This document shows, in pieces, positions 1 to 64,000 of a stretch of DNA of 64,000 nucleotides. Source of the stretch: Chloroflexota bacterium (GTDB taxonomy: Bacteria; Chloroflexota; Dehalococcoidia; JACQUD01); assembly GCA_016210485.1 (NCBI GenBank), contig JACQUD010000049.1, positions 5,066 through 69,065 of the forward strand, read 5' to 3'. The position numbers were made by a program, and so were the translations under genes. Under the pieces are notes generated by a model. That model made no database searches. It was not told the DNA's origin and saw only the letters and a list, made by a program, of their open reading frames with translations. Numbering within the stretch: position 1 is the first letter of the stretch; each line of letters begins with the position of its first letter.

Positions 1-1
1 C

Positions 2-181
2 CCTGACGCCATCCTGGAGAGCTACCGAGAGAAGTATGGCCTGAGGACTCTATCCGACCACCAACCTCCTGCCATAGATGCTGCCTCCCGTCTCCAGGCC
101 CAGGCCTTCGCCCAGGCCAGCGTAGCTGCGGTGAAGAGAGACGTCTTCCCCCTCCACAACCTGGCCGCTAGCTCCCAGTAG
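2..181 (+). CDS. 3' end of an unidentified CDS that starts upstream of the window
   Basis: Frame 2 is open from the window edge to TAG at 179-181, with GC-rich third positions like neighbouring genes. It is absent from the ORF track because no start codon is in view. No recognisable motif. Confidence 0.3.
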   Translation, partial: PDAILESYREKYGLRTLSDHQPPAIDAASRLQAQAFAQASVAAVKRDVFPLHNLAASSQ

Positions 182-363
182 ATACCTCCACCCCTGTCTC
201 TCTCGAAATCGCTCAGCAAGCGGGGTCATCCTAAGGTGATGCTTTGAAGAGGCTGAAATTACCCCTTGGGCTCATCCTAAAGTCACCCCCCTGGGAGGTC
301 TAGTAGGGTTGATTTGGAAGCCGAATGGTGAGACAATGAAAGTGGAACAAAGAGGTCAAAACT

Positions 364-1203
364 ATGATACTTTTGGGCAAACCTTTCTCAAAGCGGCTTG
401 TGCTGACGGCAGCAGCGGCACTTCTGCTAGCCTTGGGGATAGGGGGCACAGCCCTGGCCTCCAACGTAGGGTTCAAGCTCAACTCTGGTATCGTCACCGC
501 CGTCAACCGACTCCTCCTGGGCAGCGGCGTCAGCATAGGGCAGTCGGTAGATAACAGCAATCACCAGGTGCTGGAGGTGAACCTGGACCTCCAGAACCAG
601 CAGTTTAAAGACAGCGATACCCTGAAATTCAAACTGAATTTGGCGTCGCTCCCGGAGAGCGGCTTCCCTGTCCAGGGGACGGACGGTAGCTTATATTACC
701 TGAGGGAGTGTCCCAGCTCTGGCCAGCTTGAGATTCAACTGGCCGATGTAGTTGTTGGCAATGCCCCTCCCTCTTTCTGGGAAGGACTAAACTCTCCTCA
801 GTATGTGGCCTTGAGCGCGGACAGCCTGGATATACCCACCGGCGCCTATGCCCTTTCCACCAGTCTCAAGGTGGAGCTAACACCGGGCCGGGAGTATTAT
901 TCCCTTTTCTCTCACGACTTTGCGCAGGCTCAAGATTGGAGCTGCAAGAAATACCTGGCCTTCTGGTTCAAGGGGGCGAACTCTGGGGTATACCACTCGC
1001 TAGTGTTGTCGAATGGCACTGGTTATCTGAGCATGTATTTTGTGGATGACAGCGACCAGTGGAAGCTCTTGATCTTCGACCTCCAGGTTCCCTCCACACT
1101 AGACTTGACGAACGTGACCCATCTGGTGTTCGCCCAGGACGATAAGACTATCGTAGAGACTTTCCGAATGCAGGCCCTACATCTGCTGAACGAAGCCCCA
1201 TAA
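364..1203 (+). CDS. secreted hypothetical protein (signal peptide; possible beta-sandwich/CBM-like C-terminal half)
   Basis: 279-aa ORF. The N-terminus KRLVLTAAAALLLALGIGGTALA looks like a signal peptide. The gene is followed by a textbook terminator. No confident family assignment. Confidence 0.7.
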   Translation: MILLGKPFSKRLVLTAAAALLLALGIGGTALASNVGFKLNSGIVTAVNRLLLGSGVSIGQSVDNSNHQVLEVNLDLQNQQFKDSDTLKFKLNLASLPESGFPVQGTDGSLYYLRECPSSGQLEIQLADVVVGNAPPSFWEGLNSPQYVALSADSLDIPTGAYALSTSLKVELTPGREYYSLFSHDFAQAQDWSCKKYLAFWFKGANSGVYHSLVLSNGTGYLSMYFVDDSDQWKLLIFDLQVPSTLDLTNVTHLVFAQDDKTIVETFRMQALHLLNEAP

Positions 1204-1223
1204 GAACAGGTCGTTTGGAGGGT

Positions 1224-1258
1224 AAGCCCGAAGGAGATTTGCTTCTTCGGGCTTTTTT
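1224..1258 (+). terminator. rho-independent terminator
   Basis: AAGCCCGAAG (1224-1233) pairs with CTTCGGGCTT (1245-1254), followed by a T-run, 20 nt after the stop codon at 1203. Confidence 0.8.
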
Positions 1259-1313
1259 ACTTTTCCCCTCTCCTTGACTTTCTGGGGAGCTAAATCTATT
1301 CTGAAAAGAAGCT

Positions 1314-2042
1314 ATGCCAAGACGGAGGGCGGATCTTTTGCTGGTGGAGCAGGGCCTGGCCCCCACCCGAGAGAAGGCGCGTGCCATCATCATGGCCGGG
1401 CTGGCCTGGGCCGGAGAGCAGAGGGTGGATAAGCCGGGCGCTCTTCTCCCGGAGGAGGGCCTTCTTCGGGTGGAAGAGGGCCTTCCTTATGTGGGCCGGG
1501 GCGGCCAGAAGCTGGCTTATGCCCTGGAGATCCTGGGGCTGGATGTCAGGGGTCAGGTGGCACTGGATGTGGGCGCTTCCACCGGAGGCTTCACCGATTG
1601 CCTCCTCCAGAGGGGCGTCGCCCAGGTCTACGCCTTGGACGTGGGCCGGGGCCAGCTCGCCTGGAAGCTGAGGCTGGACTCCAGAGTGGTGGCCATAGAG
1701 GGGGTGAACGCCCGTTACCCCTTCCCCCTCCCGGAGCCGGTGGGCCTGGCCACCATAGACGTCTCCTTCATCGGGCTGGAGAAGGTGGTGCCCTCGGTGA
1801 CCCGGCATGTCAAGTTAGGAGGCCACGTGTTGGCATTGGTGAAGCCGCAGTTCCAGGCAGGCAGGGAGCAGGTGGAGAAGGGGGGATTGGTGCGGGACCC
1901 TCAGGTTCACGCCTCAGTCCTGGGATGGCTTATCGTCTGGGCTGTGGATAGAGGCCTTCGCCTCAGGGGCCTGGTGCCTTCCCCCATCCTGGGGGCGGAG
2001 GGCAACCGAGAGTTTTTCATTTTATGGGTGAAGGTGGATTAG
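1314..2042 (+). CDS. tlyA: TlyA-family rRNA 2'-O-methyltransferase (S4 + FtsJ domains)
   Basis: S4-like N-terminus RRADLLLVEQGLAPTREKARAIIMAG. SAM-binding DVGASTGGFTDCLL. Typical length of 242 aa. Confidence 0.85.
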   Translation: MPRRRADLLLVEQGLAPTREKARAIIMAGLAWAGEQRVDKPGALLPEEGLLRVEEGLPYVGRGGQKLAYALEILGLDVRGQVALDVGASTGGFTDCLLQRGVAQVYALDVGRGQLAWKLRLDSRVVAIEGVNARYPFPLPEPVGLATIDVSFIGLEKVVPSVTRHVKLGGHVLALVKPQFQAGREQVEKGGLVRDPQVHASVLGWLIVWAVDRGLRLRGLVPSPILGAEGNREFFILWVKVD

Positions 2043-2044
2043 CT

Positions 2045-2872
2045 ATGAAAAGGGTGGGTATACTCTATCACCCCATGCTCAGCGCCGCAGGGCCCCTGGC
2101 TCAGGAGCTGGCCGCCAGGCTGGAGGCCCTATCGGTGGCTGCATGGGTATGCTCCGCCTGGGAGGAGGAGGAGGCCCGAAACCAAGTGGCCGGGTCAGAC
2201 CTCCTGCTGAGCATTGGCGGCGATGGAACTATCCTGAGGGCGGCGCGCATCGCCGTGCCCTGGCCCGTCCCCATATTGGGGGTGAACATGGGTCGGCTGG
2301 GATTCATGACCGAGCTCAGCGCCGCAGAGGTGCGGCAGAGGCTGCCGGATATAGTATCGGGGATGGGGTGGCTGGATGAGCGGGCTATGCTGGAGGTGGA
2401 GCTATCGCCTGGCGAGGAGCATCGGAGAGTATTTCATGCCTTGAACGATGCTGTGGTGGGGCGGGGTGCCCTGGCCCGGACGGTGGAACTCCAGGTCAGG
2501 GTGGATGGGGAGACCGTGTCCAGCTACAAAGCCGATGGCATCATCCTGGCCACGGCTACGGGCAGCACCGGCTACTCCCTGGCTGCTGGCGGCCCCATCC
2601 TTTACCCCCAGTCCCGGGAGATAATGGTTCAGCCCTTGCTGGCCCACCTAGTTGCCAATACTGCCCTGGTGCTTTCTCCCTCGGCCAAGGTGGAGGTGGA
2701 GATTCGCTCCAGTTCCCAGGCCTCGCTGAGCATCGACGGGCAGATAGACCTGCCTCTTAAGGATGGCGACTTAATCCAGGCTGCTGCCAGCCTCTATCAG
2801 ACCCGCTTCCTGCGCCTCCAGCCACCGGGCTATTTCTACCGCACCCTGGCCCAGCGTCTGTCGGGCCGGTGA
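2045..2872 (+). CDS. nadK: NAD kinase
   Basis: GGDGTILRAAR and NDAVV motifs plus ATGSTGYSLAAGGPI. I chose the ATG at 2045 (MKRVGILYHP), just after the tlyA stop, rather than the upstream ORF-track start. Confidence 0.9.
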   Translation: MKRVGILYHPMLSAAGPLAQELAARLEALSVAAWVCSAWEEEEARNQVAGSDLLLSIGGDGTILRAARIAVPWPVPILGVNMGRLGFMTELSAAEVRQRLPDIVSGMGWLDERAMLEVELSPGEEHRRVFHALNDAVVGRGALARTVELQVRVDGETVSSYKADGIILATATGSTGYSLAAGGPILYPQSREIMVQPLLAHLVANTALVLSPSAKVEVEIRSSSQASLSIDGQIDLPLKDGDLIQAAASLYQTRFLRLQPPGYFYRTLAQRLSGR

Positions 2873-2891
2873 ACATGACAGGAGCGACCTT

Positions 2892-3437
2892 ATGAAAAGG
2901 AAAAGCGCGGAAAGGGGACAAAGCCGAACCTCTGGCCAAGGAAGGGATGTTCTGGAGAAAACCCTCCGGAGCCTGTGGAGTCTGGCGGAGCCCGAGCTAA
3001 AGCGCCGCCAGGACGGCCATTGGCATACCCTGGAGGTAGTGGAGAACGCCCGCAAGCTCGTGGCTCAGGAAGGCGGGGATAGAAGGGTGGCCCTGGCCGC
3101 GGCCATGCTCCATGACGTGGGCATCCCCGAGGCCCTGGCCAAATATAGCTCCGCCGATGGCCCCTACCAGCAGAAGGAGGGCGAGGCTATCGCTCGCCGC
3201 TTCCTCCTCCAGCTAGGCTGGGATGAGATAGAGAGAGAGGCCATATGCTACATCGTCGCCCACCACCACGAGCGCCCTTCAACTCCTAGCCTGGAGTTCC
3301 GGGTGGTGTGGGACGCCGATGCCCTGGTGAACGAGGATTTCTCCAATCCTGCCCGCCAGGAGGAGACCCTGGCCACCTTCTACACAGCTACAGGGAGGGA
3401 GATGGCCCGCGTAAAGTTCCAGGCAAGGACAGGGTGA
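2892..3437 (+). CDS. HD-domain metal-dependent phosphohydrolase
   Basis: H...HDVG...HHHE pattern typical of the HD superfamily; 181 aa. Confidence 0.75.
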   Translation: MKRKSAERGQSRTSGQGRDVLEKTLRSLWSLAEPELKRRQDGHWHTLEVVENARKLVAQEGGDRRVALAAAMLHDVGIPEALAKYSSADGPYQQKEGEAIARRFLLQLGWDEIEREAICYIVAHHHERPSTPSLEFRVVWDADALVNEDFSNPARQEETLATFYTATGREMARVKFQARTG

Positions 3438-3447
3438 GGAGGCTAGG

Positions 3448-3948
3448 GTGAAGGCACCGAAGGCTCAAGTGGAGAAGGCCAGGATAGACGATGTCCTCCA
3501 GATTCATCGCCTGGTCAACTACTATGCCGAGAGGGGGGAGATGCTGGCTCGCCCTTTGAGCGAGATCTATGAAAACGTGCGGGACTTCTTCATCATCCGT
3601 GATGGCGACCGGGTGGCGGCCTGTGCCGCCTTCCACATCTTGTGGGCCGACCTGGCCGAGGTCAAGTCCCTGGCAGTGGCCCATGATCTCCAAGGACAGA
3701 GGCTGGGCACTCAGCTGGTCAAAGCATGCCTTGGAGAAGCCCAAGGGCTGGGCATCGGTACTGTGTTCTGTCTCACCTATAAACCTGACTTCTTCCAGCA
3801 CCTTGGCTTTCGCCAGGTAACTTTGATGGAGCTGCCCCGTAAGGTTTGGGGCGAGTGCCTACGCTGTCCCAAGTTCCCCAACTGCGATGAGGTGGCCCTC
3901 ATCTACCAGTGGGAAGCCAAGCCTCTGAGTCAGGTGGGGATAGCATGA
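3448..3948 (+). CDS. GNAT N-acetyltransferase (short ArgA-like amino-acid N-acetyltransferase type)
   Basis: Acetyl-CoA motif VAHDLQGQRLGTQLV. C-terminal CLRCPKFPNC segment. GTG start. Confidence 0.75.
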   Translation: MKAPKAQVEKARIDDVLQIHRLVNYYAERGEMLARPLSEIYENVRDFFIIRDGDRVAACAAFHILWADLAEVKSLAVAHDLQGQRLGTQLVKACLGEAQGLGIGTVFCLTYKPDFFQHLGFRQVTLMELPRKVWGECLRCPKFPNCDEVALIYQWEAKPLSQVGIA

Positions 3949-4517
3949 AAGAGAGGGGTGAGGAGCGCACCCTGGAGAGCCGCCGCATCTATCAGGGGCA
4001 GGTGGTGAGCCTGCGGGTGGATACCGTCTCTCTCCCTGGGGGCCGAGTTATCCGGCGGGAGATTGTGGAGCACCGGTCCGCCGTGGCCATCGTGCCCCTG
4101 GATGGCGCGGGGAACATTCTCATGGTGCGACAGTTCCGCAGGGCGGCGGGGGTCATCCTCCTGGAAGTGCCGGCGGGGCTGGTGGAAGAGGGGGAGACCA
4201 TTGAGGATGGCGCTCATCGGGAGCTGGCGGAGGAGACGGGATACCGGGCGGGCCGGCTGGAGAAGCTGGCTGGCTTTTACTCTGCCCCAGGCTTCTGCAC
4301 CGAGTTTCTGAACGTGTTCCTGGCCACGGAGCTCACACCCGGCACGCCCCACACCGAGGCCGACGAGGATATCGAGGCAGTTTGGATGCCTCTTCCCAGG
4401 ATTCGGGAGCTCATAGCCTCGGGAGAGGTGCGGGATGCCAAGAGCGTGGCCGGGCTCATGCTGGCCCTGGACCGGCTTGAGCATCCTCTCTTGTGGCCTT
4501 CGATGTCAGCTAAGTAG
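3945..4517 (+). CDS. NUDIX hydrolase (ADP-ribose pyrophosphatase-like)
   Basis: Nudix box GLVEEGETIEDGAHRELAEETG. The ATG at 3945 overlaps the upstream stop (ATGA). Confidence 0.85.
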   Translation: MKERGEERTLESRRIYQGQVVSLRVDTVSLPGGRVIRREIVEHRSAVAIVPLDGAGNILMVRQFRRAAGVILLEVPAGLVEEGETIEDGAHRELAEETGYRAGRLEKLAGFYSAPGFCTEFLNVFLATELTPGTPHTEADEDIEAVWMPLPRIRELIASGEVRDAKSVAGLMLALDRLEHPLLWPSMSAK

Positions 4518-4537
4518 ATAAAGCCTAGGGAGTCCTC

Positions 4538-6682
4538 TTGTCTCAGCTCTCCGGGAATTTGACCGCCCGCATGACCTTCGCCGTCTATGGCACGGCCAAG
4601 GAGTTCCAAGGCCATGCCGGCCGAGTTTATTCCTTTTTGAAAAGCCTGGGGTGTAAGGTTTACGCCGTATCCAGGGATGGGGCCGAGATGTCCGGTGACA
4701 GGTGCTACCCCAGCCTGGCATCGCTGCCCATAGCCGTGGATGTGGTCATCGTGGCCACGGGCCGTAAACTGGCGGCCGAGGTGGTGGCCGAGGCGGTGAA
4801 GGAAGGGGTGGCACGGGTCTGGTTCCAAAACTTCAACGCCTCTAAGGAAGCCCTGGAGATATCCCGCCGATACAATCTAGATGTCACCAGGGGCTGCGCC
4901 CTGCGCCACATGGCCTTCCGGGGCTGGAGGAGATTATTCTCGCCCTGCTACTGGCACGGCCTGAGGGCTTTGAAACCCCAGCCCTCTGGGGCTACCCCCA
5001 GGTATTTTCTGCTTCCCGCTCTGGCTATCATCGCCTTCACCACGGTTTATCCCGTCTTTATGGTGATATATGGGAGCTTCAAAGGGGGGCCACCGGGGGA
5101 ACCGGCCCCCTTCAGCCTGGACGGCTACGTCAGGGCCTGGACAGATTGGTGGACGATTAAGACCTTCCTACTTACCTTCGCCCTGGCGGTGCCCCGCGTT
5201 CTCTTTGGCCTTATCTTGGCTATTCTTCTGGCCTGGATCGTCACTCGCACCAATACCCCTCTGCGGGGCCTGATGAGGCATGTCATCTGGTTCGCCTATT
5301 TCCTGCCCGTGCTCCCCATAACCATGTCCTGGATGGTCCTGGCTGGTGGGAAAAGGGGATGGCTGAACCAGGTGTTGATGTCAGCCTTCGATCTCTCCAG
5401 CCCGCCCCTGGATATTCGGTCCTACTGGGGGATAATATTCATCTCTTCCATATATGTGGCCAGCCTCATTTTCCTGCTTATTGCCCCGGCTTTTCAGAAT
5501 ATGGAGGCCAGCTCCGAGGAGTCCTCATGGGTTCTCGGAGCCAGCAAGCTGACCACATTGCGACGCATCACTGTTCCACTGCTCACCCCGGCTATCCTGG
5601 GAGCGACCTTGTTAGCCTTTCTCTTCGTGCTGGCCTCTTTCGAGATGGAGCTGCTCCTGGGATCCATCAAAGGCATCTATGTCCTCACCACGTTTATCTG
5701 GGTTCATATAAATGCCGTGCCCACGGACTACCCGGCTGCCATGGCCATGTCCACAGTTTTCATGCTGGTCACCTGGGCCATTGTTCTCCTGCAGCTTCGC
5801 GTATGGCGTGGCCGCACCTTTGTAACCGTTACTGGTAAGGGGACAACGCGCCCTGTTGACCTGGGGCGCTGGAAGTGGGCCTCCTTCGGCTTCGTGATGA
5901 CATACTTCGCCATCGGCATCCTTTTGCCCCTGACCATTTTGATCATAGGCAGCTTCCAGACCTTCTGGGGTTCTTTCGACTTCCCCTGGACCCTTGGGCG
6001 GTGGAAGAATATCCCCACCAGTCCCGCGGTCCTCAGAAGCCTTAAGAATACTCTCATCCTGTCGACCACGGTGGCTACAGTCGGTACCGTTGTCTATTTC
6101 CTGATGAGCTATGCTGCCGTCAGGTCCAGGCTCAGGGGCAGGCAGGCCATCGAGTTGTTGAGCTGGCTGCCGGCGGCGGCCCCGGGGATAGTCCTGACTA
6201 TCGGCATGCTCTGGACTCTCTATGTGGGCATCCCTGGCGTTGTCAAACTCCTCTACGGAACCCTGGCTTTGATGTCTATAGCTGTACTTATAGAGAGCAT
6301 CCCCATCGGGGTGAGGGTGATGAACGGCGGCATGGCCCAGATCAGTTCCGAGCTGGAGGAGTCCTCTCGAGTGTCCGGGGCCTCCTGGTTCCGCACTATT
6401 AGGGATGTGGTCATCCCTTTGCTTGCCCCTACTCTGCTCTCTGCCTGGGTGCTCAGCTTCCTATGGGCGGCTCGCGCCGTGCTCATCATCATGTTTCTCT
6501 ATGTCCCTTCTTCCACAGTGCTCTCCTTGTTAATGTTCGGAAGTGGAGGGGTCTCGGCGTCGGGGTCCGCCGCTGTGCTGGGAGTGATCCTGGCGGGTGT
6601 GATGTCGATTGTGGCCATCCTGGCCCAGGTGGCAGTTTCCAGGATGAGGAGAGGAACGGGAGATGTGGGGTTGCTGGGATAG
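4538..6682 (+). CDS. fusion of a CoA-binding (YccU/CoA_binding_2-like) domain with a double-domain ABC transporter permease
   Basis: A single 714-aa frame without a stop. The first ~125 aa (FAVYGTAKE...VDVVIVATG...VWFQN...TRGCALRHM) resemble small CoA-binding proteins. The rest has ~12 TM segments and two EAA loops (EESSWVLGASKLTTLRRITVPLL and EESSRVSGASWFRTIRDVVIPLL). Confidence 0.7.
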   Translation: MSQLSGNLTARMTFAVYGTAKEFQGHAGRVYSFLKSLGCKVYAVSRDGAEMSGDRCYPSLASLPIAVDVVIVATGRKLAAEVVAEAVKEGVARVWFQNFNASKEALEISRRYNLDVTRGCALRHMAFRGWRRLFSPCYWHGLRALKPQPSGATPRYFLLPALAIIAFTTVYPVFMVIYGSFKGGPPGEPAPFSLDGYVRAWTDWWTIKTFLLTFALAVPRVLFGLILAILLAWIVTRTNTPLRGLMRHVIWFAYFLPVLPITMSWMVLAGGKRGWLNQVLMSAFDLSSPPLDIRSYWGIIFISSIYVASLIFLLIAPAFQNMEASSEESSWVLGASKLTTLRRITVPLLTPAILGATLLAFLFVLASFEMELLLGSIKGIYVLTTFIWVHINAVPTDYPAAMAMSTVFMLVTWAIVLLQLRVWRGRTFVTVTGKGTTRPVDLGRWKWASFGFVMTYFAIGILLPLTILIIGSFQTFWGSFDFPWTLGRWKNIPTSPAVLRSLKNTLILSTTVATVGTVVYFLMSYAAVRSRLRGRQAIELLSWLPAAAPGIVLTIGMLWTLYVGIPGVVKLLYGTLALMSIAVLIESIPIGVRVMNGGMAQISSELEESSRVSGASWFRTIRDVVIPLLAPTLLSAWVLSFLWAARAVLIIMFLYVPSSTVLSLLMFGSGGVSASGSAAVLGVILAGVMSIVAILAQVAVSRMRRGTGDVGLLG

Positions 6683-6714
6683 GGTTAGGCCGTGTCCAGC
6701 TAGGTCAGGCCCTT

Positions 6715-7137
6715 CTATGACTGGTATTTGGCCACCGAGAACGCCAGTATCATGGGGATGTCGACAGCGCCTATGGCCAGCGTGGCGATCTGAAACGCCA
6801 GCATTCGGGCGGGCATGTCATTGTAGATGAACACGAACATCAACAGCCCGGCGATGAGCCCGTAGGCCAGGATGGTCCAGCGAAAGACGATAAAGAAGAG
6901 GCGCCAGGCGAAGTTGCGGGCGCGGGCTAGAGCCACGGCATTGGCTATCACAGCTGCTGCGGCAGCGGCCAGCAGGCCGATGGCGGGGGCAAGGGGTGGC
7001 TCCTTGGGCAGCGAAGCGGTAATATAGGTCACCCCGGCGATGGCGAGGCCGAGGGCTAACGTGCCGACAAAAGCCACAGGCGGCAGCCTCTGTTCTTGAG
7101 CGCTAGCACTTGCTGTCGGGCGCGCGTCCTGGCTCAT
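6715..7137 (-). CDS. hypothetical integral membrane protein
   Basis: 140-aa ORF with ~4 hydrophobic segments. Its start overlaps the upstream stop by 4 nt, suggesting an operon. Confidence 0.55.
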   Translation of the reverse strand: MSQDARPTASASAQEQRLPPVAFVGTLALGLAIAGVTYITASLPKEPPLAPAIGLLAAAAAAVIANAVALARARNFAWRLFFIVFRWTILAYGLIAGLLMFVFIYNDMPARMLAFQIATLAIGAVDIPMILAFSVAKYQS

Positions 7138-7748
7138 GATGCCACTCTCGCCATGATAATCAGTATCGATAGTTGCATGATACCGAGGATGCCAGCGGTA
7201 TAAATAAACCGCCGCATTAGCTGCCCAACCAGTTCCAAGTTCGGCTCTGGCTTTCGCAGTTCAAAGAGCACCGCCAGGTTCGCGGGCTCGTTTATTCCCA
7301 GGGCTATCAAAGCCATTACACCTACGACAGCGAAGGACGCCAAAATCCATGCGTGATAGGGATGAATAGAGTAAAGCACGCCTACCTGGAGGCCTAGCTG
7401 GAACCCTGCTACCAGCGTGACAACAACCACTGTCGGCATGATAACGGACATCTTGGGCATGAGCCGGGTGATGAGCTCAAGCCTGGCGCGAATCGGCATG
7501 CGCCCCAGAATCGGGCCAATCACCAGCCCCAGGAACAGGTCGATGATGGTCCAGGCGGCCCCAAAGGCCACGTGGGCGAACGTGAGGGCCCAGCGCCAGC
7601 CACCGATGACGGAGACCAGGAGGTAGATGAGCGCCAGCGCTACGAACGGCAGGGTTGCTACAGATACGATAGTACGGGGCGGTCGCGGGATTTCCCCGGC
7701 AACAAGGCCAGACGGGACAGCAGCGGCTCCCACTGTAGCATCAGCCAT
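7134..7748 (-). CDS. hypothetical integral membrane protein
   Basis: 204-aa ORF with ~6 hydrophobic segments. No recognisable family. Confidence 0.6.
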   Translation of the reverse strand: MADATVGAAAVPSGLVAGEIPRPPRTIVSVATLPFVALALIYLLVSVIGGWRWALTFAHVAFGAAWTIIDLFLGLVIGPILGRMPIRARLELITRLMPKMSVIMPTVVVVTLVAGFQLGLQVGVLYSIHPYHAWILASFAVVGVMALIALGINEPANLAVLFELRKPEPNLELVGQLMRRFIYTAGILGIMQLSILIIMARVAS

Positions 7749-7824
7749 TACAAACTCTCCTGTGTGATACCCACATATAGGTGTCTCCCCTCTCGACTGA
7801 TCTCATATCATCACTAATGCCGCT

Positions 7825-7853
7825 ACTATATAGTCTGCCCGCACCCTTGTCAA
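7825..7853 (-). promoter_or_regulatory. candidate sigma70-type promoter for the 7748<-6715 membrane-protein operon
   Basis: Read on the minus strand: TTGACA (7853-7848), 17 nt spacer, TATAGT (7830-7825), about 75 nt upstream of the ATG at 7748. Confidence 0.4.
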
Positions 7854-7887
7854 GGCATACTCCTGAAAACTTTGTGAATTCGCCTAT

Positions 7888-7970
7888 CCCTCGACAGGCT
7901 CAGGATGAGCGGTCTGAGGCATCTGCTCGAGGTGAGCCCTTCAGTAAGCTCAGGACAGGCTTTGTCGAAC
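7888..7970 (+). repeat. two units of a dispersed short repeat (CCCTTCGAC-N-GCTCAGGACAGG family)
   Basis: CCCTCGACAGGCTCAGGATGAGC at 7888-7910 and CCCTTCAGTAAGCTCAGGACAGGC at 7937-7960. The same core occurs at 18183-18222 and, inverted, at 30890-30912. Confidence 0.65.
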
Positions 7971-8009
7971 CATGAGGAGCATCAAGTCGAGCGGATTTCG
8001 TAACAAATT

Positions 8010-8999
8010 TCAAGGACAAGACATGATGATAGGTTGTTGCCTCTCGTATTCCTCAAGCCTTTGTTGAGCCACTTCGCAGTATCTCTCCGAGATATCTATT
8101 CCGAGATAGCTCCTACCCAGCTTCCGAGCCACCAGGGTGGTCGTCCCCACCCCGTTGAACGGGTCCAGCATCAGATCCCCTTTATAGCTAAATAGCCTTA
8201 TCAGGCGGTAGGGTATCTCCTCAGGGAACATGGAGGGATGGCCGAAGTCCTTCATCCGAGATTCGGGGGCTATCTCCCACTTACCGTAGACCCATTTTTT
8301 GAACTCGTCGGCGATGATGTCAGCGTTGGCTCGGTTCCCCGCCTTCTTCTGGCTGCCTTTGCAGAAGACTTCGATGAACTCCCAGGTATACTTCAAGTAT
8401 GGCATCGAGGGGCTCTTCCAGCTTCCCCAAGCGGTGTATTTGGCGTTCCAGTTGTGCTTCTCCCAGAGTATCTCCGCCTTGAACAGGAGACCCAGGTCCC
8501 TGAGTTGCTGGCTGATCCTGTGATGGGTGGGCATGTAATCAGAGTACATCGGTTGTACGACCACACATATGCGTCCGCCGGATTTCAGCACCCGAGCGCA
8601 CTCGGCCCAAACGCGACCAAGTTGGCTGAAGTAGTCGTCCCAGCTCTTGGTGTCCCGGTGGGCATCATACTGGTCCAGGCCGAAGTTGTAGGGGGGCGAG
8701 GTGACAATCAAGTCCACAAAGTCGGATGGCATCTGGGATATTATGTCAAGACAATCTCCGTGGTAGATGCGGTTGACGGGGAAGTCTCTGGCCTCTTCAG
8801 CCTCCGCCGCCTTCTCCAATGCCAGGGGCTCGCCAGGCGAGAGGCGGTGCCTCTTCTTGCCCCCCTTATCGCTCACCTTGACGCCACGCAGCTTCTCGCC
8901 ACATCGCTGACAGTTGGTGAGGTGCGCTGGATTTCTGTTACCGCAGCGCAGGCAACTACGGTAACTCTCTTCTCTTGGGGCCTGGCTTTGCCCGGGCAT
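8010..8999 (-). CDS. beta-class DNA methyltransferase (SPPY type, probably N4-cytosine or N6-adenine) with an N-terminal zinc ribbon
   Basis: Motif IV DLIVTSPPYNFG precedes motif I LDPFNGVGTT, which is the beta-class order. The N-terminus carries CLRCGNRNPAHLTNCQRCGEKL (4 Cys). No endonuclease gene is adjacent. Confidence 0.85.
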   Translation of the reverse strand: MPGQSQAPREESYRSCLRCGNRNPAHLTNCQRCGEKLRGVKVSDKGGKKRHRLSPGEPLALEKAAEAEEARDFPVNRIYHGDCLDIISQMPSDFVDLIVTSPPYNFGLDQYDAHRDTKSWDDYFSQLGRVWAECARVLKSGGRICVVVQPMYSDYMPTHHRISQQLRDLGLLFKAEILWEKHNWNAKYTAWGSWKSPSMPYLKYTWEFIEVFCKGSQKKAGNRANADIIADEFKKWVYGKWEIAPESRMKDFGHPSMFPEEIPYRLIRLFSYKGDLMLDPFNGVGTTTLVARKLGRSYLGIDISERYCEVAQQRLEEYERQQPIIMSCP

Positions 9000-9217
9000 G
9001 GCTTTCCTCTCAGCCTACTCTACAAAGGACATGAATGGATGTCTAGGGCTTTTTATACCCTCACCCCTGTATCCTCCTCTCTCCTGGAAGGAAGAGGGGA
9101 AGGGAAGAACAAAACTGGGGGGCACCCCTCCGATCCCGATGGAATCGGGGTCGGAGTCCGACGAGCAAAGCGTCATCGGACCAAACCCCCGCCAGAGAGG
9201 TTTCCCCTCCGGACTCC

Positions 9218-9943
9218 TCACTTATTCTTCCGCCAGAAATGAAGGCGGCGGGAGATGGCCATCCTCTTGAGCTGCTGGATGGAGTAGGTGGGATTTATAT
9301 ACTTGGGGCAGACTTCGTGGCAGTTGAAGATAGTGTGGCAGCGCCAGATGCCGTCGGGGCCGCTTACCAGGGCCAGGCGCTCGTTCTCGGCCCCGTCCCG
9401 GGAGTCGGCCACGAAGCGGTAGGCCTTGGTCAGAGCGGCCGGGCCCAGATAGTCCTTGTTGGTCCAGACTATGGGGCAGGCAGCGTGGCAGCAACCGCAG
9501 AGGATGCAGTCGATCATCTCGTTGATGGCGTGCCTTTGCTTGGGGCTTTGGGGATATTCCTTCAGGGGCGGTTCCGAGGCCGGCAGCAGATAGGGCAGGA
9601 TGCTTTCATACTTCCGGTAGAAGGGCCGCATGTCTACTACCAGGTCTTTGATCACCGGCAGGTGGCCCAGGGGGCTGATGGTGACTTCTTTGAGGTCTCT
9701 CAGCATGGTCTTGCACGCCAGGCGATAGGCTCCGTTGATGAACATAGCGCAGGAGCCACACACTGCCCCCCGACAGGAGAAGCGGAAGGCCAGGGAACCG
9801 TCCAGGTTCTCCAGGATATAGAAGAGTCCCTCCAGAACATTCATGCCCTCCCTGGCCTCTACGGTGAAGGTATCGAAGCGAGGCTCTGAATCAGACTGAG
9901 GATCGAAGCGGAAGACCCTGAAAGCAACCTGCCTATCCATCAA
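9218..9943 (-). CDS. sdhB: succinate dehydrogenase / fumarate reductase iron-sulfur subunit
   Basis: 2Fe-2S motif SCRGAVCGSCAM, plus CILCGCCHAACP and CHTIFNCHEVCP. Confidence 0.9.
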   Translation of the reverse strand: MMDRQVAFRVFRFDPQSDSEPRFDTFTVEAREGMNVLEGLFYILENLDGSLAFRFSCRGAVCGSCAMFINGAYRLACKTMLRDLKEVTISPLGHLPVIKDLVVDMRPFYRKYESILPYLLPASEPPLKEYPQSPKQRHAINEMIDCILCGCCHAACPIVWTNKDYLGPAALTKAYRFVADSRDGAENERLALVSGPDGIWRCHTIFNCHEVCPKYINPTYSIQQLKRMAISRRLHFWRKNK

Positions 9944-11649
9944 TATCTCCTTGCCTCTGGCGGCCAGCGAGTGATAGTGACGTCCTTCTCGCCCAAGGCC
10001 AGCCCCTGAGGGGTGTAGCGGGCCAGGGTGTGGTGGAGGAAGCGGGCATCATCTCGTTGTGGGAAGTCGCGGCGGAAGTGGGAGCCTCGGCTCTCCTCTC
10101 GCTTCAAGGCCCCGGCCACGATGGCCTCAGCCAGGTCCAGCATTCCCTCCAGCTCCAGGGTCCGGGCCAGGTCCAGGTTGTAGGTTTTACCTTTGTAACG
10201 GATGCTCGTCTGTTGGAACCTCACCTTCAGGGCCCCCACCTGAGCCAGAGCTTGGGATAGGTCTTCTTTATTGCGGAAGATGCCCACCTTGTCCATCATG
10301 AGCTCCGTCAACTCCTGCCTCAGGCCATGGGGATTCTCTCTGCCCTCCCATTTTATGAGGCCGTCTAACTTCTCCTCGGCGGCCTTCAAAGCGACGCCAT
10401 GGGCAAGGGGGGTGTCCCCTGGATTCCTTTTCCCTCTGTCCTGGGCGTAGCGACCGGCAGCCTCTCCCGCCCTCTGTCCGAAGGCCAGGGTCTCCAGGAG
10501 GGAGTTGCCCCCCAGGCGGTTGGCCCCGTGGACGCTGACACAGGCGCACTCCCCAGCGGCGTAGAGGCCGGGGAGTGGCGTCTGCCCCCGGGCATCGCAG
10601 TCTATGCCTCCCATGCTGTAGTGCTGTCCGGGCTGGATGGGGATGGGCTCAGACACCGGGTCCACCCCGGCGAAGTTTATGGCGATGTCCCTGATGGTGG
10701 GGAGACGCTCCAGAATCCTCTCCTTCCCTAGGTGTCTCATATCCAGGAGGAGATAGGCGTCATATAGGCCGCGCCCCTGCTCTATCTCTGTCTCCATGGC
10801 CCTAGCCACGATGTCCCGAGGGGCCAGCTCCATGGCCTCGGGGGCGTAATCCTTCATGAAACGCTCCCCTCGATTATTGAGCAAGTAGGCCCCCTCGCCT
10901 CGAGCGCCCTCGGTGATGAGGATGTTGGTGCCGTAGAGGGTGGTGGGGTGGAACTGGACGAACTCCATATCTTTGAGAGGGGCGCCGGCCCAGTAGGCCA
11001 GAGCCATCCCCAGGCCGGAGTTGATGAGGGAGTTGGTGGTGCGGGAGTAGAGGCGTCCGTAGCCGCCCGTGGCCATGATGACCGACTCTGCGGCGAAGGC
11101 CTCCACCTCCCCGGTGACGATGTTGAGGGCGATGACCCCCCGGCAGGCCCCATCCTCTATCACCAGGGAGAGGACCTGGCGCTCCTCGTAGACGGTGAGC
11201 CTGGCTTTAATGGCCTGCTCGTAGAGGGTGTGGAGAAGCACGTGGCCCGTCTCGTCGGCAGCGTAGCAGGTCCGGGGGAAGCCGCCGCCGCCGAAGGGCC
11301 TCTGGGCGATCTTCCCCTCCGCGGTGCGACTGAAGGGGGTGCCCCAGTGCTCCATCTCGAAGACGCGTTCCGGGGCCTCCCGGCACATAATCTCCACGGC
11401 GTCCTGGTCTGCCAGGTAGTCGCTGCCCTTGACGGTATCGAAGGCGTGGCGTTCCCAGGAGTCGTCCTTGCCCTCGGGGTGGTTGCCCAGGGCGGCGTTG
11501 ATGCCTCCCTGGGCGGCCCCGGAGTGGGAGCGGAAGGGGGGCACCAGGGAGAGGACGGCCACATCCCCGAAGCGACGTGCCTCCAGGGTGGCCCGCAGCC
11601 CGGCCAGCCCACCGCCGATGACGAGAACGGAGTGGTAGAACAATGGCAT
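9940..11649 (-). CDS. sdhA: succinate dehydrogenase / fumarate reductase flavoprotein subunit
   Basis: VLVIGGGLAGLRA FAD fold, HSGAAQGGINAA, HPTT. I chose the ATG at 11649 (MPLFYHSVLVIGGG, preceded by GGAGAT) rather than the longer ORF-track start. Confidence 0.9.
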   Translation of the reverse strand: MPLFYHSVLVIGGGLAGLRATLEARRFGDVAVLSLVPPFRSHSGAAQGGINAALGNHPEGKDDSWERHAFDTVKGSDYLADQDAVEIMCREAPERVFEMEHWGTPFSRTAEGKIAQRPFGGGGFPRTCYAADETGHVLLHTLYEQAIKARLTVYEERQVLSLVIEDGACRGVIALNIVTGEVEAFAAESVIMATGGYGRLYSRTTNSLINSGLGMALAYWAGAPLKDMEFVQFHPTTLYGTNILITEGARGEGAYLLNNRGERFMKDYAPEAMELAPRDIVARAMETEIEQGRGLYDAYLLLDMRHLGKERILERLPTIRDIAINFAGVDPVSEPIPIQPGQHYSMGGIDCDARGQTPLPGLYAAGECACVSVHGANRLGGNSLLETLAFGQRAGEAAGRYAQDRGKRNPGDTPLAHGVALKAAEEKLDGLIKWEGRENPHGLRQELTELMMDKVGIFRNKEDLSQALAQVGALKVRFQQTSIRYKGKTYNLDLARTLELEGMLDLAEAIVAGALKREESRGSHFRRDFPQRDDARFLHHTLARYTPQGLALGEKDVTITRWPPEARRY

Positions 11650-11654
11650 ATCTC

Positions 11655-12029
11655 CTAGAGGAAAGAGAGCAGGGCATAGACCCCGTAGATAAATCCCACC
11701 AGCCCCAGGGCAAACAGCCACCAGGAGAGAGCTCGCAAGGAGCGGCGGCCCATCCCCATATCGGCGGCCACCACCCGGATGCCGTTCAGTCCGTGGAACA
11801 GGGCTGCGGCCAGGAGGACAGTGTCCAGGGCCAGGAAGGGGGGCGAGGCTAGCCTGGCCACCACTCTATCGAAGGCAATGCCCTCGCCGGGCTGGGCCAG
11901 GTGCAGGATAATAATGTGGGCCGCCAGGGCCAGCACCAGCAAGAGGCCGGTGACCCGGTGCAGGAGCCACAGCCACCATTCCCAACCAGGAGCAGGGACT
12001 GTCCGCTTCTCTGCTCTGAGGAAGGCCAT
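11655..12029 (-). CDS. sdhD: succinate dehydrogenase membrane subunit (SdhD-like)
   Basis: 124 aa with three hydrophobic helices. Positioned between sdhC and sdhA. Contains the LHRVTGLLL helix. Confidence 0.7.
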   Translation of the reverse strand: MAFLRAEKRTVPAPGWEWWLWLLHRVTGLLLVLALAAHIIILHLAQPGEGIAFDRVVARLASPPFLALDTVLLAAALFHGLNGIRVVAADMGMGRRSLRALSWWLFALGLVGFIYGVYALLSFL

Positions 12030-12181
12030 CAGTCCACCTGCCGCCAGCTATCGGAGGTTTCTTTTGCCCACCTGCCCGCCCAGTATCGCTCGGGGGCGAA
12101 GCCCCCGAACCCCGGGGTGGCGAAGGACACACTTTGATACAGAGTCCCCAGGGTGGTTGGGAAGGAGAGGAAATGTCTCAT
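12029..12181 (-). CDS. candidate 50-codon ORF in the sdhC-sdhD spacer
   Basis: Hand translation gives MRHFLSFPTTLGTLYQSVSFATPGFGGFAPERYWAGRWAKETSDSWRQVD*. GAGGG lies 6 nt upstream of the ATG at 12181. The stop TGA overlaps the sdhD ATG (TGATG). Third positions are GC-rich. Too short for the ORF track. Confidence 0.3.
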   Translation of the reverse strand: MRHFLSFPTTLGTLYQSVSFATPGFGGFAPERYWAGRWAKETSDSWRQVD

Positions 12182-12190
12182 GGTAGGCCC

Positions 12191-12604
12191 TCAACCTTTC
12201 GGCAGTGAGCGGCCCAGGACGAAGGGTAGGAGGAACCACAGGGTCGCCCCGAAGCTGGCCATCCCCAGCAAGATTGCCCCTGCCAGAAGCTCTTTCTGTC
12301 GGCGTACCCCGATGCCCAGGTCGAAGAGGAGAAGTCGCAGCCCGTTGACGGCATGGAAGATGACGGCGGCGATGAGCAGGAGATCCAGGGCGATGCCCCA
12401 GGGGGTATGAAAGGTCTTGAGCACACGGTCGAACCCACCGCCATCCCCGGCCCAGCGCGCCGAGGAGACCACCGCTATGTGCAGGAAGAGATAGAAGGCC
12501 AGGGCCAGTCCCGTGATGCGGTGGAGCACCCAGCCCCACATGCCTGGCCTGTAGTGAAGGGGCCATCGGTCGGTCAGCCGTTCCTGATAGCGGCCCCGGG
12601 ACAT
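12191..12604 (-). CDS. sdhC: succinate dehydrogenase cytochrome b subunit (SdhC-like)
   Basis: 137 aa with three TM helices and a HRITGLALAFYLFLH heme-ligand-type helix. First gene of the sdh block. Confidence 0.75.
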   Translation of the reverse strand: MSRGRYQERLTDRWPLHYRPGMWGWVLHRITGLALAFYLFLHIAVVSSARWAGDGGGFDRVLKTFHTPWGIALDLLLIAAVIFHAVNGLRLLLFDLGIGVRRQKELLAGAILLGMASFGATLWFLLPFVLGRSLPKG

Positions 12605-12605
12605 G

Positions 12606-13532
12606 CTAGAGCTTCATGACCTTGATGAGCTCCCGCACCGCCTGGGCCGAGCGTTCCAGGGCAGCCTTCTCCTTGGGGCTCAGGGCTACCTCGAAGACCT
12701 TCTCCATCCCATCCGAACCCAAGCGCACCGGTACCCCCAGGAAGACGTCTCTTAGGCCGTATTCCCCGTCCAAATATACGGAGCAGGGCAGAACCCGCTT
12801 CCTATCCAGGAGGATGGCCTCCACCATCTGGGCCACGGCAGCCCCCGGCGCTTGGTATGCCGAGCCCGCCTTGAGCAGTTCCACGATCTCCCCACCCCCC
12901 TGGATGGTTCGGTTCACCAGCCGCTCTATGGTGTCCTCAGACAGAAGCTGGGTGATAGGCATTCCGGACACAGTGGAGAAGCGGGGTATGGGAACCATGG
13001 TATCGCCGTGGCCGCCCAGGATGAAGGCGGTGATGTCATCCACAGAGACCCCCAGCTCCCTGGCAATGAAGGTGCGGAAGCGGGTGCTGTCCAGGATGCC
13101 CGACATCCCCACCACCCGTTCCCGGGGGAAGCCGCTCACTTTGAAGGCGAGGTAGGCCATGGCGTCCAGGGGGTTGGTGACCGCGAGGAGGATGCATCGA
13201 GGGGAAAGGGTTACCACCTGGCGCACTACCTCTCTCACGATGTCCCGGTTGGTGAGCACCAGGTCATCCCGGCTCATCCCCGGCTTCCGGGCCACCCCCG
13301 AGGTGACGACGACAATCCGGGAGTCGGCGGTGTCTTCATAGTTGGTGGTGCCAATGAGATAGGCATCTGACCCATGGAGAGGGCCGCTCTGGAGGATGTC
13401 CAGGGCCTTGCCTTGGGCCAGCCCCTCCACAATGTCCATGAGGACCACATCGGCATAGCCGTGCCGGGCGATATCCATGGCGCAGGCAGCCCCCACGTTG
13501 CCCGCCCCGATGATGGAGACCTTGGGCCTCAT
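12606..13532 (-). CDS. mdh: malate dehydrogenase (LDH-like family)
   Basis: [15 protein letters not shown] Rossmann motif, [22 protein letters not shown]. Confidence 0.9.
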
Positions 13533-14620
13533 CTTCTCAGCCTCCTTATAATGGCGTCGGCCATCTGCGAGGTGCCCACGGCTGAGGGGTCATCTCGGGT
13601 GGGCTTGAGGTCGTAGGTTACCTCCCTGCCCTCAGCCAGGACCTGAGCCAGGGCGGCCTCGGCCCGGTCGGCGGCCTCCCTCTCCCCCAGATGGCGCAGC
13701 ATCATGATGCCAGAGAGGATCATGGCTGAGGGGTTCACCTTGTTCAGGCCAGCGTATCGGGGTGCGGAGCCATGGGTGGCCTCGAAGACTGCAGCCTGCT
13801 CTCCTAGGTTGGCCCCCGGAGCTACCCCCAGCCCCCCCACCAGCCCGGCGCACAGGTCTGTGATGATATCGCCGGATAGGTTTGGCAGCACCCGGATATC
13901 GCATTGCACCGGGCGGATTACGAGCTGCATACACAGGTTGTCTATTATAACATCCTCGAACTGGATGTTCTGATAGCCCTTGGCCACATCTCGGGCCACC
14001 TCCAGAAAGAGGCCATCGCTGAACTTCATGATGTTGGCCTTGTGGATGGCGGAGACCTTCTTGCGGCCGTGCGACCGAGCGTAGTCGAAGGCGAACTGGA
14101 CGATGCGTCGGGAGCCGGCCTCAGAGATGGCTTTAATGGATATCCCAGTATCCAGTCCCAAGCGAGGGTATCCATCCTGAGCTATAGTCTCGATGAGCTT
14201 GGCAGCTCCAGCGCTGCCCCGTTCGAACTCGATGCCGGCATAGAGGTCCTCGGTGTTCTCTCTGACCACTACAATATCTATGTCCTCGTATCGGGATAGT
14301 ATGCCCCGGTAGGACTTGCAGGGGCGGAGGCAGGCGTAGAGGTCCAGGCTTTGGCGCAGGGCCACGTTGACGCTTCTGAAGCCCGTGCCCACGGGGGTGG
14401 TGATGGGGCCTTTGAGGGCTACCTTGTGGCGGCGGATAGAGTCCAGTACGGCCTGGGGGAGAAGTGCCCCTTCTCGCTCCATAGTTTCGGCCCCGGCGTT
14501 TTGCACCTCCCAGCGGAGGGGAACGCCCGTGGCCTCCAGGACGCGGCAGGCGGCCTTAGCCACCTCCGGCCCGACGCCGTCGCCGGGGATGAGGGTTATG
14601 GTGTAAGGTTTTTGGGCCAT
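13529..14620 (-). CDS. icd: isocitrate dehydrogenase (beta-decarboxylating dehydrogenase family)
   Basis: [31 protein letters not shown] closely follows the IDH substrate loop. Also ENTEDLYAG and NLSGDIITD. The 3' end overlaps the mdh start (ATGA). Confidence 0.85.
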
Positions 14621-14684
14621 AATTAACCTGTCGAGGTCAGATTATAGCATAAGGGAGGCAAGTGGAGGAAATAAAAGAACGGCT

Positions 14685-16199
14685 TTAGATGACCCTCACC
14701 CTTAGCCACCGTCCCCAGAAGAAGTAGGGGATGTACCCCAGCAGCCGGGCCGCCATGCCGATGACCGACGCATAGCCGATGCCCAGGGGGCCGAGGCTGG
14801 TACCCGAGCTCAGCAGCCATGCCATGGGCAACTCCATCCCCCAGAGGGCCAGGAGGGTGACTACCATGGGCGCCAAGGTGTCTCCGGCGATGTTGAAAGA
14901 TTGTTGGAAGACCATGCCTGTGCCCATGAAGAGGGCGGCCAGGACCTGGATCCGCAACCAGACGGAGCCTAGCGCCACCACATCTGGCTGGCTGGTGAAC
15001 AGCCTGACGAAGTTCGATGGGAAAAGCACTAATATGATCCCCACTGCCACTGACACTATGAGCACATAGATAAGCCCCCAGAGGACCGCCTGACGCGCTC
15101 GGTTAGGCTGGTGGGCGCCCAGGTTCTGTCCCGCCATGATGCCCGAGGCCTGGCCCAAGCCCATGGCGCCAAAGTTAGCGAACATCTCCATGCGTCGGGT
15201 CAAGGCGTAGGCTGCCATGGGCACATCCCCGAAGGGAGCCACCAGCCGTAGTAAAATCAACTGGGCCGTGGCCCGCTCCGTGCCAGCCACTGAGGCGGGG
15301 GCCCCAATCTTGATGATCTGCCGGAGTATGGAAAAGTCCAGCCGGTATCCTCGCAGCGTCAGATGCAGGCGGGAGTAGCCTTTGAAGAGAATATAGAAGT
15401 TTATGCTGCCCCCCGCGATCTGGGCCAGGATGTTGACCAGGGCCGCGCCGGGCAGGCCCATGTGGGGGAACCACCACCAGCCGAATATGAAGAAGGGGGT
15501 GAAGACGATGTGAATGAGGCGTGTCACGAAGGTGGCCATGAGTGGCACCATCACCTCGCCAGTGGATTGAAGGGCAGCACCGGACATCATGCGAAAGGAC
15601 TGGGCGGCAAGGCCGATGAACTGGATGCGCATATACATGGCGGTCTCGGCCTTCACCGCCTCGCTGGCGCCGATAACTCGGATGAGAATATCGGTGAGGA
15701 GCAGGCCGATAACCACCATCAGGAGAGAGTAGGCCCCGCTGAGGGTGAAGGCCTGGAGGGCGACATGGTTTGCCAGGGGCACGTTTCCTGCCCCCACGGC
15801 CCGACTGACCATGGCCCGCATGGCCATATCCAGCCCCTGGCGGGACATCATGCCGACCTGGGAGAAGGTCTGGGCCACGCCCACGCCGGCAAGGGCGCGG
15901 AACCCCCCGGGCAGACGCCCCGCCCAGACCAGGTCCACCATCTGGTCGATGATGTTCAGGATATTTTCCCCTACCTGGGGCCAGGCTAGGAAGGCCAGGT
16001 TCTTGGGGACGCTCCCCGTGGTCAGGTCCCGGGAGGCGTAGAAAGAGGGCCTAGGGCCGCGGCCTCCACCCACCATGCCCGTCCCACTCGCGGCAGATGA
16101 TAGACTTGCCCCTTCTGCTTGAGGCGCACCCGATGAGGTCGCCGTGCCCTCCTGGGGTGGCGTGCCCCCTGGGGGATGTTGCTCCCGGCTCATGGGCAC
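14685..16199 (-). CDS. MATE family efflux transporter
   Basis: 12-TM profile with MATE-type repeats. The ~60-aa low-complexity N-terminal extension may reflect an over-long start call. Confidence 0.8.
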   Translation of the reverse strand: MPMSREQHPPGGTPPQEGTATSSGAPQAEGASLSSAASGTGMVGGGRGPRPSFYASRDLTTGSVPKNLAFLAWPQVGENILNIIDQMVDLVWAGRLPGGFRALAGVGVAQTFSQVGMMSRQGLDMAMRAMVSRAVGAGNVPLANHVALQAFTLSGAYSLLMVVIGLLLTDILIRVIGASEAVKAETAMYMRIQFIGLAAQSFRMMSGAALQSTGEVMVPLMATFVTRLIHIVFTPFFIFGWWWFPHMGLPGAALVNILAQIAGGSINFYILFKGYSRLHLTLRGYRLDFSILRQIIKIGAPASVAGTERATAQLILLRLVAPFGDVPMAAYALTRRMEMFANFGAMGLGQASGIMAGQNLGAHQPNRARQAVLWGLIYVLIVSVAVGIILVLFPSNFVRLFTSQPDVVALGSVWLRIQVLAALFMGTGMVFQQSFNIAGDTLAPMVVTLLALWGMELPMAWLLSSGTSLGPLGIGYASVIGMAARLLGYIPYFFWGRWLRVRVI

Positions 16200-16325
16200 C
16201 GAGCACCCTTGGATTGGAAACGAGGCCGCGTTGCTTGTTGTGGGTTCACCAATCCCAGACTACTTCTCTTCTAGCTGAATCGAGCATTATCAGCTGTTTC
16301 GCCGTTTACCTTGGAGATAGACCCT

Positions 16326-18182
16326 TCACTCCTGAGCAGGCGTGATGGTGGCCAGCACCGCCCCCTTCATCACCTGTGCCCCCGGCTTGAAATGGATGGC
16401 CTCCATCACCCCGTCTATGGGAGAAGGCAAGCTGTTCTCCATCTTCATAGCCTCCAGCACCACCACTATGTCCCCTATCTTGACGCTATCCCCCTCCTTC
16501 ACCAGGTATTCAACCACGATGCCGGGCATGGGGGCGACGATGGCTGCCTCCTCCTGAGTTGGGGCATGAGGTCGGCCTATGGCAGGAGCTGGAGAGATGG
16601 ATACTGGAACAGCCCCCCCAGGGCGAGGCAACCCGATCGGCTCCACCTCTACCTGATAGGGGTGACCCTCGACGTAGACGATGAAGGCCCTCCGTCCTGG
16701 CGCTCGGGGTGAAGCTGAGGAGGACATGGGTTGTATCCTGGCCCGGGCCACCGCCGGAAGAGCTTCCGAAGGTGCCAACTTAGCCGGGGGTGGCGTCTCG
16801 AGCTCATATTTCCGGCGCAGGAAACTCAGGCCAGTGGTGGGATAGAGGGCATAGATAAGGACATCCCCCATGTCCCGAGCCAGACCATTAGTAGCATCCT
16901 GAGCCTGGGATAGCTCCGGTGGTAAGATGTCTCCAGGACGACAGGTGATGGGCTCCTCACCGCGCTCATATCCCTTCAGAACCGCTTTTTGCACCTCGGG
17001 GTCTATGGGAGCCGGGGCGCAGCCATAGAGGCCATAGACATAGTCCTTGACCTGAGCCGAGACCATCTTATAGCGGCCAAAGAGAATGTTCTGCACTGCC
17101 TGGATGCCCACAATCTGGCTGGTGGGGGTCACCAGAGGAGGGTAGCCCAGCTCAGCCCGCACTCGGGGCAACTCCGCATAGACCTCCTCCAGCCTGTCCA
17201 CTGCCTCGGCCTCCTTTAGCTGGGCCATCAGATTGCTGATCATTCCCCCCGGTATCTGATGCTCCAGTACGCCGGGATCGATGACGGATATTCGGGTGTC
17301 GTCCTGGAACTCCTTATACTTGGAAGCAACGGATTCCAGAAACTGGCCCAGGAGAAGCAACTGGTGCAAATCCAACCCCGGATCCCGCTCCGTGCCCTGG
17401 AGGGTCATCAGCAAAGGCTCGATAGCGGGCTGGGAGGTGCGCAGGGCCAGGGGGGCGAGGGCGGTATCCACCATGTCCACGCCGGCCTCAATGGCTTTGA
17501 GGTAGCTCATGGAGGCCATGCCACTGGTGTAGTGGGTGTGGAGGCAGATGGGGATGCGCAGGGCCTCCTTCAAAGCCCGCACCAGGTCGTAGGCGTCCTG
17601 GGGAGCGATGAGCCCGGCCATGTCCTTGATACACAGACTGTTGGCCCCCATCTTCTGAAGGGTGAGAGCCTTATTAACATAGTAATCGATGTTGAAGACA
17701 GGGCCGCCCAGCCGTTTCCCCGTCAGGGAGTAGCACAGAGCGCCCTGGATGTGTCTGCCTGCCTCCCGAATGGCAGCGAAGGCAGCCTCCAGGTTGCGCT
17801 CGTCGTTGAGGGCGTCGAAGACCCGGAAGATGTCTATGCCAACCTCAGCGGCATGAAGGACGAAGGCCCGGACCACATCGTCGGGATAGTGTCGGTAGCC
17901 CACCAGGTTCTGGCCCCGGAGGAGCATCTGAAGGGGAGTGTTGGGTATTAACCCCTTCAGGGCGCGCACCCGGCCCCAGGGGTCCTCGTGGAGGAAGCGG
18001 GTGGCCACATCGAAGGTGGCCCCTCCCCACACCTCCAGGGACCAGAAGCCCACCTTATCCATCTCCGAAGCAATGGGGAGCATGTCCTCGGTGCGCCACC
18101 GAGTAGCCAGGAGAGACTGATGAGCGTCCCTGAAGGTGGTGTCAGTCACCTTCAGGGCACCGGGGTTTCTGCCTTCAGACAT
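16326..18182 (-). CDS. carboxyltransferase 5S subunit fused to a biotinyl carrier domain (OadA / PycB / transcarboxylase 5S type)
   Basis: N-terminal TDTTFRDAHQSL pyruvate-carboxyltransferase TIM barrel. C-terminal biotin attachment site LEAMKMEN. Confidence 0.85.
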   Translation of the reverse strand: MSEGRNPGALKVTDTTFRDAHQSLLATRWRTEDMLPIASEMDKVGFWSLEVWGGATFDVATRFLHEDPWGRVRALKGLIPNTPLQMLLRGQNLVGYRHYPDDVVRAFVLHAAEVGIDIFRVFDALNDERNLEAAFAAIREAGRHIQGALCYSLTGKRLGGPVFNIDYYVNKALTLQKMGANSLCIKDMAGLIAPQDAYDLVRALKEALRIPICLHTHYTSGMASMSYLKAIEAGVDMVDTALAPLALRTSQPAIEPLLMTLQGTERDPGLDLHQLLLLGQFLESVASKYKEFQDDTRISVIDPGVLEHQIPGGMISNLMAQLKEAEAVDRLEEVYAELPRVRAELGYPPLVTPTSQIVGIQAVQNILFGRYKMVSAQVKDYVYGLYGCAPAPIDPEVQKAVLKGYERGEEPITCRPGDILPPELSQAQDATNGLARDMGDVLIYALYPTTGLSFLRRKYELETPPPAKLAPSEALPAVARARIQPMSSSASPRAPGRRAFIVYVEGHPYQVEVEPIGLPRPGGAVPVSISPAPAIGRPHAPTQEEAAIVAPMPGIVVEYLVKEGDSVKIGDIVVVLEAMKMENSLPSPIDGVMEAIHFKPGAQVMKGAVLATITPAQE

Positions 18183-18432
18183 CCCTTCGACTCCGCTCAG
18201 GACAGGCCCTTCGACCCCGCTCTCCGAGCACGGAGTCCGCAGGGCGGACAGGATAAGCTCTTGGGCTCCTGAGTGGCTGGAGTGGGCGGCGTTGACACAG
18301 GCTACAGGACAGCATAAGTGCCTTCCTCCCCCGCCGACGCCAGGGGCTGGAGTGCGGGTGGGGGGGAGCCCCCCTTTCCAGGTAGGCCCATACGGCAGCT
18401 ATGGCAGCGGCCAGGGCTTCTTGGCTTGGCAT
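18175..18432 (-). CDS. possible small acyl-CoA carboxylase epsilon-like subunit; its C-terminal half reads through a repeat element
   Basis: The N-terminus MPSQEALAAAIAAVWAYLE....SPWRRRGRKA resembles the small subunits found between carboxyltransferase genes. The 3' half overlaps the repeat at 18183-18222. Confidence 0.35.
   Translation of the reverse strand: MPSQEALAAAIAAVWAYLERGAPPHPHSSPWRRRGRKALMLSCSLCQRRPLQPLRSPRAYPVRPADSVLGERGRRACPERSRRDV
18183..18222 (+). repeat. two tandem units of the dispersed short repeat
   Basis: CCCTTCGACTCCGCTC-AGGACAGG-CCCTTCGACCCCGCTC. The core GCTCAGGACAGGC is identical to 7948-7960. Confidence 0.65.
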
Positions 18433-18448
18433 TTGTCTCCACTAGCTC

Positions 18449-19993
18449 CTACATGGGTATGTTGCCGTGTTTCTTGGGGGGCCGGAGCTCCCTCTTGTTC
18501 TCCAGGAGCTCCAGGGCCTGGATGAGCCTGGGCCGGGTGTCCCGTGGCTGGATGACAGCATCCACATAGCCTCGGGCGGCGGCAATATAGGGATTGTAGA
18601 GCAGGCTCTGATATTCTTTTATCTTCTCCTGGAGCTTTCCCCCGGGGTCCGAAGCTTCCCGGATCTCCCGGCGGTGGATGATGGCGCTGGCCCCCTCCGC
18701 CCCCATGACCGCGATCTCGGCCCCGGGCCAGGCCAGGACGTAGTCCGCCCCCAGATGTTGCGAGCACATGGCGATGTAGGCCCCTCCGTAGGCCTTGCGT
18801 GTGATGACAGTGAGCTTGGGGACAGTGGCCTCGGAGTAGCACCACAGGAGCTTGGCCCCGTGGCGGATGATGCCCCCATGCTCCTGATTCCTGCCCGGCA
18901 GGTAGCCGGGGACATCGGCCAGGGTGATGAGGGGAATGTTGAAGGCATCGCAAAAGCGAATGAAGCGGGTGGCCTTGTCCGATGCGTCTATGTCCAGGAC
19001 GCCGGCCAGTACCTGAGGCTGGTTGGCTATGAAGCCCACGGTGCGGCCAGCCAGGCGAGCGAAGCCGACGATAAGATTCTGGGCGTAGTGATAGTGGGGC
19101 TCCAGGAAGACGCCGTTGTCGACCAGGGATAGGATGACCTCCCTCATATCATAGCCCTTCTTGGGGTCGTCGGGGATAATCCTGTCCAGGGCAGGGTCGG
19201 TTCGGGCCGGGTCGTCGCCGGTATCCACCAGGGGAGGGTCCTCCTGGTTGTTGGCGGGCAGGTAGCTAATGAGCTCTCTGATAATCTCGATGGCCTGGGC
19301 ATCGGAGTCACAGGCGAAGTGAGCCACCCCGCTCTGAGCACTGTGCACCATGGCCCCCCCCAGTTCCTCGAAGGAGATGTCCTCGCCGGTCACCTGCTTC
19401 ACCACATCGGGGCCGGTGATGAACATATAGCTGGTGTTCTTCACCATGAAAACCCAGTCGGTCATGGCCGGGGAGTAGACGGCGCCACCGGCGGTGGGTC
19501 CCATGATAGCCGAAATCTGGGGGATGACACCGGAGGCCAGGGAGTTACGGTAGAAGATGTTCCCATAGCCAGCCAGGGCATCCACCCCCTCCTGAATGCG
19601 GGCGCCGCCGGAGTCGTTGAAGCCTATTATAGGGACGCCCAGGCGCATGGCCAGGTCCATCACCTTGCAAATCTTGTGGGCGTGCATCTCCCCCAGAGTC
19701 CCCGCCAGGGAGGTGAAATCCTGGGCGAAGGCGCAGGCCGGCCTCCCCTGGACGGTGCCGTGCCCCGTTATTACCCCATCGCCGGCTATCTCTTGGTGGG
19801 GCATGTCGAAGTCAACGCTTCGGTGGTGGACGAAGGCGTCCAGCTCCTGAAAGCTGCCGGGGTCGAAGAAGAGGTCCAGCCTCTCCCGGGCGGTGAGCTT
19901 GCCCCTCTGGTGCTGCTGCTCCACCGCCTGGGGCCCACCCTGGGCCATGACCTTCTCCAACTTGGATTCCAGTTCCCTCAGCTTCTCTTCCAT
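18449..19993 (-). CDS. acyl-CoA carboxyltransferase (methylmalonyl-CoA carboxyltransferase 12S / propionyl-CoA carboxylase beta family)
   Basis: 514 aa. Matches the family from end to end by eye (GKLTARERLDLFFDPGSF, GGARIQEG, ITGPDVV, GYLPG, HGAKLL). Confidence 0.9.
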   Translation of the reverse strand: MEEKLRELESKLEKVMAQGGPQAVEQQHQRGKLTARERLDLFFDPGSFQELDAFVHHRSVDFDMPHQEIAGDGVITGHGTVQGRPACAFAQDFTSLAGTLGEMHAHKICKVMDLAMRLGVPIIGFNDSGGARIQEGVDALAGYGNIFYRNSLASGVIPQISAIMGPTAGGAVYSPAMTDWVFMVKNTSYMFITGPDVVKQVTGEDISFEELGGAMVHSAQSGVAHFACDSDAQAIEIIRELISYLPANNQEDPPLVDTGDDPARTDPALDRIIPDDPKKGYDMREVILSLVDNGVFLEPHYHYAQNLIVGFARLAGRTVGFIANQPQVLAGVLDIDASDKATRFIRFCDAFNIPLITLADVPGYLPGRNQEHGGIIRHGAKLLWCYSEATVPKLTVITRKAYGGAYIAMCSQHLGADYVLAWPGAEIAVMGAEGASAIIHRREIREASDPGGKLQEKIKEYQSLLYNPYIAAARGYVDAVIQPRDTRPRLIQALELLENKRELRPPKKHGNIPM

Positions 19994-20057
19994 ATTTCAC
20001 ACACGTCTCCCGAGGCTTGCGCGCCTCTTTAAAATTAGTCCAGGGCCAAAGATTTAA

Positions 20058-20330
20058 CTGTCTTATTCTATTAGGCTGGAGGCATGGAAAGCAAGGTGGA
20101 GTGTGGGCAACGAAGTCAGCTACCTCTATACCGCCTACAGCCAGGCCTACAGCTGCAACGCCATAGGGAATGTGACCGGCAAGAGCGGCCTGGCGTATAC
20201 TTATAGTGCCAGGCCCCATGCGGTGACAGCCATGGGGGCCACGAGCTATAGCTATGACAACAACGGCAACATGATCGCCAGGGGAAGCCAGACCCTGACC
20301 TGGGACGCCGAGAGCCGGCTGGCGAAACTG
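20058..20330 (+). pseudogene. orphan fragment of an RHS/YD-repeat protein
   Basis: Translation ...SYLYTAYSQ...GLAYTYSARPHAVTAMGATSYSYDNNGNMIARGSQTLTWDAESRLAKL contains YD-repeat units (YxYDxxGN, LTWDxxxRL). There is no N-terminal or C-terminal context. The 3' end runs into the convergent gene. Confidence 0.55.
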
Positions 20331-20834
20331 CTAGAGTCCTTGCTCCTTGTACTGCTTGGCTAGCTGTGCATAGTGTTCTGGTGCCCCTTGCAGCCAACGG
20401 CGCACCTGCTCCTGAGTGACTTCTCCCTGTATCTTTGCCGGAACGCCAACCACCAGTGAGTTGTCGGGCACTTCCATGTCCTGGCTGACCAAGCAGCCGG
20501 CCCCAATCATGCAGAAGTTCCCAATCACGGCCCCCTGGAGAAGGGTAGCATTCATGCCGATGAGAACATTGTTTCCTATGCTGCGGCAATTGATAACCGT
20601 GCCATGGCCGACGATTACGTTATCTCCTATCTGGACACCGCCATGGACCACGGAGTTATCCTCGATATGGCTGTTTCTCCCCACTCTCAAGCCTCTTCCC
20701 TCACTCCTGACCACGGCCCCTGGCCAAACGCTGGCCCCCTCGCCTATTTCTACGTCGCCAACGATATAGGCAGCTTCACTGACAAAGGCTGACTCAGCTA
20801 TGCGGGGTGTCTTGCCACCAAAACTTCGGATCAA
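20331..20834 (-). CDS. gamma-class carbonic anhydrase-like hexapeptide-repeat protein
   Basis: Left-handed beta-helix repeats (IGEGASVWPGAVVR, IGDNVIVGHG, IGMNATL). 167 aa. Confidence 0.85.
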   Translation of the reverse strand: MIRSFGGKTPRIAESAFVSEAAYIVGDVEIGEGASVWPGAVVRSEGRGLRVGRNSHIEDNSVVHGGVQIGDNVIVGHGTVINCRSIGNNVLIGMNATLLQGAVIGNFCMIGAGCLVSQDMEVPDNSLVVGVPAKIQGEVTQEQVRRWLQGAPEHYAQLAKQYKEQGL

Positions 20835-20846
20835 AAGTGAGTCCTC

Positions 20847-21554
20847 CTATTCATATCCGATGAAGGAGTCCCGCTTCACCTGCTCCTGGGGCAGGCCCAG
20901 GGCCAAGAGCTGGTCCTCCAGGGACATCACCATCCGCGGCGGGCCGGAAATGTAGAACAGTCTCTCCCTGTAGTCAGGGATAACCTCGGCCATCAGGGCT
21001 GAGTCTATGCGCCCCACCTTCCCTCTCCAGCCCGGCGGCGGGGCGATGAGGACGTGCACCACTCGCAGGCGCGGGGTGGCCCGCTCCATGGCCTCCAGCT
21101 CCTCCCGGAAGGCTATCTCCTCATAGCTGGAGTTGCCGTAGAGGAGGACGATATCGTAGTCCAGGCCTTTGTCCAGGGAGTAGCGCATCATGCTCCTCAG
21201 CGGCGTTATGCCGATGCCGCCGCTGAGGAAGGCCAGTTTCTTCCATTTTCGGGACAGGGTGAATTCCCCCTCCGGCCCCGAGAGGTGCGCCCAATCCCCC
21301 GGTTTCAGGGCGTCCAGGGCCTGGGAGTAGGCGCTGGCTGTTATGCGCTTGGTGAACTCCAGGTAGCCCCTCTCCGCAGGGGAGTTGGAGAAGGAGAAGT
21401 GATGCCGGGCTTTCTCGCCCGCCACCAGGATGTCCATATAGAAGAACTGCCCCGCCCGGAAGCGCACGTTTTTGGCCCGGATGGAGAAACGGAAGCTCTT
21501 AATGGTTGGGGTGCGCCGCAGGACCTCCGAGCATTCAGTATCGAAGTCCCACAC
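20847..21554 (-). CDS. FAD/NAD(P)-binding oxidoreductase (ferredoxin-NADP reductase-like)
   Basis: RHHFSFSNSP (RxYS-type FAD motif), GGIGITP NAD(P) motif, and ISGPPRM near the C-terminus. Confidence 0.8.
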   Translation of the reverse strand: MWDFDTECSEVLRRTPTIKSFRFSIRAKNVRFRAGQFFYMDILVAGEKARHHFSFSNSPAERGYLEFTKRITASAYSQALDALKPGDWAHLSGPEGEFTLSRKWKKLAFLSGGIGITPLRSMMRYSLDKGLDYDIVLLYGNSSYEEIAFREELEAMERATPRLRVVHVLIAPPPGWRGKVGRIDSALMAEVIPDYRERLFYISGPPRMVMSLEDQLLALGLPQEQVKRDSFIGYE

Positions 21555-21559
21555 GGTGG

Positions 21560-21748
21560 TTAAGGGGCTACCGTTTCCTTTGGGGTGCCCTTGATCTTGC
21601 GGTTGTAGGTCTTGGCCATGTTGGCCCAGAGCTCTTTGAGGTTGCGGTTTCCGCCCGCCTTGGCGGCCTTGAGGAGCTTGGCGGTGGTGATGTTATCGGG
21701 GCTGCCCATCTCATCATCGGGCATGAGGCATCCGCAGTTCCAGCACAT
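21560..21748 (-). CDS. small hypothetical protein with an N-terminal CxxCxC
   Basis: 62-aa ORF starting MCWNCGCLMPDDE, 6 nt upstream of the oxidoreductase start. No family recognised. Confidence 0.45.
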   Translation of the reverse strand: MCWNCGCLMPDDEMGSPDNITTAKLLKAAKAGGNRNLKELWANMAKTYNRKIKGTPKETVAP

Positions 21749-21777
21749 ACTCCACCTCCTTTGTAGATATATGGGGT

Positions 21778-22563
21778 CTAACTAGCTGCTCCGAACAGCT
21801 TTCGGAAGTTCTCTGAAGTGGCCTGGGCCAGAGTATCCAGGGATGCCCCTCGGATTTCAGCCACCCTCTCCGCCACCTGGCGCACTGCTGCCGGCGTAAC
21901 CCTTACCCCATCGGGCCAGTAGCGGGGGGAGGAGTCAGTCTCCAGGAGGAGGCGGTTCAGAGGGATGAGGCGCACCACCTCAGGCCCAGGGGCGGATTTA
22001 TCTCCCAAGATGGAGCGTCCGATGGTTATGTAAAACCCCAGCTCCAGCCAGTCCCGAAGCATGGCCCCGTCTCCGGTGAAGCCGTGGGCCGTTCCCCGAT
22101 GGGCAGGGTTGGCACTGCGCAGGGCGTCCATCATCTCCCGGTGAGCGCCCCGGCAGTGGAGGTTGAGGGGCTTGCCCGCCTCCAGGGCTAGGCCCAGGAG
22201 CCGGGTCAGGCAACGGCGCTGCACCTCCGGTGGGGCGATCCCCTCCCTTACCATGTCCAGACCTACCTCTCCGATGGCTGCCACCTCTGGGCGCAATGCC
22301 AGGGCTTTGAGACTCTCATAGGTGGCGGCATCTATGTCCCGGGCATTCCAGGGATGGATGCCCACGGCAGGCTTTATGAAATCGTGGCTGCGGCTCAGGT
22401 GCACCGTCTCAGTGCTGCTCTCCAGGTCCATCCCCACAGCCAGGACAGCCTCCACTCCCGCTGCCCGAGCCTCCTCCAGGGCTTGTTGGAGATCCCTCGG
22501 CGATGAGCCATCCAGGTGGGCGTGAGCATCGGCCAGCGTTGCTGGCGGGCGGGACTCCCTCAT
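21778..22563 (-). CDS. TatD-family metal-dependent hydrolase
   Basis: DAHAHLD start motif, HCRGAH, ETDSP. I chose the ATG at 22563, immediately after the ftsH stop, rather than the longer track ORF. Confidence 0.85.
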   Translation of the reverse strand: MRESRPPATLADAHAHLDGSSPRDLQQALEEARAAGVEAVLAVGMDLESSTETVHLSRSHDFIKPAVGIHPWNARDIDAATYESLKALALRPEVAAIGEVGLDMVREGIAPPEVQRRCLTRLLGLALEAGKPLNLHCRGAHREMMDALRSANPAHRGTAHGFTGDGAMLRDWLELGFYITIGRSILGDKSAPGPEVVRLIPLNRLLLETDSSPRYWPDGVRVTPAAVRQVAERVAEIRGASLDTLAQATSENFRKLFGAAS

Positions 22564-22564
22564 A

Positions 22565-24625
22565 TTAGACCTTAACTTCTTGAGGGACGGGCAGGGTGAA
22601 GAGATCCTCCAGCTCCGGCCCCTCCAGGGTCTCCTTCTGAATGAGGGTCCTGGCGATGTAGTCCAGGCGTGCCCTCTCCTCGATGAGGATGGAGCGAGCG
22701 GTGGCATAGGCCTTGTCGGTCATGGCTTCCATCTCCTCGTCGATGGCCTCGGCCACCTTATCACCGTAGTTGCGCTGCTCTGAGATCTCCTTGCCCAGGA
22801 AGACCAGCTCTTCCTTCTTGCCGAAGGTGCGGGCCCCCAGGCCACCCAACCGCCCAGAGGGCATCACACGGACTGTGATGCTATTATGACCACCCTTCTC
22901 CTTCTGGGTCTCCAGAAACTCCGCCAGGCTGAAGTCGTGCTCCTTGCGTGACTTGAAAGTGCTACCGTCCTTGGTGTGGACCAACAGGTCATCTCCAAAT
23001 ACGTCGATGCCAACTACATTGCCGGACAGCATCTCCTCAATCACGGCGCTTATTGCCATCTCGGCGAATCTGGGTGGCTCGCTCATCCCGAACTCGGTGA
23101 TCATGCGCCGGGCCAGCTGAGTGGCCTGCTCCAGATCACTCTGTGGGCCAGTGGTTATCTCTCCAAAGACCAGGTCCTCGGCGGCATGGCCGGCCAGGGC
23201 TGTGGCCAACATATCTTGGAACTGGGAGCGGGTATAGATGTGGCGATCCTCGGTGGGCAGGAGGCGAGTGTAGCCGCCCATGAGGCCCCGGGCGACGATG
23301 GATACCTTGTGCACCGGGTCAGCATGGGGCAGGCGGCGGGCTACCAGGGCGTGGCCCGCCTCGTGGTAGGCGGCGATCTCCTTCTCTTTAGCGGAGATGA
23401 TGCGCGACTTTCGCTCCGGCCCGGCGACGACCCGATCTATGGCCTCCTCCATCTCCTCCCAGCCGATGGTCTTCTTCTGGCGCCGGGCGGCCAGGATGGC
23501 GGCCTCGTTCACCAGGTTGGCCAGGTCGGCCCCGGAGAAGCCCACCGTCTGCCGGGCCAGGAGCTCCAGGTCCACCCCCTCCAGGGGCTTGCCTTTGATA
23601 TGGATCTGGAGGATGGCCTTGCGTCCGGCGATATCGGGCTGGTCCAGGACCACCCGTCGGTCGAAGCGGCCCGGGCGCAGGAGGGCCGGGTCTAGGATGT
23701 CGGGGCGGTTGGTGGCGGCCAGGACGATGACGTTGGTGGAGGTATCGAAGCCATCCATCTCCACCAGGATCTGGTTCAGGGTCTGCTCCCGCTCGTCGTG
23801 GCCTCCGCCCAGGCCAGCGCCCCGGTGGCGGCCCACGGCGTCGATCTCGTCCACGAAGACGATGCAGGGGGCATTCCTCTTGGCCTGGTCGAAGAGGTCA
23901 CGCACCCGAGAGGCGCCCACCCCGACGAACATCTCCACAAACTCGGAGCCGGAGATGGAGAAGAAGGGGACGCCGGCCTCGCCGGCCACGGCCCGGGCCA
24001 GCAGGGTCTTACCCGACCCCGGCGGCCCCACCAGGAGGACGCCCCTGGGGACGCGTGCCCCCAGAGAAGTGAACCTCTCTGGATATTTCAGGAACTCCAC
24101 CACCTCCTGGAGCTCTTGCGTGGCCTCATCCACCCCGGCCACATCGCCGAAGGTAACGGTGGGGCGGCTGCTGGTGACCAGCCGGGCCCGAGAGCGACCG
24201 AAAGACATGGCCTGGGTGTTGGTGCCCTGGGCCTGGCGCATCATGAACAGCAGCAGGGCACCGAAGATAATGATAGGCAGGAAGTTCAGGAGGAGGCCGA
24301 AAACGCTGCTCATGCTGGAGCTCTTCTCCACTGCCACTAGCACCCCACCCGGCCCCGTCTTTACCCCCTCCTCGCGCAGAGTTCCCAGCAGATCGAAGCC
24401 GGCCGGCTGTCGGGAGGAGAGCTTATCCCCGGCAGTGGTGGTCACATCAAGGTTATCGCCCTTTATCCTGATCTCCTGGACCTTTCCTTCCTTGGCCATA
24501 CTGATGAGAGTGGAGATGTCCATCTCCTGGTTAGAGGAGGAGGAGAACACAGTGAAGAAGAGGGACACCAGGGCCACCAGGATGAGCAGATATATGAAGC
24601 TGTTACGTAGCAATCTCGGATTCAC
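22565..24625 (-). CDS. ftsH: ATP-dependent zinc metalloprotease FtsH with a 76-aa insertion in the protease domain
   Basis: Walker A GPPGSGKT, Walker [30 protein letters not shown], zinc site HEAGHAL. I prefer the GTG at 24625 (GGGAG lies 6 nt upstream); the ORF track starts at 24679. Confidence 0.9.
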
Positions 24626-24900
24626 TAGCAACTCCCGCTTTATTATAGCAGAAACGGAAGGGTGGGGGAAACCTCCCATTATCGAGGGCTTTTAGTGACG
24701 TCTCTCTTCCCCATCCACCCCACCTGGTTAGACAAGGCTCTCACTATGAGCGAGATTATCTCATCTCGCCCTGATGCTCTCGAAGGACGATCCCTGGTAA
24801 GGGATACAGGGCTTTCATCCCCGAAACTCCAGAGGGTTATGGGAACGAACTTTCTATGAATGGGCGGGGGAGAAGAAAAAACATTAGTAAACGACCTCTA

Positions 24901-25980
24901 TTATCTATCGAAGTGGAAGAACCGGGCCGCCAGGAAGGAGGTGACGACTATCCAGGCCCCCAGGATGGCCAGCTCCTGGGGGAAATCCCAGAAGGGCCTG
25001 GCCTCTAGGGCCACTCCCCGCAGGGCCTTGAGCATGGGGGAGAGGGGCAGATACCTCACAGCGACGGCCAGCACCTTGGGCAGCTCCTCTGTGGGGAAGA
25101 AGACGCCGGAGAAGAACATCATGGGCACGGTGACGGCGTTGCCCAGGCCGTTGGCAGCGTTGACTGTCTTGGCGATGGCTCCTACGAGAAAGCCCAGATT
25201 CAGAAAAGCCAGGTTGCCCAGAAGCACCAGGAGAGCAATGTAAAGGTAGTTCCCCACTACCGTGCCGCCGAACAAGAGGATGCCAGCCGCCAGGATGATA
25301 GCTGCCTGCGCCAGGGAGAGAAACAGTTGGGCCAAGACATGGGCGGCGAAGAATGTCCGCACTGGCAAGGGTGTAGCCAGAATACGTCTCAGTATCTTCT
25401 TCTCGCGATACAGCGCCATGGTGGAGGCAACGCCGATGATGGAGAAGGTCATCACTCCCATTCCCACGAAGCCAGGCAGGAGAAAATCGAAGTAGCTGAG
25501 CTGGCGGGACTGAACTCCTTGCTCATCCAGGGCCAAGAGGCTGGGAGCGTGGGCCAGATTCATATTCACCTGGTCCAGGAAGCGCTGGATGGCGGCGACC
25601 ACCGCCGCAGACGTGATGATGGTTCGGTCATAGACGAGGGTAATGGTGGCGGGAGGGCTCTCCGTCATCCTGGCCGCCATCCCTTCTGGGAAGATGAGCA
25701 GGTAATCCAGCTTCCCGTCCTTCACATCCTGCCGGGCTTTAGCCTCGTCCTCCCACTCTTTTGTATCAAATGTCCCTATTTGGCCCAGGTTCTGGACCAG
25801 GGCTCGGGAGAGGCTATCTTGGGCGTGGTCGACGATGCCTATATGGAGGGTGGGCGGCTGGTCCAGGCGGAATAGGCCGAAGACCACCACGAAGATTAGG
25901 GGGAAGACCAAAGCCCAGAACAGGGCCTGGCGGTCCCGCGCTATCATTTTCAGGTTAGCTATGAGCAGCCGCAGCAGCAT
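24901..25980 (-). CDS. ABC-2 type transporter permease
   Basis: 359 aa with one N-terminal TM, a large loop and five C-terminal TMs. Lies downstream of the ATPase gene. Confidence 0.8.
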   Translation of the reverse strand: MLLRLLIANLKMIARDRQALFWALVFPLIFVVVFGLFRLDQPPTLHIGIVDHAQDSLSRALVQNLGQIGTFDTKEWEDEAKARQDVKDGKLDYLLIFPEGMAARMTESPPATITLVYDRTIITSAAVVAAIQRFLDQVNMNLAHAPSLLALDEQGVQSRQLSYFDFLLPGFVGMGVMTFSIIGVASTMALYREKKILRRILATPLPVRTFFAAHVLAQLFLSLAQAAIILAAGILLFGGTVVGNYLYIALLVLLGNLAFLNLGFLVGAIAKTVNAANGLGNAVTVPMMFFSGVFFPTEELPKVLAVAVRYLPLSPMLKALRGVALEARPFWDFPQELAILGAWIVVTSFLAARFFHFDR

Positions 25981-25998
25981 CTCGACCTCATCCTCCAG

Positions 25999-26919
25999 CT
26001 AATCTCGGAGTTCGCGCCCGGTGAGGGACAGGAAGACATCCTCCAGATTGGCCGGGAGCACCTCCAGGTACTCCAGACGTGTGCCAGTCTGGTGGGCCCA
26101 CTCCATAAGGGCGGGTAGAGTGTGGGTGGCATCGGAGGAAGACAAATAGAAGGTACCATCCTCGGCCCGCCGCACGGCTTTCACCGAGTCCAGGGCCTCT
26201 AGCCCCCGGCCCAGGGCATCACTTTGGGCGATAACCTTCACCTGGTAAGGCACGGGCAAGCTCCGCACCAGGTTGGTGGGTGTGTCCAGGGCCACGACTT
26301 GCCCTTGGTCCATGATGGCCACCCGCTGGCAGAGGAACTCCGCCTCCTCCATGTAATGGGTGGTGAGCACCACGGTGCGGCCCTCTTCATGGATACTCTG
26401 AATGAACTCCCAGAGGCTGCGACGGGCCTGAGGGTCCAGCCCAGTGGTGGGCTCGTCCAGAAAAACTACCTCAGGGTCGTTGACTAGGGTGGCGGCGATG
26501 GTGAAACGTTGCTTCTGGCCGCCGGAGAGCCTGGCTACGGTGGTGTTGGCCTTCTCCTGGAGGCTCACCTTGGACAGCAGCTCATCGGAGAGCAAGCTAC
26601 GAGAGTAGAAGCTCCCGAATAGCTCCAGGATCTCCCTCAGGGTCAGGTGGTCGAAGTAGGCGGAGGCCTGGAGCTGGACACCGATGCGCTCTTTCACCTT
26701 CTCCGGCTCCCGATGGGTGTCTATGCCCAGGATAAGGGTATGACCGGAGGTGGGCTTTTGAAGGCCCTCGATACACTCCATGGTGGTGGTCTTCCCGGCG
26801 CCGTTGGGCCCCAGGATGCCGAAGACCTCGCCCTGCCGCACAGAGAATGAGACCCCTCTCACTGCGGCCACGGGGCCGAAGCTCTTGGCGAGTTTATCTA
26901 CAGTTATGACATCTGTCAT
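25999..26919 (-). CDS. ABC transporter ATP-binding protein
   Basis: Walker A GPNGAGKTT, signature LSGGQKQR, Walker B VVFLDEPT. I chose the ATG at 26919 (MTDVITVDKL). Confidence 0.9.
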   Translation of the reverse strand: MTDVITVDKLAKSFGPVAAVRGVSFSVRQGEVFGILGPNGAGKTTTMECIEGLQKPTSGHTLILGIDTHREPEKVKERIGVQLQASAYFDHLTLREILELFGSFYSRSLLSDELLSKVSLQEKANTTVARLSGGQKQRFTIAATLVNDPEVVFLDEPTTGLDPQARRSLWEFIQSIHEEGRTVVLTTHYMEEAEFLCQRVAIMDQGQVVALDTPTNLVRSLPVPYQVKVIAQSDALGRGLEALDSVKAVRRAEDGTFYLSSSDATHTLPALMEWAHQTGTRLEYLEVLPANLEDVFLSLTGRELRD

Positions 26920-27106
26920 AGCGTCAACGTTCCCCTGAGCGGCAATTGAACAGCATTTTATCATATTTTCACGGGGTCGGCTATCCATCATTTAGGTGGC
27001 CATTTTGCCGAGCTCTTTTCTTCGGTTGTCCTTGCTTCCCTTTACAGATACGGCTATACTAGGGCCAGAGGGGGGGGAAGCCAGCCCCTCCAGGGGGAGG
27101 TGTGCC

Positions 27107-27361
27107 ATGCCCGAGGAAGAAGTGGGGTATGTCTCGGACTTCTTTGCCCACGTCACGGTAGCCGGCATAGACCTCACCGGCAGGCTCAAGGTGGGGGACC
27201 GCATCCACATCCGGGGCCATACCACGGACATCGAGATGGAGGTGGAGTCCATGCAGATCCAGCGTGCTGATGCGACCCAGGCCGGGGCCGGGGACTCCAT
27301 AGGCATCAAGGTGCCAGATCGGGTGCGCAAAGGCGACAAAGTCTATAAGGTCGTGGAGTAG
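27107..27361 (+). CDS. small beta-barrel protein (EF-Tu domain-2-like)
   Basis: 84 aa; VGDRIHIRG....AGDSIGIKV....GDKVYKV resembles translation-factor domain II barrels. The ATG at 27107 is preceded by GGGGGAGG. Confidence 0.5.
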   Translation: MPEEEVGYVSDFFAHVTVAGIDLTGRLKVGDRIHIRGHTTDIEMEVESMQIQRADATQAGAGDSIGIKVPDRVRKGDKVYKVVE

Positions 27362-27505
27362 CCGCATAGCCGGGCCAAGCCGAACTTGGCATGGATGCTG
27401 TGCTGCCCCTGTCCGAAGGCCCTTCGGCCCCGGGGGCCTTCTCGGGGGATAGCGTCTTGGCTAACCTGACGCCAATTAAGGAATCCTGGATTCTGGAGGG
27501 TTTAA

Positions 27506-28012
27506 CTGAGAGTAGGACTGATAGCTGATACCCATATCCCCGAGTCCTTCAAAGAGCTACCCCCTCAAGTAGCCCAAGCCTTGAAAGGGGTCGACTTAAT
27601 CCTCCACGCCGGTGATATCTATATCTCTTCAGCCCTGGACTGGTTGGAGGCCATAGCCCCGGTGATGGCGGCCCGGGGCAATGGCGACGCCCAGGTTCGG
27701 GATGACCCCAGAGTCCAGGATAGCTTGGTTCTAGACCTGGACGGGCTGCGGGTAGGAGTAACCCACGCCGTCATCTACCCCGAGACAACATGGGGGACCC
27801 TGGAGCAGACCATGGAGCGGAAGTTCAGAGGGCCTGTTGATGTCATCGTCTTCGGGGATACTCATACTGTTCTGGTGGAGAGGTACAAAGGGGTGCTCTT
27901 GGTGAATCCGGGGAGTCCCACCTATCCCAAAAACTTCCTGGAGCTGGGCACAGTGGGCATCCTGGAGATCAAGGGAGGCCAAGCTCAAGCCAGTATCCTC
28001 TCCCTGAAGTGA
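27506..28012 (+). CDS. YfcE/MJ0936-type metallophosphoesterase, apparently with a non-canonical (CTG) start
   Basis: The conserved first strand and motif I, RVGLIADTHIP, lie upstream of the first ATG/GTG/TTG. A stop TAA sits at 27503. GGAGGG lies 5 nt before the CTG at 27506. Later motifs are LHAGD, GNGD and GDTH. Confidence 0.75.
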   Translation: MRVGLIADTHIPESFKELPPQVAQALKGVDLILHAGDIYISSALDWLEAIAPVMAARGNGDAQVRDDPRVQDSLVLDLDGLRVGVTHAVIYPETTWGTLEQTMERKFRGPVDVIVFGDTHTVLVERYKGVLLVNPGSPTYPKNFLELGTVGILEIKGGQAQASILSLK

Positions 28013-28023
28013 TGGTGAGAACA

Positions 28024-28073
28024 TTTGACTGGCAGTCAAAAGGTAGGGAGTTCGAATCCCCCCTGCTCCACCA
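28024..28073 (+). pseudogene. tRNA-Ala(GGC) 3' fragment: anticodon arm, variable loop, T arm, acceptor 3' strand and CCA
   Basis: The stem TTTGA/TCAAA encloses the loop CTGGCAG (U33, anticodon GGC, A37). T arm is GGGAG-TTCGAAT-CCCCC with one A.C mismatch. Acceptor 3' strand is CTGCTCC-A-CCA. No complementary 5' acceptor strand or D arm lies upstream, where the CDS ends at 28012. Confidence 0.55.
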
Positions 28074-28120
28074 ATAGAATTCGAACCTCGGGAGGGAAGC
28101 CTCGAAATACCTTGGATAGC

Positions 28121-28474
28121 TCACTGCCGCTTCGCCTTGCGTGGCGCCCGTGGGGGGAGGGAGACCACGAAACTCAGGGCCTCGTCAACCCAAGCTTTTA
28201 GCTCCTTCTCCGTCTTACACCCTTTAGGCCCGATGTATAGCATGCCCTTGAGTGGCCTACCTGTAAAATCCATGGGGCGGGCGGATGGATCAGCGAGGGC
28301 CTCTTGATAATGCTCAGGCCCAACACGTACTACCAGGTCGTTGTTGAGAACGCCACAGCACATGTTGTCCATGACCATGAAAGTAAGCCCCCCGAACATG
28401 CTTTTCTCCACAATACCTGGCTGCCCAGCTAACAGGTGGCGCACTCGTTCAGCTAGCTTTTGGTTGTACGCCAC
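28121..28474 (-). CDS. TfoX N-terminal domain protein
   Basis: LAERVRHLL....VEKSMFGGLTFMVMDNMCCGV..DLVVRV is the TfoX_N signature. Visibly more AT-rich than the flanks. Confidence 0.75.
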   Translation of the reverse strand: MAYNQKLAERVRHLLAGQPGIVEKSMFGGLTFMVMDNMCCGVLNNDLVVRVGPEHYQEALADPSARPMDFTGRPLKGMLYIGPKGCKTEKELKAWVDEALSFVVSLPPRAPRKAKRQ

Positions 28475-28602
28475 ACCATCCTCCTACGCAGAATCTTGTC
28501 GTTCGACCTCAGCGAGCCTCCGGCTAAGAAAGGCACGCTCCACCGCGTTCTCAGAGAGAGCAATTGCCTGTTGAGCCCCACCGACCAGGTAAGCAGCAGA
28601 CC

Positions 28603-29139
28603 TCACCCTGCCGCAGGAGGTGTCGCCGGAGCCCGGGGCCGGCGCGGCCGGCGCCCCCGCCTCTTGGAGGCAGTGCCTAGCTCCCTCACCAGGTTCGCCA
28701 TCTCGATGGCCCCCACTGCGGCATCGAACCCCTTGTTCCCCTCCTTGGTCCCGGCCCGCTCGATGGCCTGCTCCAGGGTGTCGGCGGTGATTACGCCGAA
28801 GATGACGGGCACCCCTGTCTCCAGGGAAACCTGGGCCACTCCTTTGCTCACCTCGGCGGCGATGTAGTCGAAGTGAGGCGTGCCTCCCCGGAGGACGGCC
28901 CCCAGGCAGATGACCGCCGAGTAGCGACCGCTCTGGGCCAGGTTCTTGGCCACGGGTGGTATCTCGAAGGAGCCTGGGGTCCAGGCGACATCGATGTCCG
29001 CCTCCCGCACGCCGTGACGCAGGAGGGCATCCCTGGCCCCATCTAAGAGCTTGGATGTGATGAACTCGTTGAAGCGGGCTACCACCACGGCGAAGTGCAG
29101 CCCATCGCCCAGCAGTGCCCCAGAGAACTCTCTACCCAT
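28603..29139 (-). CDS. ribH: 6,7-dimethyl-8-ribityllumazine synthase
   Basis: [33 protein letters not shown]. Carries an Arg/Pro-rich C-terminal tail of about 25 aa. Confidence 0.9.
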
Positions 29140-29154
29140 GTGGCCTCCTTTGAA

Positions 29155-30348
29155 CTAAAGAATGTGCCCGAGTTTCTGTCTTTTGACCTTCAGGTAACCT
29201 GCATTATAGGGGGTGGTCGGGGCCACCAGAGGGAGCCGGTCAACCACTTTCAGGCCGTATCCCTCCAGCCCCACAACCTTGCGAGGGTTGTTGGTCAAAA
29301 GCTTTATCTCTTTCAGGCCCAGGTCGGTCAAAATCTGGGCGCCGATGCCGTAGTCCCGCAGGTCTGGGGCCAGGCCCAGGGCCATGTTGGCCTCCACAGT
29401 ATCTAATCCCTGGTCCTGGAGGGCGTAGGCGCGGAGCTTATTATGCAAGCCGATGCCCCGCCCCTCCTGACGCATGTAGAGGAAGGCCCCCCTACCCTCC
29501 TGGGCGATGAGCTTCAAAGCCAGGTCTATCTGGGGCCCGCAGTCGCAACGCAGGCTCCCCAGGACATCGCCTGTAAGGCACTCGCTGTGCACTCGCACTA
29601 GCGCCGACCCCCCGTGGCAGACATCACCCATGATTAGGGCCACATGCTCATCAGGGTCAACAGTGCTTTTATAAGCATAAATAGTGAACTCGCCATAGCG
29701 GGTGGGCAACTTGGCCTCGGCCACTCTCTGCACCAGGGTCTCGTGCCGGCGACGGTAAGCGATGAACTGGGCCACGCTGATGATGTGAATGCCGTGCTCT
29801 TGAGCCATGGCTTCCAGCTCCGGCATCCGGGCCATGGTTCCGTCCTCTTTCATGACCTCGCAGATGACCCCCGCAGGGTAAAGCCCGGCGAGGCGGGCCA
29901 GGTCCATGATACCCTCGGTCTGCCCTGCCCGGACCAGCACCCCCCCCTCCCTTGCCCTGAGGGGGAACATGTGGCCAGGGCGAGCTATATCCTCGGGTTT
30001 AGTGGCTGGATCGATGAGGGCCTTCACTGTAGCGGCACGGTCGTGAGCCGAGATTCCCGTGGTGGTGTCTCGCTTGGCATCCACGGATACAGCGAAGGCG
30101 GTGCCGAAGGCCGAGGTGTTCTCCTGGACCATCATAGGGATGCGCAGTTCGTCCAACCTCTGGCCAGGCAGGGAGATGCAGATAAGACCTCGGCCGTGCC
30201 TGGCCATGAAGTTGATGGCCTCTGCGGTTATGTGCTGGGCAGCTATGGCCAGGTCGCCCTCGTTCTCCCGATCCTCGTCATCCACAATGATGACGAACTT
30301 ACCGGCCTTGATGTCCTCGATGGCTTGCTCTACAGTGCAGAATCCCAT
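29155..30348 (-). CDS. ribBA: bifunctional 3,4-dihydroxy-2-butanone-4-phosphate synthase / GTP cyclohydrolase II
   Basis: DDEDRENEGDL and GHMFPL (RibB half). VRVHSECLTGDV.....CDCG and EGRGIGL (RibA half). Confidence 0.92.
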   Translation of the reverse strand: MGFCTVEQAIEDIKAGKFVIIVDDEDRENEGDLAIAAQHITAEAINFMARHGRGLICISLPGQRLDELRIPMMVQENTSAFGTAFAVSVDAKRDTTTGISAHDRAATVKALIDPATKPEDIARPGHMFPLRAREGGVLVRAGQTEGIMDLARLAGLYPAGVICEVMKEDGTMARMPELEAMAQEHGIHIISVAQFIAYRRRHETLVQRVAEAKLPTRYGEFTIYAYKSTVDPDEHVALIMGDVCHGGSALVRVHSECLTGDVLGSLRCDCGPQIDLALKLIAQEGRGAFLYMRQEGRGIGLHNKLRAYALQDQGLDTVEANMALGLAPDLRDYGIGAQILTDLGLKEIKLLTNNPRKVVGLEGYGLKVVDRLPLVAPTTPYNAGYLKVKRQKLGHIL

Positions 30349-30349
30349 C

Positions 30350-30835
30350 TCATCCCCTTCCTGCCCTGTCCCGAACTTCCACCAGCCTCCTGATGTGCCC
30401 CTTTTCCTGGGCTACAATCTCTGCCAGCACCGGCTGGTCCCGCCGTGCCAGCAGCCCTTTCATCTCGGAGAAGAAAAGAATAGTATCCTTCTCGAAGAGG
30501 ATGGCCGTGTTCAGAGCATCGGTGTCATTTCGAGCCTGCTGGGCCAGACGCCTCCAGGCCTCTTCCCCGACGAAGACGCGGCTGGCGGCCAGGGCCTCAA
30601 TGTAAGCCTGATATTCTCCGGCATAAGACTCGGGGAGGGGCCTTCGTCCCACCGAATCCAGCAACCCCTGAAAGAGGGCCAGGTGCTTCTCCTCCTCCCC
30701 GGCCAGAAACTGGCAAACCTCCCGCACCGGGCCGGTCTTAGCACTCCCCTCAATGGCGCGGTAGAAAGAGAAGCCGTTCCGCTCCACTTGCATAGCCAGC
30801 TCCAGTAAATCGTGGCCAGTGAAGATGCCAGCCAT
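30350..30835 (-). CDS. ferritin-like / rubrerythrin-family four-helix protein embedded in the rib operon
   Basis: ELAMQVERNGFSFY ... AGEEEKH ... FEKDTILFFSEM ... AQEKGHIRRL gives an ExxH-type diiron pattern. 1-6 nt gaps to ribBA and ribE. Confidence 0.6.
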   Translation of the reverse strand: MAGIFTGHDLLELAMQVERNGFSFYRAIEGSAKTGPVREVCQFLAGEEEKHLALFQGLLDSVGRRPLPESYAGEYQAYIEALAASRVFVGEEAWRRLAQQARNDTDALNTAILFEKDTILFFSEMKGLLARRDQPVLAEIVAQEKGHIRRLVEVRDRAGRG

Positions 30836-30841
30836 TTCCGC

Positions 30842-31486
30842 TCATCTCCCGCCGAGGAACCCATGGCGCTCCAAAAGCTCCATGGTGACGCTGTCCTGAG
30901 CCTGCCGAAGGGTGCCTCCATGCAGCTTCTCTACATATTTAGCCAGGATATCTACCTCCAGGTTCACCGCTGCCCCCGGGTCTTTGTGACCCAAGGTGGT
31001 GTTCTCGTAGGTATAGGGTATCACAGAAACGGCAAAAGAGGAAACGTCCAGGGCCGCCACCGTCAGGCTGATGCCGTCCACAGCGATGAACCCCTTCTCT
31101 ACCAGGTAGCGCATTATCTCTGAAGACGCGCCGATGCGGAAGAGATGAGCACCCTCCTGGGTAGCTATAGAGAGAATTCGCCCAGTGCCATCCACGTGGC
31201 CCTGGACGAAGTGGCCCCCCAGGCGGCTCTGGGGGGTGAGAGCGCGCTCCAGGTTAACCCCACCCCCGGGCTGCAGAGCGGCCAGAGTAGTGCGGGCCAG
31301 GGTCTCAGGGGAGAGGTCCACGGAGAAAGAAGTGGCGTCCCGGGCCACGATGGTGAGGCAGGCCCCGTCCACGGCGATACTGTCGCCCACTGCCATTCCC
31401 TCCAGGGCCTTTCGGGCGGCGATAGTGAGTCGCTGGCCGCGAAGGGCTACGACAGTGCCTACCTCTTCAACAATGCCGGTGAACAT
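30842..31486 (-). CDS. ribE: riboflavin synthase alpha chain
   Basis: MFTGIVEEVG start and internal duplication (GDSIAVDGACLT / GFIAVDGISLT). Confidence 0.9.
   Translation of the reverse strand: MFTGIVEEVGTVVALRGQRLTIAARKALEGMAVGDSIAVDGACLTIVARDATSFSVDLSPETLARTTLAALQPGGGVNLERALTPQSRLGGHFVQGHVDGTGRILSIATQEGAHLFRIGASSEIMRYLVEKGFIAVDGISLTVAALDVSSFAVSVIPYTYENTTLGHKDPGAAVNLEVDILAKYVEKLHGGTLRQAQDSVTMELLERHGFLGGR
30890..30912 (-). repeat. possible inverted copy of the dispersed short repeat inside the ribE C-terminal linker
   Basis: The minus strand reads CCCTTCGGCAGGCTCAGGACAGC, with the same spacing as 7937-7959. Because it is coding, the match may be coincidental. Confidence 0.35.
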
Positions 31487-31488
31487 CT

Positions 31489-32586
31489 CTATTGCCTGGC
31501 TATATACCCCATCACTATTATATCCTGCCCAGCCCGCCGCACCTTCAACCGTTCCAGTCGTAGAGCCTGGGCTACCCTTTCCACACCTATCCCAACTACT
31601 GTGGGCACAGCGTCCTTGCCCCCTATTATAATGGGGGCAATGGCTGCCTCCACCTTGTCCACCAGCCCCAGGTCGAAGAAGGAGCCTAGCAGAATGCCGC
31701 CGCCATCCACTAAGAGGCTGGTCACTTGCCTCTCCCCCAGGATGCGGAGGAGCTGAAGCAAATCCACCCGTCCCCCCTCCGAGGGCATCTCCAGCACCTC
31801 CACCCCACGCAGGGAAAGCTGCCGGGCCTTCTCCGCCTCCAGAGGCCGTGCCGTGACCAACATAGCCTTCCCCGGCCCCTGGAATACCTGAGACGTAGCT
31901 GGGACCCTCCCTCGGCTGTCCACCACCACCCGCAGAGGCTGTCTGTCCCCGGGATGAACCTTGTCATCCCGCCGGCGGTAGGTGAGCTGGGGATCATCGG
32001 CCAGGACGGTGTTGGCCCCCGCCATGATGGCATCCACAATGCGCCGGAGCCGGTGGGCCTGGCGCCGAGCCAGGGGGCCGCTGACCCACTTGGCATCCCC
32101 CGTTCGAGTGGCTATCTTGCCGTCCAGGCTCATGGCGAACTTGGCGATGGCGAATGGGAGGCCCGTAGTGATGTATTTGACGTAGGCCTCATTGATCTCC
32201 TGGGCCTCGGCCTCCTGCTCCCCCAGGACGACCTCGATCCCCGCCCCCCTCAGCTCCAGCACCCCCCTCCCCGCCACCAGGGGGTTCGGGTCCAATGTGG
32301 CGACCTGAACTCGAGCAACGCCGGCCTCGATGATGGCGCGAGTACAAGGGGGCGTCCTGCCGAAGTGGCAACAAGGCTCCAGGGTGACGTATAGGGTGGC
32401 CCCTCTGGCCCTCTCCTCGGCTCTGCCCAGGGCCACTACCTCGGCATGGGGGCCCCCGGGGGGCCTGGTGTAGCCCTCCCCGATAACTTCCCCATCCTTG
32501 ACGATGACGGCCCCTACGGCGGGGTTGGGGCTAGTGCTGCCCAACGCCTGCCGGGCCAGGGCCAGGGCGCGGCGCATGTAGTCCAT
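31489..32586 (-). CDS. ribD: bifunctional diaminohydroxyphosphoribosylaminopyrimidine deaminase / 5-amino-6-(5-phosphoribosylamino)uracil reductase
   Basis: HAEVVAL...PCCHFGRTPPC deaminase zinc site. C-terminal reductase domain. Confidence 0.9.
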   Translation of the reverse strand: MDYMRRALALARQALGSTSPNPAVGAVIVKDGEVIGEGYTRPPGGPHAEVVALGRAEERARGATLYVTLEPCCHFGRTPPCTRAIIEAGVARVQVATLDPNPLVAGRGVLELRGAGIEVVLGEQEAEAQEINEAYVKYITTGLPFAIAKFAMSLDGKIATRTGDAKWVSGPLARRQAHRLRRIVDAIMAGANTVLADDPQLTYRRRDDKVHPGDRQPLRVVVDSRGRVPATSQVFQGPGKAMLVTARPLEAEKARQLSLRGVEVLEMPSEGGRVDLLQLLRILGERQVTSLLVDGGGILLGSFFDLGLVDKVEAAIAPIIIGGKDAVPTVVGIGVERVAQALRLERLKVRRAGQDIIVMGYIARQ

Positions 32587-32591
32587 GGTAG

Positions 32592-33170
32592 CTACTTCGC
32601 TTTGAAGTCTCGGTGGGACTGGCTAGGGGTGGGCTGGGTCTGTCCCTGATACTTGCTTCCCATCTGAGGGGAACCGTAAAGGTTCTCCGCCGCCGTAGAC
32701 AGGCGGTGGAAGGAGAACTGGCCGATTTTCATCCCGTAGTAGAGGGTGATGGGCAAGTTAGCTACATTGGAGAGCTCCAGTGTGAGATGGCCCTGCCAGC
32801 CCGGGTCCACATAGCCAGCGGTGGAGTGGATGAGCAGTCCCAGGCGGCCCAGGGACGATTTGCCCTCCAGCCGGGCCACGATGTCCTCGGGCAGGGTCAG
32901 GCTCTCCAGGGTGGAGCCCAGAACGAACTCACCGGGGTGGAGGATGAAAGGGGCGTCTTCTGGGCCGGTGCCGATCTCCACCAGGTCTGTGATGTCCCCC
33001 ATGTCCTGGCGGACATCGATGAAGGGCCGACGGGTGTTACGGAAGACGAGAAACTTCCTATCCAGGTGGATGTCCACGCTGGCGGGTTGGATGCACGACT
33101 CGTCCAGGGGTGCGATAACGATGCGCCCCTTGGCAATTTCTTCCTTGATAGAGCGGTCGCTGAGTACCAT
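32592..33170 (-). CDS. dcd: dCTP deaminase
   Basis: [28 protein letters not shown], the trimeric dUTPase-fold family. Ends 5 nt before ribD. Confidence 0.9.
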
Positions 33171-33235
33171 GTAAACCTCTCCTCAAGAGGGAATTGTAGC
33201 ATCGCAGGTATGAAAGAGCAAGGAGTGGGAGGTAA

Positions 33236-33269
33236 GCGTATACCCCCGAGTTAATTCGGGGGTATACGC
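33236..33269. terminator. strong hairpin between the SIMPL gene and dcd
   Basis: GCGTATACCCCCGA (33236-33249) pairs with TCGGGGGTATACGC (33256-33269). No clear U-tract on the minus strand. Confidence 0.45.
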
Positions 33270-33294
33270 GGCCTGGGCCTTGTCCCGCTTTGTC

Positions 33295-34200
33295 TTACTC
33301 TATTGCGAACACTATCTGAACGGTTACGGTGAATTGGTTCTCCCCAGCGCTTATGGGCGTGGGGGCAGCGGCGCCTTCCATCGCCTTCATCGCGTAGGGG
33401 TAGGGCGTGGGGACGCTGTAGCTGGAGCCCTCGGTAATGTATATGGGCTTGCCCAGGGTGACCTCCGCCAGCTCAGCCATCTGCTTCGCCTTGGCCATGG
33501 CGTCCTTCATGGCCTCCTCTCGAGCCTGGGTGAGGAACAGCGTAGGGTCATCCACGGAGAAGCTTATGCTGTTGATGCGAGTGACATCGCCGCCTGCCTC
33601 GGCCACGCCATCGATTATGGCCCCCACGTTGTCCAGGTTACGAACCTTGACTGAGATCATGTTGCTCACCCGGTAGCCGACAATCTCCTCCTGGCCGAGC
33701 CTATCTATCCACTGGGTGACCTGGTAGATATTGAAGCTGGTGGTCTTGATGTCCTTCTCGGCCACCCCGCTGTCCAAGAGCACCTTACGGATAGCGTTCA
33801 TGGCATCTCGGGCCCGCCGCTGGGCATCGGCTACTGTCTTGTCCTGAACCTCCACCCCCACCGAGAGCTGGGCCACATCGGGGGCAGCGCTTACTGTGCC
33901 GCTGCCTGAGACCCAGAGGCCCATTTGCTGGTTGGAGATGGTGGGCACAGAAATATAGGACATGCTGGGCTGGAGCGGAGCGACCATAGTTCCCGAGCCT
34001 GTCTCTATTCGCTGAGACAAAGACCCCGTCTCTCCGGGCAAGATAGTAATTCCCCCCGGCGTAGGCATTACCCCTGGCGATGAGGCCGTCGGCGATGGCG
34101 AGGCCACTGGTGCAGGTGTAGGTGTGGGGGTGGCCTGGACACAGAATACAGTCAAGAGCGCTAGTATCGTTCCCAGAGCTAATAAGACCTTCATCTTCAT
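33295..34200 (-). CDS. SIMPL-domain (DUF541) secreted protein
   Basis: I chose the ATG at 34200 (MKMKVLLALGTILALLTVF signal peptide, AGGAGG upstream). The C-terminal half has the SIMPL pattern. The upstream 187 aa of the track ORF overlap the anti-sigma gene. Confidence 0.8.
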   Translation of the reverse strand: MKMKVLLALGTILALLTVFCVQATPTPTPAPVASPSPTASSPGVMPTPGGITILPGETGSLSQRIETGSGTMVAPLQPSMSYISVPTISNQQMGLWVSGSGTVSAAPDVAQLSVGVEVQDKTVADAQRRARDAMNAIRKVLLDSGVAEKDIKTTSFNIYQVTQWIDRLGQEEIVGYRVSNMISVKVRNLDNVGAIIDGVAEAGGDVTRINSISFSVDDPTLFLTQAREEAMKDAMAKAKQMAELAEVTLGKPIYITEGSSYSVPTPYPYAMKAMEGAAAPTPISAGENQFTVTVQIVFAIE

Positions 34201-34230
34201 GGTAGCACCTCCTAAAGTTTGTCTCAAAGG

Positions 34231-34248
34231 GTAACGGGCGCCCGTTAC
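34231..34248. other. perfect 18-bp palindrome at the anti-sigma stop codon
   Basis: GTAACGGGCGCCCGTTAC, between the anti-sigma gene and the SIMPL gene. Confidence 0.5.
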
Positions 34249-34802
34249 GCCGGTTTTCGCAGCCTCCGTCTCCACAGCGAAAAGGCCATCCCGGCGAGCA
34301 GGAGCAAGAGCAGGCTCCCCAGGGCCAGCTCTATCTGGGTCAGGGGCCAGCCGCCCACAGCTCCCGCCGCTGTCGTCCCCTCCAGGGATTCGCCTACCTT
34401 GGGCGCTGCCTCCAGGGTGCGAAGGCCCGCCTCCGTGGGCGCGGGGGAAGGGGTAGGCAGCGCGACTGTCCCCTGGGGCAGGAAGCCCGCCAGGTCCCCG
34501 GCCAAGAAGAAGGCCAGGGCCAGGCTCGCCATCGCTGCCGCCAGCCCCCAGGCCCATCTTGAGGTCGCTGGGGTAGCCAATACCATCTCCGACGATAAAG
34601 TGAAGGAGCGGGGCAGTGCCGCACCTGGCAGGCTCCGCAGCAAGAACACCGCCTCGGACAGAGAGGCCAGCTCCTCCCGACATTGGGGACAACCCTCCAG
34701 GTGGGCCTCCACGGCCTGAACCTGCTCTGCCCTCATCGCCCCATCCAAATATTCTGAGAGCCACTTTCTCACCTGGGGGCAGCCTATCTTTCTTCTCTCC
34801 AT
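34245..34802 (-). CDS. anti-sigma factor (zf-HC2 N-terminus, single TM)
   Basis: CPQVRKWLSEYLDG....HLEGCPQCREEL gives the H-x3-C-x2-C pattern. A central TM helix is present. Lies directly downstream of the ECF sigma gene. Confidence 0.75.
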   Translation of the reverse strand: MERRKIGCPQVRKWLSEYLDGAMRAEQVQAVEAHLEGCPQCREELASLSEAVFLLRSLPGAALPRSFTLSSEMVLATPATSRWAWGLAAAMASLALAFFLAGDLAGFLPQGTVALPTPSPAPTEAGLRTLEAAPKVGESLEGTTAAGAVGGWPLTQIELALGSLLLLLLAGMAFSLWRRRLRKPA

Positions 34803-34807
34803 AGCTC

Positions 34808-35428
34808 CTAACTCCTGCCCCTATCCTTAAGACGATACTGCTCAGGTAAAAGTTCCCTCTGCCGGAGTAAGTAGTCTCTGAGATAGAGCCGTCCTCGAAG
34901 CAGGCGGGACTTCACCGTCCCCAGGGCGGTGCCCGTGGCCTGCGCTATCTCCTCGTAGCTTAAGCCCTGGATGTCCCGAAGTATGACAGCCAGGCGCTGC
35001 TCTTCCGGCATTTGCCCCAGGCCCCGGGCGACGGCCCGATGAAGTTCCCGGCTCAGGGCGACCTCCTCCGGGGACTCCGCCGGGGATGAGGCCGGCTCGG
35101 GCAGAGCATCCTCTTCCTCCAGGGTCTCCAGGGAGACAGGGCGTCGGCCCCGGCGGCGAAGCTCGTCCTTGCAGGCGTTGGCGGCAATGCTGAAGAGCCA
35201 GGCCCGGAAGCTGCCCCCATGGAACTTCTTCAAGGCTCGGAAGGCTCGGATGAAGGCCTCCTGGGCGGCATCCTCGGCAACATCGGCGCGGCCCAGCATG
35301 CGTAAGGCCAGATTATAGACAGGGGCCTGGTAAGCCTCCACCAGAAGGTTGAAGCTCTCCAGGTCACCCTCCTGACTGCGACGGATCAGCTCTGCCTCGT
35401 TGTTCATGCGCTTAGGCCCGTGGCTCAT
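34808..35428 (-). CDS. ECF (group IV) RNA polymerase sigma factor
   Basis: Region 2 (FNLLVEAYQAPVYNLALRML..DAEDAAQEAFIRAF) and region 4 (LSYEEIAQATGTALGTVKSRL). Confidence 0.88.
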   Translation of the reverse strand: MSHGPKRMNNEAELIRRSQEGDLESFNLLVEAYQAPVYNLALRMLGRADVAEDAAQEAFIRAFRALKKFHGGSFRAWLFSIAANACKDELRRRGRRPVSLETLEEEDALPEPASSPAESPEEVALSRELHRAVARGLGQMPEEQRLAVILRDIQGLSYEEIAQATGTALGTVKSRLLRGRLYLRDYLLRQRELLPEQYRLKDRGRS

Positions 35429-35503
35429 TCTAACAGAGGGGAGCTGCAGAGACTACTTTTTAAGCTGCATAGTTGCCGAAGATGAGATATAATAATACAC
35501 AGA

Positions 35504-36073
35504 ATGGGCAGCTTTCTTAAGACCATTATCCTGGCTTTGGCCATCTTCCTCCTGGTGCGGAGCACTCTGCAAAGCTTTGTAGTCCTGGGGAGTAGCATGG
35601 AGCCCAGCCTGGTGGACGGACAGCTCATACTGGTAGATAAGGCGAGCTATCGCATCCATCTCCCCAGGCGGGGTGACATTGTAATCTTCCGCTCCCCCTC
35701 ACGTACGAATAGGTTCCTCATCAAACGAGTCATCGCCCTGCCTGGGGAGACGGTGGAGATCCGGAATGGCAAGCCTATTATCTGTCCAACTCCTACGGAA
35801 AAACGGGATTGCTGGACGTTGGAAGAGAGCTACGTCCTTCTCAGACCTGGGGAAAATGATTTACCTACGACAGTGCTTCCGGACCACTTCTACGTCTTGG
35901 GGGACAACCGCGCCCATAGCACTGACTCCCGCTCCCCCAGCGTCGGCCTGGTTTCCAGAGAAGACATAATAGGCCGGGCTTGGCTCTCCCTGTGGCCTTT
36001 GCAGGATTGGGGATTAGCCCCCAACTATTCTTGGGCCAATCATTCTTCAACTACCTCAGGGCAGGCTTACTAA
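35504..36073 (+). CDS. lepB: signal peptidase I
   Basis: Catalytic GSSMEPSL, KRVIALPGE, GDNRAHSTDSR. Confidence 0.9.
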   Translation: MGSFLKTIILALAIFLLVRSTLQSFVVLGSSMEPSLVDGQLILVDKASYRIHLPRRGDIVIFRSPSRTNRFLIKRVIALPGETVEIRNGKPIICPTPTEKRDCWTLEESYVLLRPGENDLPTTVLPDHFYVLGDNRAHSTDSRSPSVGLVSREDIIGRAWLSLWPLQDWGLAPNYSWANHSSTTSGQAY

Positions 36074-36082
36074 GGAGGGGCC

Positions 36083-36667
36083 ATGGCCAGTTCGACAGGC
36101 TCACGAGGCACTACGAAGGTGGAGCGTATTCTGAGGGATTCCGGGGCCCTCCTGGAGGGCCACTTTCTGTTGACCTCAGGGCTTCATTCGCCATATTATG
36201 TCGAGAAGTTTCACGTCCTCCAGCATCCCCGGCACACTCAGGCCCTGGGTCGGCTCATCGCCGACAACTTTCGGGGCGCCGGGGCCCAGGTGGTGGCCGG
36301 CCCCACCACGGGAGGTGTCATCGTGGCCTATGAGGTGGCCCGGCAGCTCGGAGTGCGCAGCATCTTCGCCGAGCCTGGCGACCAGGGAAGGGTCTTCCGG
36401 CGCTTCACCCTAGCACCTGGGGAGAAGGTCCTGGTGGTGGACGATGTCCTGACTACAGGGGGCTCGGTGCAGGATGTCTTGGCCGAGGTGCGGCGCTGTC
36501 AGGGGGTGGTGGTGGGTGTGGGAGTGTTGGTGGATCGCTCCGACGGCGTTGACCTGGGGGTCCCCCTCTTTAGCTGCCACCGAATGCGCATCCCCACCTA
36601 TCAGCCCCAGGATTGCCCTCTCTGCGCTAAAGGGCTGCCCTTTACCAAGCCCGGCGCTTCTGCCTAA
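36083..36667 (+). CDS. pyrE: orotate phosphoribosyltransferase
   Basis: PRPP motif VLVVDDVLTTGGS; 194 aa. Confidence 0.88.
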   Translation: MASSTGSRGTTKVERILRDSGALLEGHFLLTSGLHSPYYVEKFHVLQHPRHTQALGRLIADNFRGAGAQVVAGPTTGGVIVAYEVARQLGVRSIFAEPGDQGRVFRRFTLAPGEKVLVVDDVLTTGGSVQDVLAEVRRCQGVVVGVGVLVDRSDGVDLGVPLFSCHRMRIPTYQPQDCPLCAKGLPFTKPGASA

Positions 36668-37851
36668 CCTCCACCCTTCCCCCTCGGCAACCCTTTAAGA
36701 CATTCCACCACCTTACCTATCTCCTCCTCAGTGTTGAAAAAGGCGGTGGAGAAGCGCACCCCCGCCGGATAGGCCACCGTGCGGGCCACTGCCTGACACC
36801 TTTGCCACAAGTAGTCCACCACCTCCTTTGGCTCTACCCCCTCTAGCGAGAAGGTAACCAGCCCCGAGGCCAGCCCCTGGCCTCGGGGCGACAGAACTCT
36901 GGCCCCCGGGACTGCGGCCAGCTCCCGGCAGAGGAGAGAGGAAAGGGCCAGCACCCTCTCCCAAACCATCTGCGGCCCAACGAATTGATGGAAGGCTATG
37001 GTGGTGGCCAGCCCCGCCCAAAGGGCAGAGGAGGTGGTGGAAACCTCAAACTTCCGAATCTCGCCCGGGGTTTCCCGCAACGAGCTCTGTCGTTCCACGC
37101 TGGCCACGGACCAGTGGCCCACGTTCACCGCTCGGACCTGGGGGATGAGCTCCTTGCGTATGAATAAGGCCCCTGTGCCGTCAGGGCCCAGGAGCCATTT
37201 GTGGCCGGGCAAGGAGTAGAAATCGCAGTCCAGAGCACGCAAGTCCAGGGGCATTTGCCCGGCCGACTGAGCGCCATCTACCAGCACCGGTATGCCTCGA
37301 CTGTGGGCCAGGGCCTGGATTCGGGCCAGGGGCAATCTCAGGCCATCGGTATACATGATATGGCTGAGGCATATCAGTTGTGTCCGGGGAGAGATGGCTG
37401 CCTCCAGGCGATCCAGAATGGCCCCCTCGTCCTGGACATCCATCAAGTCCACCACCTTCACCTTCACCCGACGCCGCTTCCCCAGGAAGTAGCTCGGCAC
37501 TATCACCGCCGGATGCTCCAGGTCCGTGGTCACCATCTCGTCCCCGGGCCTCCAGGTCAGGCCATTGATGACGATATTGATGCCCTGGGTGGTGTTCTGC
37601 ATCAAAGCTATCTCCTCGGCGCTCACCCCCAAGAGGTCAGCCACGGCCTCTCGGGCCTCTTGCACCGTCTGGTGGCTGGCCTCCAGCACATGGCGAGAGG
37701 TGGGCCCTTCCTGGCTCTCCAGCTCCAGCCACTCTTTTATCCGCTCCACCACCCTGGCGGGGGAGGGGCCGGACCACCCTGTGTTGAGATAGATAACCTT
37801 CTGAGTCGCCGGGATAGCTTTACGAATCTCCACTATGTCCATATCTTTCAT
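36664..37851 (-). CDS. class V aminotransferase-fold PLP enzyme (cysteine desulfurase / epimerase-like)
   Basis: 395 aa. HKWLLGPDGTG PLP-lysine region and fold-type I pattern. Confidence 0.8.
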   Translation of the reverse strand: MKDMDIVEIRKAIPATQKVIYLNTGWSGPSPARVVERIKEWLELESQEGPTSRHVLEASHQTVQEAREAVADLLGVSAEEIALMQNTTQGINIVINGLTWRPGDEMVTTDLEHPAVIVPSYFLGKRRRVKVKVVDLMDVQDEGAILDRLEAAISPRTQLICLSHIMYTDGLRLPLARIQALAHSRGIPVLVDGAQSAGQMPLDLRALDCDFYSLPGHKWLLGPDGTGALFIRKELIPQVRAVNVGHWSVASVERQSSLRETPGEIRKFEVSTTSSALWAGLATTIAFHQFVGPQMVWERVLALSSLLCRELAAVPGARVLSPRGQGLASGLVTFSLEGVEPKEVVDYLWQRCQAVARTVAYPAGVRFSTAFFNTEEEIGKVVECLKGLPRGKGGG

Positions 37852-37858
37852 CGCTCCC

Positions 37859-38569
37859 TCATTCCAGGAAATTCAACCCCAGCACTACTGCCATCCCCAG
37901 GACTAATGTCGCTACTATCCTGTAGTTGAACTCCCTGTGTACCTCGGCTAGCAATGTAGCCCCCACATATATGAAGACGCCGGCCACAAAGGCTATGGCC
38001 CGGGTGAAGAACGCCTCAGGTATGTAACCCGATACAGCCACGCCCAGAGGATATGCGGCTGCGGCGAAGAGAATAATGAGCACCAAGCGGCTAGTCTTAT
38101 AGCCCGCGCTCCTCATGATGTGAGTGGTGGTCATCCCCTGGGGCACCTCATGGACGATAACAGCTAGGGCGATGATCACGCCCACCAGGGGGCTGACCAG
38201 AAAGCTCACCCCGATGCCTATCCCATCAATTATGTTGTCGGAGGCCATGCCCACCACGGTGACCCAGCCCAAGTGCCTCTCATGGTATTCCTTGTCACCT
38301 CCGGTGTGGAGCTCCAGGCCGCTCTCCACCAGATAGAAGAGCACGAAGCCCAGGCCCAGAAACAGATAGTTGTCTCCCACCTTGGCTTCAGGCAACAGTT
38401 CGAAAAAGGCGGCGGCGAGCACAGTGCCCGCGGCAAAGCTCAGAATGAAGCGCATGTTGATGTTCTGCGTCTTGGGCAGGAAAGGCAACAAGCCGCCTAT
38501 GATGTCCCCCATGGCTGCCAGAGATGCTAGCAGATAAACCATTACTTCATCCCTCTGAACAAATAGCAA
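37859..38569 (-). CDS. ZIP family metal (zinc) transporter
   Basis: HEVPQG motif with ~8 TM helices; 236 aa. Confidence 0.85.
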   Translation of the reverse strand: MLFVQRDEVMVYLLASLAAMGDIIGGLLPFLPKTQNINMRFILSFAAGTVLAAAFFELLPEAKVGDNYLFLGLGFVLFYLVESGLELHTGGDKEYHERHLGWVTVVGMASDNIIDGIGIGVSFLVSPLVGVIIALAVIVHEVPQGMTTTHIMRSAGYKTSRLVLIILFAAAAYPLGVAVSGYIPEAFFTRAIAFVAGVFIYVGATLLAEVHREFNYRIVATLVLGMAVVLGLNFLE

Positions 38570-38770
38570 GTGGGCGGGATCTATTTTAATGCCCCTTCAA
38601 AAGAGTATACCGCAGCCAACAACCATCGTGCTGGCGAAGTGAGACCTTTGTCGCAGACGGCAATGCCGCCAGGTGTTAACCTTATTCTGTGAGGAGGCAA
38701 AGACCTCCGCCGCCAGATCCAAATCTTGAACCAGCCCGCTTGAGTTCCAAGAAGTAGGAGGTAAAAGAAT

Positions 38771-39010
38771 ATGAACAAGACAGTAGCTCTGGATGTGAGG
38801 CCCATGCCCCCGTGGGAGCGTCACCCCAAGATATTCGAGCTCTTCGATGGCCTGGAGCCGGGGGATGCCCTGGTCCTGACCAATGACCACGACCCTCGAC
38901 CTCTGCGCTACCAGTTCATGATGGAGCGGGAGGGCCAGTTCGAGTGGGACTCCCAGGAGAAGGGACCGCGAGAGTGGGTTGCCACCATAAAGAGAGTGAA
39001 GAAGCCATAG
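38771..39010 (+). CDS. DUF2249-family small protein
   Basis: LDVRPMPPWERHPKIFELFDGLEPGDALVLTNDHDPRPL is the DUF2249 signature as I recall it. Confidence 0.7.
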   Translation: MNKTVALDVRPMPPWERHPKIFELFDGLEPGDALVLTNDHDPRPLRYQFMMEREGQFEWDSQEKGPREWVATIKRVKKP

Positions 39011-39480
39011 CCACCGGCGGCTCTTCGGCCCTAGAGGCTTTTCGGGCAGCCCATCGCCGGGGATTAGCTCAGATAGCTAGGCTGGAGGCAGCAGCTTTTT
39101 CCCTGGCCTCCGGTCAAGATATTGAACTTCGGTCCACCTTTGGCTTCTTCCATGAAGAGCTGGAGCTTCACTTTCGGGAGGAGGAGCAGGCCCTCTTCCC
39201 GGCCCTAGCCCAGCACATAGGGTGGGAGGGGCCGCTGCGGGCTATGATGGAGGAGCATCGCTCCTTCTGGAAGGCTGTTGATGCCCTGGAGGAGGCCTCT
39301 CAAGACCTGATCCATATTCAGCAAGCTACAAATATAGCTCGCCACATCGTTTGGCTGCTCCGGAGCCATATCCAGAAGGAGGAGACCATGCTCCTGCCTC
39401 TGGCCGAGAAGCTGCTCGGCCCCGAGGCCCTGGCCCAGGTGGCCCGAGATATGTTGACTTTGGGAAAAGGTGTATCATAA
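38974..39480 (+). CDS. hemerythrin HHE cation-binding domain protein (start uncertain)
   Basis: H...HFREEEQALFP...EEH...HIQKEETMLLP. The only candidate starts are the GTGs at 38974 or 38944, both overlapping the DUF2249 3' end. Confidence 0.7.
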   Translation: MGCHHKESEEAIATGGSSALEAFRAAHRRGLAQIARLEAAAFSLASGQDIELRSTFGFFHEELELHFREEEQALFPALAQHIGWEGPLRAMMEEHRSFWKAVDALEEASQDLIHIQQATNIARHIVWLLRSHIQKEETMLLPLAEKLLGPEALAQVARDMLTLGKGVS

Positions 39481-39490
39481 GGGGATAGAT

Positions 39491-39682
39491 ATGGAGAACG
39501 TGAAACAGCCTGGAAAGTGGGCCCCCGAGGTCATCCAAGCCTTCCCCGAAGGTTGCAAGTGGTTCCAACGGGGAGATACCCAGGCTCTGTCCGAGGTAGA
39601 GGGACGTTCCCGTCGTCTTCAAGAGCGTGGAGTCTCCCCCTGTGAGGAATGCCCCCTCTGCCCCCAGGGCCACAGCCACTAG
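39491..39682 (+). CDS. candidate 63-aa Cys-rich small protein
   Basis: The ATG at 39491 is preceded by AAGGGG. Third positions are GC-rich. The C-terminus is CEECPLCPQGHSH. An antisense ORF (39326-39820) competes for the same DNA. Confidence 0.3.
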   Translation: MENVKQPGKWAPEVIQAFPEGCKWFQRGDTQALSEVEGRSRRLQERGVSPCEECPLCPQGHSH

Positions 39683-39878
39683 ACCTCGGCCAAATATCTT
39701 ATCTTCCCACCTTCTCGCCCAAGTTACTTCGGGCCAATTTATCGGCCCGAAACCCCCGAAGGTTATAGGAGCGAAGCCACCATAGATAGACAGATGAGAA
39801 GAAAAAGCGTCAGTAAACATCTCTGGCCCCCCAGCTTGAAAATCCGCCCCAGGTGGGGCACAATAACCCTTGGTTAAT

Positions 39879-39953
39879 GGGCCGTTAGCTCAGAGGAAGA
39901 GCTCCGGACTTTTAATCCGGGAGTCCTGGGTTCGAATCCCAGACGGCTCACCA
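39879..39953 (+). tRNA. tRNA-Lys (anticodon UUU)
   Basis: Acceptor GGGCCGT/ACGGCTC. D arm AGCTCAGAGGAAGAGCT. Anticodon loop CTTTTAA. T arm CTGGGTTCGAATCCCAG. Encoded CCA. Confidence 0.9.
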
Positions 39954-40033
39954 GCGCATAGGCGGCAAGTCGTTATCCATTTTCCGAGTATTTTACCGCG
40001 ATCATCGAAGGGCTCATAGCTGAGAAATTCGTT

Positions 40034-41347
40034 TTGATTACGTGGATAAAGTTCCCCAAAATATTCTTCGGCTGGTGGACAGTTTTAGCCGGCACTTGGC
40101 TGAACTTTTGGGGGTCCGCCTATACCGTTTACGGATTTTCGGCACTATTCAAGCCGCTATCTTCGGAATTAGGCTTTAGCCGAGCTGCAACTTCGGTTGC
40201 CTCGGGAATTAGTCGGTTTGAGAGTGGGTTTTTGTCTCCTTTGGTAGGGTGGCTGGTTGATAAGTTTGGGCCGAAATGGGTCATCCTTTTCGGGGTTTAT
40301 CTCTTTAGCCTCGCCTTAATTCTAATGTACTTTGTCAATTCGCTCTGGACTTTTTATCTGGTCTGGGGACTTATATTGGGCACCGGACAGAATTTTTCAG
40401 CACACATACCGATAGACAAGGCGATAACCAACTGGTTCGTAAGAAAGAGAGGGCTAGCTTTAGGCATTAGATGGATAGCTTCTGGGGTGATAATATTACC
40501 CATTCTTACCTGGCTTATTACCAACTTGGGCTGGCGAACAACTTGCCTCATCGGTGGGATAGTAGCCGTAGTTGTTGGGACACCCATTGTCTTCTTCTCC
40601 ATAAGACAACACCGACCAGAATACTACGGATTACTCCCTGATGGCGCCACTGCGAAGGACGAGACTGCTGTAGAAACCAGTCAAATGATAGACAAGGGAA
40701 TAAAGTATGCCGCTGAGGTTGAAGAGATAGAGTTTGACGCAAGACAAGCACTGAGAACACCAGCCTTCTGGTTACTAACGATTGTCTCTGCTAGTCAGGC
40801 GGTGGCTACGGGGACTTTCTTTGTACACGCTATTCCCTTTCTTACCGATATGAACATTGAGCCTGTTAAAGCGGCAACTATTGTAACAATTGCTGGTTTG
40901 TTTGGCATCGCAGCTAGACTCATCGGTGGTATTACTGCTGACCGTCTCCGCAAAGGCCAACTTCGTTTTCTATTTATAGCAGCGCTTCTACTACAGGCTA
41001 CTGGATTTACTATCATCGTGCTAAGGCAAACTAGCACCATGGCCTATCCTTTCCTTATCTTCAGTTACGCCGGTTTTGGGCTAATTATGGTTCTAACGCC
41101 TATGATAGGCGGACGCTACTTTGGGCGCAAGGCTTTCGGGTCCATCCGAGGCTTAATGGTAACGTTCGCCATGCCATCAGCTATCGCAGGCCCCATCTAC
41201 GCTGGCTGGATATATGACACTACCGACAGCTACTCAATTGCCTTTATCACAGCGATAGCGATATCAGCCTTTGCCGCAGTTCTTATGTTCTTGGCTCGAC
41301 CTCCCAAACCACCAGCCAAAATCACCGACATCCGCCTGATCGCCTGA
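40034..41347 (+). CDS. MFS transporter (oxalate/formate antiporter-like)
   Basis: 12-TM profile, 437 aa. Clearly more AT-rich than the window average by eye. TTG start in the track. Confidence 0.8.
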   Translation: MITWIKFPKIFFGWWTVLAGTWLNFWGSAYTVYGFSALFKPLSSELGFSRAATSVASGISRFESGFLSPLVGWLVDKFGPKWVILFGVYLFSLALILMYFVNSLWTFYLVWGLILGTGQNFSAHIPIDKAITNWFVRKRGLALGIRWIASGVIILPILTWLITNLGWRTTCLIGGIVAVVVGTPIVFFSIRQHRPEYYGLLPDGATAKDETAVETSQMIDKGIKYAAEVEEIEFDARQALRTPAFWLLTIVSASQAVATGTFFVHAIPFLTDMNIEPVKAATIVTIAGLFGIAARLIGGITADRLRKGQLRFLFIAALLLQATGFTIIVLRQTSTMAYPFLIFSYAGFGLIMVLTPMIGGRYFGRKAFGSIRGLMVTFAMPSAIAGPIYAGWIYDTTDSYSIAFITAIAISAFAAVLMFLARPPKPPAKITDIRLIA

Positions 41348-41350
41348 AAC

Positions 41351-41392
41351 ATGCACCGCTTCTTCATCCCGGTAGAATGGCTTGAGGGGGAG
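41351..41392 (+). pseudogene. orphan 5' fragment of an rsmE gene
   Basis: ATG CAC CGC TTC TTC ATC CCG GTA GAA TGG CTT GAG encodes MHRFFIPVEWLE, matching the start of the intact rsmE at 45732 (NRFFVPVEWLQ). Similarity ends near 41390. Confidence 0.6.
41355..41388 (+). repeat. left copy of an imperfect direct repeat (rsmE 5' end)
   Basis: 32 of 34 nt are identical to 45736-45769, at an offset of 4381 bp (hand alignment). Confidence 0.8.
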
Positions 41393-41436
41393 GCTTCTTC
41401 AAGGGCTTCCAACCGATTCGCCCCACGGCTGAGAAC

Positions 41437-42603
41437 CTAGCTCGTCTCCTGCCGGCTCAGGGTGCTAGTGACCCCCCGCATGGACAGAGAAAAAGCCAGG
41501 CTGGCCAACACCAGGCCAACGCCAACTATCCCAAAGGCAGCCCTGTACTGGTAGGCGCTGATCAGCAGCCCGCCCACCATAGGCCCCGTGGAGTGGCCGA
41601 TGTCCATGATGCTGGAGAGCACTCCCAGGGCGCTGCCATGGCTGGAGGCCCGGGATAGGTCGGCCACCAGCGCCGACGTGGACGCCGTGACCGTGGCCAG
41701 ACCCAGTCCAAATAGCCCTATGAGCACCATCAATATCAGGTAGTTGCTGCTCATAGTTATCACCGCCATAGCTATTCCCCCCAGCGCCAGCCCCGCCACT
41801 ATCATCAGCACTCGGCCGTAGCGGTCAGACAGGCGCCCCATCACTGGCTTGGTCAGCGCAGCCACCAGTATCTGCGTGGTAAAAAGGAAGCCAATCGCCA
41901 GGGGCGAGAAGCTGGCTTGCTCGTGTAAATAGATGGGGAGAAACACCTCCAGACAACCGAAGGCGAAGTACTGCACTGCCTCAATGAGGCTGGTGGACAG
42001 AATGCCCCGATGGGTCAGGATGGTAACGAGCTCCCGGCGCAACTCGTTTCCGCTGGGTCGCAGGGCTGACGTTATCGAGCTGGAATGAGCGATGGCCAAT
42101 GGCAATCTGAGGGCAGCCACCAGGGCTAGGATTCCGGCGAAGCCAGTAGCCAGGAATACCCAGCGAAAGTCATCGCCGAAGATCAAAGCCCCGCCAACAA
42201 AGGGTGCCGTGAAGCGCCCCACCATAGTGGCAGAGGAATACCAGCCCATCCGCTCGCCGCGACCTTTGTCGAAGGCGTCGGCGACAGCGGCCATAGCTAC
42301 CGGCCCCAGGATGGCTGTGGCCAGTCCGTGATAGACGCGCACCATGACCAGTTGCCAGGGGGCGCTCACTAGCAGATAGAGGAAAGGGGCGGTAGCGAAA
42401 ACCGTGGCCGCCACTATTATCACCCGCCGCCGGCCGATGACGTCTGAGAGGACTCCGGCGGGCAGGCTGACCACGATGCCGACCACAGTGGAGGCGGCGG
42501 CGATGAAGCCCACGGTGGCCACCGGCACGTCCAGGGATCGGATGAACAGGGGCAGGGTGGGATTCTTGGACATGGTGGAGCTGAAGATGGCCAGCCCGCC
42601 CAT
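41437..42603 (-). CDS. MFS transporter (N-terminus possibly longer than the ATG-defined ORF)
   Basis: 388 aa, ~11-12 TM. The in-frame upstream sequence RPRLSPFLLLCI looks like the start of TM1 but has no ATG/GTG/TTG, only a CTG at 42630. Confidence 0.7.
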   Translation of the reverse strand: MGGLAIFSSTMSKNPTLPLFIRSLDVPVATVGFIAAASTVVGIVVSLPAGVLSDVIGRRRVIIVAATVFATAPFLYLLVSAPWQLVMVRVYHGLATAILGPVAMAAVADAFDKGRGERMGWYSSATMVGRFTAPFVGGALIFGDDFRWVFLATGFAGILALVAALRLPLAIAHSSSITSALRPSGNELRRELVTILTHRGILSTSLIEAVQYFAFGCLEVFLPIYLHEQASFSPLAIGFLFTTQILVAALTKPVMGRLSDRYGRVLMIVAGLALGGIAMAVITMSSNYLILMVLIGLFGLGLATVTASTSALVADLSRASSHGSALGVLSSIMDIGHSTGPMVGGLLISAYQYRAAFGIVGVGLVLASLAFSLSMRGVTSTLSRQETS

Positions 42604-42679
42604 GATACACAGGAGCAGAAACGGCGACAGCCGCGGTCTCGTTTGAGTTTCCCTCCCTGGATGGTGGGAGCCTATGGCC

Positions 42680-43021
42680 TCACCACTTGCCCATCTCTTT
42701 CAGCACCTCCACCACCCTCCAGGTCTCGGCGCTGACTGTCGTGCCGCCCATGACAACAGCCACCGACACCGCTTCCAGGACCTCATCCTTGGTGGCACCT
42801 GCCTCTACGGCATCCTTGGTCTGGCCTATGGTGCATCGGATGCACCCTGATTGGAGACCCAGCGCCAAGGCGATCAATCGCTTGGTCTTATGGCTGAGCG
42901 CTCCGTCCCTGTACACCTCTTTTCGGAAGGATGAGTAAGCTGACATCGCCTTGGGCAGACCCTGGTCGAACTCGTCCCGAGACTTAGCGGTCTCATTGTA
43001 GTATCCGAGCTGGCTTTCCAT
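42680..43021 (-). CDS. carboxymuconolactone decarboxylase (AhpD-like) family protein
   Basis: 113 aa. CIRC (CxxC) within the typical ALALGLQSGCIRC helix. Confidence 0.8.
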   Translation of the reverse strand: MESQLGYYNETAKSRDEFDQGLPKAMSAYSSFRKEVYRDGALSHKTKRLIALALGLQSGCIRCTIGQTKDAVEAGATKDEVLEAVSVAVVMGGTTVSAETWRVVEVLKEMGKW

Positions 43022-43056
43022 GTATTGTCACCTCCTCATCGGTGATTCAAAAAAAT

Positions 43057-43635
43057 CTAAGCACCCTTTTCCTTTCGGGCAAGGCTTGACGGGCCATTTC
43101 CGAGCACCTTCCCTTCTTGAAGCTTCTGATATGTTTCTTGAACAAATTCGGCCAAGGCCAGTTCAACATCCGCTATTGCCTTTTCCACTTCATTCATCGC
43201 AGGAGCACCCCAAAAATCGCGTTCTTTCGCCTGAGAGAACCAGCGGCGTATCTTCTCCGCGTCGCCCTCCAGCTCCTCCACCTCTTCATAAGTGAACTGC
43301 TGCTCTTGGCTCTCCCTCGCTATGTGTTGTGAAGCTTTGCGGCACTCCTTCATAATCTCAGCGTACTCTTGTCCCCGGCTCGCCTGGAATTCAGCTATAG
43401 CCCTTTGCTCTTGCGCTTCAGAGAAGTGCGTTGCTATGTATAAATTACCCTTGCCTCCCATCTCCTCCACGCTCCGAGTGATTTCATCCAGTTGTTTTGT
43501 CAGCGGGTCAGTCTTGGGCAAGAGCCAGCCTCCTTCCCCAGAGAGTGCCCCCAGCTTCTTCAGCCGTCGCCACAGGAAGACCCTCTTGCGAGAAGGCTCC
43601 GGGGGTAGCCAGTAGGTGAAAAGCAGCCACTCCAT
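43057..43635 (-). CDS. ChrB N-terminal-domain-only protein
   Basis: From the ATG at 43635: MEWLLFTYWLPPEPSRKRVFLWRRLKKLGAL...GGWLLP matches the ChrB_N signature as I recall it. Lacks the C-terminal Chrome_Resist domain. Confidence 0.65.
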   Translation of the reverse strand: MEWLLFTYWLPPEPSRKRVFLWRRLKKLGALSGEGGWLLPKTDPLTKQLDEITRSVEEMGGKGNLYIATHFSEAQEQRAIAEFQASRGQEYAEIMKECRKASQHIARESQEQQFTYEEVEELEGDAEKIRRWFSQAKERDFWGAPAMNEVEKAIADVELALAEFVQETYQKLQEGKVLGNGPSSLARKEKGA

Positions 43636-43652
43636 CTCGTCCAGCGAACCTC

Positions 43653-43681
43653 TTGACAGACATTTTAGCAAAAAGTATACT
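43653..43681 (+). promoter_or_regulatory. near-consensus sigma70 promoter reading toward the MFS gene at 43745
   Basis: TTGACA (43653-43658), 17 nt spacer, TATACT (43676-43681). Confidence 0.55.
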
Positions 43682-43689
43682 CTTGTCAA
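43662..43689 (-). promoter_or_regulatory. near-consensus sigma70 promoter reading toward the chrB_N-like gene, interdigitated with the plus-strand promoter
   Basis: Read on the minus strand: TTGACA (43689-43684), 16 nt spacer, TAAAAT (43667-43662). The ATG at 43635 lies about 20 nt past the predicted start. Confidence 0.5.
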
Positions 43690-43744
43690 GTAACAGTCGT
43701 TACATTCTAATAGGGGGTGAAGGCCAGGGTAGGGCGGAGAGGTA

Positions 43745-45055
43745 ATGAAAAGGGACAGGTCGGGATCGTTCTCTTGGGTGAGCCGGGACGGCAAGATCAT
43801 CATCGCGGCCCGAGGGGTGCGCACCTTCGGGCAAGGCTTCATCGCCATTATCCTGGCGGTCTATCTAGCCAAGCTGGGATTCAGCCTGGCCCAGATAGGA
43901 GCCTTCATTAGCGTCGGGGTTGCCGGCTCAGCCTTCTGGGTCTTCCTGGAAAGCTTCGTGGCTACGAGGGTCGGACGGCGGCGCCTCCTTGTCGTATTCA
44001 CTTTCATGACCGCCGGCGCCGCCCTGGGGCTGGTGGCAACCAACAGTTTCGTCCTTCTGCTGGTTTTCTCCTTCCTGGGAAGCCTGAGCAGCGGAGCTAT
44101 GGCTACCGGGCCAGCGCAGCCGCTGGAGATGGCCAGCTTGGCCGATGCAGCGTCACCTGCCCGCCGGACGAACCTGTTCGCCACATACCGCATCGTCGCA
44201 ACCGGAGCCGGCGCGGTGGGTGCCCTGGCGGCGGGGCTTCCGGTGCTCTACCAGAGAGCGTTTGGCTTGAGCGAAGTGAGCGCCTACAAGGTCATGTTCC
44301 TGGGCTTCGTATTGTGTTTGCTCCTAGTGGTCCTCCTGTATGCTCTGCTGTCTCCGGCGGTGGAGGCTGGAGCCAAGCAGGAAGGTCTGACAAACCCCTT
44401 CCGGCTTCCCTCGCGCCGTGTCATTTTCACCCTGGCCGGTCTGTTCAGCGTGGACGCTCTGGCGGGTACTCTGGTTCCCCAGACCTTGGCGGCCTACTGG
44501 TTCAATACTAAGTTCGGCCTTCAACTGAGCTCTTTGGCCCCAATCTTCTTCTTCTCTCAGGTTCTCGCAGCTACTTCCCTATGGGCAGCGGCAAGAATCG
44601 CGGCTCGCATCGGCCTGATTAACACCATAGTGTTCACGCACATCCCCTCCAGCCTGTTCCTCATCGCTGCCGCCTTCGCGCCCACGGCGTGGATGGCGGT
44701 CATGTTCTGGCAGCTCCGCGCTTTCTTTGGGCAGATGGACGTGCCAACGCGCGATTCCTATACCATGGCCATTGTGCGCCCTGAAGAGCGGGTAGCCATG
44801 GCCAGCATCCATACCGTCGGGCGCAGTGTGGCTGGGACAGTAGGCCCTTCCGCGGGCACGGCGCTGTGGCAAGCCATATCGGCGAGCGCCCCGTTCGTGG
44901 CTTGCGCGGCAATAAAGATTGCCTACGACCTTTCGCTGTACTTCATGTTCCGTAAGGTGAGGACGCCCGAGGAGGAAGAGAGGGCCAGAAGCCGCTCTGC
45001 CATCGAAAGCAGGGAGCCGGCGCCAGGACAAGCACCGGAGGTGAGTATGAGATAA
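43745..45055 (+). CDS. MFS transporter
   Basis: 436 aa, 12-TM profile. GGAGAGG lies upstream of the ATG. Confidence 0.8.
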   Translation: MKRDRSGSFSWVSRDGKIIIAARGVRTFGQGFIAIILAVYLAKLGFSLAQIGAFISVGVAGSAFWVFLESFVATRVGRRRLLVVFTFMTAGAALGLVATNSFVLLLVFSFLGSLSSGAMATGPAQPLEMASLADAASPARRTNLFATYRIVATGAGAVGALAAGLPVLYQRAFGLSEVSAYKVMFLGFVLCLLLVVLLYALLSPAVEAGAKQEGLTNPFRLPSRRVIFTLAGLFSVDALAGTLVPQTLAAYWFNTKFGLQLSSLAPIFFFSQVLAATSLWAAARIAARIGLINTIVFTHIPSSLFLIAAAFAPTAWMAVMFWQLRAFFGQMDVPTRDSYTMAIVRPEERVAMASIHTVGRSVAGTVGPSAGTALWQAISASAPFVACAAIKIAYDLSLYFMFRKVRTPEEEERARSRSAIESREPAPGQAPEVSMR

Positions 45056-45113
45056 GGTAAGCTCTTCAGCTGGGGCCAGCGTTATTCCAAGCTAGAGAGA
45101 AGGAGGCAACACT

Positions 45114-45551
45114 ATGAAATGGGTTACTCGTTCCCACGTTCACGTGGATCGCGTCGCCTGTCCCTGGCTCATCAGTAGGTTTATCGATAACGAGGCGGAA
45201 TTTCTTTTTGTGCCGAACAACGAGGTGATAAATGTTGCTCAGAGGGCAGATGCTATTCCCTTCGATGCCAGGGGGCAGGTGGAGCTGGACCATCACGAAG
45301 GCCGCTGCTCCTTCGAGTCCATCATGCTCAAATACGACTTGAAGGACCCCGCCCTGGTGCGTCTGTCCCAGGCCATTCACGCCGCAGACACAGCCTCCGA
45401 CATCGACAAGGACCCATTAGGGCGAGGGCTGGAGGCGATTGCCGTTGGTTACAGCCTGCGCTATCCTGATGACGAGGAGAATCTGGCGAACCAGTTTCAG
45501 GTGTATGATGCGTTATATGCCTGGTGCCGCCTCCAGGTGGCCAAGGGGTAA
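45114..45551 (+). CDS. ChrB C-terminal (Chrome_Resist) domain-only protein
   Basis: KWVTRSHVHVDRVACPWLISRFIDNEAEFLFVP matches the Chrome_Resist domain start as I recall it. 145 aa; GAAGGAGG RBS. Confidence 0.7.
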   Translation: MKWVTRSHVHVDRVACPWLISRFIDNEAEFLFVPNNEVINVAQRADAIPFDARGQVELDHHEGRCSFESIMLKYDLKDPALVRLSQAIHAADTASDIDKDPLGRGLEAIAVGYSLRYPDDEENLANQFQVYDALYAWCRLQVAKG

Positions 45552-45731
45552 TAAGTTCCAGCAATCCCGGCTGCGAAAGGCAGCCAATAATAGGGCGACC
45601 TGGGTATGAGCTATCGAGGCGATGACGACCTCGGCTGAAGAAAAGGTGATGGCCGGGCTTGAGATCCTGCACCATGACCAGCCCTTCCGCAGCCTAATGC
45701 TGAAGGAGGTGTTGGCGCTGGGGAAGCCTCT

Positions 45732-46457
45732 TTGAACCGCTTCTTCGTCCCGGTAGAATGGCTTCAGGGAGGTTCGGCCCACCTCCAGGGCCAGGCCCTC
45801 CACCAGATAGCCCATGTCCTGCGCCTGGCCCCCGGCGACACCATCGCTGTGCTGGACAACTCCGGCTGGGAATATATGGTCCGGCTGGAGCGCCTGGGAA
45901 GCAAGGAGGCAACAGGGGAGATTGTAGAGCGGCGGCAGATAGAGGAGCCGAGGGTCAGGCTCTGCCTCTACCAGGGACTCCTCAAAAGCGACAAGTTCGA
46001 GCAGGTGCTACAAAAAGGGACGGAGCTGGGGGTCTCGACCTTCGTCCCGCTCCTGTGCCAGCGCAGCCTGGCCGTCCCTTCGGAGGCCAGGCTGCGCCGC
46101 TGGCAACGCATCCTCAGAGAGGCTACCGAGCAATCCCGGCGCGGTCGTCTGCCCTCGCTGATGGAACCCGTCTCCTTCGACCAGGCCTGCCGCGAGGCCA
46201 GAGGCTTCTCCCTCATACCCTGGGAGGAGGAGAAAGGCCTGGGGCTAAGACAAGCTCTCAGGAAAAAGGCGAGCGCGGAAACTGATATAAGCCTGTTCAT
46301 CGGCCCAGAGGGGGGCTTCACTCCTGAAGAAGTAGAGTTGGCCCGGACCTGTGGCATCGTCCCGGTATCCCTGGGCCCGAGGATCCTCCGGGCCGAGACC
46401 GCCGGTATCGTCGCCGCCGCCGCTGTGCTCTATGAACTGGGGGAGTTGGGGGGCTAG
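45732..46457 (+). CDS. rsmE: 16S rRNA (uracil1498-N3)-methyltransferase
   Basis: NRFFVP start, LYQGLLKSDKFE, SRRGRLP, FIGPEGGFT, LGPRILRAETA. TTG start. Confidence 0.85.
   Translation: MNRFFVPVEWLQGGSAHLQGQALHQIAHVLRLAPGDTIAVLDNSGWEYMVRLERLGSKEATGEIVERRQIEEPRVRLCLYQGLLKSDKFEQVLQKGTELGVSTFVPLLCQRSLAVPSEARLRRWQRILREATEQSRRGRLPSLMEPVSFDQACREARGFSLIPWEEEKGLGLRQALRKKASAETDISLFIGPEGGFTPEEVELARTCGIVPVSLGPRILRAETAGIVAAAAVLYELGELGG
45736..45769 (+). repeat. right copy of the imperfect direct repeat (5' end of the intact rsmE)
   Basis: See 41355-41388. Confidence 0.8.
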
Positions 46458-47104
46458 ACCAGCTTGTCAGCGCCCCACTTCAGGAAGAAGGCCCCCATGG
46501 CCAGGACGAACAGGCCACAGGCGACCAACAAGCCCCGGTAAGCGGCATCCCGCAGCCACCGCCGTCCAGTGGCGATGAGGCCGGAGACCAGGCTATACCA
46601 GGCCAGGTCTGCTAGCACATGCCCCAGGTAGAAGGCTACCAACCCGGCCACCCCCATCCCCAGCGCCCACACCACATAGGTAGCCCCGATGGTGGCCCAC
46701 CATATCACCCACCCCGGGTTGAACAGGCTGGCCATGGCTCCGGCCAGGGGCACCCTCAGACGAGAGGTAGAGTTGCGCCCCGGGTTGGCCTCCAGCCCCA
46801 TTCGCGCCTTCCTGGCGTTCTTCACCATGGATATCCCCATAACCAGAAGGAGCAGGCCCCCAGCCAGGTCAATGGCCCCGGTTGCCGCCTTCTGATCCAG
46901 GAGCTGGCTCATCCCTAAAGCTATGAGCACCGCCACGGTGAACTCCGTGATGCCGTGGCCCAGGACGATGCCCGGCCCTGCCCAGAATCCATGCCGCGCC
47001 GTCTGGGCGATGTCCATTGCCAGCAGTGGCCCTGGCAGCAAAGCCCCAGACAGCCCCACTACGAAAGAGGTAACGAAGACGATGAGCAAAGTAGGCTCGG
47101 GCAT
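46454..47104 (-). CDS. LysE/RhtB family amino-acid exporter
   Basis: 216 aa, 6 TM. N-terminus SFVVGLSGALLPGPLL. Confidence 0.8.
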   Translation of the reverse strand: MPEPTLLIVFVTSFVVGLSGALLPGPLLAMDIAQTARHGFWAGPGIVLGHGITEFTVAVLIALGMSQLLDQKAATGAIDLAGGLLLLVMGISMVKNARKARMGLEANPGRNSTSRLRVPLAGAMASLFNPGWVIWWATIGATYVVWALGMGVAGLVAFYLGHVLADLAWYSLVSGLIATGRRWLRDAAYRGLLVACGLFVLAMGAFFLKWGADKLV

Positions 47105-47189
47105 ACTCTAACTCCTGGGCCTCCGTTTCCATTATACTAGGAGAAAAGGGAGAGGTGCCGAAAGTGCTCTTTGAAGCATTACGAGGCTA

Positions 47190-49112
47190 ATGATGGACGC
47201 CCGCCACTGGCTTTCTTCCCTGGCTCGACGGGTGGACCCCTGGCTGGCCCTGGCCCTAGCCGTGGGGGGTTGGGTCCGTTTCGGCCGCATCGGCGATTTC
47301 GACAACCAGTACTACACCGCCACCGTGGCCTCCATGCTCCAGAGCCTCCACAACTTTCTCTACGCCTCCTTCGACCCCGGGGGCATGGTCATGGTGGACA
47401 AGCCTCCGGGTGCCTTCTGGGTCCAGGCCATCCTCCCCGCCATCTTCGGGGTTAGCCGGTGGGCAGTGAACCTGCCCCAGGCCCTGGCGGGCACTCTCTC
47501 CATGCTCATCCTCTACCTGATAATCCGGCGCACCTTCGGGTGGGTTGCCGGGGCAGCGGCTGCCTTGGCCCTCATGGCCCTGCCCGCCAGCATCGTTATC
47601 GACAGCCGCAACGAGCCCGATGGCATCCTCATGTTCACCCTGCTCTTGGTGGCTCTGTGCATCATGAAAGCCGCCCGCTCGGGGTGGTGGCCCTGGCTTC
47701 TGGCTTTCGCCCTGCTCATGGCCTTCGCCTTCAACATAAAGATGCTGGTGGCTTTCGTGCCCCTGCCCGCCTTCCTCCTCTACTACCTGTTGGCGGCCCG
47801 GCTGCCGGCACGACGCCTGGCGCTGAGCGTCATCGCTACCGGGGCGCTCCTGCTCATTTTCTCCTTTTCCTGGGCATCGGCGGTAGCCCTGACGCCCACC
47901 GGGAGCCGCCCCTATATCGGCTCCACCAGGGACAACTCCATCTGGACCCTGGTCTTCAAATACAACGGCCTCGACCGCTTCACCTCCTTCATCGGCCCCC
48001 GGCCCCAGCAGCTTCAGCCCGGGGCCGCCTTGCCTCCTGGAGCTCCCGGATACCTACCTCAACAGGTAGCCCCAGCCAGCGCAGCGGCACCGGACCAGGG
48101 GGTGCTGGGCCTGTTCACTAACCCCCTGGCCGCCCAGCTCGGATGGCTGCTGCCCCTGGGCGTCCTGGCGCTGATGGCCTCCCTGGCCCTCCTCTTGAGC
48201 CAGCGAGTCCTCCGGCGGCCTCTCGCCTTCCTGTCGGAGGCCAGGGAGTCCCCGGCAATCGCGGAGACCATACTTTGGACGGGCTGGCTGGGTACCGCCG
48301 GGCTGGCCTTCGGGCTGGCCAACGCTACCACCACCCACCCCTACTACCTGGTGGGGATGGCCCTGCCCCTGGCGGCGACCCTGGGCATCGGCTTCGCTGC
48401 CCTATGGCGGGCCTTCCGCGAGGGGGCGGCCATCGCCTGGATACTGCCTCTGGCCCTGGCGGGGGGCCTGGCCTACCAGATGTATCTCTCCCGGGGGCAG
48501 GTGGGGGACCTGATGGTGGCGGCAGCTACAGTCGTCATGCTGTTGGCCCTGATAACAGTCTCCGTGGCCCTCTGGAGGAAGCTGGGCGACTCCCCTCTGG
48601 CAGTGGGGGCGGCGGCGATGGGTGGATTATCCCTGCTCATCATCCCCCTGATATTCGGGCTTTCCTTCGGAGGCCAGATAGCCGGGCCTGGCCCCGGCTC
48701 AGGGCTACAGCGGCCCCCCCAGGCCCCTCGCCTCAACCCGGAGCAGGGGCGCGTCCTGGACATCTCGTCCTATATCGAACGAGAGGGCGACGCCGGGTCG
48801 GTCTTCGTGGTGGGGGCGGTCAACGCCCGGGAGGCAGCGCCCTTCATCATCGCCGGGGTGTCTGCTCTGGCCATCGGGGGCTTCTCCGGGGGCGACCCGG
48901 TTTTCACAGTAGCTTCCTTCAGGGAGATGGTCGAGCGGGGGGAATTGCGCTACTTCCTCATGCCCACCCCCGGCGGAACGGGGGGGGCCGGCGGGCCTGG
49001 GGGGCAGCCGCAGCAGGGGCCTATTCTGAGCTACATCCGAAACAACTGGCAGGATGTGTCCCGGGCGGCAGGGCTGCCCCCGGGGAGCCTTTATCGATAC
49101 CGGGGCCCTTAG
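47190..49112 (+). CDS. polytopic glycosyltransferase (GT39/ArnT-PMT-like)
   Basis: 640 aa. N-terminal DFDNQYYTATVASM...VDKPPG loop typical of GT-C enzymes. More than 10 TM helices. Confidence 0.7.
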   Translation: MMDARHWLSSLARRVDPWLALALAVGGWVRFGRIGDFDNQYYTATVASMLQSLHNFLYASFDPGGMVMVDKPPGAFWVQAILPAIFGVSRWAVNLPQALAGTLSMLILYLIIRRTFGWVAGAAAALALMALPASIVIDSRNEPDGILMFTLLLVALCIMKAARSGWWPWLLAFALLMAFAFNIKMLVAFVPLPAFLLYYLLAARLPARRLALSVIATGALLLIFSFSWASAVALTPTGSRPYIGSTRDNSIWTLVFKYNGLDRFTSFIGPRPQQLQPGAALPPGAPGYLPQQVAPASAAAPDQGVLGLFTNPLAAQLGWLLPLGVLALMASLALLLSQRVLRRPLAFLSEARESPAIAETILWTGWLGTAGLAFGLANATTTHPYYLVGMALPLAATLGIGFAALWRAFREGAAIAWILPLALAGGLAYQMYLSRGQVGDLMVAAATVVMLLALITVSVALWRKLGDSPLAVGAAAMGGLSLLIIPLIFGLSFGGQIAGPGPGSGLQRPPQAPRLNPEQGRVLDISSYIEREGDAGSVFVVGAVNAREAAPFIIAGVSALAIGGFSGGDPVFTVASFREMVERGELRYFLMPTPGGTGGAGGPGGQPQQGPILSYIRNNWQDVSRAAGLPPGSLYRYRGP

Positions 49113-50122
49113 CTTCCCACCCCCCACCACTCCGGCTTGGCCTCCCGGGCCAGGAGCTCGGCCACGGCCCGGCGCACCTCCAGCCCCTCGTAGAGCACCC
49201 GATACATCCCCTCGGCGATGGGCATCTCCACCCCCCGCTCCCGGGCCAGGCGGCGGGCCGCCACCGTGGTGGGCATGCCCTCGGCCACCTGGTTCATGGA
49301 GGCCAGGACCTCCTGCAGTGGCCGGCCCCTGGCCAGCTCCACCCCCACGTAGTGGTTGCGGCTCAGAGGGCTGGAGCAGGTAGCCACCAGGTCGCCCAGG
49401 CCGGCCAGGCCGGAGAAGGTGAGGTGGTTGGCCCCCAGGGCCACGCCCAGGCGGGTGATCTCGGCTAGGCCCCGGGCCATGAGGGCTGCCTTGGCGTTAT
49501 CGCCGTAGCCCAGGCCATCGCTCATGCCCGCCCCCAGGGCGATAATGTTCTTCAGAGCGCCCCCCAGCTCCACTCCCACTACGTCCTCGCTGGTATAGAC
49601 CCGGAACACGGGCGACATCAGGAGGCGCTGGGCCTGGAGCGCCACCTCCTTGTTCGAAGAGGCGGCCACCGCCGAGGCCGGCAGCCCGCGGGCGATCTCC
49701 TGGGAGAGGTTGGGGCCGGAGAGGACAGCGATGCGGTCAGTTAGGGCAGGGGCCTCCTCGGCCATGGCCTGAGACATCCTTTTCCCGGTCTCCACTTCCA
49801 GTCCCTTGGCGGCGCTCAGGAGGATGGTGTCCCGGGCCAGATAGGGGTGAGCCTGGGCCACATTGCCCCGCATGGTCTGGGAGGGCACCGCCAGGATGGT
49901 CATCTCTGCTCCGGAGAGGGCCTCCTCCAGGGAGGAGGTAACCAGCAGGCCCGGGGGGAAGGGGAAGCCCGGCAGGCGGGCGCGGTTTTCGCCGTCCTGG
50001 GCCAGGCGCTGGGCCTCCTCGGGGGTGCGTGCCCACAGGCCGACCCCCATCCCCCTTCTGGCCATCATTATGGCCAGGGTGGTGCCCCAGGCCGTGGTGC
50101 CTATGATGCCGATGCGGCTCAT
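49109..50122 (-). CDS. gpsA: NAD(P)H-dependent glycerol-3-phosphate dehydrogenase
   Basis: IGIIGTTAWGTTLA, GALKNIIALGAG, and family match end to end by eye. Confidence 0.9.
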   Translation of the reverse strand: MSRIGIIGTTAWGTTLAIMMARRGMGVGLWARTPEEAQRLAQDGENRARLPGFPFPPGLLVTSSLEEALSGAEMTILAVPSQTMRGNVAQAHPYLARDTILLSAAKGLEVETGKRMSQAMAEEAPALTDRIAVLSGPNLSQEIARGLPASAVAASSNKEVALQAQRLLMSPVFRVYTSEDVVGVELGGALKNIIALGAGMSDGLGYGDNAKAALMARGLAEITRLGVALGANHLTFSGLAGLGDLVATCSSPLSRNHYVGVELARGRPLQEVLASMNQVAEGMPTTVAARRLARERGVEMPIAEGMYRVLYEGLEVRRAVAELLAREAKPEWWGVGS

Positions 50123-50736
50123 GGCTCCGTCCTCATCTCGGCGGGCTGGCCCAGCTTACGCTCGGTGCCTGCCAGAAGCCTCGATATATTGTCCCGATGC
50201 TGGAACACGATGAGGGCCGCCGCCCCCAGGCCATAAGCTATGTAGGGAATCGGCGCCCACCCCGCCAGGGACCATCCGACCAGGCCCGCCCCCACCACCA
50301 CTGACCCCAGGACGGAGCCCAGGGAGACGTAGCGGGTCAGGGCGATGATGGCCAGCCATACCCCCAGACCCATCAGGGCTACGGGCCAGGATAGAGCCAG
50401 CAAGCCGCCCAGGCCGGTGGTTACGCCCCGCCCGCCCCGGAACCCCAGGAATACGGGCCAGTTATGCCCGGCCAGCGCCGCCAGCCCAGCCCCCACCTGG
50501 GCCACATCCGACCCCACCAGATAGCGGGCCAGGAGCACCGCACCCACCCCTTTGGCCAGGTCACCGATGAACACCGCGGCTGCCACCTTGCCCCCCAGGG
50601 TGCGCAGGACGTTGGTGACCCCCGTCCGGCCGCTGCCGTAGCGCCGCACATCCACCCCCTTCAAACGGCCCAACACTGCCCCGAAGGACACGGACCCCAG
50701 GAAGTAGCCCAGAACTATTACGCCGACGGTTGCCAT
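50119..50736 (-). CDS. plsY: glycerol-3-phosphate acyltransferase PlsY
   Basis: I chose the ATG at 50736 ([19 protein letters not shown]; GSGRTGVTNV). The upstream part of the track ORF overlaps der. Confidence 0.88.
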   Translation of the reverse strand: MATVGVIVLGYFLGSVSFGAVLGRLKGVDVRRYGSGRTGVTNVLRTLGGKVAAAVFIGDLAKGVGAVLLARYLVGSDVAQVGAGLAALAGHNWPVFLGFRGGRGVTTGLGGLLALSWPVALMGLGVWLAIIALTRYVSLGSVLGSVVVGAGLVGWSLAGWAPIPYIAYGLGAAALIVFQHRDNISRLLAGTERKLGQPAEMRTEP

Positions 50737-52064
50737 GCCTTCCCCTTTCCTCGCTCCCTCCCTCGGAAGACCAGCTTGAGAGAGACCCCAGAGAAGCCGA
50801 AGGCCTGCCTCAGGCGATTCTCCAGGAATCTCTGATAAGAGAAGTGGAGGAGCTTGGGGTCGTTGACGAAGAAGACGAAGGTCGGTGGGCTGACATCGGC
50901 CTGGGTGACGTAGAGAATGCGCAGGGAGCGCCCCGCCTTGGTGGGAGGGCCATGGGCTGACATCGCCTCGGCCACCACTCGGTTCAATTCGCCCGTGGGC
51001 ACCCGCTGCGACCTGCCCAGGGCCACCTCTAGGGCTGCGGGCAGGATGTCCTCCAGCCTCCACCCCTTCAGCGCCGAGACGAACAGCAGGGGCGACGGCG
51101 GCAGGAAGTGGAACTTCTCCCAAATGGCCTGGGCCCAGCGTCCCTCATCCCTTTCCTCCGGAGGCACCAGGTCCCACTTGTTCACCACCAGGACCAGGCC
51201 CTTGTAAGCCTCCAGGATGTAGCTAACTACATGGGCATCTTGAGCTGTTGCTGGCTCTGGGGCTTCCATAACCAGAAGGGCGACGTCGGCCCGAGCGATG
51301 GCTCGGAGGGCGCGGAGCACGCTGTATTTCTCAACTCCCACCTCCACCCGGCCTCGCCGCCGCAGCCCGGCGGTGTCTATAAGCACCAGAGGCTGGCCCT
51401 CATAGAGCAGAGGTGTGTCCAGGGCGTCCCGGGTGGTGCCCGGCACCTCGCTGACGATGGCCCTCTCCTGGCCCAGCAAGGCGTTGAGCAGGAGGGACTT
51501 ACCCACGTTGGGCCGCCCCACTATGGCTAGCCGGACTCCCTCCGCCGGAGCCTCCTCGGGAGCCTGGGCAGGCAAATGCTCCAGCATGTGCTCCACCAGC
51601 TCCGAGACGCCCATGCCGTGGTAGGCGCTCACGGGGATGGGGTCGCCCAGGCCCAGCTCATAGAACTGAACGGAGTCCTGGGCACGGCTCTGGCTGTCAG
51701 CCTTGTTGGCCACCAGCATGATGGGCTGCCTCCGGCGGCGCAGGGCCTGGGCCACATCCCGGTCCAGAGCGGTGATGCCCTGGACGGCGTCCACCAGGAA
51801 CAAGACGAGGTCTGCCTCAGCCAGGGCGACCCCCACCTGAGCCTTCACCTTCTGGGCCATCTCGGTGGTCGGCTCCACCTCCAGTCCGCCTGTGTCCACC
51901 AGGGTCACCTCGCGACCCTCCAGATCGGCATGTGCGTAGACCCGGTCCCGGGTAGTCCCAGGCCGGTCCTCGACAATAGCCAGGGTCCTGCGGGCCAGGC
52001 GGTTGAACAAGGTGGATTTGCCCACGTTGGGCCGTCCCACTATAGCGATGAGCGGCATGGTCAA
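50718..52064 (-). CDS. der: ribosome-associated GTPase Der (EngA)
   Basis: Two G domains ([12 protein letters not shown] and [12 protein letters not shown]) plus a KH-like C-terminus. Confidence 0.92.
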
Positions 52065-52067
52065 CGC

Positions 52068-52985
52068 TTACCTGCCCAAAAGCTCCGCCAGGATGGCCTT
52101 CTGGATGTGAAGCCGATTTTCGGCTTGGTCGAAGACCACGGACTGAGGGGAGTCTATGAGACCGGGGGCCAGCTCCTCGCCGGGGTGGGCTGGGAGAGGG
52201 TGCATAAGGATGGCCTCGGGGCCAGCCTGGCTCAAAAGCTCCTGGGTGACCTGATAGGGAGTGAAGACTCGGCGTCTCTCCACAGCCTCGGCCTCCTGGC
52301 CCATGCTCGTCCACACGTCCGTATAGACCACATCGGCCCCGCGGACGGCGGCGACGGGGTCTTTAGTGCACAGGATGCTGCCCCCACTGGCCGTAGCCAG
52401 GGCCTTGGCTTTGCGCCGGAAGTCGTCGCCCACCAGATAGCCATGAGGAGAGGCGATGCGGAAGTGCATGCCGGCCAGGGCGCAGGCCAGCATCAGGCTG
52501 TGGGCTACGTTATTGCCATCGCCCACAAAGGCCAGGGTCAACCCAGTAAGCCGTCCTTTCTTCTCGTAGATGGTGAGGAGGTCGCCCAGGGCCTGGCAGG
52601 GGTGCTCGGCATCCGACAGGGCGTTGATGACAGGGATAGTGGCGTGGCGGGCCAGTTCCTCCACGGTGGCCTGGGCGAAGGTGCGAGCGGTGATGCCGTC
52701 CACATAGCGGCCAATAGTCCGGGCCACATCGGCGATGGGCTCCCGCCGGCCCAGCCCCACCTCGGCATCCGAGAGGTAGATAGCATGGCCCCCCAGTTGG
52801 TACATGGCCACATCGAAGCTGACCCTGGTGCGCAGGGAGGGCTTCTCGAAGAGAAGAGCCAGGGTGCGCCCCGTCAGGGGCGCTCCGCCCTCCTCCCCCA
52901 TCTTCATGGCCTGGGCACGCTCCAGTAAGCGCCGTACATCCCCAACGTCCAGGTCAGCGACAGAAATCAAATCTTTACCTTTCAT
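52068..52985 (-). CDS. argF: ornithine carbamoyltransferase
   Basis: SLRTRVSFD, HPCQAL, DVWTSMG, HPLPA. Confidence 0.92.
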   Translation of the reverse strand: MKGKDLISVADLDVGDVRRLLERAQAMKMGEEGGAPLTGRTLALLFEKPSLRTRVSFDVAMYQLGGHAIYLSDAEVGLGRREPIADVARTIGRYVDGITARTFAQATVEELARHATIPVINALSDAEHPCQALGDLLTIYEKKGRLTGLTLAFVGDGNNVAHSLMLACALAGMHFRIASPHGYLVGDDFRRKAKALATASGGSILCTKDPVAAVRGADVVYTDVWTSMGQEAEAVERRRVFTPYQVTQELLSQAGPEAILMHPLPAHPGEELAPGLIDSPQSVVFDQAENRLHIQKAILAELLGR

Positions 52986-53332
52986 AGCTCTTCTCCTCTG
53001 GAGCCATTGTATAGCAGCGCAACCGGGGCTTCAACGAGAAAAGGGGAAGGCCAGGCTGGAGAGCCCGGGATCGTTGCCCAAGTGGCAAGCCCCTCTGTCC
53101 CTTGCTGCAATTATGCGAAGGCACTTTTTAGTCAATAGCCATAACTGGCCCAAGAATCATGGAGATAAAAGGAACGCTGCTAAAGGGTGACTCCAATCCT
53201 GCATGAGATATCATGGGATAAGGTAGCCTGTCAAATAGATCATTTATTTGACATCCTGTGATATGACGTGGTGTAGATTGAAGGGAAGCCCGCTTGAACG
53301 GGGCTTTAGCTGGGCAGGAGAAGCACAAGGCT

Positions 53333-55003
53333 ATGGAAGAAACGAGGCCAGCCCTGGACATCGCCATCATCCTGGCCGCTGCTTTGGCTGGCGGGGTGGT
53401 GGCTCGACGCCTGGGCTCCCCTGTAATCCTGGGCTACCTCATCGGCGGCATCGCCATCGGGCCCTACGGACTGCGGGCGGTGCAGGACGTGGAAATGGTG
53501 GAGGCCATGGCCAGCGTGGGGGTGGTCCTCCTCATGTTCGCCCTGGGCCTCCAGTTCTCTCTGAGGGAGCTGCGCCAGATGGGGAGGGTAGCTACCCTGG
53601 GCGGCGCTCTCCAGGTGGGGGCCACGGCAGCCCTGGGGACGGGGGTGGGGCTGCTCCTGGGCTGGGAGGCCCGGGAGTCTATCTTCCTGGGCTTCATCAT
53701 GGCCATGAGCAGCACCATGGTCCTGCTCAAGACCCTGATGGAGAGGGGAGAGCTCGATTCCCCTCACGGCAGGGTTATGCTGGGGCTGCTCATCTTTCAG
53801 GACCTGAGCGTGGTGCCTCTCATGGTCTTTCTGCCCTCCCTGGGGCAGCCGGGCCTGGGGGAGGCCATGGCCTGGGCCAGCCTCAAGGCCGTGGCGCTCC
53901 TGGCGGGGAGCCTCCTTTTGGGAGCGAGGCTGGTGCCCTGGGCCCTGGGCCGGGTGGCCACCCTGGGCTCTCGAGAGCTCTTCCTGCTCTCCGTCGTCGC
54001 TCTGAGCCTGGGCATCGCCTTCGGCACCGGGGCCGCCGGCCTGGGGATGGCCCTGGGGGCCTTCCTGGCCGGACTGCTGGTCAGCGAGTCCGACTTCGCC
54101 TACCAGGCCCTGGCCGATGTCGTCCCCATGCGGGACGTCTTCGCCATCCTCTTCTTCGTCTCCATCGGGATGCTGGTGGACCCGGCCTTCGTCTGGGAGC
54201 ATGCCTCCACGCTGACAGCCCTGGGCCTGGCCATCGTCGTCGGAAAATTCGCTATCTGCGCCCTGGTGACCCGTCTCTTCGGCTACAGCTTCAAGACCTC
54301 CCTCTTTGTGGGAGCGGGGATGATCCAGGTAGGGGAGTTCAGCCTAGTGCTGGCCCGGGTGGGCCTGGACCGGGGCGCTATCTCCCAGGACCTCTACTCT
54401 TTGACCATGGCCAGCGCCATCGTTACTATCTTACTGACCCCCCTGGCCCTGGGGTCGGCCTCCTGGGCTTACTACCGAATCGTGACGTGGCAGCCTTCCT
54501 TGCTAGCCCGAGGCGCCGACCCCGCTCCCCGGGAGGCCAGGCTGTCCCAGCACACCATCATCTGCGGCTACGGCCGGGTGGGGCAGCTCCTGGCCGAAGT
54601 GCTGGAGCGAAGGGGCTTCCCTTATCTGGCCATAGACCTGGACCCTCGGAGCATAGCCGAACTCCGAGAAAGGAAGACCCCGTGCATCTACGGCGATGCC
54701 TCTAACCTCGAGGTGCTGGCCCAGGCCGAGCTGGGCCGGGCCCGGGTGCTCATCATCGCCTTCGACGACCCCATCGCCGCGGAGCTCACTTTGAGGAATG
54801 CCCGGCGCCTGAATCCAAGGCTGGACGTGGTGGCCCGGGCGCACCGGGACGCTGACGTGGAGAGCATCCGTCGGCTGGGGGCCTCCGAGGTGGTCCGGCC
54901 CGAGTTTGAGGCCAGCCTGGAGATGTTGCGCCATACCCTCCATCGCTACGGGCTGACGGCCCAGGAGGTGCAATACATCCTGTCTACCCTGAGGCAGCAG
55001 TGA
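53333..55003 (+). CDS. CPA2-family cation:proton antiporter with a C-terminal TrkA-N (RCK) domain
   Basis: Kef-type membrane domain plus ICGYGRVGQ Rossmann domain. I chose the ATG at 53333. Confidence 0.85.
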   Translation: MEETRPALDIAIILAAALAGGVVARRLGSPVILGYLIGGIAIGPYGLRAVQDVEMVEAMASVGVVLLMFALGLQFSLRELRQMGRVATLGGALQVGATAALGTGVGLLLGWEARESIFLGFIMAMSSTMVLLKTLMERGELDSPHGRVMLGLLIFQDLSVVPLMVFLPSLGQPGLGEAMAWASLKAVALLAGSLLLGARLVPWALGRVATLGSRELFLLSVVALSLGIAFGTGAAGLGMALGAFLAGLLVSESDFAYQALADVVPMRDVFAILFFVSIGMLVDPAFVWEHASTLTALGLAIVVGKFAICALVTRLFGYSFKTSLFVGAGMIQVGEFSLVLARVGLDRGAISQDLYSLTMASAIVTILLTPLALGSASWAYYRIVTWQPSLLARGADPAPREARLSQHTIICGYGRVGQLLAEVLERRGFPYLAIDLDPRSIAELRERKTPCIYGDASNLEVLAQAELGRARVLIIAFDDPIAAELTLRNARRLNPRLDVVARAHRDADVESIRRLGASEVVRPEFEASLEMLRHTLHRYGLTAQEVQYILSTLRQQ

Positions 55004-55620
55004 GGACTCACCTCTACCTCATCCGTCACGGGCGGACGGACTGGAACCGGCAGGAGCGCTACCGGGGCCGTTTCGACCTGCCCCTGGACCAAGAGGGAGA
55101 GAGGCAGGCCCAGGCTCTGGCCCAGCGCCTGGCCCCCGTACCTCTGGAGGCCGTCTACTCCAGCCCCCTGCGCCGCGCCTGGAGCACTGCCCAGGCCGTC
55201 GTCCAGGCCCGGGGGCTGGAGGTGAGGACGCTGGCGGGCCTTCTGGACATCGACTACGGGGAGTGGCAAGGGTTGGCTCTGGATGAGGCCCAGAGCCGCT
55301 ACCCAAAGCTCTATCGAAGTTGGCAGGAGCAGCCTCAGGAGGTCAGCCTCCCCGGTGGTGAGAGCCTGGCCCAGGTGCAAGCGAGGGCTACATCAGCCCT
55401 GGAGGAGGTCAGCCGCCGTCACCCGAGAGCATTGGTGGCCCTAGTCTCTCATCGAGTAGTATGCCAGGTGATGCTCTGCGCTGCCCTGGGTTTGGGCCTA
55501 TCCCATTTCTGGCAGGTAGTGCCCGAGGTGGCCAGCCTTCAGGTTCTGGAGCACGAGGCGGGGCGCTTTCGGGTAGCGCTGTTCAACGATGCCTGCCACC
55601 TCCGAACCGCCGAGGGATGA
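55000..55620 (+). CDS. histidine phosphatase family protein (phosphoglycerate mutase / CobC-like)
   Basis: RHGRTDWN catalytic motif and a later SH. The start overlaps the upstream stop. Confidence 0.85.
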   Translation: MRTHLYLIRHGRTDWNRQERYRGRFDLPLDQEGERQAQALAQRLAPVPLEAVYSSPLRRAWSTAQAVVQARGLEVRTLAGLLDIDYGEWQGLALDEAQSRYPKLYRSWQEQPQEVSLPGGESLAQVQARATSALEEVSRRHPRALVALVSHRVVCQVMLCAALGLGLSHFWQVVPEVASLQVLEHEAGRFRVALFNDACHLRTAEG

Positions 55621-55663
55621 AGGCCCAGCTCTCTCCCGCCTGTGTTATCCGCAGATAACTTGT

Positions 55664-56404
55664 CTATGCCTTTCCCTTGCTCGCTCTGACTACAGTCCTT
55701 GCCTCCTCAGGGATAGGGGCAGGAACCGGGTCTGCTTCAATCCTCTCTATGGCAGCAAAGCGAGCGGGGCAACTTTGGAAGCAAATGTTGCAGGCTATGC
55801 ACTTCTCTTGAACGATGATATGGACCTTGTCCTTCCCGCCTATGATCGCACCTTCAGGGCATCTCCTAGCGCAGATTCCGCAGGCCGTGCATTTCTCAGG
55901 ATCGATATAGTATGAGATTAGCTTATTGTTAATGGCCCTCTCGGCTGCTGCGATATCTACCTGTATCTGATCCAGGCCTTTTCCTTCGGGTACCCCTAGG
56001 GGTCCTAATTCCTTGAGCTGCTTGGTAAAGTTGGTTATGACCTCGGCAAAGCGGATGCCTTCAGATGCGGAGACCCATTCCAGACGCAATCTCTCCGAAT
56101 TCAGCCCGATCTGCTCCAGCAACTTCTTGGACCGCTTGATCACTTCCACGGCATGGTAATTGCCGTTAGTGACATAGTGGCATTCATCGAGCCAGCAACC
56201 GCCGATAAAGACCCCGTCTGCTCCATTCGAAAAAGCCCGGAAAATGAATTTCGGGTCGACCCTCCCGGAGCACATCACCCTTATTATCCTTATGTTGGGA
56301 GGGTATTGATACCGGGAAACTCCGGCTAGGTCCGCCCCAGCGTAGCAACACCAGTTGCACAGAAATCCTAGAATCTTCGGCTCGAATTCGTGTGTCATAA
56401 CCAT
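55664..56404 (-). CDS. MvhD/FlpD-like domain fused to a 2x[4Fe-4S] ferredoxin domain (BamF-like)
   Basis: ILGFLCNWCCYAGADLAG....MCSGRVD is the MvhD signature. C-terminal CTACGICARRCP and CIACNICFQSCP. Confidence 0.75.
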   Translation of the reverse strand: MVMTHEFEPKILGFLCNWCCYAGADLAGVSRYQYPPNIRIIRVMCSGRVDPKFIFRAFSNGADGVFIGGCWLDECHYVTNGNYHAVEVIKRSKKLLEQIGLNSERLRLEWVSASEGIRFAEVITNFTKQLKELGPLGVPEGKGLDQIQVDIAAAERAINNKLISYYIDPEKCTACGICARRCPEGAIIGGKDKVHIIVQEKCIACNICFQSCPARFAAIERIEADPVPAPIPEEARTVVRASKGKA

Positions 56405-56438
56405 TCTAGCTCGCTCCTAAAGAGTCACTATCCTGTTA

Positions 56439-59400
56439 TCAGTGAACTTTGACCGGGACCGGCAGCGCCGCATCGATGGCGTCAAGGATCTGGTCATCGG
56501 TATAGTGTTTTGTGGTAATCGCACATGTTATGCATTTCGTACTGCACAGACCGCATCCCTTGCAAAGGACGGAGATAACGTTGGCCTTTTTGCCTTGCGG
56601 CGTATCAAGCATTTGTATGGCGCCGTATGTGCAAGCCGTCGCACACTGACCGCACCCAACGCACTTGCTCTCTTCCACCTCGGCAATAGCAGCAGAAGCG
56701 GTGACCGTATCCCTGGAAAGAATGGCTCCCGCTCTGCCCGCCGCTCCGTAAGCCTGGCTAATCGTTTCCGGCAGGTGCTTAGGATAGTGGGCTGTTCCAC
56801 ACAGGAAAATACCATCCGCTGCAAAATCAACTGGCCTCAGTTTCACGTGAGCTTCCTGGAAGAAACCGTCCGGGCTCAGAGGTATTTTCCATAGTCGGGA
56901 TGTTTCAGTATTTGTTGCCGCCGGGATAACAGCTGCCGCCAGGGCCACTACATCGGCATCCAGGGCAAGCTTCTTACCCAGGATAGTGTCAGTCACGGTG
57001 ACCCTTAGAATGCGCTTGCCGCTCTCCTCAACAACCTGGACATCGGGCTTGTCCTCTGGCTCATAGCGGATGAACTTCACTTCCCGGTTCGCAGCTTCTC
57101 GGTAGTAGTCTTCTCTGAACCCGTAGGTCCTCATGTCCCGGAATATGATATAAATATCCGCTGCGGGATTCTTATCTTTGAGCTTCAGAGCTTCCTTTAT
57201 GGAATGGCTGCAACATACCCGGCTACAGTAGTTCCTGTCCTTTTGTCGGCAGCCCACGCACTGAATCATCACCATGCTCTGGGCGTTGACTACCGCTGGC
57301 TCGTCTTTGGCGATCTTCTCCTCTAGTTCCATCAGTGTCATTATCCGTTCGTCTTGCCCGTAAAGGTACTCTGTTGGTTTATATTCTTCCGCACCGGTGG
57401 CGACAATGACTATGCCGTGCTTTATTTCCTTGACCACGCTGCCGGACTTTACCTTGGTGACAAAGTTTCCGACATAGCCGGAAGCCTCTGTGATAGTGGC
57501 ATCCGTGTACTTGTGGATCAAGGGGTGCTTGTTGACTCTGCCCACGAGGTCGGTCAGGTATGCTTGAACATCCAGACCTTCCAGGGTGTGATAAAGTTTT
57601 CGGGCCATGCCGCCCAGCTCTTTATCCTTCTCTACCAGGTAAACCTCGTATCCCTGGTTGGCCAGGTTCATAGCGGCGGTCATCCCAGCCACACCTCCAC
57701 CGACCACCAGGCCCCTCTTATCGACTGGCAGGTCGAATTCCTTCAAAGGCTGCAGCGCTTTAACCCGAGCCACCGACATCCGAAGCAGGTCTTTGGCCTT
57801 TTGGGTGGCCTTTTCCTGCTCCTTCGAGTGAACCCAGGAGCAATGTTCCCTGATATTGGTGAACTCAAAGAAGTACTGGTTTAACCCAGCCTCGCGAAGG
57901 GTGTCTCGGAATAGCGGCTCGTGTGTTCTGGGGGTGCAGGCGGCAACGATCACGCGATTGAGATGCTTTTCCTTAACCATATCCGTTATCTTCTGAGCAG
58001 AATCGGTCGAACAAGAAAAGAGGTCTTGTTGAACGTGGACAACCCCGGGCAGAGTCCTCGTATATTCTTCTAGCTCTGGCATTCCAACAACTCTGCCGAT
58101 ATTGGCTCCGCAGTGACACAGGAAGACCCCAATCCTCGGCTCCTCACCAGTTACATCCCTTTCCTCAGGATACACCCTTTTCCGAGATAGCTTGCCACGC
58201 CGGCGGGCAAGGAGCTCACTCATCAGGGCGGTGGCCCCGCTGGCAGTTACCACCGACTCGGGGATATCTATCGGACCTTGGAAGGCCCCACTGACGAATA
58301 TCCCCTTTCGGGAGGTCTGGATGGGGTTCGTTGGATCGTTCTTGCAAAAGTTGTGAGGCTCGAGTTCGATGCCGAACTTGCGGGCCAGTTCCTGCACGTC
58401 GCCGGGCGGGTTCAGTCCCACGGACAAGACCACCATATCGAACTCTTCTTCTTTCACCCCATCGGTTGGGGTGGAGTATCTTATGGTTACATTCTTGGTC
58501 TCAGGGATCTCTCTGCCTAGAGAGACGTAGCTCCTGATGAAGCGGATGCCGGGGAGGTTCTCTGTCCTCTGGTAAAAGCGTTCGAAGTCCTTGCCCCACG
58601 ACCGAATATCGTTGTGAAAGATGGTAGCCTTGACCTCACTGTCGTGGTCTTTGGCCAGGATGACCTGCTTCTGAGTGTATGAGCAGCATACGGATGAACA
58701 ATAGCCATTGCCGCCCGGGGTGACTTGCCTGGAGCCTACGCACTGGATCCAGGCCATATTCTTGGGGTGCTTACCGTCAGAAGGTCGCCTCATCTCACCT
58801 TCGTAAGGGCCGGTGGAACAAAGAATTCGCTCAAAGTCCATGCTGGTGACAACGTTCGGCATCGTTCCATAGCCGTAGTCGCCCCTTATCTTGGGGTCGA
58901 AAATCTCAAAGCCTGGGGATAACAGAATGGCCCCGACTTCTACTTCTACCTCCTCCGCCTTCTGGAAGAGGTTTATGGCATCATTCTTACAGACAGCCGT
59001 GCAAATGCTGCATTTGCCCTCTTTGAGGAAAAGGCAGGTTTCAGGGTCTATATAGGTAATCAGCGGGACAGCCTGGGAAAAGTAAATATGGGTGGCTTTG
59101 CTGTGACCTATGTTCTGGTTGAACCTATTGGGGATCTTAACCGGGCAATACTCGTTGCAAGTAGTGCAGCCGCGACATTTATCAAGGCTAACGTACCTCG
59201 GTTTTCTAGTCAGGGTTACTTTGAACTTGCCGGCCTCTCCCTCCACTTTGTCGACTTCAGTATAGGAAAGTATTTCAATATTGGGGTGCCGGAGGCATTC
59301 AATAAACTTGGGAGACTCGATGCACATGGAGCAGTCGTTGGTGGGGAAGGTTTTATCGAGCTGGGCCATATGTCCGCCCAGAGCTGGGGACTTATCTACC

Positions 59401-59525
59401 AGAAAGACCCTGAAACCCATGCCGCCCATATCCAGGGCCGCCTGGATGCCGCTAATTCCGCCACCGACGATGAGAACATCACCAGGGTTAGCCGAGGTTA
59501 AACTGAGATCCTTTCCTTCAGCCAT
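56439..59525 (-). CDS. double HdrA-like FAD/FeS oxidoreductase (BamE-like)
   Basis: 1028 aa with two dinucleotide folds (VLIVGGGISGIQAALD and GLVVGGGVAGMTAAMN). Several Cys clusters, including C-terminal CVGCGQCATAC and CKGCGLCSTKC. Confidence 0.8.
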   Translation of the reverse strand: MAEGKDLSLTSANPGDVLIVGGGISGIQAALDMGGMGFRVFLVDKSPALGGHMAQLDKTFPTNDCSMCIESPKFIECLRHPNIEILSYTEVDKVEGEAGKFKVTLTRKPRYVSLDKCRGCTTCNEYCPVKIPNRFNQNIGHSKATHIYFSQAVPLITYIDPETCLFLKEGKCSICTAVCKNDAINLFQKAEEVEVEVGAILLSPGFEIFDPKIRGDYGYGTMPNVVTSMDFERILCSTGPYEGEMRRPSDGKHPKNMAWIQCVGSRQVTPGGNGYCSSVCCSYTQKQVILAKDHDSEVKATIFHNDIRSWGKDFERFYQRTENLPGIRFIRSYVSLGREIPETKNVTIRYSTPTDGVKEEEFDMVVLSVGLNPPGDVQELARKFGIELEPHNFCKNDPTNPIQTSRKGIFVSGAFQGPIDIPESVVTASGATALMSELLARRRGKLSRKRVYPEERDVTGEEPRIGVFLCHCGANIGRVVGMPELEEYTRTLPGVVHVQQDLFSCSTDSAQKITDMVKEKHLNRVIVAACTPRTHEPLFRDTLREAGLNQYFFEFTNIREHCSWVHSKEQEKATQKAKDLLRMSVARVKALQPLKEFDLPVDKRGLVVGGGVAGMTAAMNLANQGYEVYLVEKDKELGGMARKLYHTLEGLDVQAYLTDLVGRVNKHPLIHKYTDATITEASGYVGNFVTKVKSGSVVKEIKHGIVIVATGAEEYKPTEYLYGQDERIMTLMELEEKIAKDEPAVVNAQSMVMIQCVGCRQKDRNYCSRVCCSHSIKEALKLKDKNPAADIYIIFRDMRTYGFREDYYREAANREVKFIRYEPEDKPDVQVVEESGKRILRVTVTDTILGKKLALDADVVALAAAVIPAATNTETSRLWKIPLSPDGFFQEAHVKLRPVDFAADGIFLCGTAHYPKHLPETISQAYGAAGRAGAILSRDTVTASAAIAEVEESKCVGCGQCATACTYGAIQMLDTPQGKKANVISVLCKGCGLCSTKCITCAITTKHYTDDQILDAIDAALPVPVKVH

Positions 59526-59576
59526 CTTCTTCCATCCTTAATCGAGTCTGAGTCCTCCAGCCAAGTTCACTATGTC

Positions 59577-60377
59577 TCATATCGAACAACCAAGCCGCTC
59601 CGGGTGGGAATACACCGAGAGCCGGTTGCCACGCACGTAGCCCACTAGAGCTATGCCCAAGTCATGGGCCAGAGAGACGGCGCGTCCCGTTGGCGAAGTC
59701 CGCGATACAACAACTGGCGTCTGCATCCTTGCCGCCTTGAGCAACATCTCGGACGAAACGCGGCCGGTGCTCAGTAGCAGTCGGTCCCTGGTTGATATAC
59801 CCCTTAATAGGCACTCTCCCTGTATCTTATCCAGGGTGTTATGTCTTCCGATATCTTCAGATACTACCAGCAGCTCGCTGGTGTCGCACAGCGCCGAGGC
59901 ATGTACGCCACCGCAAAGTCGGTACAGTGCCATCTGCTCTTGAAACTGCTTCATCAGGGAAAAGATGTTCGCTGGTGTAACCACAAGCCCCGATTCAACC
60001 TTCTGCGCCTCAGTCTTAAAGGCGGCGCCGCCGCCGCAGCCAGAGGTCAATGTTCGCAGTGTCGGCAGTTTGTATTCTGAGTTCATCAGCCTAACATCGA
60101 CCTCGGACTCATCGTCACAAACTCGCATGCTCGCTACATCATCCATGCCCGAGATTATCCCCTCTGTGTACAGGAATCCGAGGACAAGACAATTCAGCTT
60201 GCTTGGAGTGCACATGACGGTGACCAGTTCCTGTTGATTGACGTAGATAGTAACATCCGTCTCATCAGGCACGGAAACCGCAATGCGGGCCCACCCCTCG
60301 TCCGAAAACCGGTTGCAGGGTATGTTCGGCACACTACCCCTTATCGTCGATACGCCTGTAGCCTCTGGCATGCTCAT
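59577..60377 (-). CDS. fdhD: FdhD-family sulfurtransferase/accessory protein
   Basis: EDIGRHNTLDK, GGVHASAL, SGRVSSEMLLKAARMQTPVVVSRTSPT. The loop reads TSGCGGG instead of the two-Cys SCGxCG. Confidence 0.85.
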   Translation of the reverse strand: MSMPEATGVSTIRGSVPNIPCNRFSDEGWARIAVSVPDETDVTIYVNQQELVTVMCTPSKLNCLVLGFLYTEGIISGMDDVASMRVCDDESEVDVRLMNSEYKLPTLRTLTSGCGGGAAFKTEAQKVESGLVVTPANIFSLMKQFQEQMALYRLCGGVHASALCDTSELLVVSEDIGRHNTLDKIQGECLLRGISTRDRLLLSTGRVSSEMLLKAARMQTPVVVSRTSPTGRAVSLAHDLGIALVGYVRGNRLSVYSHPERLGCSI

Positions 60378-60390
60378 CTTCCTCGGTATC

Positions 60391-61533
60391 CTAAATTGCT
60401 TCCTGGAGAACCTCTGTGATGTCTTTTATCTCTATGGCCTCACTACCCTCCAGGGTTAGCCTGCTAGCCTCAAAATTCATGATACAATAAGGGCAGGCGG
60501 TAACCAGCACGTCAGCCTTGCCAGCGATTGCCTGTTCCACCCTGAGGTCAGAGAACCTCTCGCCCTTCTTCCTGTCCATCCAGATTCCGCCTCCTCCCCC
60601 GCCGCAACAAAGGCTGCCTTTCCGAGAATCAGGCATCTCGAACATTCGCAAACCAGGCACCTTCTTCAAGACCTCTCGTGGCTCGTCATATATGCCATTA
60701 TGTCGTCCCAGGTAACACGGGTCATGATAAGTTACCTTCTTCTTATAGTCCTTGGTAAGCTTTAGCCTTCCCTCATTGATAAGCTCCAGCAGATACTGGG
60801 TGATATGCACCACCTCGAAATTGACCATAAACTCGGGGTACTCGTTCTTGAAGGTGTGGTAGCAGTGAGGCGAGGACACTAGTATCTTCTTCACACCGCT
60901 TTCGATGAACGTCTTGATGTTTTCCCTGGCTAAATGTCTGAATAGCTCTTCATCGCCCACCTTGCGCGCACTTTCGCCACAGCAGTTCTCCTTGACCCCC
61001 AGTATCCCAAAATCGACCCCCGCCGTGCTAAGGATTTTGGCGGTGGCAGTGGCAACCTTCCTCAACCTCGGATCATAGCTAAGGTAACAGCAAGGGAGAT
61101 ACAAAACTTCCATCCCCTCGGTGAAAGTTTTTACGGATAGACCCTGTGTCCAATCTTCCCTTTTTGCTCGTGGTTCCCCCAACGGGTTACCCTCCGCACG
61201 CAGGCTTGCAGTAGCGATGTGAATCGGGTCCGGAACAATCCCAGCACCGGAGGCAATCCTACGCAGGGATGTCCCCACCTTTATTATTTCTACCCCCCTG
61301 GGGCATTGCTGAACGCAGTTTCGGCAGGTGGTACAACGCCAGATTTCTTCGCCCTCTACCTCAGACAAACCGAACGCAGCCTGCCTGATTATGTTGCGAA
61401 TACTGAATGTCCTTACCCTATTCCACGGACAGACAGTATCGCACATCCCGCATTGATAGCAGAATTTGAAGGCTTCTCCACCAGCCTCTTTTATAACATC
61501 GATTCCTTCTTTGAAGGGGGCTACAGTCTCCAT
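60391..61533 (-). CDS. HdrD-like FeS protein with two CCG domains (BamD-like)
   Basis: CYQCGMCDTVCP and CTTCRNCVQQCP, then CCG-domain cysteines (PCCY, NCCGE, DPCYLGR, SLCCGGGGG). Confidence 0.8.
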   Translation of the reverse strand: METVAPFKEGIDVIKEAGGEAFKFCYQCGMCDTVCPWNRVRTFSIRNIIRQAAFGLSEVEGEEIWRCTTCRNCVQQCPRGVEIIKVGTSLRRIASGAGIVPDPIHIATASLRAEGNPLGEPRAKREDWTQGLSVKTFTEGMEVLYLPCCYLSYDPRLRKVATATAKILSTAGVDFGILGVKENCCGESARKVGDEELFRHLARENIKTFIESGVKKILVSSPHCYHTFKNEYPEFMVNFEVVHITQYLLELINEGRLKLTKDYKKKVTYHDPCYLGRHNGIYDEPREVLKKVPGLRMFEMPDSRKGSLCCGGGGGGIWMDRKKGERFSDLRVEQAIAGKADVLVTACPYCIMNFEASRLTLEGSEAIEIKDITEVLQEAI

Positions 61534-61558
61534 TGCTTTTTCCTCTTTCCCTTGATGT

Positions 61559-62092
61559 TTAGCTCTTCCCCAGTCGGGAAAGGGTATCCATTACTACCTT
61601 CACCCCGTGTTGCTTCACTAATGCTTCCAGGCCTACCTCTATCTCCAGCGGCCGCGTCGGTTCCTCTTCCTCCACTTCCTCTTCCACTTCTTCGTAAATC
61701 AGAGCATCATTTATGCACCATTCAACACACTTCGGCTCCTTCAATGGAGGCTCATCTTCACACATATCGCATTTTAGGGGGAGGTTAGAATCTGGGTCCC
61801 TGAAAAGCTTCCGAGATGGGCAGGAAGCCCGGCAGAAGTCACATTCGTCATATGTCTTCCCGTCCACAGTATAGACGTTTTTGCCGTTACATTCGGAATC
61901 GGTATACTCACCGGCATATACCGGCACGAATATGTCTCTGAGCGGGTCATGGACTACCCGTATTCGGGACCTGTCCGGATTAGAGCTGCTGTATTTTGGC
62001 TCAGCATGAAAAGCGGAGCAGATTGCCTCGCACGCCCGGCAACCATTGCACTTGTCGACGTCGATCTTTATTAGTTTCTTGACCTTCTTCAC
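61559..62092 (-). CDS. poly-[4Fe-4S] ferredoxin-like subunit (BamC-like)
   Basis: CNGCRACEAIC, CDFCRASCP, CDMCE....CVEWC. 177 aa; GTG start. Confidence 0.7.
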   Translation of the reverse strand: MKKVKKLIKIDVDKCNGCRACEAICSAFHAEPKYSSSNPDRSRIRVVHDPLRDIFVPVYAGEYTDSECNGKNVYTVDGKTYDECDFCRASCPSRKLFRDPDSNLPLKCDMCEDEPPLKEPKCVEWCINDALIYEEVEEEVEEEEPTRPLEIEVGLEALVKQHGVKVVMDTLSRLGKS

Positions 62093-62178
62093 TTAAGAGG
62101 ACCCCCTTCCCCTCGAACTTCTCGCTGACGAAACCCAGACCTAATTCATGTCAGGTCTCTCCGGTCGAAATGCCCTCG
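62093..62178 (-). pseudogene. relic of the 3' end of a second AOR/BamB-like gene
   Basis: Directly after the AOR stop, the minus strand reads EGISTGET*HELGLGFVSEKFEGKGVLL. This parallels the intact C-terminus EGVPTKETLHELGLDYVAEEFELKGILK. One in-frame TGA. Confidence 0.55.
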
Positions 62179-64000
62179 CTATCGCACCCCTTGGGTTTCT
62201 GGCACTCGTTCTTCTTCCTTCAGAATCCCTTTTAGTTCGAACTCCTCGGCAACGTAATCCAGCCCAAGTTCATGCAAGGTCTCTTTAGTCGGAACACCCT
62301 CGTTATTCCATCCCTTGAATTTGTAGTACTCATCGAGCAGTTTGCTTTCGAGCTCGGGGAATCTCCTTTTCCAATGATCCTCAGGAGGTTTCTCATCTGC
62401 TTTCTTCATGCCCCTTCTTATGTTGAGACATCTGAGCAGGTTCCGGTTCCTCCTGGCTATCTTCTTAAGCCCTTCTTCATCCAGGTCCATCCCGGTCGCT
62501 GCTGAGATTATGCGCGGGAAATTGTGGATATGATACGGGGGCTTTATGGGGAAGGAAGACAAACCAGCGCAGGTTCCGACGGAGTCATCGATGTAGTGCA
62601 TCATCTCCTGCCAGTCAACGATCTCGCAGGTTGCCTCAATGGACGGGTAATGGGGAAGCGTGCGCGGCTCCCAGTTCAAGACGAAGTCTTTGAACTTATC
62701 GTTGGGAACCTGGATCCAATCCCTTACGAACTCCTCCTTGTCTTCCTTGGTGGCGAAGGGCGCTTGGGGTATTTGCCCTTCGATCTGGGTGATGTTGATC
62801 TTCTCACCTGTGGCCCACATGAGGTAATAGATGGGATTCATTATCCCCAACTTGATGGGGATTTGCTCGTGTTTCTTAATGGTATTGTGGTCGTAGGCTT
62901 CTGCACCCCTGCCGATCTGACGGGCCGCCCAATAAACGCCATTGGCCAGGACATCTCCGATGCCCTCCCGCCGCACGATCTTCTCCAGCAAATAGAAGAA
63001 TCTCTCCTCAGTGGTGGCTGGGAATCCGGGCAGATCCTGGTCAGTCAAGATACCAGCTTCGTAAAGTTCGACGCCGAAGGCTAGGACTTGCGGCGTGGTG
63101 TATCCGTCGACCCCGTACTCCTGGCCAAGGCCCGCAATATTTAAGCCAAACGCAAGGTCTGAATCGGCCGCCATGGTGTACGTGAGTTTGGAGTAGCACT
63201 TCATTAGGTATCTGCCGAGTTTTTCATGCTCGACGACTGCCCCGCATTTCATGGGGCAGTTATAGCAACTGATCAGTCGCTCTACCTTATTATCTTGGAC
63301 CACCTTCCATTTAGCTTCGATTTCCTTGGTCCAGTAATCGCTTCTCCTGATGCGGGCATTTCCCCAGGCGAAGCTGGAAGTATGCCACGCTTCATCATGC
63401 AACTTCATCTCCTGAGGCGACCCCAGCCCGGCCAGGATGGGCGGTACATTCTTGATCGGATTGTCGTTCCGGAATTGAATGTACTTCAGGATGTCGTTGC
63501 AAAGCTCATTGAATTCAGCCGGGCGAGCGACGTTGATGTCCTTTGTGCCGCGGACTGCTATCGCCTTTATTCCCTTGTCTCCCATAATGCCGCCTATGCC
63601 GCCGCGGCTGGCGCTGGACCTGCCATGCTCGATAGAAGCGTAATGGACTTTGTTCTCGCCGGCCAGGCCAATAGCAAGCACCTGGGCTTCTTTATCCTTC
63701 ACTTCGCGCCGAATAATCTCTGCGGTCTCAAGCGCCCCTTTGCCCCGCAAGTGAGAAGCGTCGCGTATTTCTACTTTATCGTTGTTTATCCATAAATAGA
63801 CCAGCTTGGGGGATTTGCCACGAATGACCACTTTATCATAACCGGCATGCTTCAGTTCTGGCGCCCAAAATCCTCCCATTACGGAGTATGCTGATAACAA
63901 GGTTTGAGGGGAAAAGGTAGAAACTATCATACGGTTAGCACCAGGAGCAAGGGTTCCAGCTAAGAGGCCAGCGCTAAATATCAATAAGTTCTCAGGAGAA
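62179..64000 (-). CDS. tungsten-pterin aldehyde:ferredoxin oxidoreductase family protein, BamB-like; 5' end lies beyond the window
   Basis: The frame stays open to position 64000 (...SPENLLIFSAGLLAGT). FeS motif CYNCPMKCG. The blocks GGFWAPELKHAGYDK, EKINITQIEGQ, DWQEMMHYIDD and GLSSFPIKPPYHIHN match my recollection of BamB rather than Pyrococcus-type AOR. Confidence 0.8.
   Translation of the reverse strand, partial: SPENLLIFSAGLLAGTLAPGANRMIVSTFSPQTLLSAYSVMGGFWAPELKHAGYDKVVIRGKSPKLVYLWINNDKVEIRDASHLRGKGALETAEIIRREVKDKEAQVLAIGLAGENKVHYASIEHGRSSASRGGIGGIMGDKGIKAIAVRGTKDINVARPAEFNELCNDILKYIQFRNDNPIKNVPPILAGLGSPQEMKLHDEAWHTSSFAWGNARIRRSDYWTKEIEAKWKVVQDNKVERLISCYNCPMKCGAVVEHEKLGRYLMKCYSKLTYTMAADSDLAFGLNIAGLGQEYGVDGYTTPQVLAFGVELYEAGILTDQDLPGFPATTEERFFYLLEKIVRREGIGDVLANGVYWAARQIGRGAEAYDHNTIKKHEQIPIKLGIMNPIYYLMWATGEKINITQIEGQIPQAPFATKEDKEEFVRDWIQVPNDKFKDFVLNWEPRTLPHYPSIEATCEIVDWQEMMHYIDDSVGTCAGLSSFPIKPPYHIHNFPRIISAATGMDLDEEGLKKIARRNRNLLRCLNIRRGMKKADEKPPEDHWKRRFPELESKLLDEYYKFKGWNNEGVPTKETLHELGLDYVAEEFELKGILKEEERVPETQGVR

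Follow-up and report, generated by a model that had tools for sequence, protein, structure and literature searches.

Class II benzoyl-CoA reductases carry out a reaction that is among the lowest-potential reductions in biology, and they underlie anaerobic aromatic breakdown in sediments and aquifers. To our knowledge, all biochemistry and structures concern the eight-subunit Geobacter/Desulfosarcina enzyme. Our references for the Geobacter metallireducens complex, Bam[(BC)2DEFGHI]2, were the crystal structures 4Z3W-4Z40 and a preprint on the holo-complex (10.64898/2026.04.10.717634). In BamB, the tungsten ligand Cys322 is conserved in all BamB and YdhV proteins and absent from other AOR/WOR enzymes, Glu251, His255, Glu257, and His260 form an invariant Zn-site/proton-relay set, and the sixth tungsten ligand is water, not sulfide (PMC12096430). 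An electron-transferring flavoprotein (ETF) is the reported electron acceptor of BamD (10.64898/2026.04.10.717634). External reduced ferredoxin is reported to hand its electrons to the C-terminal ferredoxin domain of BamH, and Geobacter BamF is reported to carry a selenocysteine at position 19.

Other described clusters come closer to the locus analyzed here in one respect each. The sulfate-reducing NaphS2 strain shares with it a bamB-F cluster without adjacent bamGHI (NPH_7171-7176), which is benzoate induced, but has its bamGHI-like genes in a separate cluster elsewhere in the genome (PMC2988823). Two benzene degraders, the Desulfobacterota ORM2a (PMC13101534) and the Peptococcaceae "BF" (PMC5852087), share an FdhD between BamD and BamE. 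The ORM2a proteome includes this FdhD, and the BF culture transcribes the gene, which was listed there under "bamI" (PMC5852087). ORM2a has BamGHI as well, unlike our locus, and the hosts of these two clusters belong to Desulfobacterota and Bacillota, whereas ours is a MAG of an uncultured Chloroflexota bacterium.

The whole stretch of DNA analyzed, hereafter the window, spans 64,000 nt, and the block under study occupies 55664-64000. The original prediction placed there six co-directional minus-strand genes with gaps of about 90 bp or less, which mirror BamB-C-D-E-F in order and size apart from an inserted fdhD and end at a convergent housekeeping gene at 55620. All six open reading frames are found in place, with intact frames and gaps of 34, 51, 13, 25, and 86 bp, and Pfam and NCBIfam searches recovered every domain that had been named for their products. 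The features are as follows:

55000..55620, plus strand: histidine-phosphatase gene (PspA/CobC-like; PF00300, 214 bits)
55621..55663: spacer of 43 bp from the bamF stop codon to the convergent host gene, left edge of the foreign block
55664-56404, minus strand: bamF, 246 aa
55667..55927, minus strand: ferredoxin segment of bamF (aa 160-246), like the BamH C terminus
56439-59525, minus strand: bamE, 1028 aa
59577-60377, minus strand: fdhD, 266 aa
60391-61533, minus strand: bamD, 380 aa
61559-62092, minus strand: bamC, 177 aa (NCBI accession MBI4297607)
62179 to beyond 64000, minus strand: bamB, incomplete, 606 aa visible

The window edge is estimated to cut about 51 residues off the BamB N terminus, judging from the 657-aa ortholog in a related locus, L083. 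The housekeeping gene proved to be the histidine phosphatase, which is convergent with bamF, has a host-like GC3 of 0.78, and serves as a boundary marker outside the system; no terminator-like site was found in the 55621..55663 spacer. The gene order B-C-D-E-F is kept in nearly all of about 60 related loci. We read the block as probably a horizontally acquired operon, bamBCD-fdhD-bamEF, for a class II (ATP-independent, tungsten) benzoyl-CoA reductase.

The comparisons of BamB and BamC indicate that the likeness of the cluster to Bam reflects orthology rather than mere resemblance, and the five genes that had been matched to BamB-C-D-E-F are their orthologs. BamB, composed of AFOR_N and AFOR_C domains (Pfam), matches Geobacter BamB (PDB 4Z3W_A) with an E value of 5.8e-289 and 67% identity, against 1.8e-59 for Pyrococcus AOR; AOR, FOR, WOR5, and GAPOR-type chains all scored 1.8e-59 or worse. 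BamC, a poly-ferredoxin whose 12 cysteines are enough for three [4Fe-4S] clusters, matches PDB 4Z3W_E (E value 4.6e-71, 64% identity). Cys322 (Geobacter numbering) corresponds to residue 268 of the window BamB, in the motif YLMKC, and Glu251, His255, Glu257, and His260 are all kept, the relay region reading SPQEMKLHDEAWH in the window BamB and SPQEMKVHDEKWH in Geobacter; the Fe-S cysteines 299/302/306 are also conserved. In a neighbor-joining tree without bootstrap values, the window BamB is sister to that of L083 within a Dehalococcoidales clade, and Geobacter BamB falls in the same ingroup, with paralogs of 52-59% identity as the outgroup. BamB/BamC orthology, the defining residues, and this nesting with Geobacter BamB favor a dearomatizing reductase over the other option originally left open, an AOR-Hdr complex with another substrate. 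The host had been called unusual, but it is only mildly so, since of the 80 best BamB relatives at least 15 come from Dehalococcoidia or other Chloroflexota MAGs.

The features of the Hdr-like BamDEF module are likewise all present, as compared with the reported positions in Geobacter rather than by residue-by-residue alignment to the Geobacter D/E/F sequences. BamD, an HdrD/HdrBC-like protein (Fer4, CCG x2), contains two [4Fe-4S] (cubane) motifs and two CCG domains and is 63-80% identical to BamD of at least 55 loci. Its 18 cysteines were mapped, and it keeps Cys148, which is missing from most orthologs (common to only 16 of 59). BamE is a fused double HdrA with two HdrA-like FAD units and a C-terminal ferredoxin domain (HdrA2/HdrA models at 936/741 bits), and is presumed to be the electron-bifurcating subunit. 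Assuming a constant six-residue offset, its CxxC at 65/68 and Lys286, the FAD-N5 lysine, equal Geobacter Cys59/Cys62 and Lys280. BamF joins an FlpD/MvhD domain (aa 11-134), which carries the MvhD [2Fe-2S] center, to a Fer4 domain (aa 165-215). The window locus thus has in common with the Geobacter complex the BamB-F orthologs in the same order, the tungsten ligand, the Zn/proton-relay residues, the Fe-S motifs, the BamE CxxC and FAD lysine, and the MvhD-like core of BamF. With the methanogen MvhAGD-HdrABC complex (5ODC) it shares the HdrA homology of BamE (5ODC_A, E value 2.5e-191, in three permuted segments), the MvhD homology of the BamF N-terminal domain (5ODC_D, E value 1.4e-48), including the same CNWC motif with cysteine rather than selenocysteine, and the HdrBC-like CCG domains of BamD. 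The two differ in the fused and permuted HdrA pair that makes up BamE, in the lack of a hydrogenase, and in the low-potential acceptor, which would be a tungsten enzyme of the AOR family where the methanogen complex uses ferredoxin.

Where the locus parts from the Geobacter complex is in the absence of adjacent bamGHI and the fdhD between bamD and bamE. No BamG, BamH, or BamI homolog was found across the 64-kb window. This absence, originally seen as a departure from the paradigm, stands, but it is not peculiar to the locus. Among the closest 80 relatives, 52 clusters had a scorable BamF, and 32 of them, the window cluster included, have ferredoxin motifs in BamF; BamGHI follows in none of these (0/32). 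Conversely, at least one of BamG/H/I follows in 19 of the 20 clusters without these motifs, and all three in 17, the partial cases being a contig that ends inside bamH (L044) and a cluster with a BamI-like gene only (L011). The absence of BamGHI is therefore a recurrent type tied to a distinct BamF, not a truncation. In the window BamF, two CxxCxxCxxxC motifs lie at residues 172 and 202, and aa 160-246 align with BamH aa 558-642 at 57-61% identity (E value about 1e-36), whereas other ferredoxin domains of the Bam complex match this C terminus at 1e-3 or worse. Such a BamH-like C-terminal domain (55-80% identity) is present in 34 of 34 ferredoxin-type BamFs long enough to test and in 0 of 19 bamGHI-type BamFs; Geobacter BamF has instead an extension reported to contact BamI. 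Because the extra domain is homologous to the ferredoxin-accepting domain of BamH, it points to ferredoxin as a direct electron source, with no NADH confurcation, although a BamGHI set may lie elsewhere in the host genome.

BamF also differs from its Geobacter counterpart at position 19, where codon TGT specifies a cysteine. An in-frame stop occupies this position in 40 of 55 relatives, and the codon, where read (3 relatives), is TGA; the cysteine of the window BamF thus replaces the selenocysteine of most relatives. Neither hallmark of the canonical eight-subunit form, bamGHI after bamF or Sec19 in BamF, is found at the window locus.

FdhD is a full-length member of the FdhD/NarQ family of sulfur carriers and cofactor chaperones (PF02634, 252.5 bits with a cut-off of 27.2; TIGR00129, 186.9 bits with a cut-off of 140.9) and shares the fold family of the Desulfotalea psychrophila FdhD-like protein (PDB 2PW9, E value 1.5e-28) and E. 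coli FdhD (4PDE, 2.7e-19). Its gene is co-operonic, with gaps of 13 bp to the preceding bamD and 51 bp to the following bamE. No formate dehydrogenase is encoded nearby, the setting being an operon of an AOR-family tungsten enzyme. The insertion between the D-like and E-like genes, the second departure originally noted, is real but recurs in related Chloroflexota and Bacillota loci, as well as in the two published clusters mentioned above. The same position is taken, at 63-82% identity, in L011, L015, L018, L069, L072, and L083-85, and fdhD directly follows bamC, with bamD absent, in L075 and L079. With L083-85 counted as one near-identical cluster from three metagenome contigs, these amount to 8 further fdhD-bearing clusters. 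Of the two cysteines in the E. coli CxxC loop (GCGVCG, which we take to be Cys121/Cys124), the window FdhD keeps the first, the second being replaced by Gly; its loop reads SGCGGG, as in 2PW9. All FdhDs encoded within Chloroflexota and Bacillota bam clusters or upstream of them have this form, and a second subtype, of the CxxC form, lies downstream of Desulfobacteraceae bamF. The tungsten cofactor of BamB is the most likely target of FdhD, which would mature or insert it; a role in sulfur transfer is not obviously needed, since the reported sixth ligand of the metal is water.

Several observations could fit a BamB-family paralog complex acting on a different aryl-CoA, e.g., a substituted benzoyl-CoA. 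In genomes of aromatic degraders bamB is present in several copies, with six in Desulfotomaculum gibsoniae, and the window BamB departs from 12 of 279 near-invariant ortholog columns (ortholog median, 3; Geobacter, 8). Among these departures are Met319 to Leu close to Cys322 and a Met in place of Thr78, a residue found in all 83 other sequences. Benzoate-CoA ligase was not found in the 64-kb window. The deviations of BamB are, however, mostly conservative substitutions that leave all the named catalytic and proton-relay residues in place, and a protein 67% identical to a characterized BamB and nested among its orthologs contrasts with the recognizable paralogs at 52-59%. We thus hold a different substrate to be unlikely and retain benzoyl-CoA as the probable one.

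The composition of the block bears on two further alternatives. It is more AT-rich than the DNA to its left, as originally described: GC is 0.52, compared with 0.61 elsewhere in the window and 0.64-0.70 immediately to the left, and median GC3 drops from 0.77 to 0.62 (Mann-Whitney p = 7e-6). Tetranucleotide usage in the block correlates with that of the host at 0.66, whereas all other 8-kb segments reach 0.93 or more. A low GC imposed by the encoded proteins was ruled out, as bam clusters in high-GC hosts reach 62-64% GC. Foreign composition thus upholds the proposed horizontal acquisition, the donor being most likely a lower-GC Dehalococcoidia-like lineage. The sharp change of GC at 55.6 kb might also betray a MAG contig that is an assembly or binning chimera, but an independent Logan contig (L086, from SRR12113401) is 100% identical to window positions 54043-55869, running across the junction from the host antiporter gene through the phosphatase gene into 206 bp of bamF, and a contig of a second run extends to 55677. 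The junction is not an assembly artifact, and the chimera explanation is largely refuted and very improbable. The strongly foreign composition would also suit a recent transfer that left the host with an incomplete or silent cluster, unable without its partners (ETF, ETF:quinone oxidoreductase, ligase, and ring-opening enzymes) to support aromatic degradation. So would its position against housekeeping genes across a 43-bp spacer, the failure to find homologs of ETF, ETF:menaquinone oxidoreductase, or benzoate-CoA ligase in 64 kb, where ten large host ORFs proved to be unrelated housekeeping genes, and the lack at this locus of the CoA-pathway genes (3-hydroxyacyl-CoA dehydrogenase and enoyl-CoA hydratase) that follow the cluster of its closest relative, L083. 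Yet the six reading frames are intact, and in other genomes the partner genes often lie apart from the cluster. Moreover, dN/dS against L083 is 0.03-0.13 for all six genes (0.125 for fdhD) over a synonymous divergence of about 1, so purifying selection has long been at work in at least one of these two lineages. An incomplete or silent cluster is accordingly quite unlikely, and an acquired benzoyl-CoA reductase operon remains the preferred reading.

Homology to the Geobacter complex leads us to expect that such an operon would be active in this host, with its partner genes elsewhere, and predicts a path for the electrons. Reduced ferredoxin would dock on the C-terminal 2x[4Fe-4S] domain of BamF, from whose MvhD-like [2Fe-2S] center electrons would reach the bifurcating FAD of BamE. 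The low-potential electron would then travel from BamE through the three clusters of BamC, which would wire it to BamB, and on via the BamB [4Fe-4S] cluster to the Cys-ligated tungsten cofactor, where benzoyl-CoA would be converted to cyclohexa-1,5-diene-1-carbonyl-CoA. The high-potential electron would exit via BamD to an ETF encoded elsewhere in the genome; EMO-EtfBA genes stand after BamF in 8 related clusters. The Geobacter-type NADH/ferredoxin confurcating BamGHI module would be dispensed with. Taken further, and tentatively, this scheme could describe a minimal, selenium-free, NADH-independent enzyme, in which the BamH docking domain has moved to BamF, one ferredoxin-fed HdrA-type bifurcation suffices, and a dedicated single-cysteine FdhD matures the cofactor.

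In most respects the locus holds no surprise, its enzyme being well conserved and its family known. Nevertheless, the version without bamGHI and with a ferredoxin-type BamF is common yet biochemically unstudied. For the Geobacter enzyme, the coupled reaction was not reconstituted in vitro, as reduced ferredoxin was short-circuited to ETF (10.64898/2026.04.10.717634). Since the window operon is compact, free of selenocysteine, and equipped with its own FdhD, it is a reasonable candidate for heterologous production. If the minimal-enzyme reading is true, the two-stage confurcation/bifurcation of Geobacter would be an elaboration, not a requirement, and the six-gene version, which is the majority among the sampled clusters, would be a simpler system in which to show bifurcation-driven ring reduction in vitro. 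The locus also adds to the evidence that groundwater Chloroflexota can gain ATP-independent ring reduction via gene transfer.

On sequence evidence, the AT-rich block at 55664-64000 (minus strand) is a genuine operon for a class II benzoyl-CoA reductase (BCR), acquired horizontally by a Chloroflexota MAG. It holds six minus-strand genes with uninterrupted reading frames, separated by 34, 51, 13, 25, and 86 bp, and a convergent histidine-phosphatase gene facing bamF ends at 55620. The domains originally predicted for all six products were each backed by Pfam and NCBIfam, and NCBI protein accessions in the source MAG run from MBI4297603 to MBI4297607.

Genes of the bam operon (ORF listing and translation)
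55664-56404, minus strand: BamF-like protein, 246 aa
56439-59525, minus strand: BamE-like protein, 1028 aa
59577-60377, minus strand: FdhD, 266 aa
60391-61533, minus strand: BamD-like protein, 380 aa
61559-62092, minus strand: BamC-like protein, 177 aa
62179 to window end, minus strand: BamB-like protein, 606 aa visible

A promoter/terminator scan of 55.3-64 kb returned no sites above shuffled expectation, and an RNA search of the whole window recovered one tRNA only. Exact-protein look-ups of BamD, FdhD, BamF, and FtsH matched no indexed contig, and those of BamC only contigs of 1.3-1.6 kb.

The catalytic subunits identify the enzyme. Window BamB matched chain A of the Geobacter metallireducens BamBC crystal structures with an E-value of 5.8e-289, the runner-up being Pyrococcus AOR at 1.8e-59, and the small ferredoxin matched Geobacter BamC at 4.6e-71; identities to the Geobacter proteins are 67% for BamB and 64% for BamC. 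Cys322 is a tungsten ligand in all BamB and YdhV sequences but in no other family member, and Glu251, His255, Glu257, and His260 are invariant in BamB (2025 review, PMC12096430). Alignment to Geobacter BamB places all five residues, plus the Fe-S cysteines, in the window protein. A generic aldehyde oxidoreductase is thus ruled out by the 230-order E-value gap favoring BamB and by the presence of Cys322 and the Zn-site residues. Among 279 columns at least 95% conserved in 83 BamB orthologues, the window protein departs at 12, mostly conservatively and at no named catalytic residue, compared with 8 for Geobacter BamB. At residue 24 of its visible portion (63928-63930) the protein has Met, whereas each of the 83 other orthologues has Thr78 (Geobacter numbering), even that of L083, a related groundwater locus, at 85% identity; this could be a genuine substitution or a sequencing error. 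For BamD, BamE, and BamF, the structures compared were methanogen Hdr/Mvh chains. BamE aligned to HdrA as three permuted pieces, which fits the fused double HdrA described for this subunit; its CxxC pair 65/68 and Lys286 lie six residues past Geobacter Cys59/Cys62 and Lys280, a mapping by constant six-residue offset only.

Scanning one genome per species yielded over 596 BamB relatives, with Dehalococcoidales and Dehalococcoidia MAGs ranking highest (73-80% identity). The closest cluster, on the groundwater metagenome contigs L083-L085, has the identical six-gene order, FdhD included, and is 80% identical to window positions 55675-63983 in DNA and 80-94% in protein; dN/dS against L083 is 0.03-0.13 for all six genes. 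In a neighbor-joining tree of BamB (no bootstrap support), the window and L083 pair falls within a Dehalococcoidales clade, Geobacter BamB lies inside the shared ingroup, and paralogues of 52-59% identity remain outside. Together with the E-values, identities, and catalytic residues, this placement in the BamB ingroup favors the first reading of the original prediction, a dearomatizing reductase, over an AOR-Hdr complex with another substrate.

The surroundings of these operons vary. After bamF, L083 (11795-14027) carries a 93-aa C-terminal fragment of an AMP-dependent CoA ligase, then genes for a 3-hydroxyacyl-CoA dehydrogenase and an enoyl-CoA hydratase, none with a counterpart after the window bamF. 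Directly upstream of bamB, 11 Chloroflexota loci (L003-L007, L009, L011, L016, L031, L045, and L052) encode a protein of about 287 aa (53-68% identity), read by eye, with no family search, as a putative PaaX-like regulator; its presence suggests that these operons are regulated in response to aryl-CoA. L083 lacks it and has an MFS gene in its place.

The suspicion that the block is more AT-rich than the DNA to its left and probably horizontal in origin is borne out by its composition. The block has a GC content of 0.525, compared with 0.61 elsewhere in the window and 0.64-0.70 in the DNA directly to its left; its genes have GC3 values of 0.58-0.63, whereas the host median is 0.77 (p = 7e-6). 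In tetranucleotide usage the block correlates with the host at 0.66, every other 8-kb segment reaching at least 0.93, and the dinucleotide signature distance is at its window maximum. The GC deficit relative to the flanks is the largest of 46 loci. Low GC might be imposed by conserved Cys/Lys-rich proteins, but where the host is GC-rich (L028, L043, L044, L049, L063, L067, and L081), bam clusters have 62-64% GC, as do their flanks; the proteins are thus compatible with high GC, and this explanation is ruled out. An assembly chimera is likewise ruled out, since Logan contigs from two sequencing runs match the junction exactly, one spanning 54043-55869 and the other reaching 55677. The right-hand boundary of the foreign block lies beyond the window.

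Apart from the bam block, the window is clearly AT-rich only at 39879-41347 (GC 0.52), where a tRNA-Lys(TTT) gene (39879-39953) precedes an MFS transporter gene (40034-41347, GC3 0.49); this patch may be a second small foreign islet. Its transporter shares 33% identity with the L083 MFS gene divergent upstream of bamB, too little to connect the patch with the bam block, and a tie between them was dropped.

BamGHI, the NADH-input confurcating module of the Geobacter enzyme, is missing after bamF. We scored every cluster in which BamF was complete and the downstream sequence long enough, using BamG, BamH, and BamI from L057 and ETF:menaquinone oxidoreductase (EMO), EtfB, and EtfA from L005 as queries, with identities confirmed by Pfam.

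BamF types and downstream BamGHI genes
BamF with two CxxCxxCxxxC motifs after the MvhD domain: 32 clusters including the window, BamGHI downstream in none
BamF without such motifs: 20 clusters, at least one of BamG, BamH, and BamI downstream in 19

BamGHI is complete in 17 of these 19; the L044 contig stops inside bamH, and L011 has a BamI-like gene only. Residues 160-246 of window BamF are 57-61% identical to BamH residues 558-642 (E about 1e-36), compared with E-values of 1e-3 or worse for other ferredoxin domains of the complex. This BamH-like C-terminal domain occurs in all 34 ferredoxin-type BamFs long enough to test and in none of 19 of the other type. In the holo-complex, the BamH C-terminal domain (clusters H1/H2) is reported to accept external reduced ferredoxin, and Geobacter BamF to be an adaptor contacting BamI (2026 preprint, 10.64898/2026.04.10.717634). 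The simplest reading, we infer, is that ferredoxin would feed BamF directly in bamGHI-less enzymes, with NADH confurcation absent. The two BamF types are interspersed over the BamB tree, so modules were repeatedly swapped. EMO-EtfBA genes follow bamF in eight ferredoxin-type clusters, which fits ETF as the BamD acceptor (10.64898/2026.04.10.717634); no homologues of EMO, EtfB, or EtfA were found within the 64-kb window. A BamB-F cluster without adjacent GHI had already been reported in strain NaphS2 (PMC2988823).

Several clusters show further variants. BamH itself occurs in two lengths, 639-642 aa with the C-terminal ferredoxin domain and 551-564 aa without it, the short form in Betaproteobacteria-type clusters and a few others (loci compared: L010, L013, L028, L032, L042, L043, L049, L056, L057, L059, L064, L067, L068, L075, L079, L080, and L081). 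The Dethiobacteria/Bacillota MAG loci L079 (1-17330) and L075 carry two bam clusters in tandem, first a complete B-C-D-E-F-G-H-I set with short BamF and then a B-C-FdhD-E-F set with ferredoxin-type BamF and no BamD. L011 (Dehalococcoidia, 17392-18582) may be an intermediate arrangement: its fdhD lies between bamD and bamE, its BamF is short (189 aa) and lacks the ferredoxin domain, and the BamI-like gene alone comes next, BamG and BamH being absent.

The fdhD insertion also recurs. FdhDs 63-82% identical to that of the window lie between bamD and bamE in L083-L085, L011, L015, L018, L069, and L072, and members of the same group directly follow bamC, without bamD, in L075 and L079; the hosts are Chloroflexota and Bacillota. 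More distant FdhDs are divergent upstream of bamB in four Dehalococcoidales loci, and in four Desulfobacteraceae loci an FdhD gene immediately follows bamF. The in-cluster and upstream groups have a single-cysteine SGCGG loop, like PDB 2PW9, whereas the Desulfobacteraceae FdhDs are of the E. coli CxxC type. That two FdhD subtypes have each become linked to bam clusters independently argues for a functional connection. FdhD is inserted likewise in the published clusters of ORM2a, where the protein was detected and termed a chaperone (PMC13101534), and Peptococcaceae BF, in which it goes under the name "bamI" (PMC5852087). An FdhD also adjoins a YdhV-type enzyme, of the other Cys-ligated family branch (2026 survey). 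Since the sixth tungsten ligand of BamB is reportedly water (PMC12096430), our preferred, though unproven, guess is that FdhD would act as a cofactor chaperone or insertion factor.

Two cysteine positions also vary among the relatives. Geobacter BamF carries Sec19 (10.64898/2026.04.10.717634), and at the aligned position 40 of 55 related genes show an in-frame stop, read as TGA in all three codons that could be checked; the window BamF and its clade have TGT/TGC (Cys) there, and MvhD, like window BamF, also has Cys. BamD residue 148 (61090-61092) is Cys in 16 of 59 orthologues, among them those of the window, of L083, and of each of the eight clusters with EMO-EtfBA after bamF, and Gly in the remaining 43. 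The distal non-cubane cluster is reportedly disrupted in most BamDs (10.64898/2026.04.10.717634), and Cys148 may be the ligand whose loss disrupts it.

Neither the split between the two BamF types nor a class II BCR from Chloroflexota had an earlier account in the literature searched, which did not include Löffler et al. (2011) and Anselmann et al. (2019). Novelty is modest for the locus and somewhat greater for the BamF/BamH domain relationship, of which the searched papers gave no description. The two departures from the Geobacter paradigm noted in the original prediction are both real but not peculiar to this locus: missing BamGHI and inserted FdhD are traits of a widespread, uncharacterized enzyme build.
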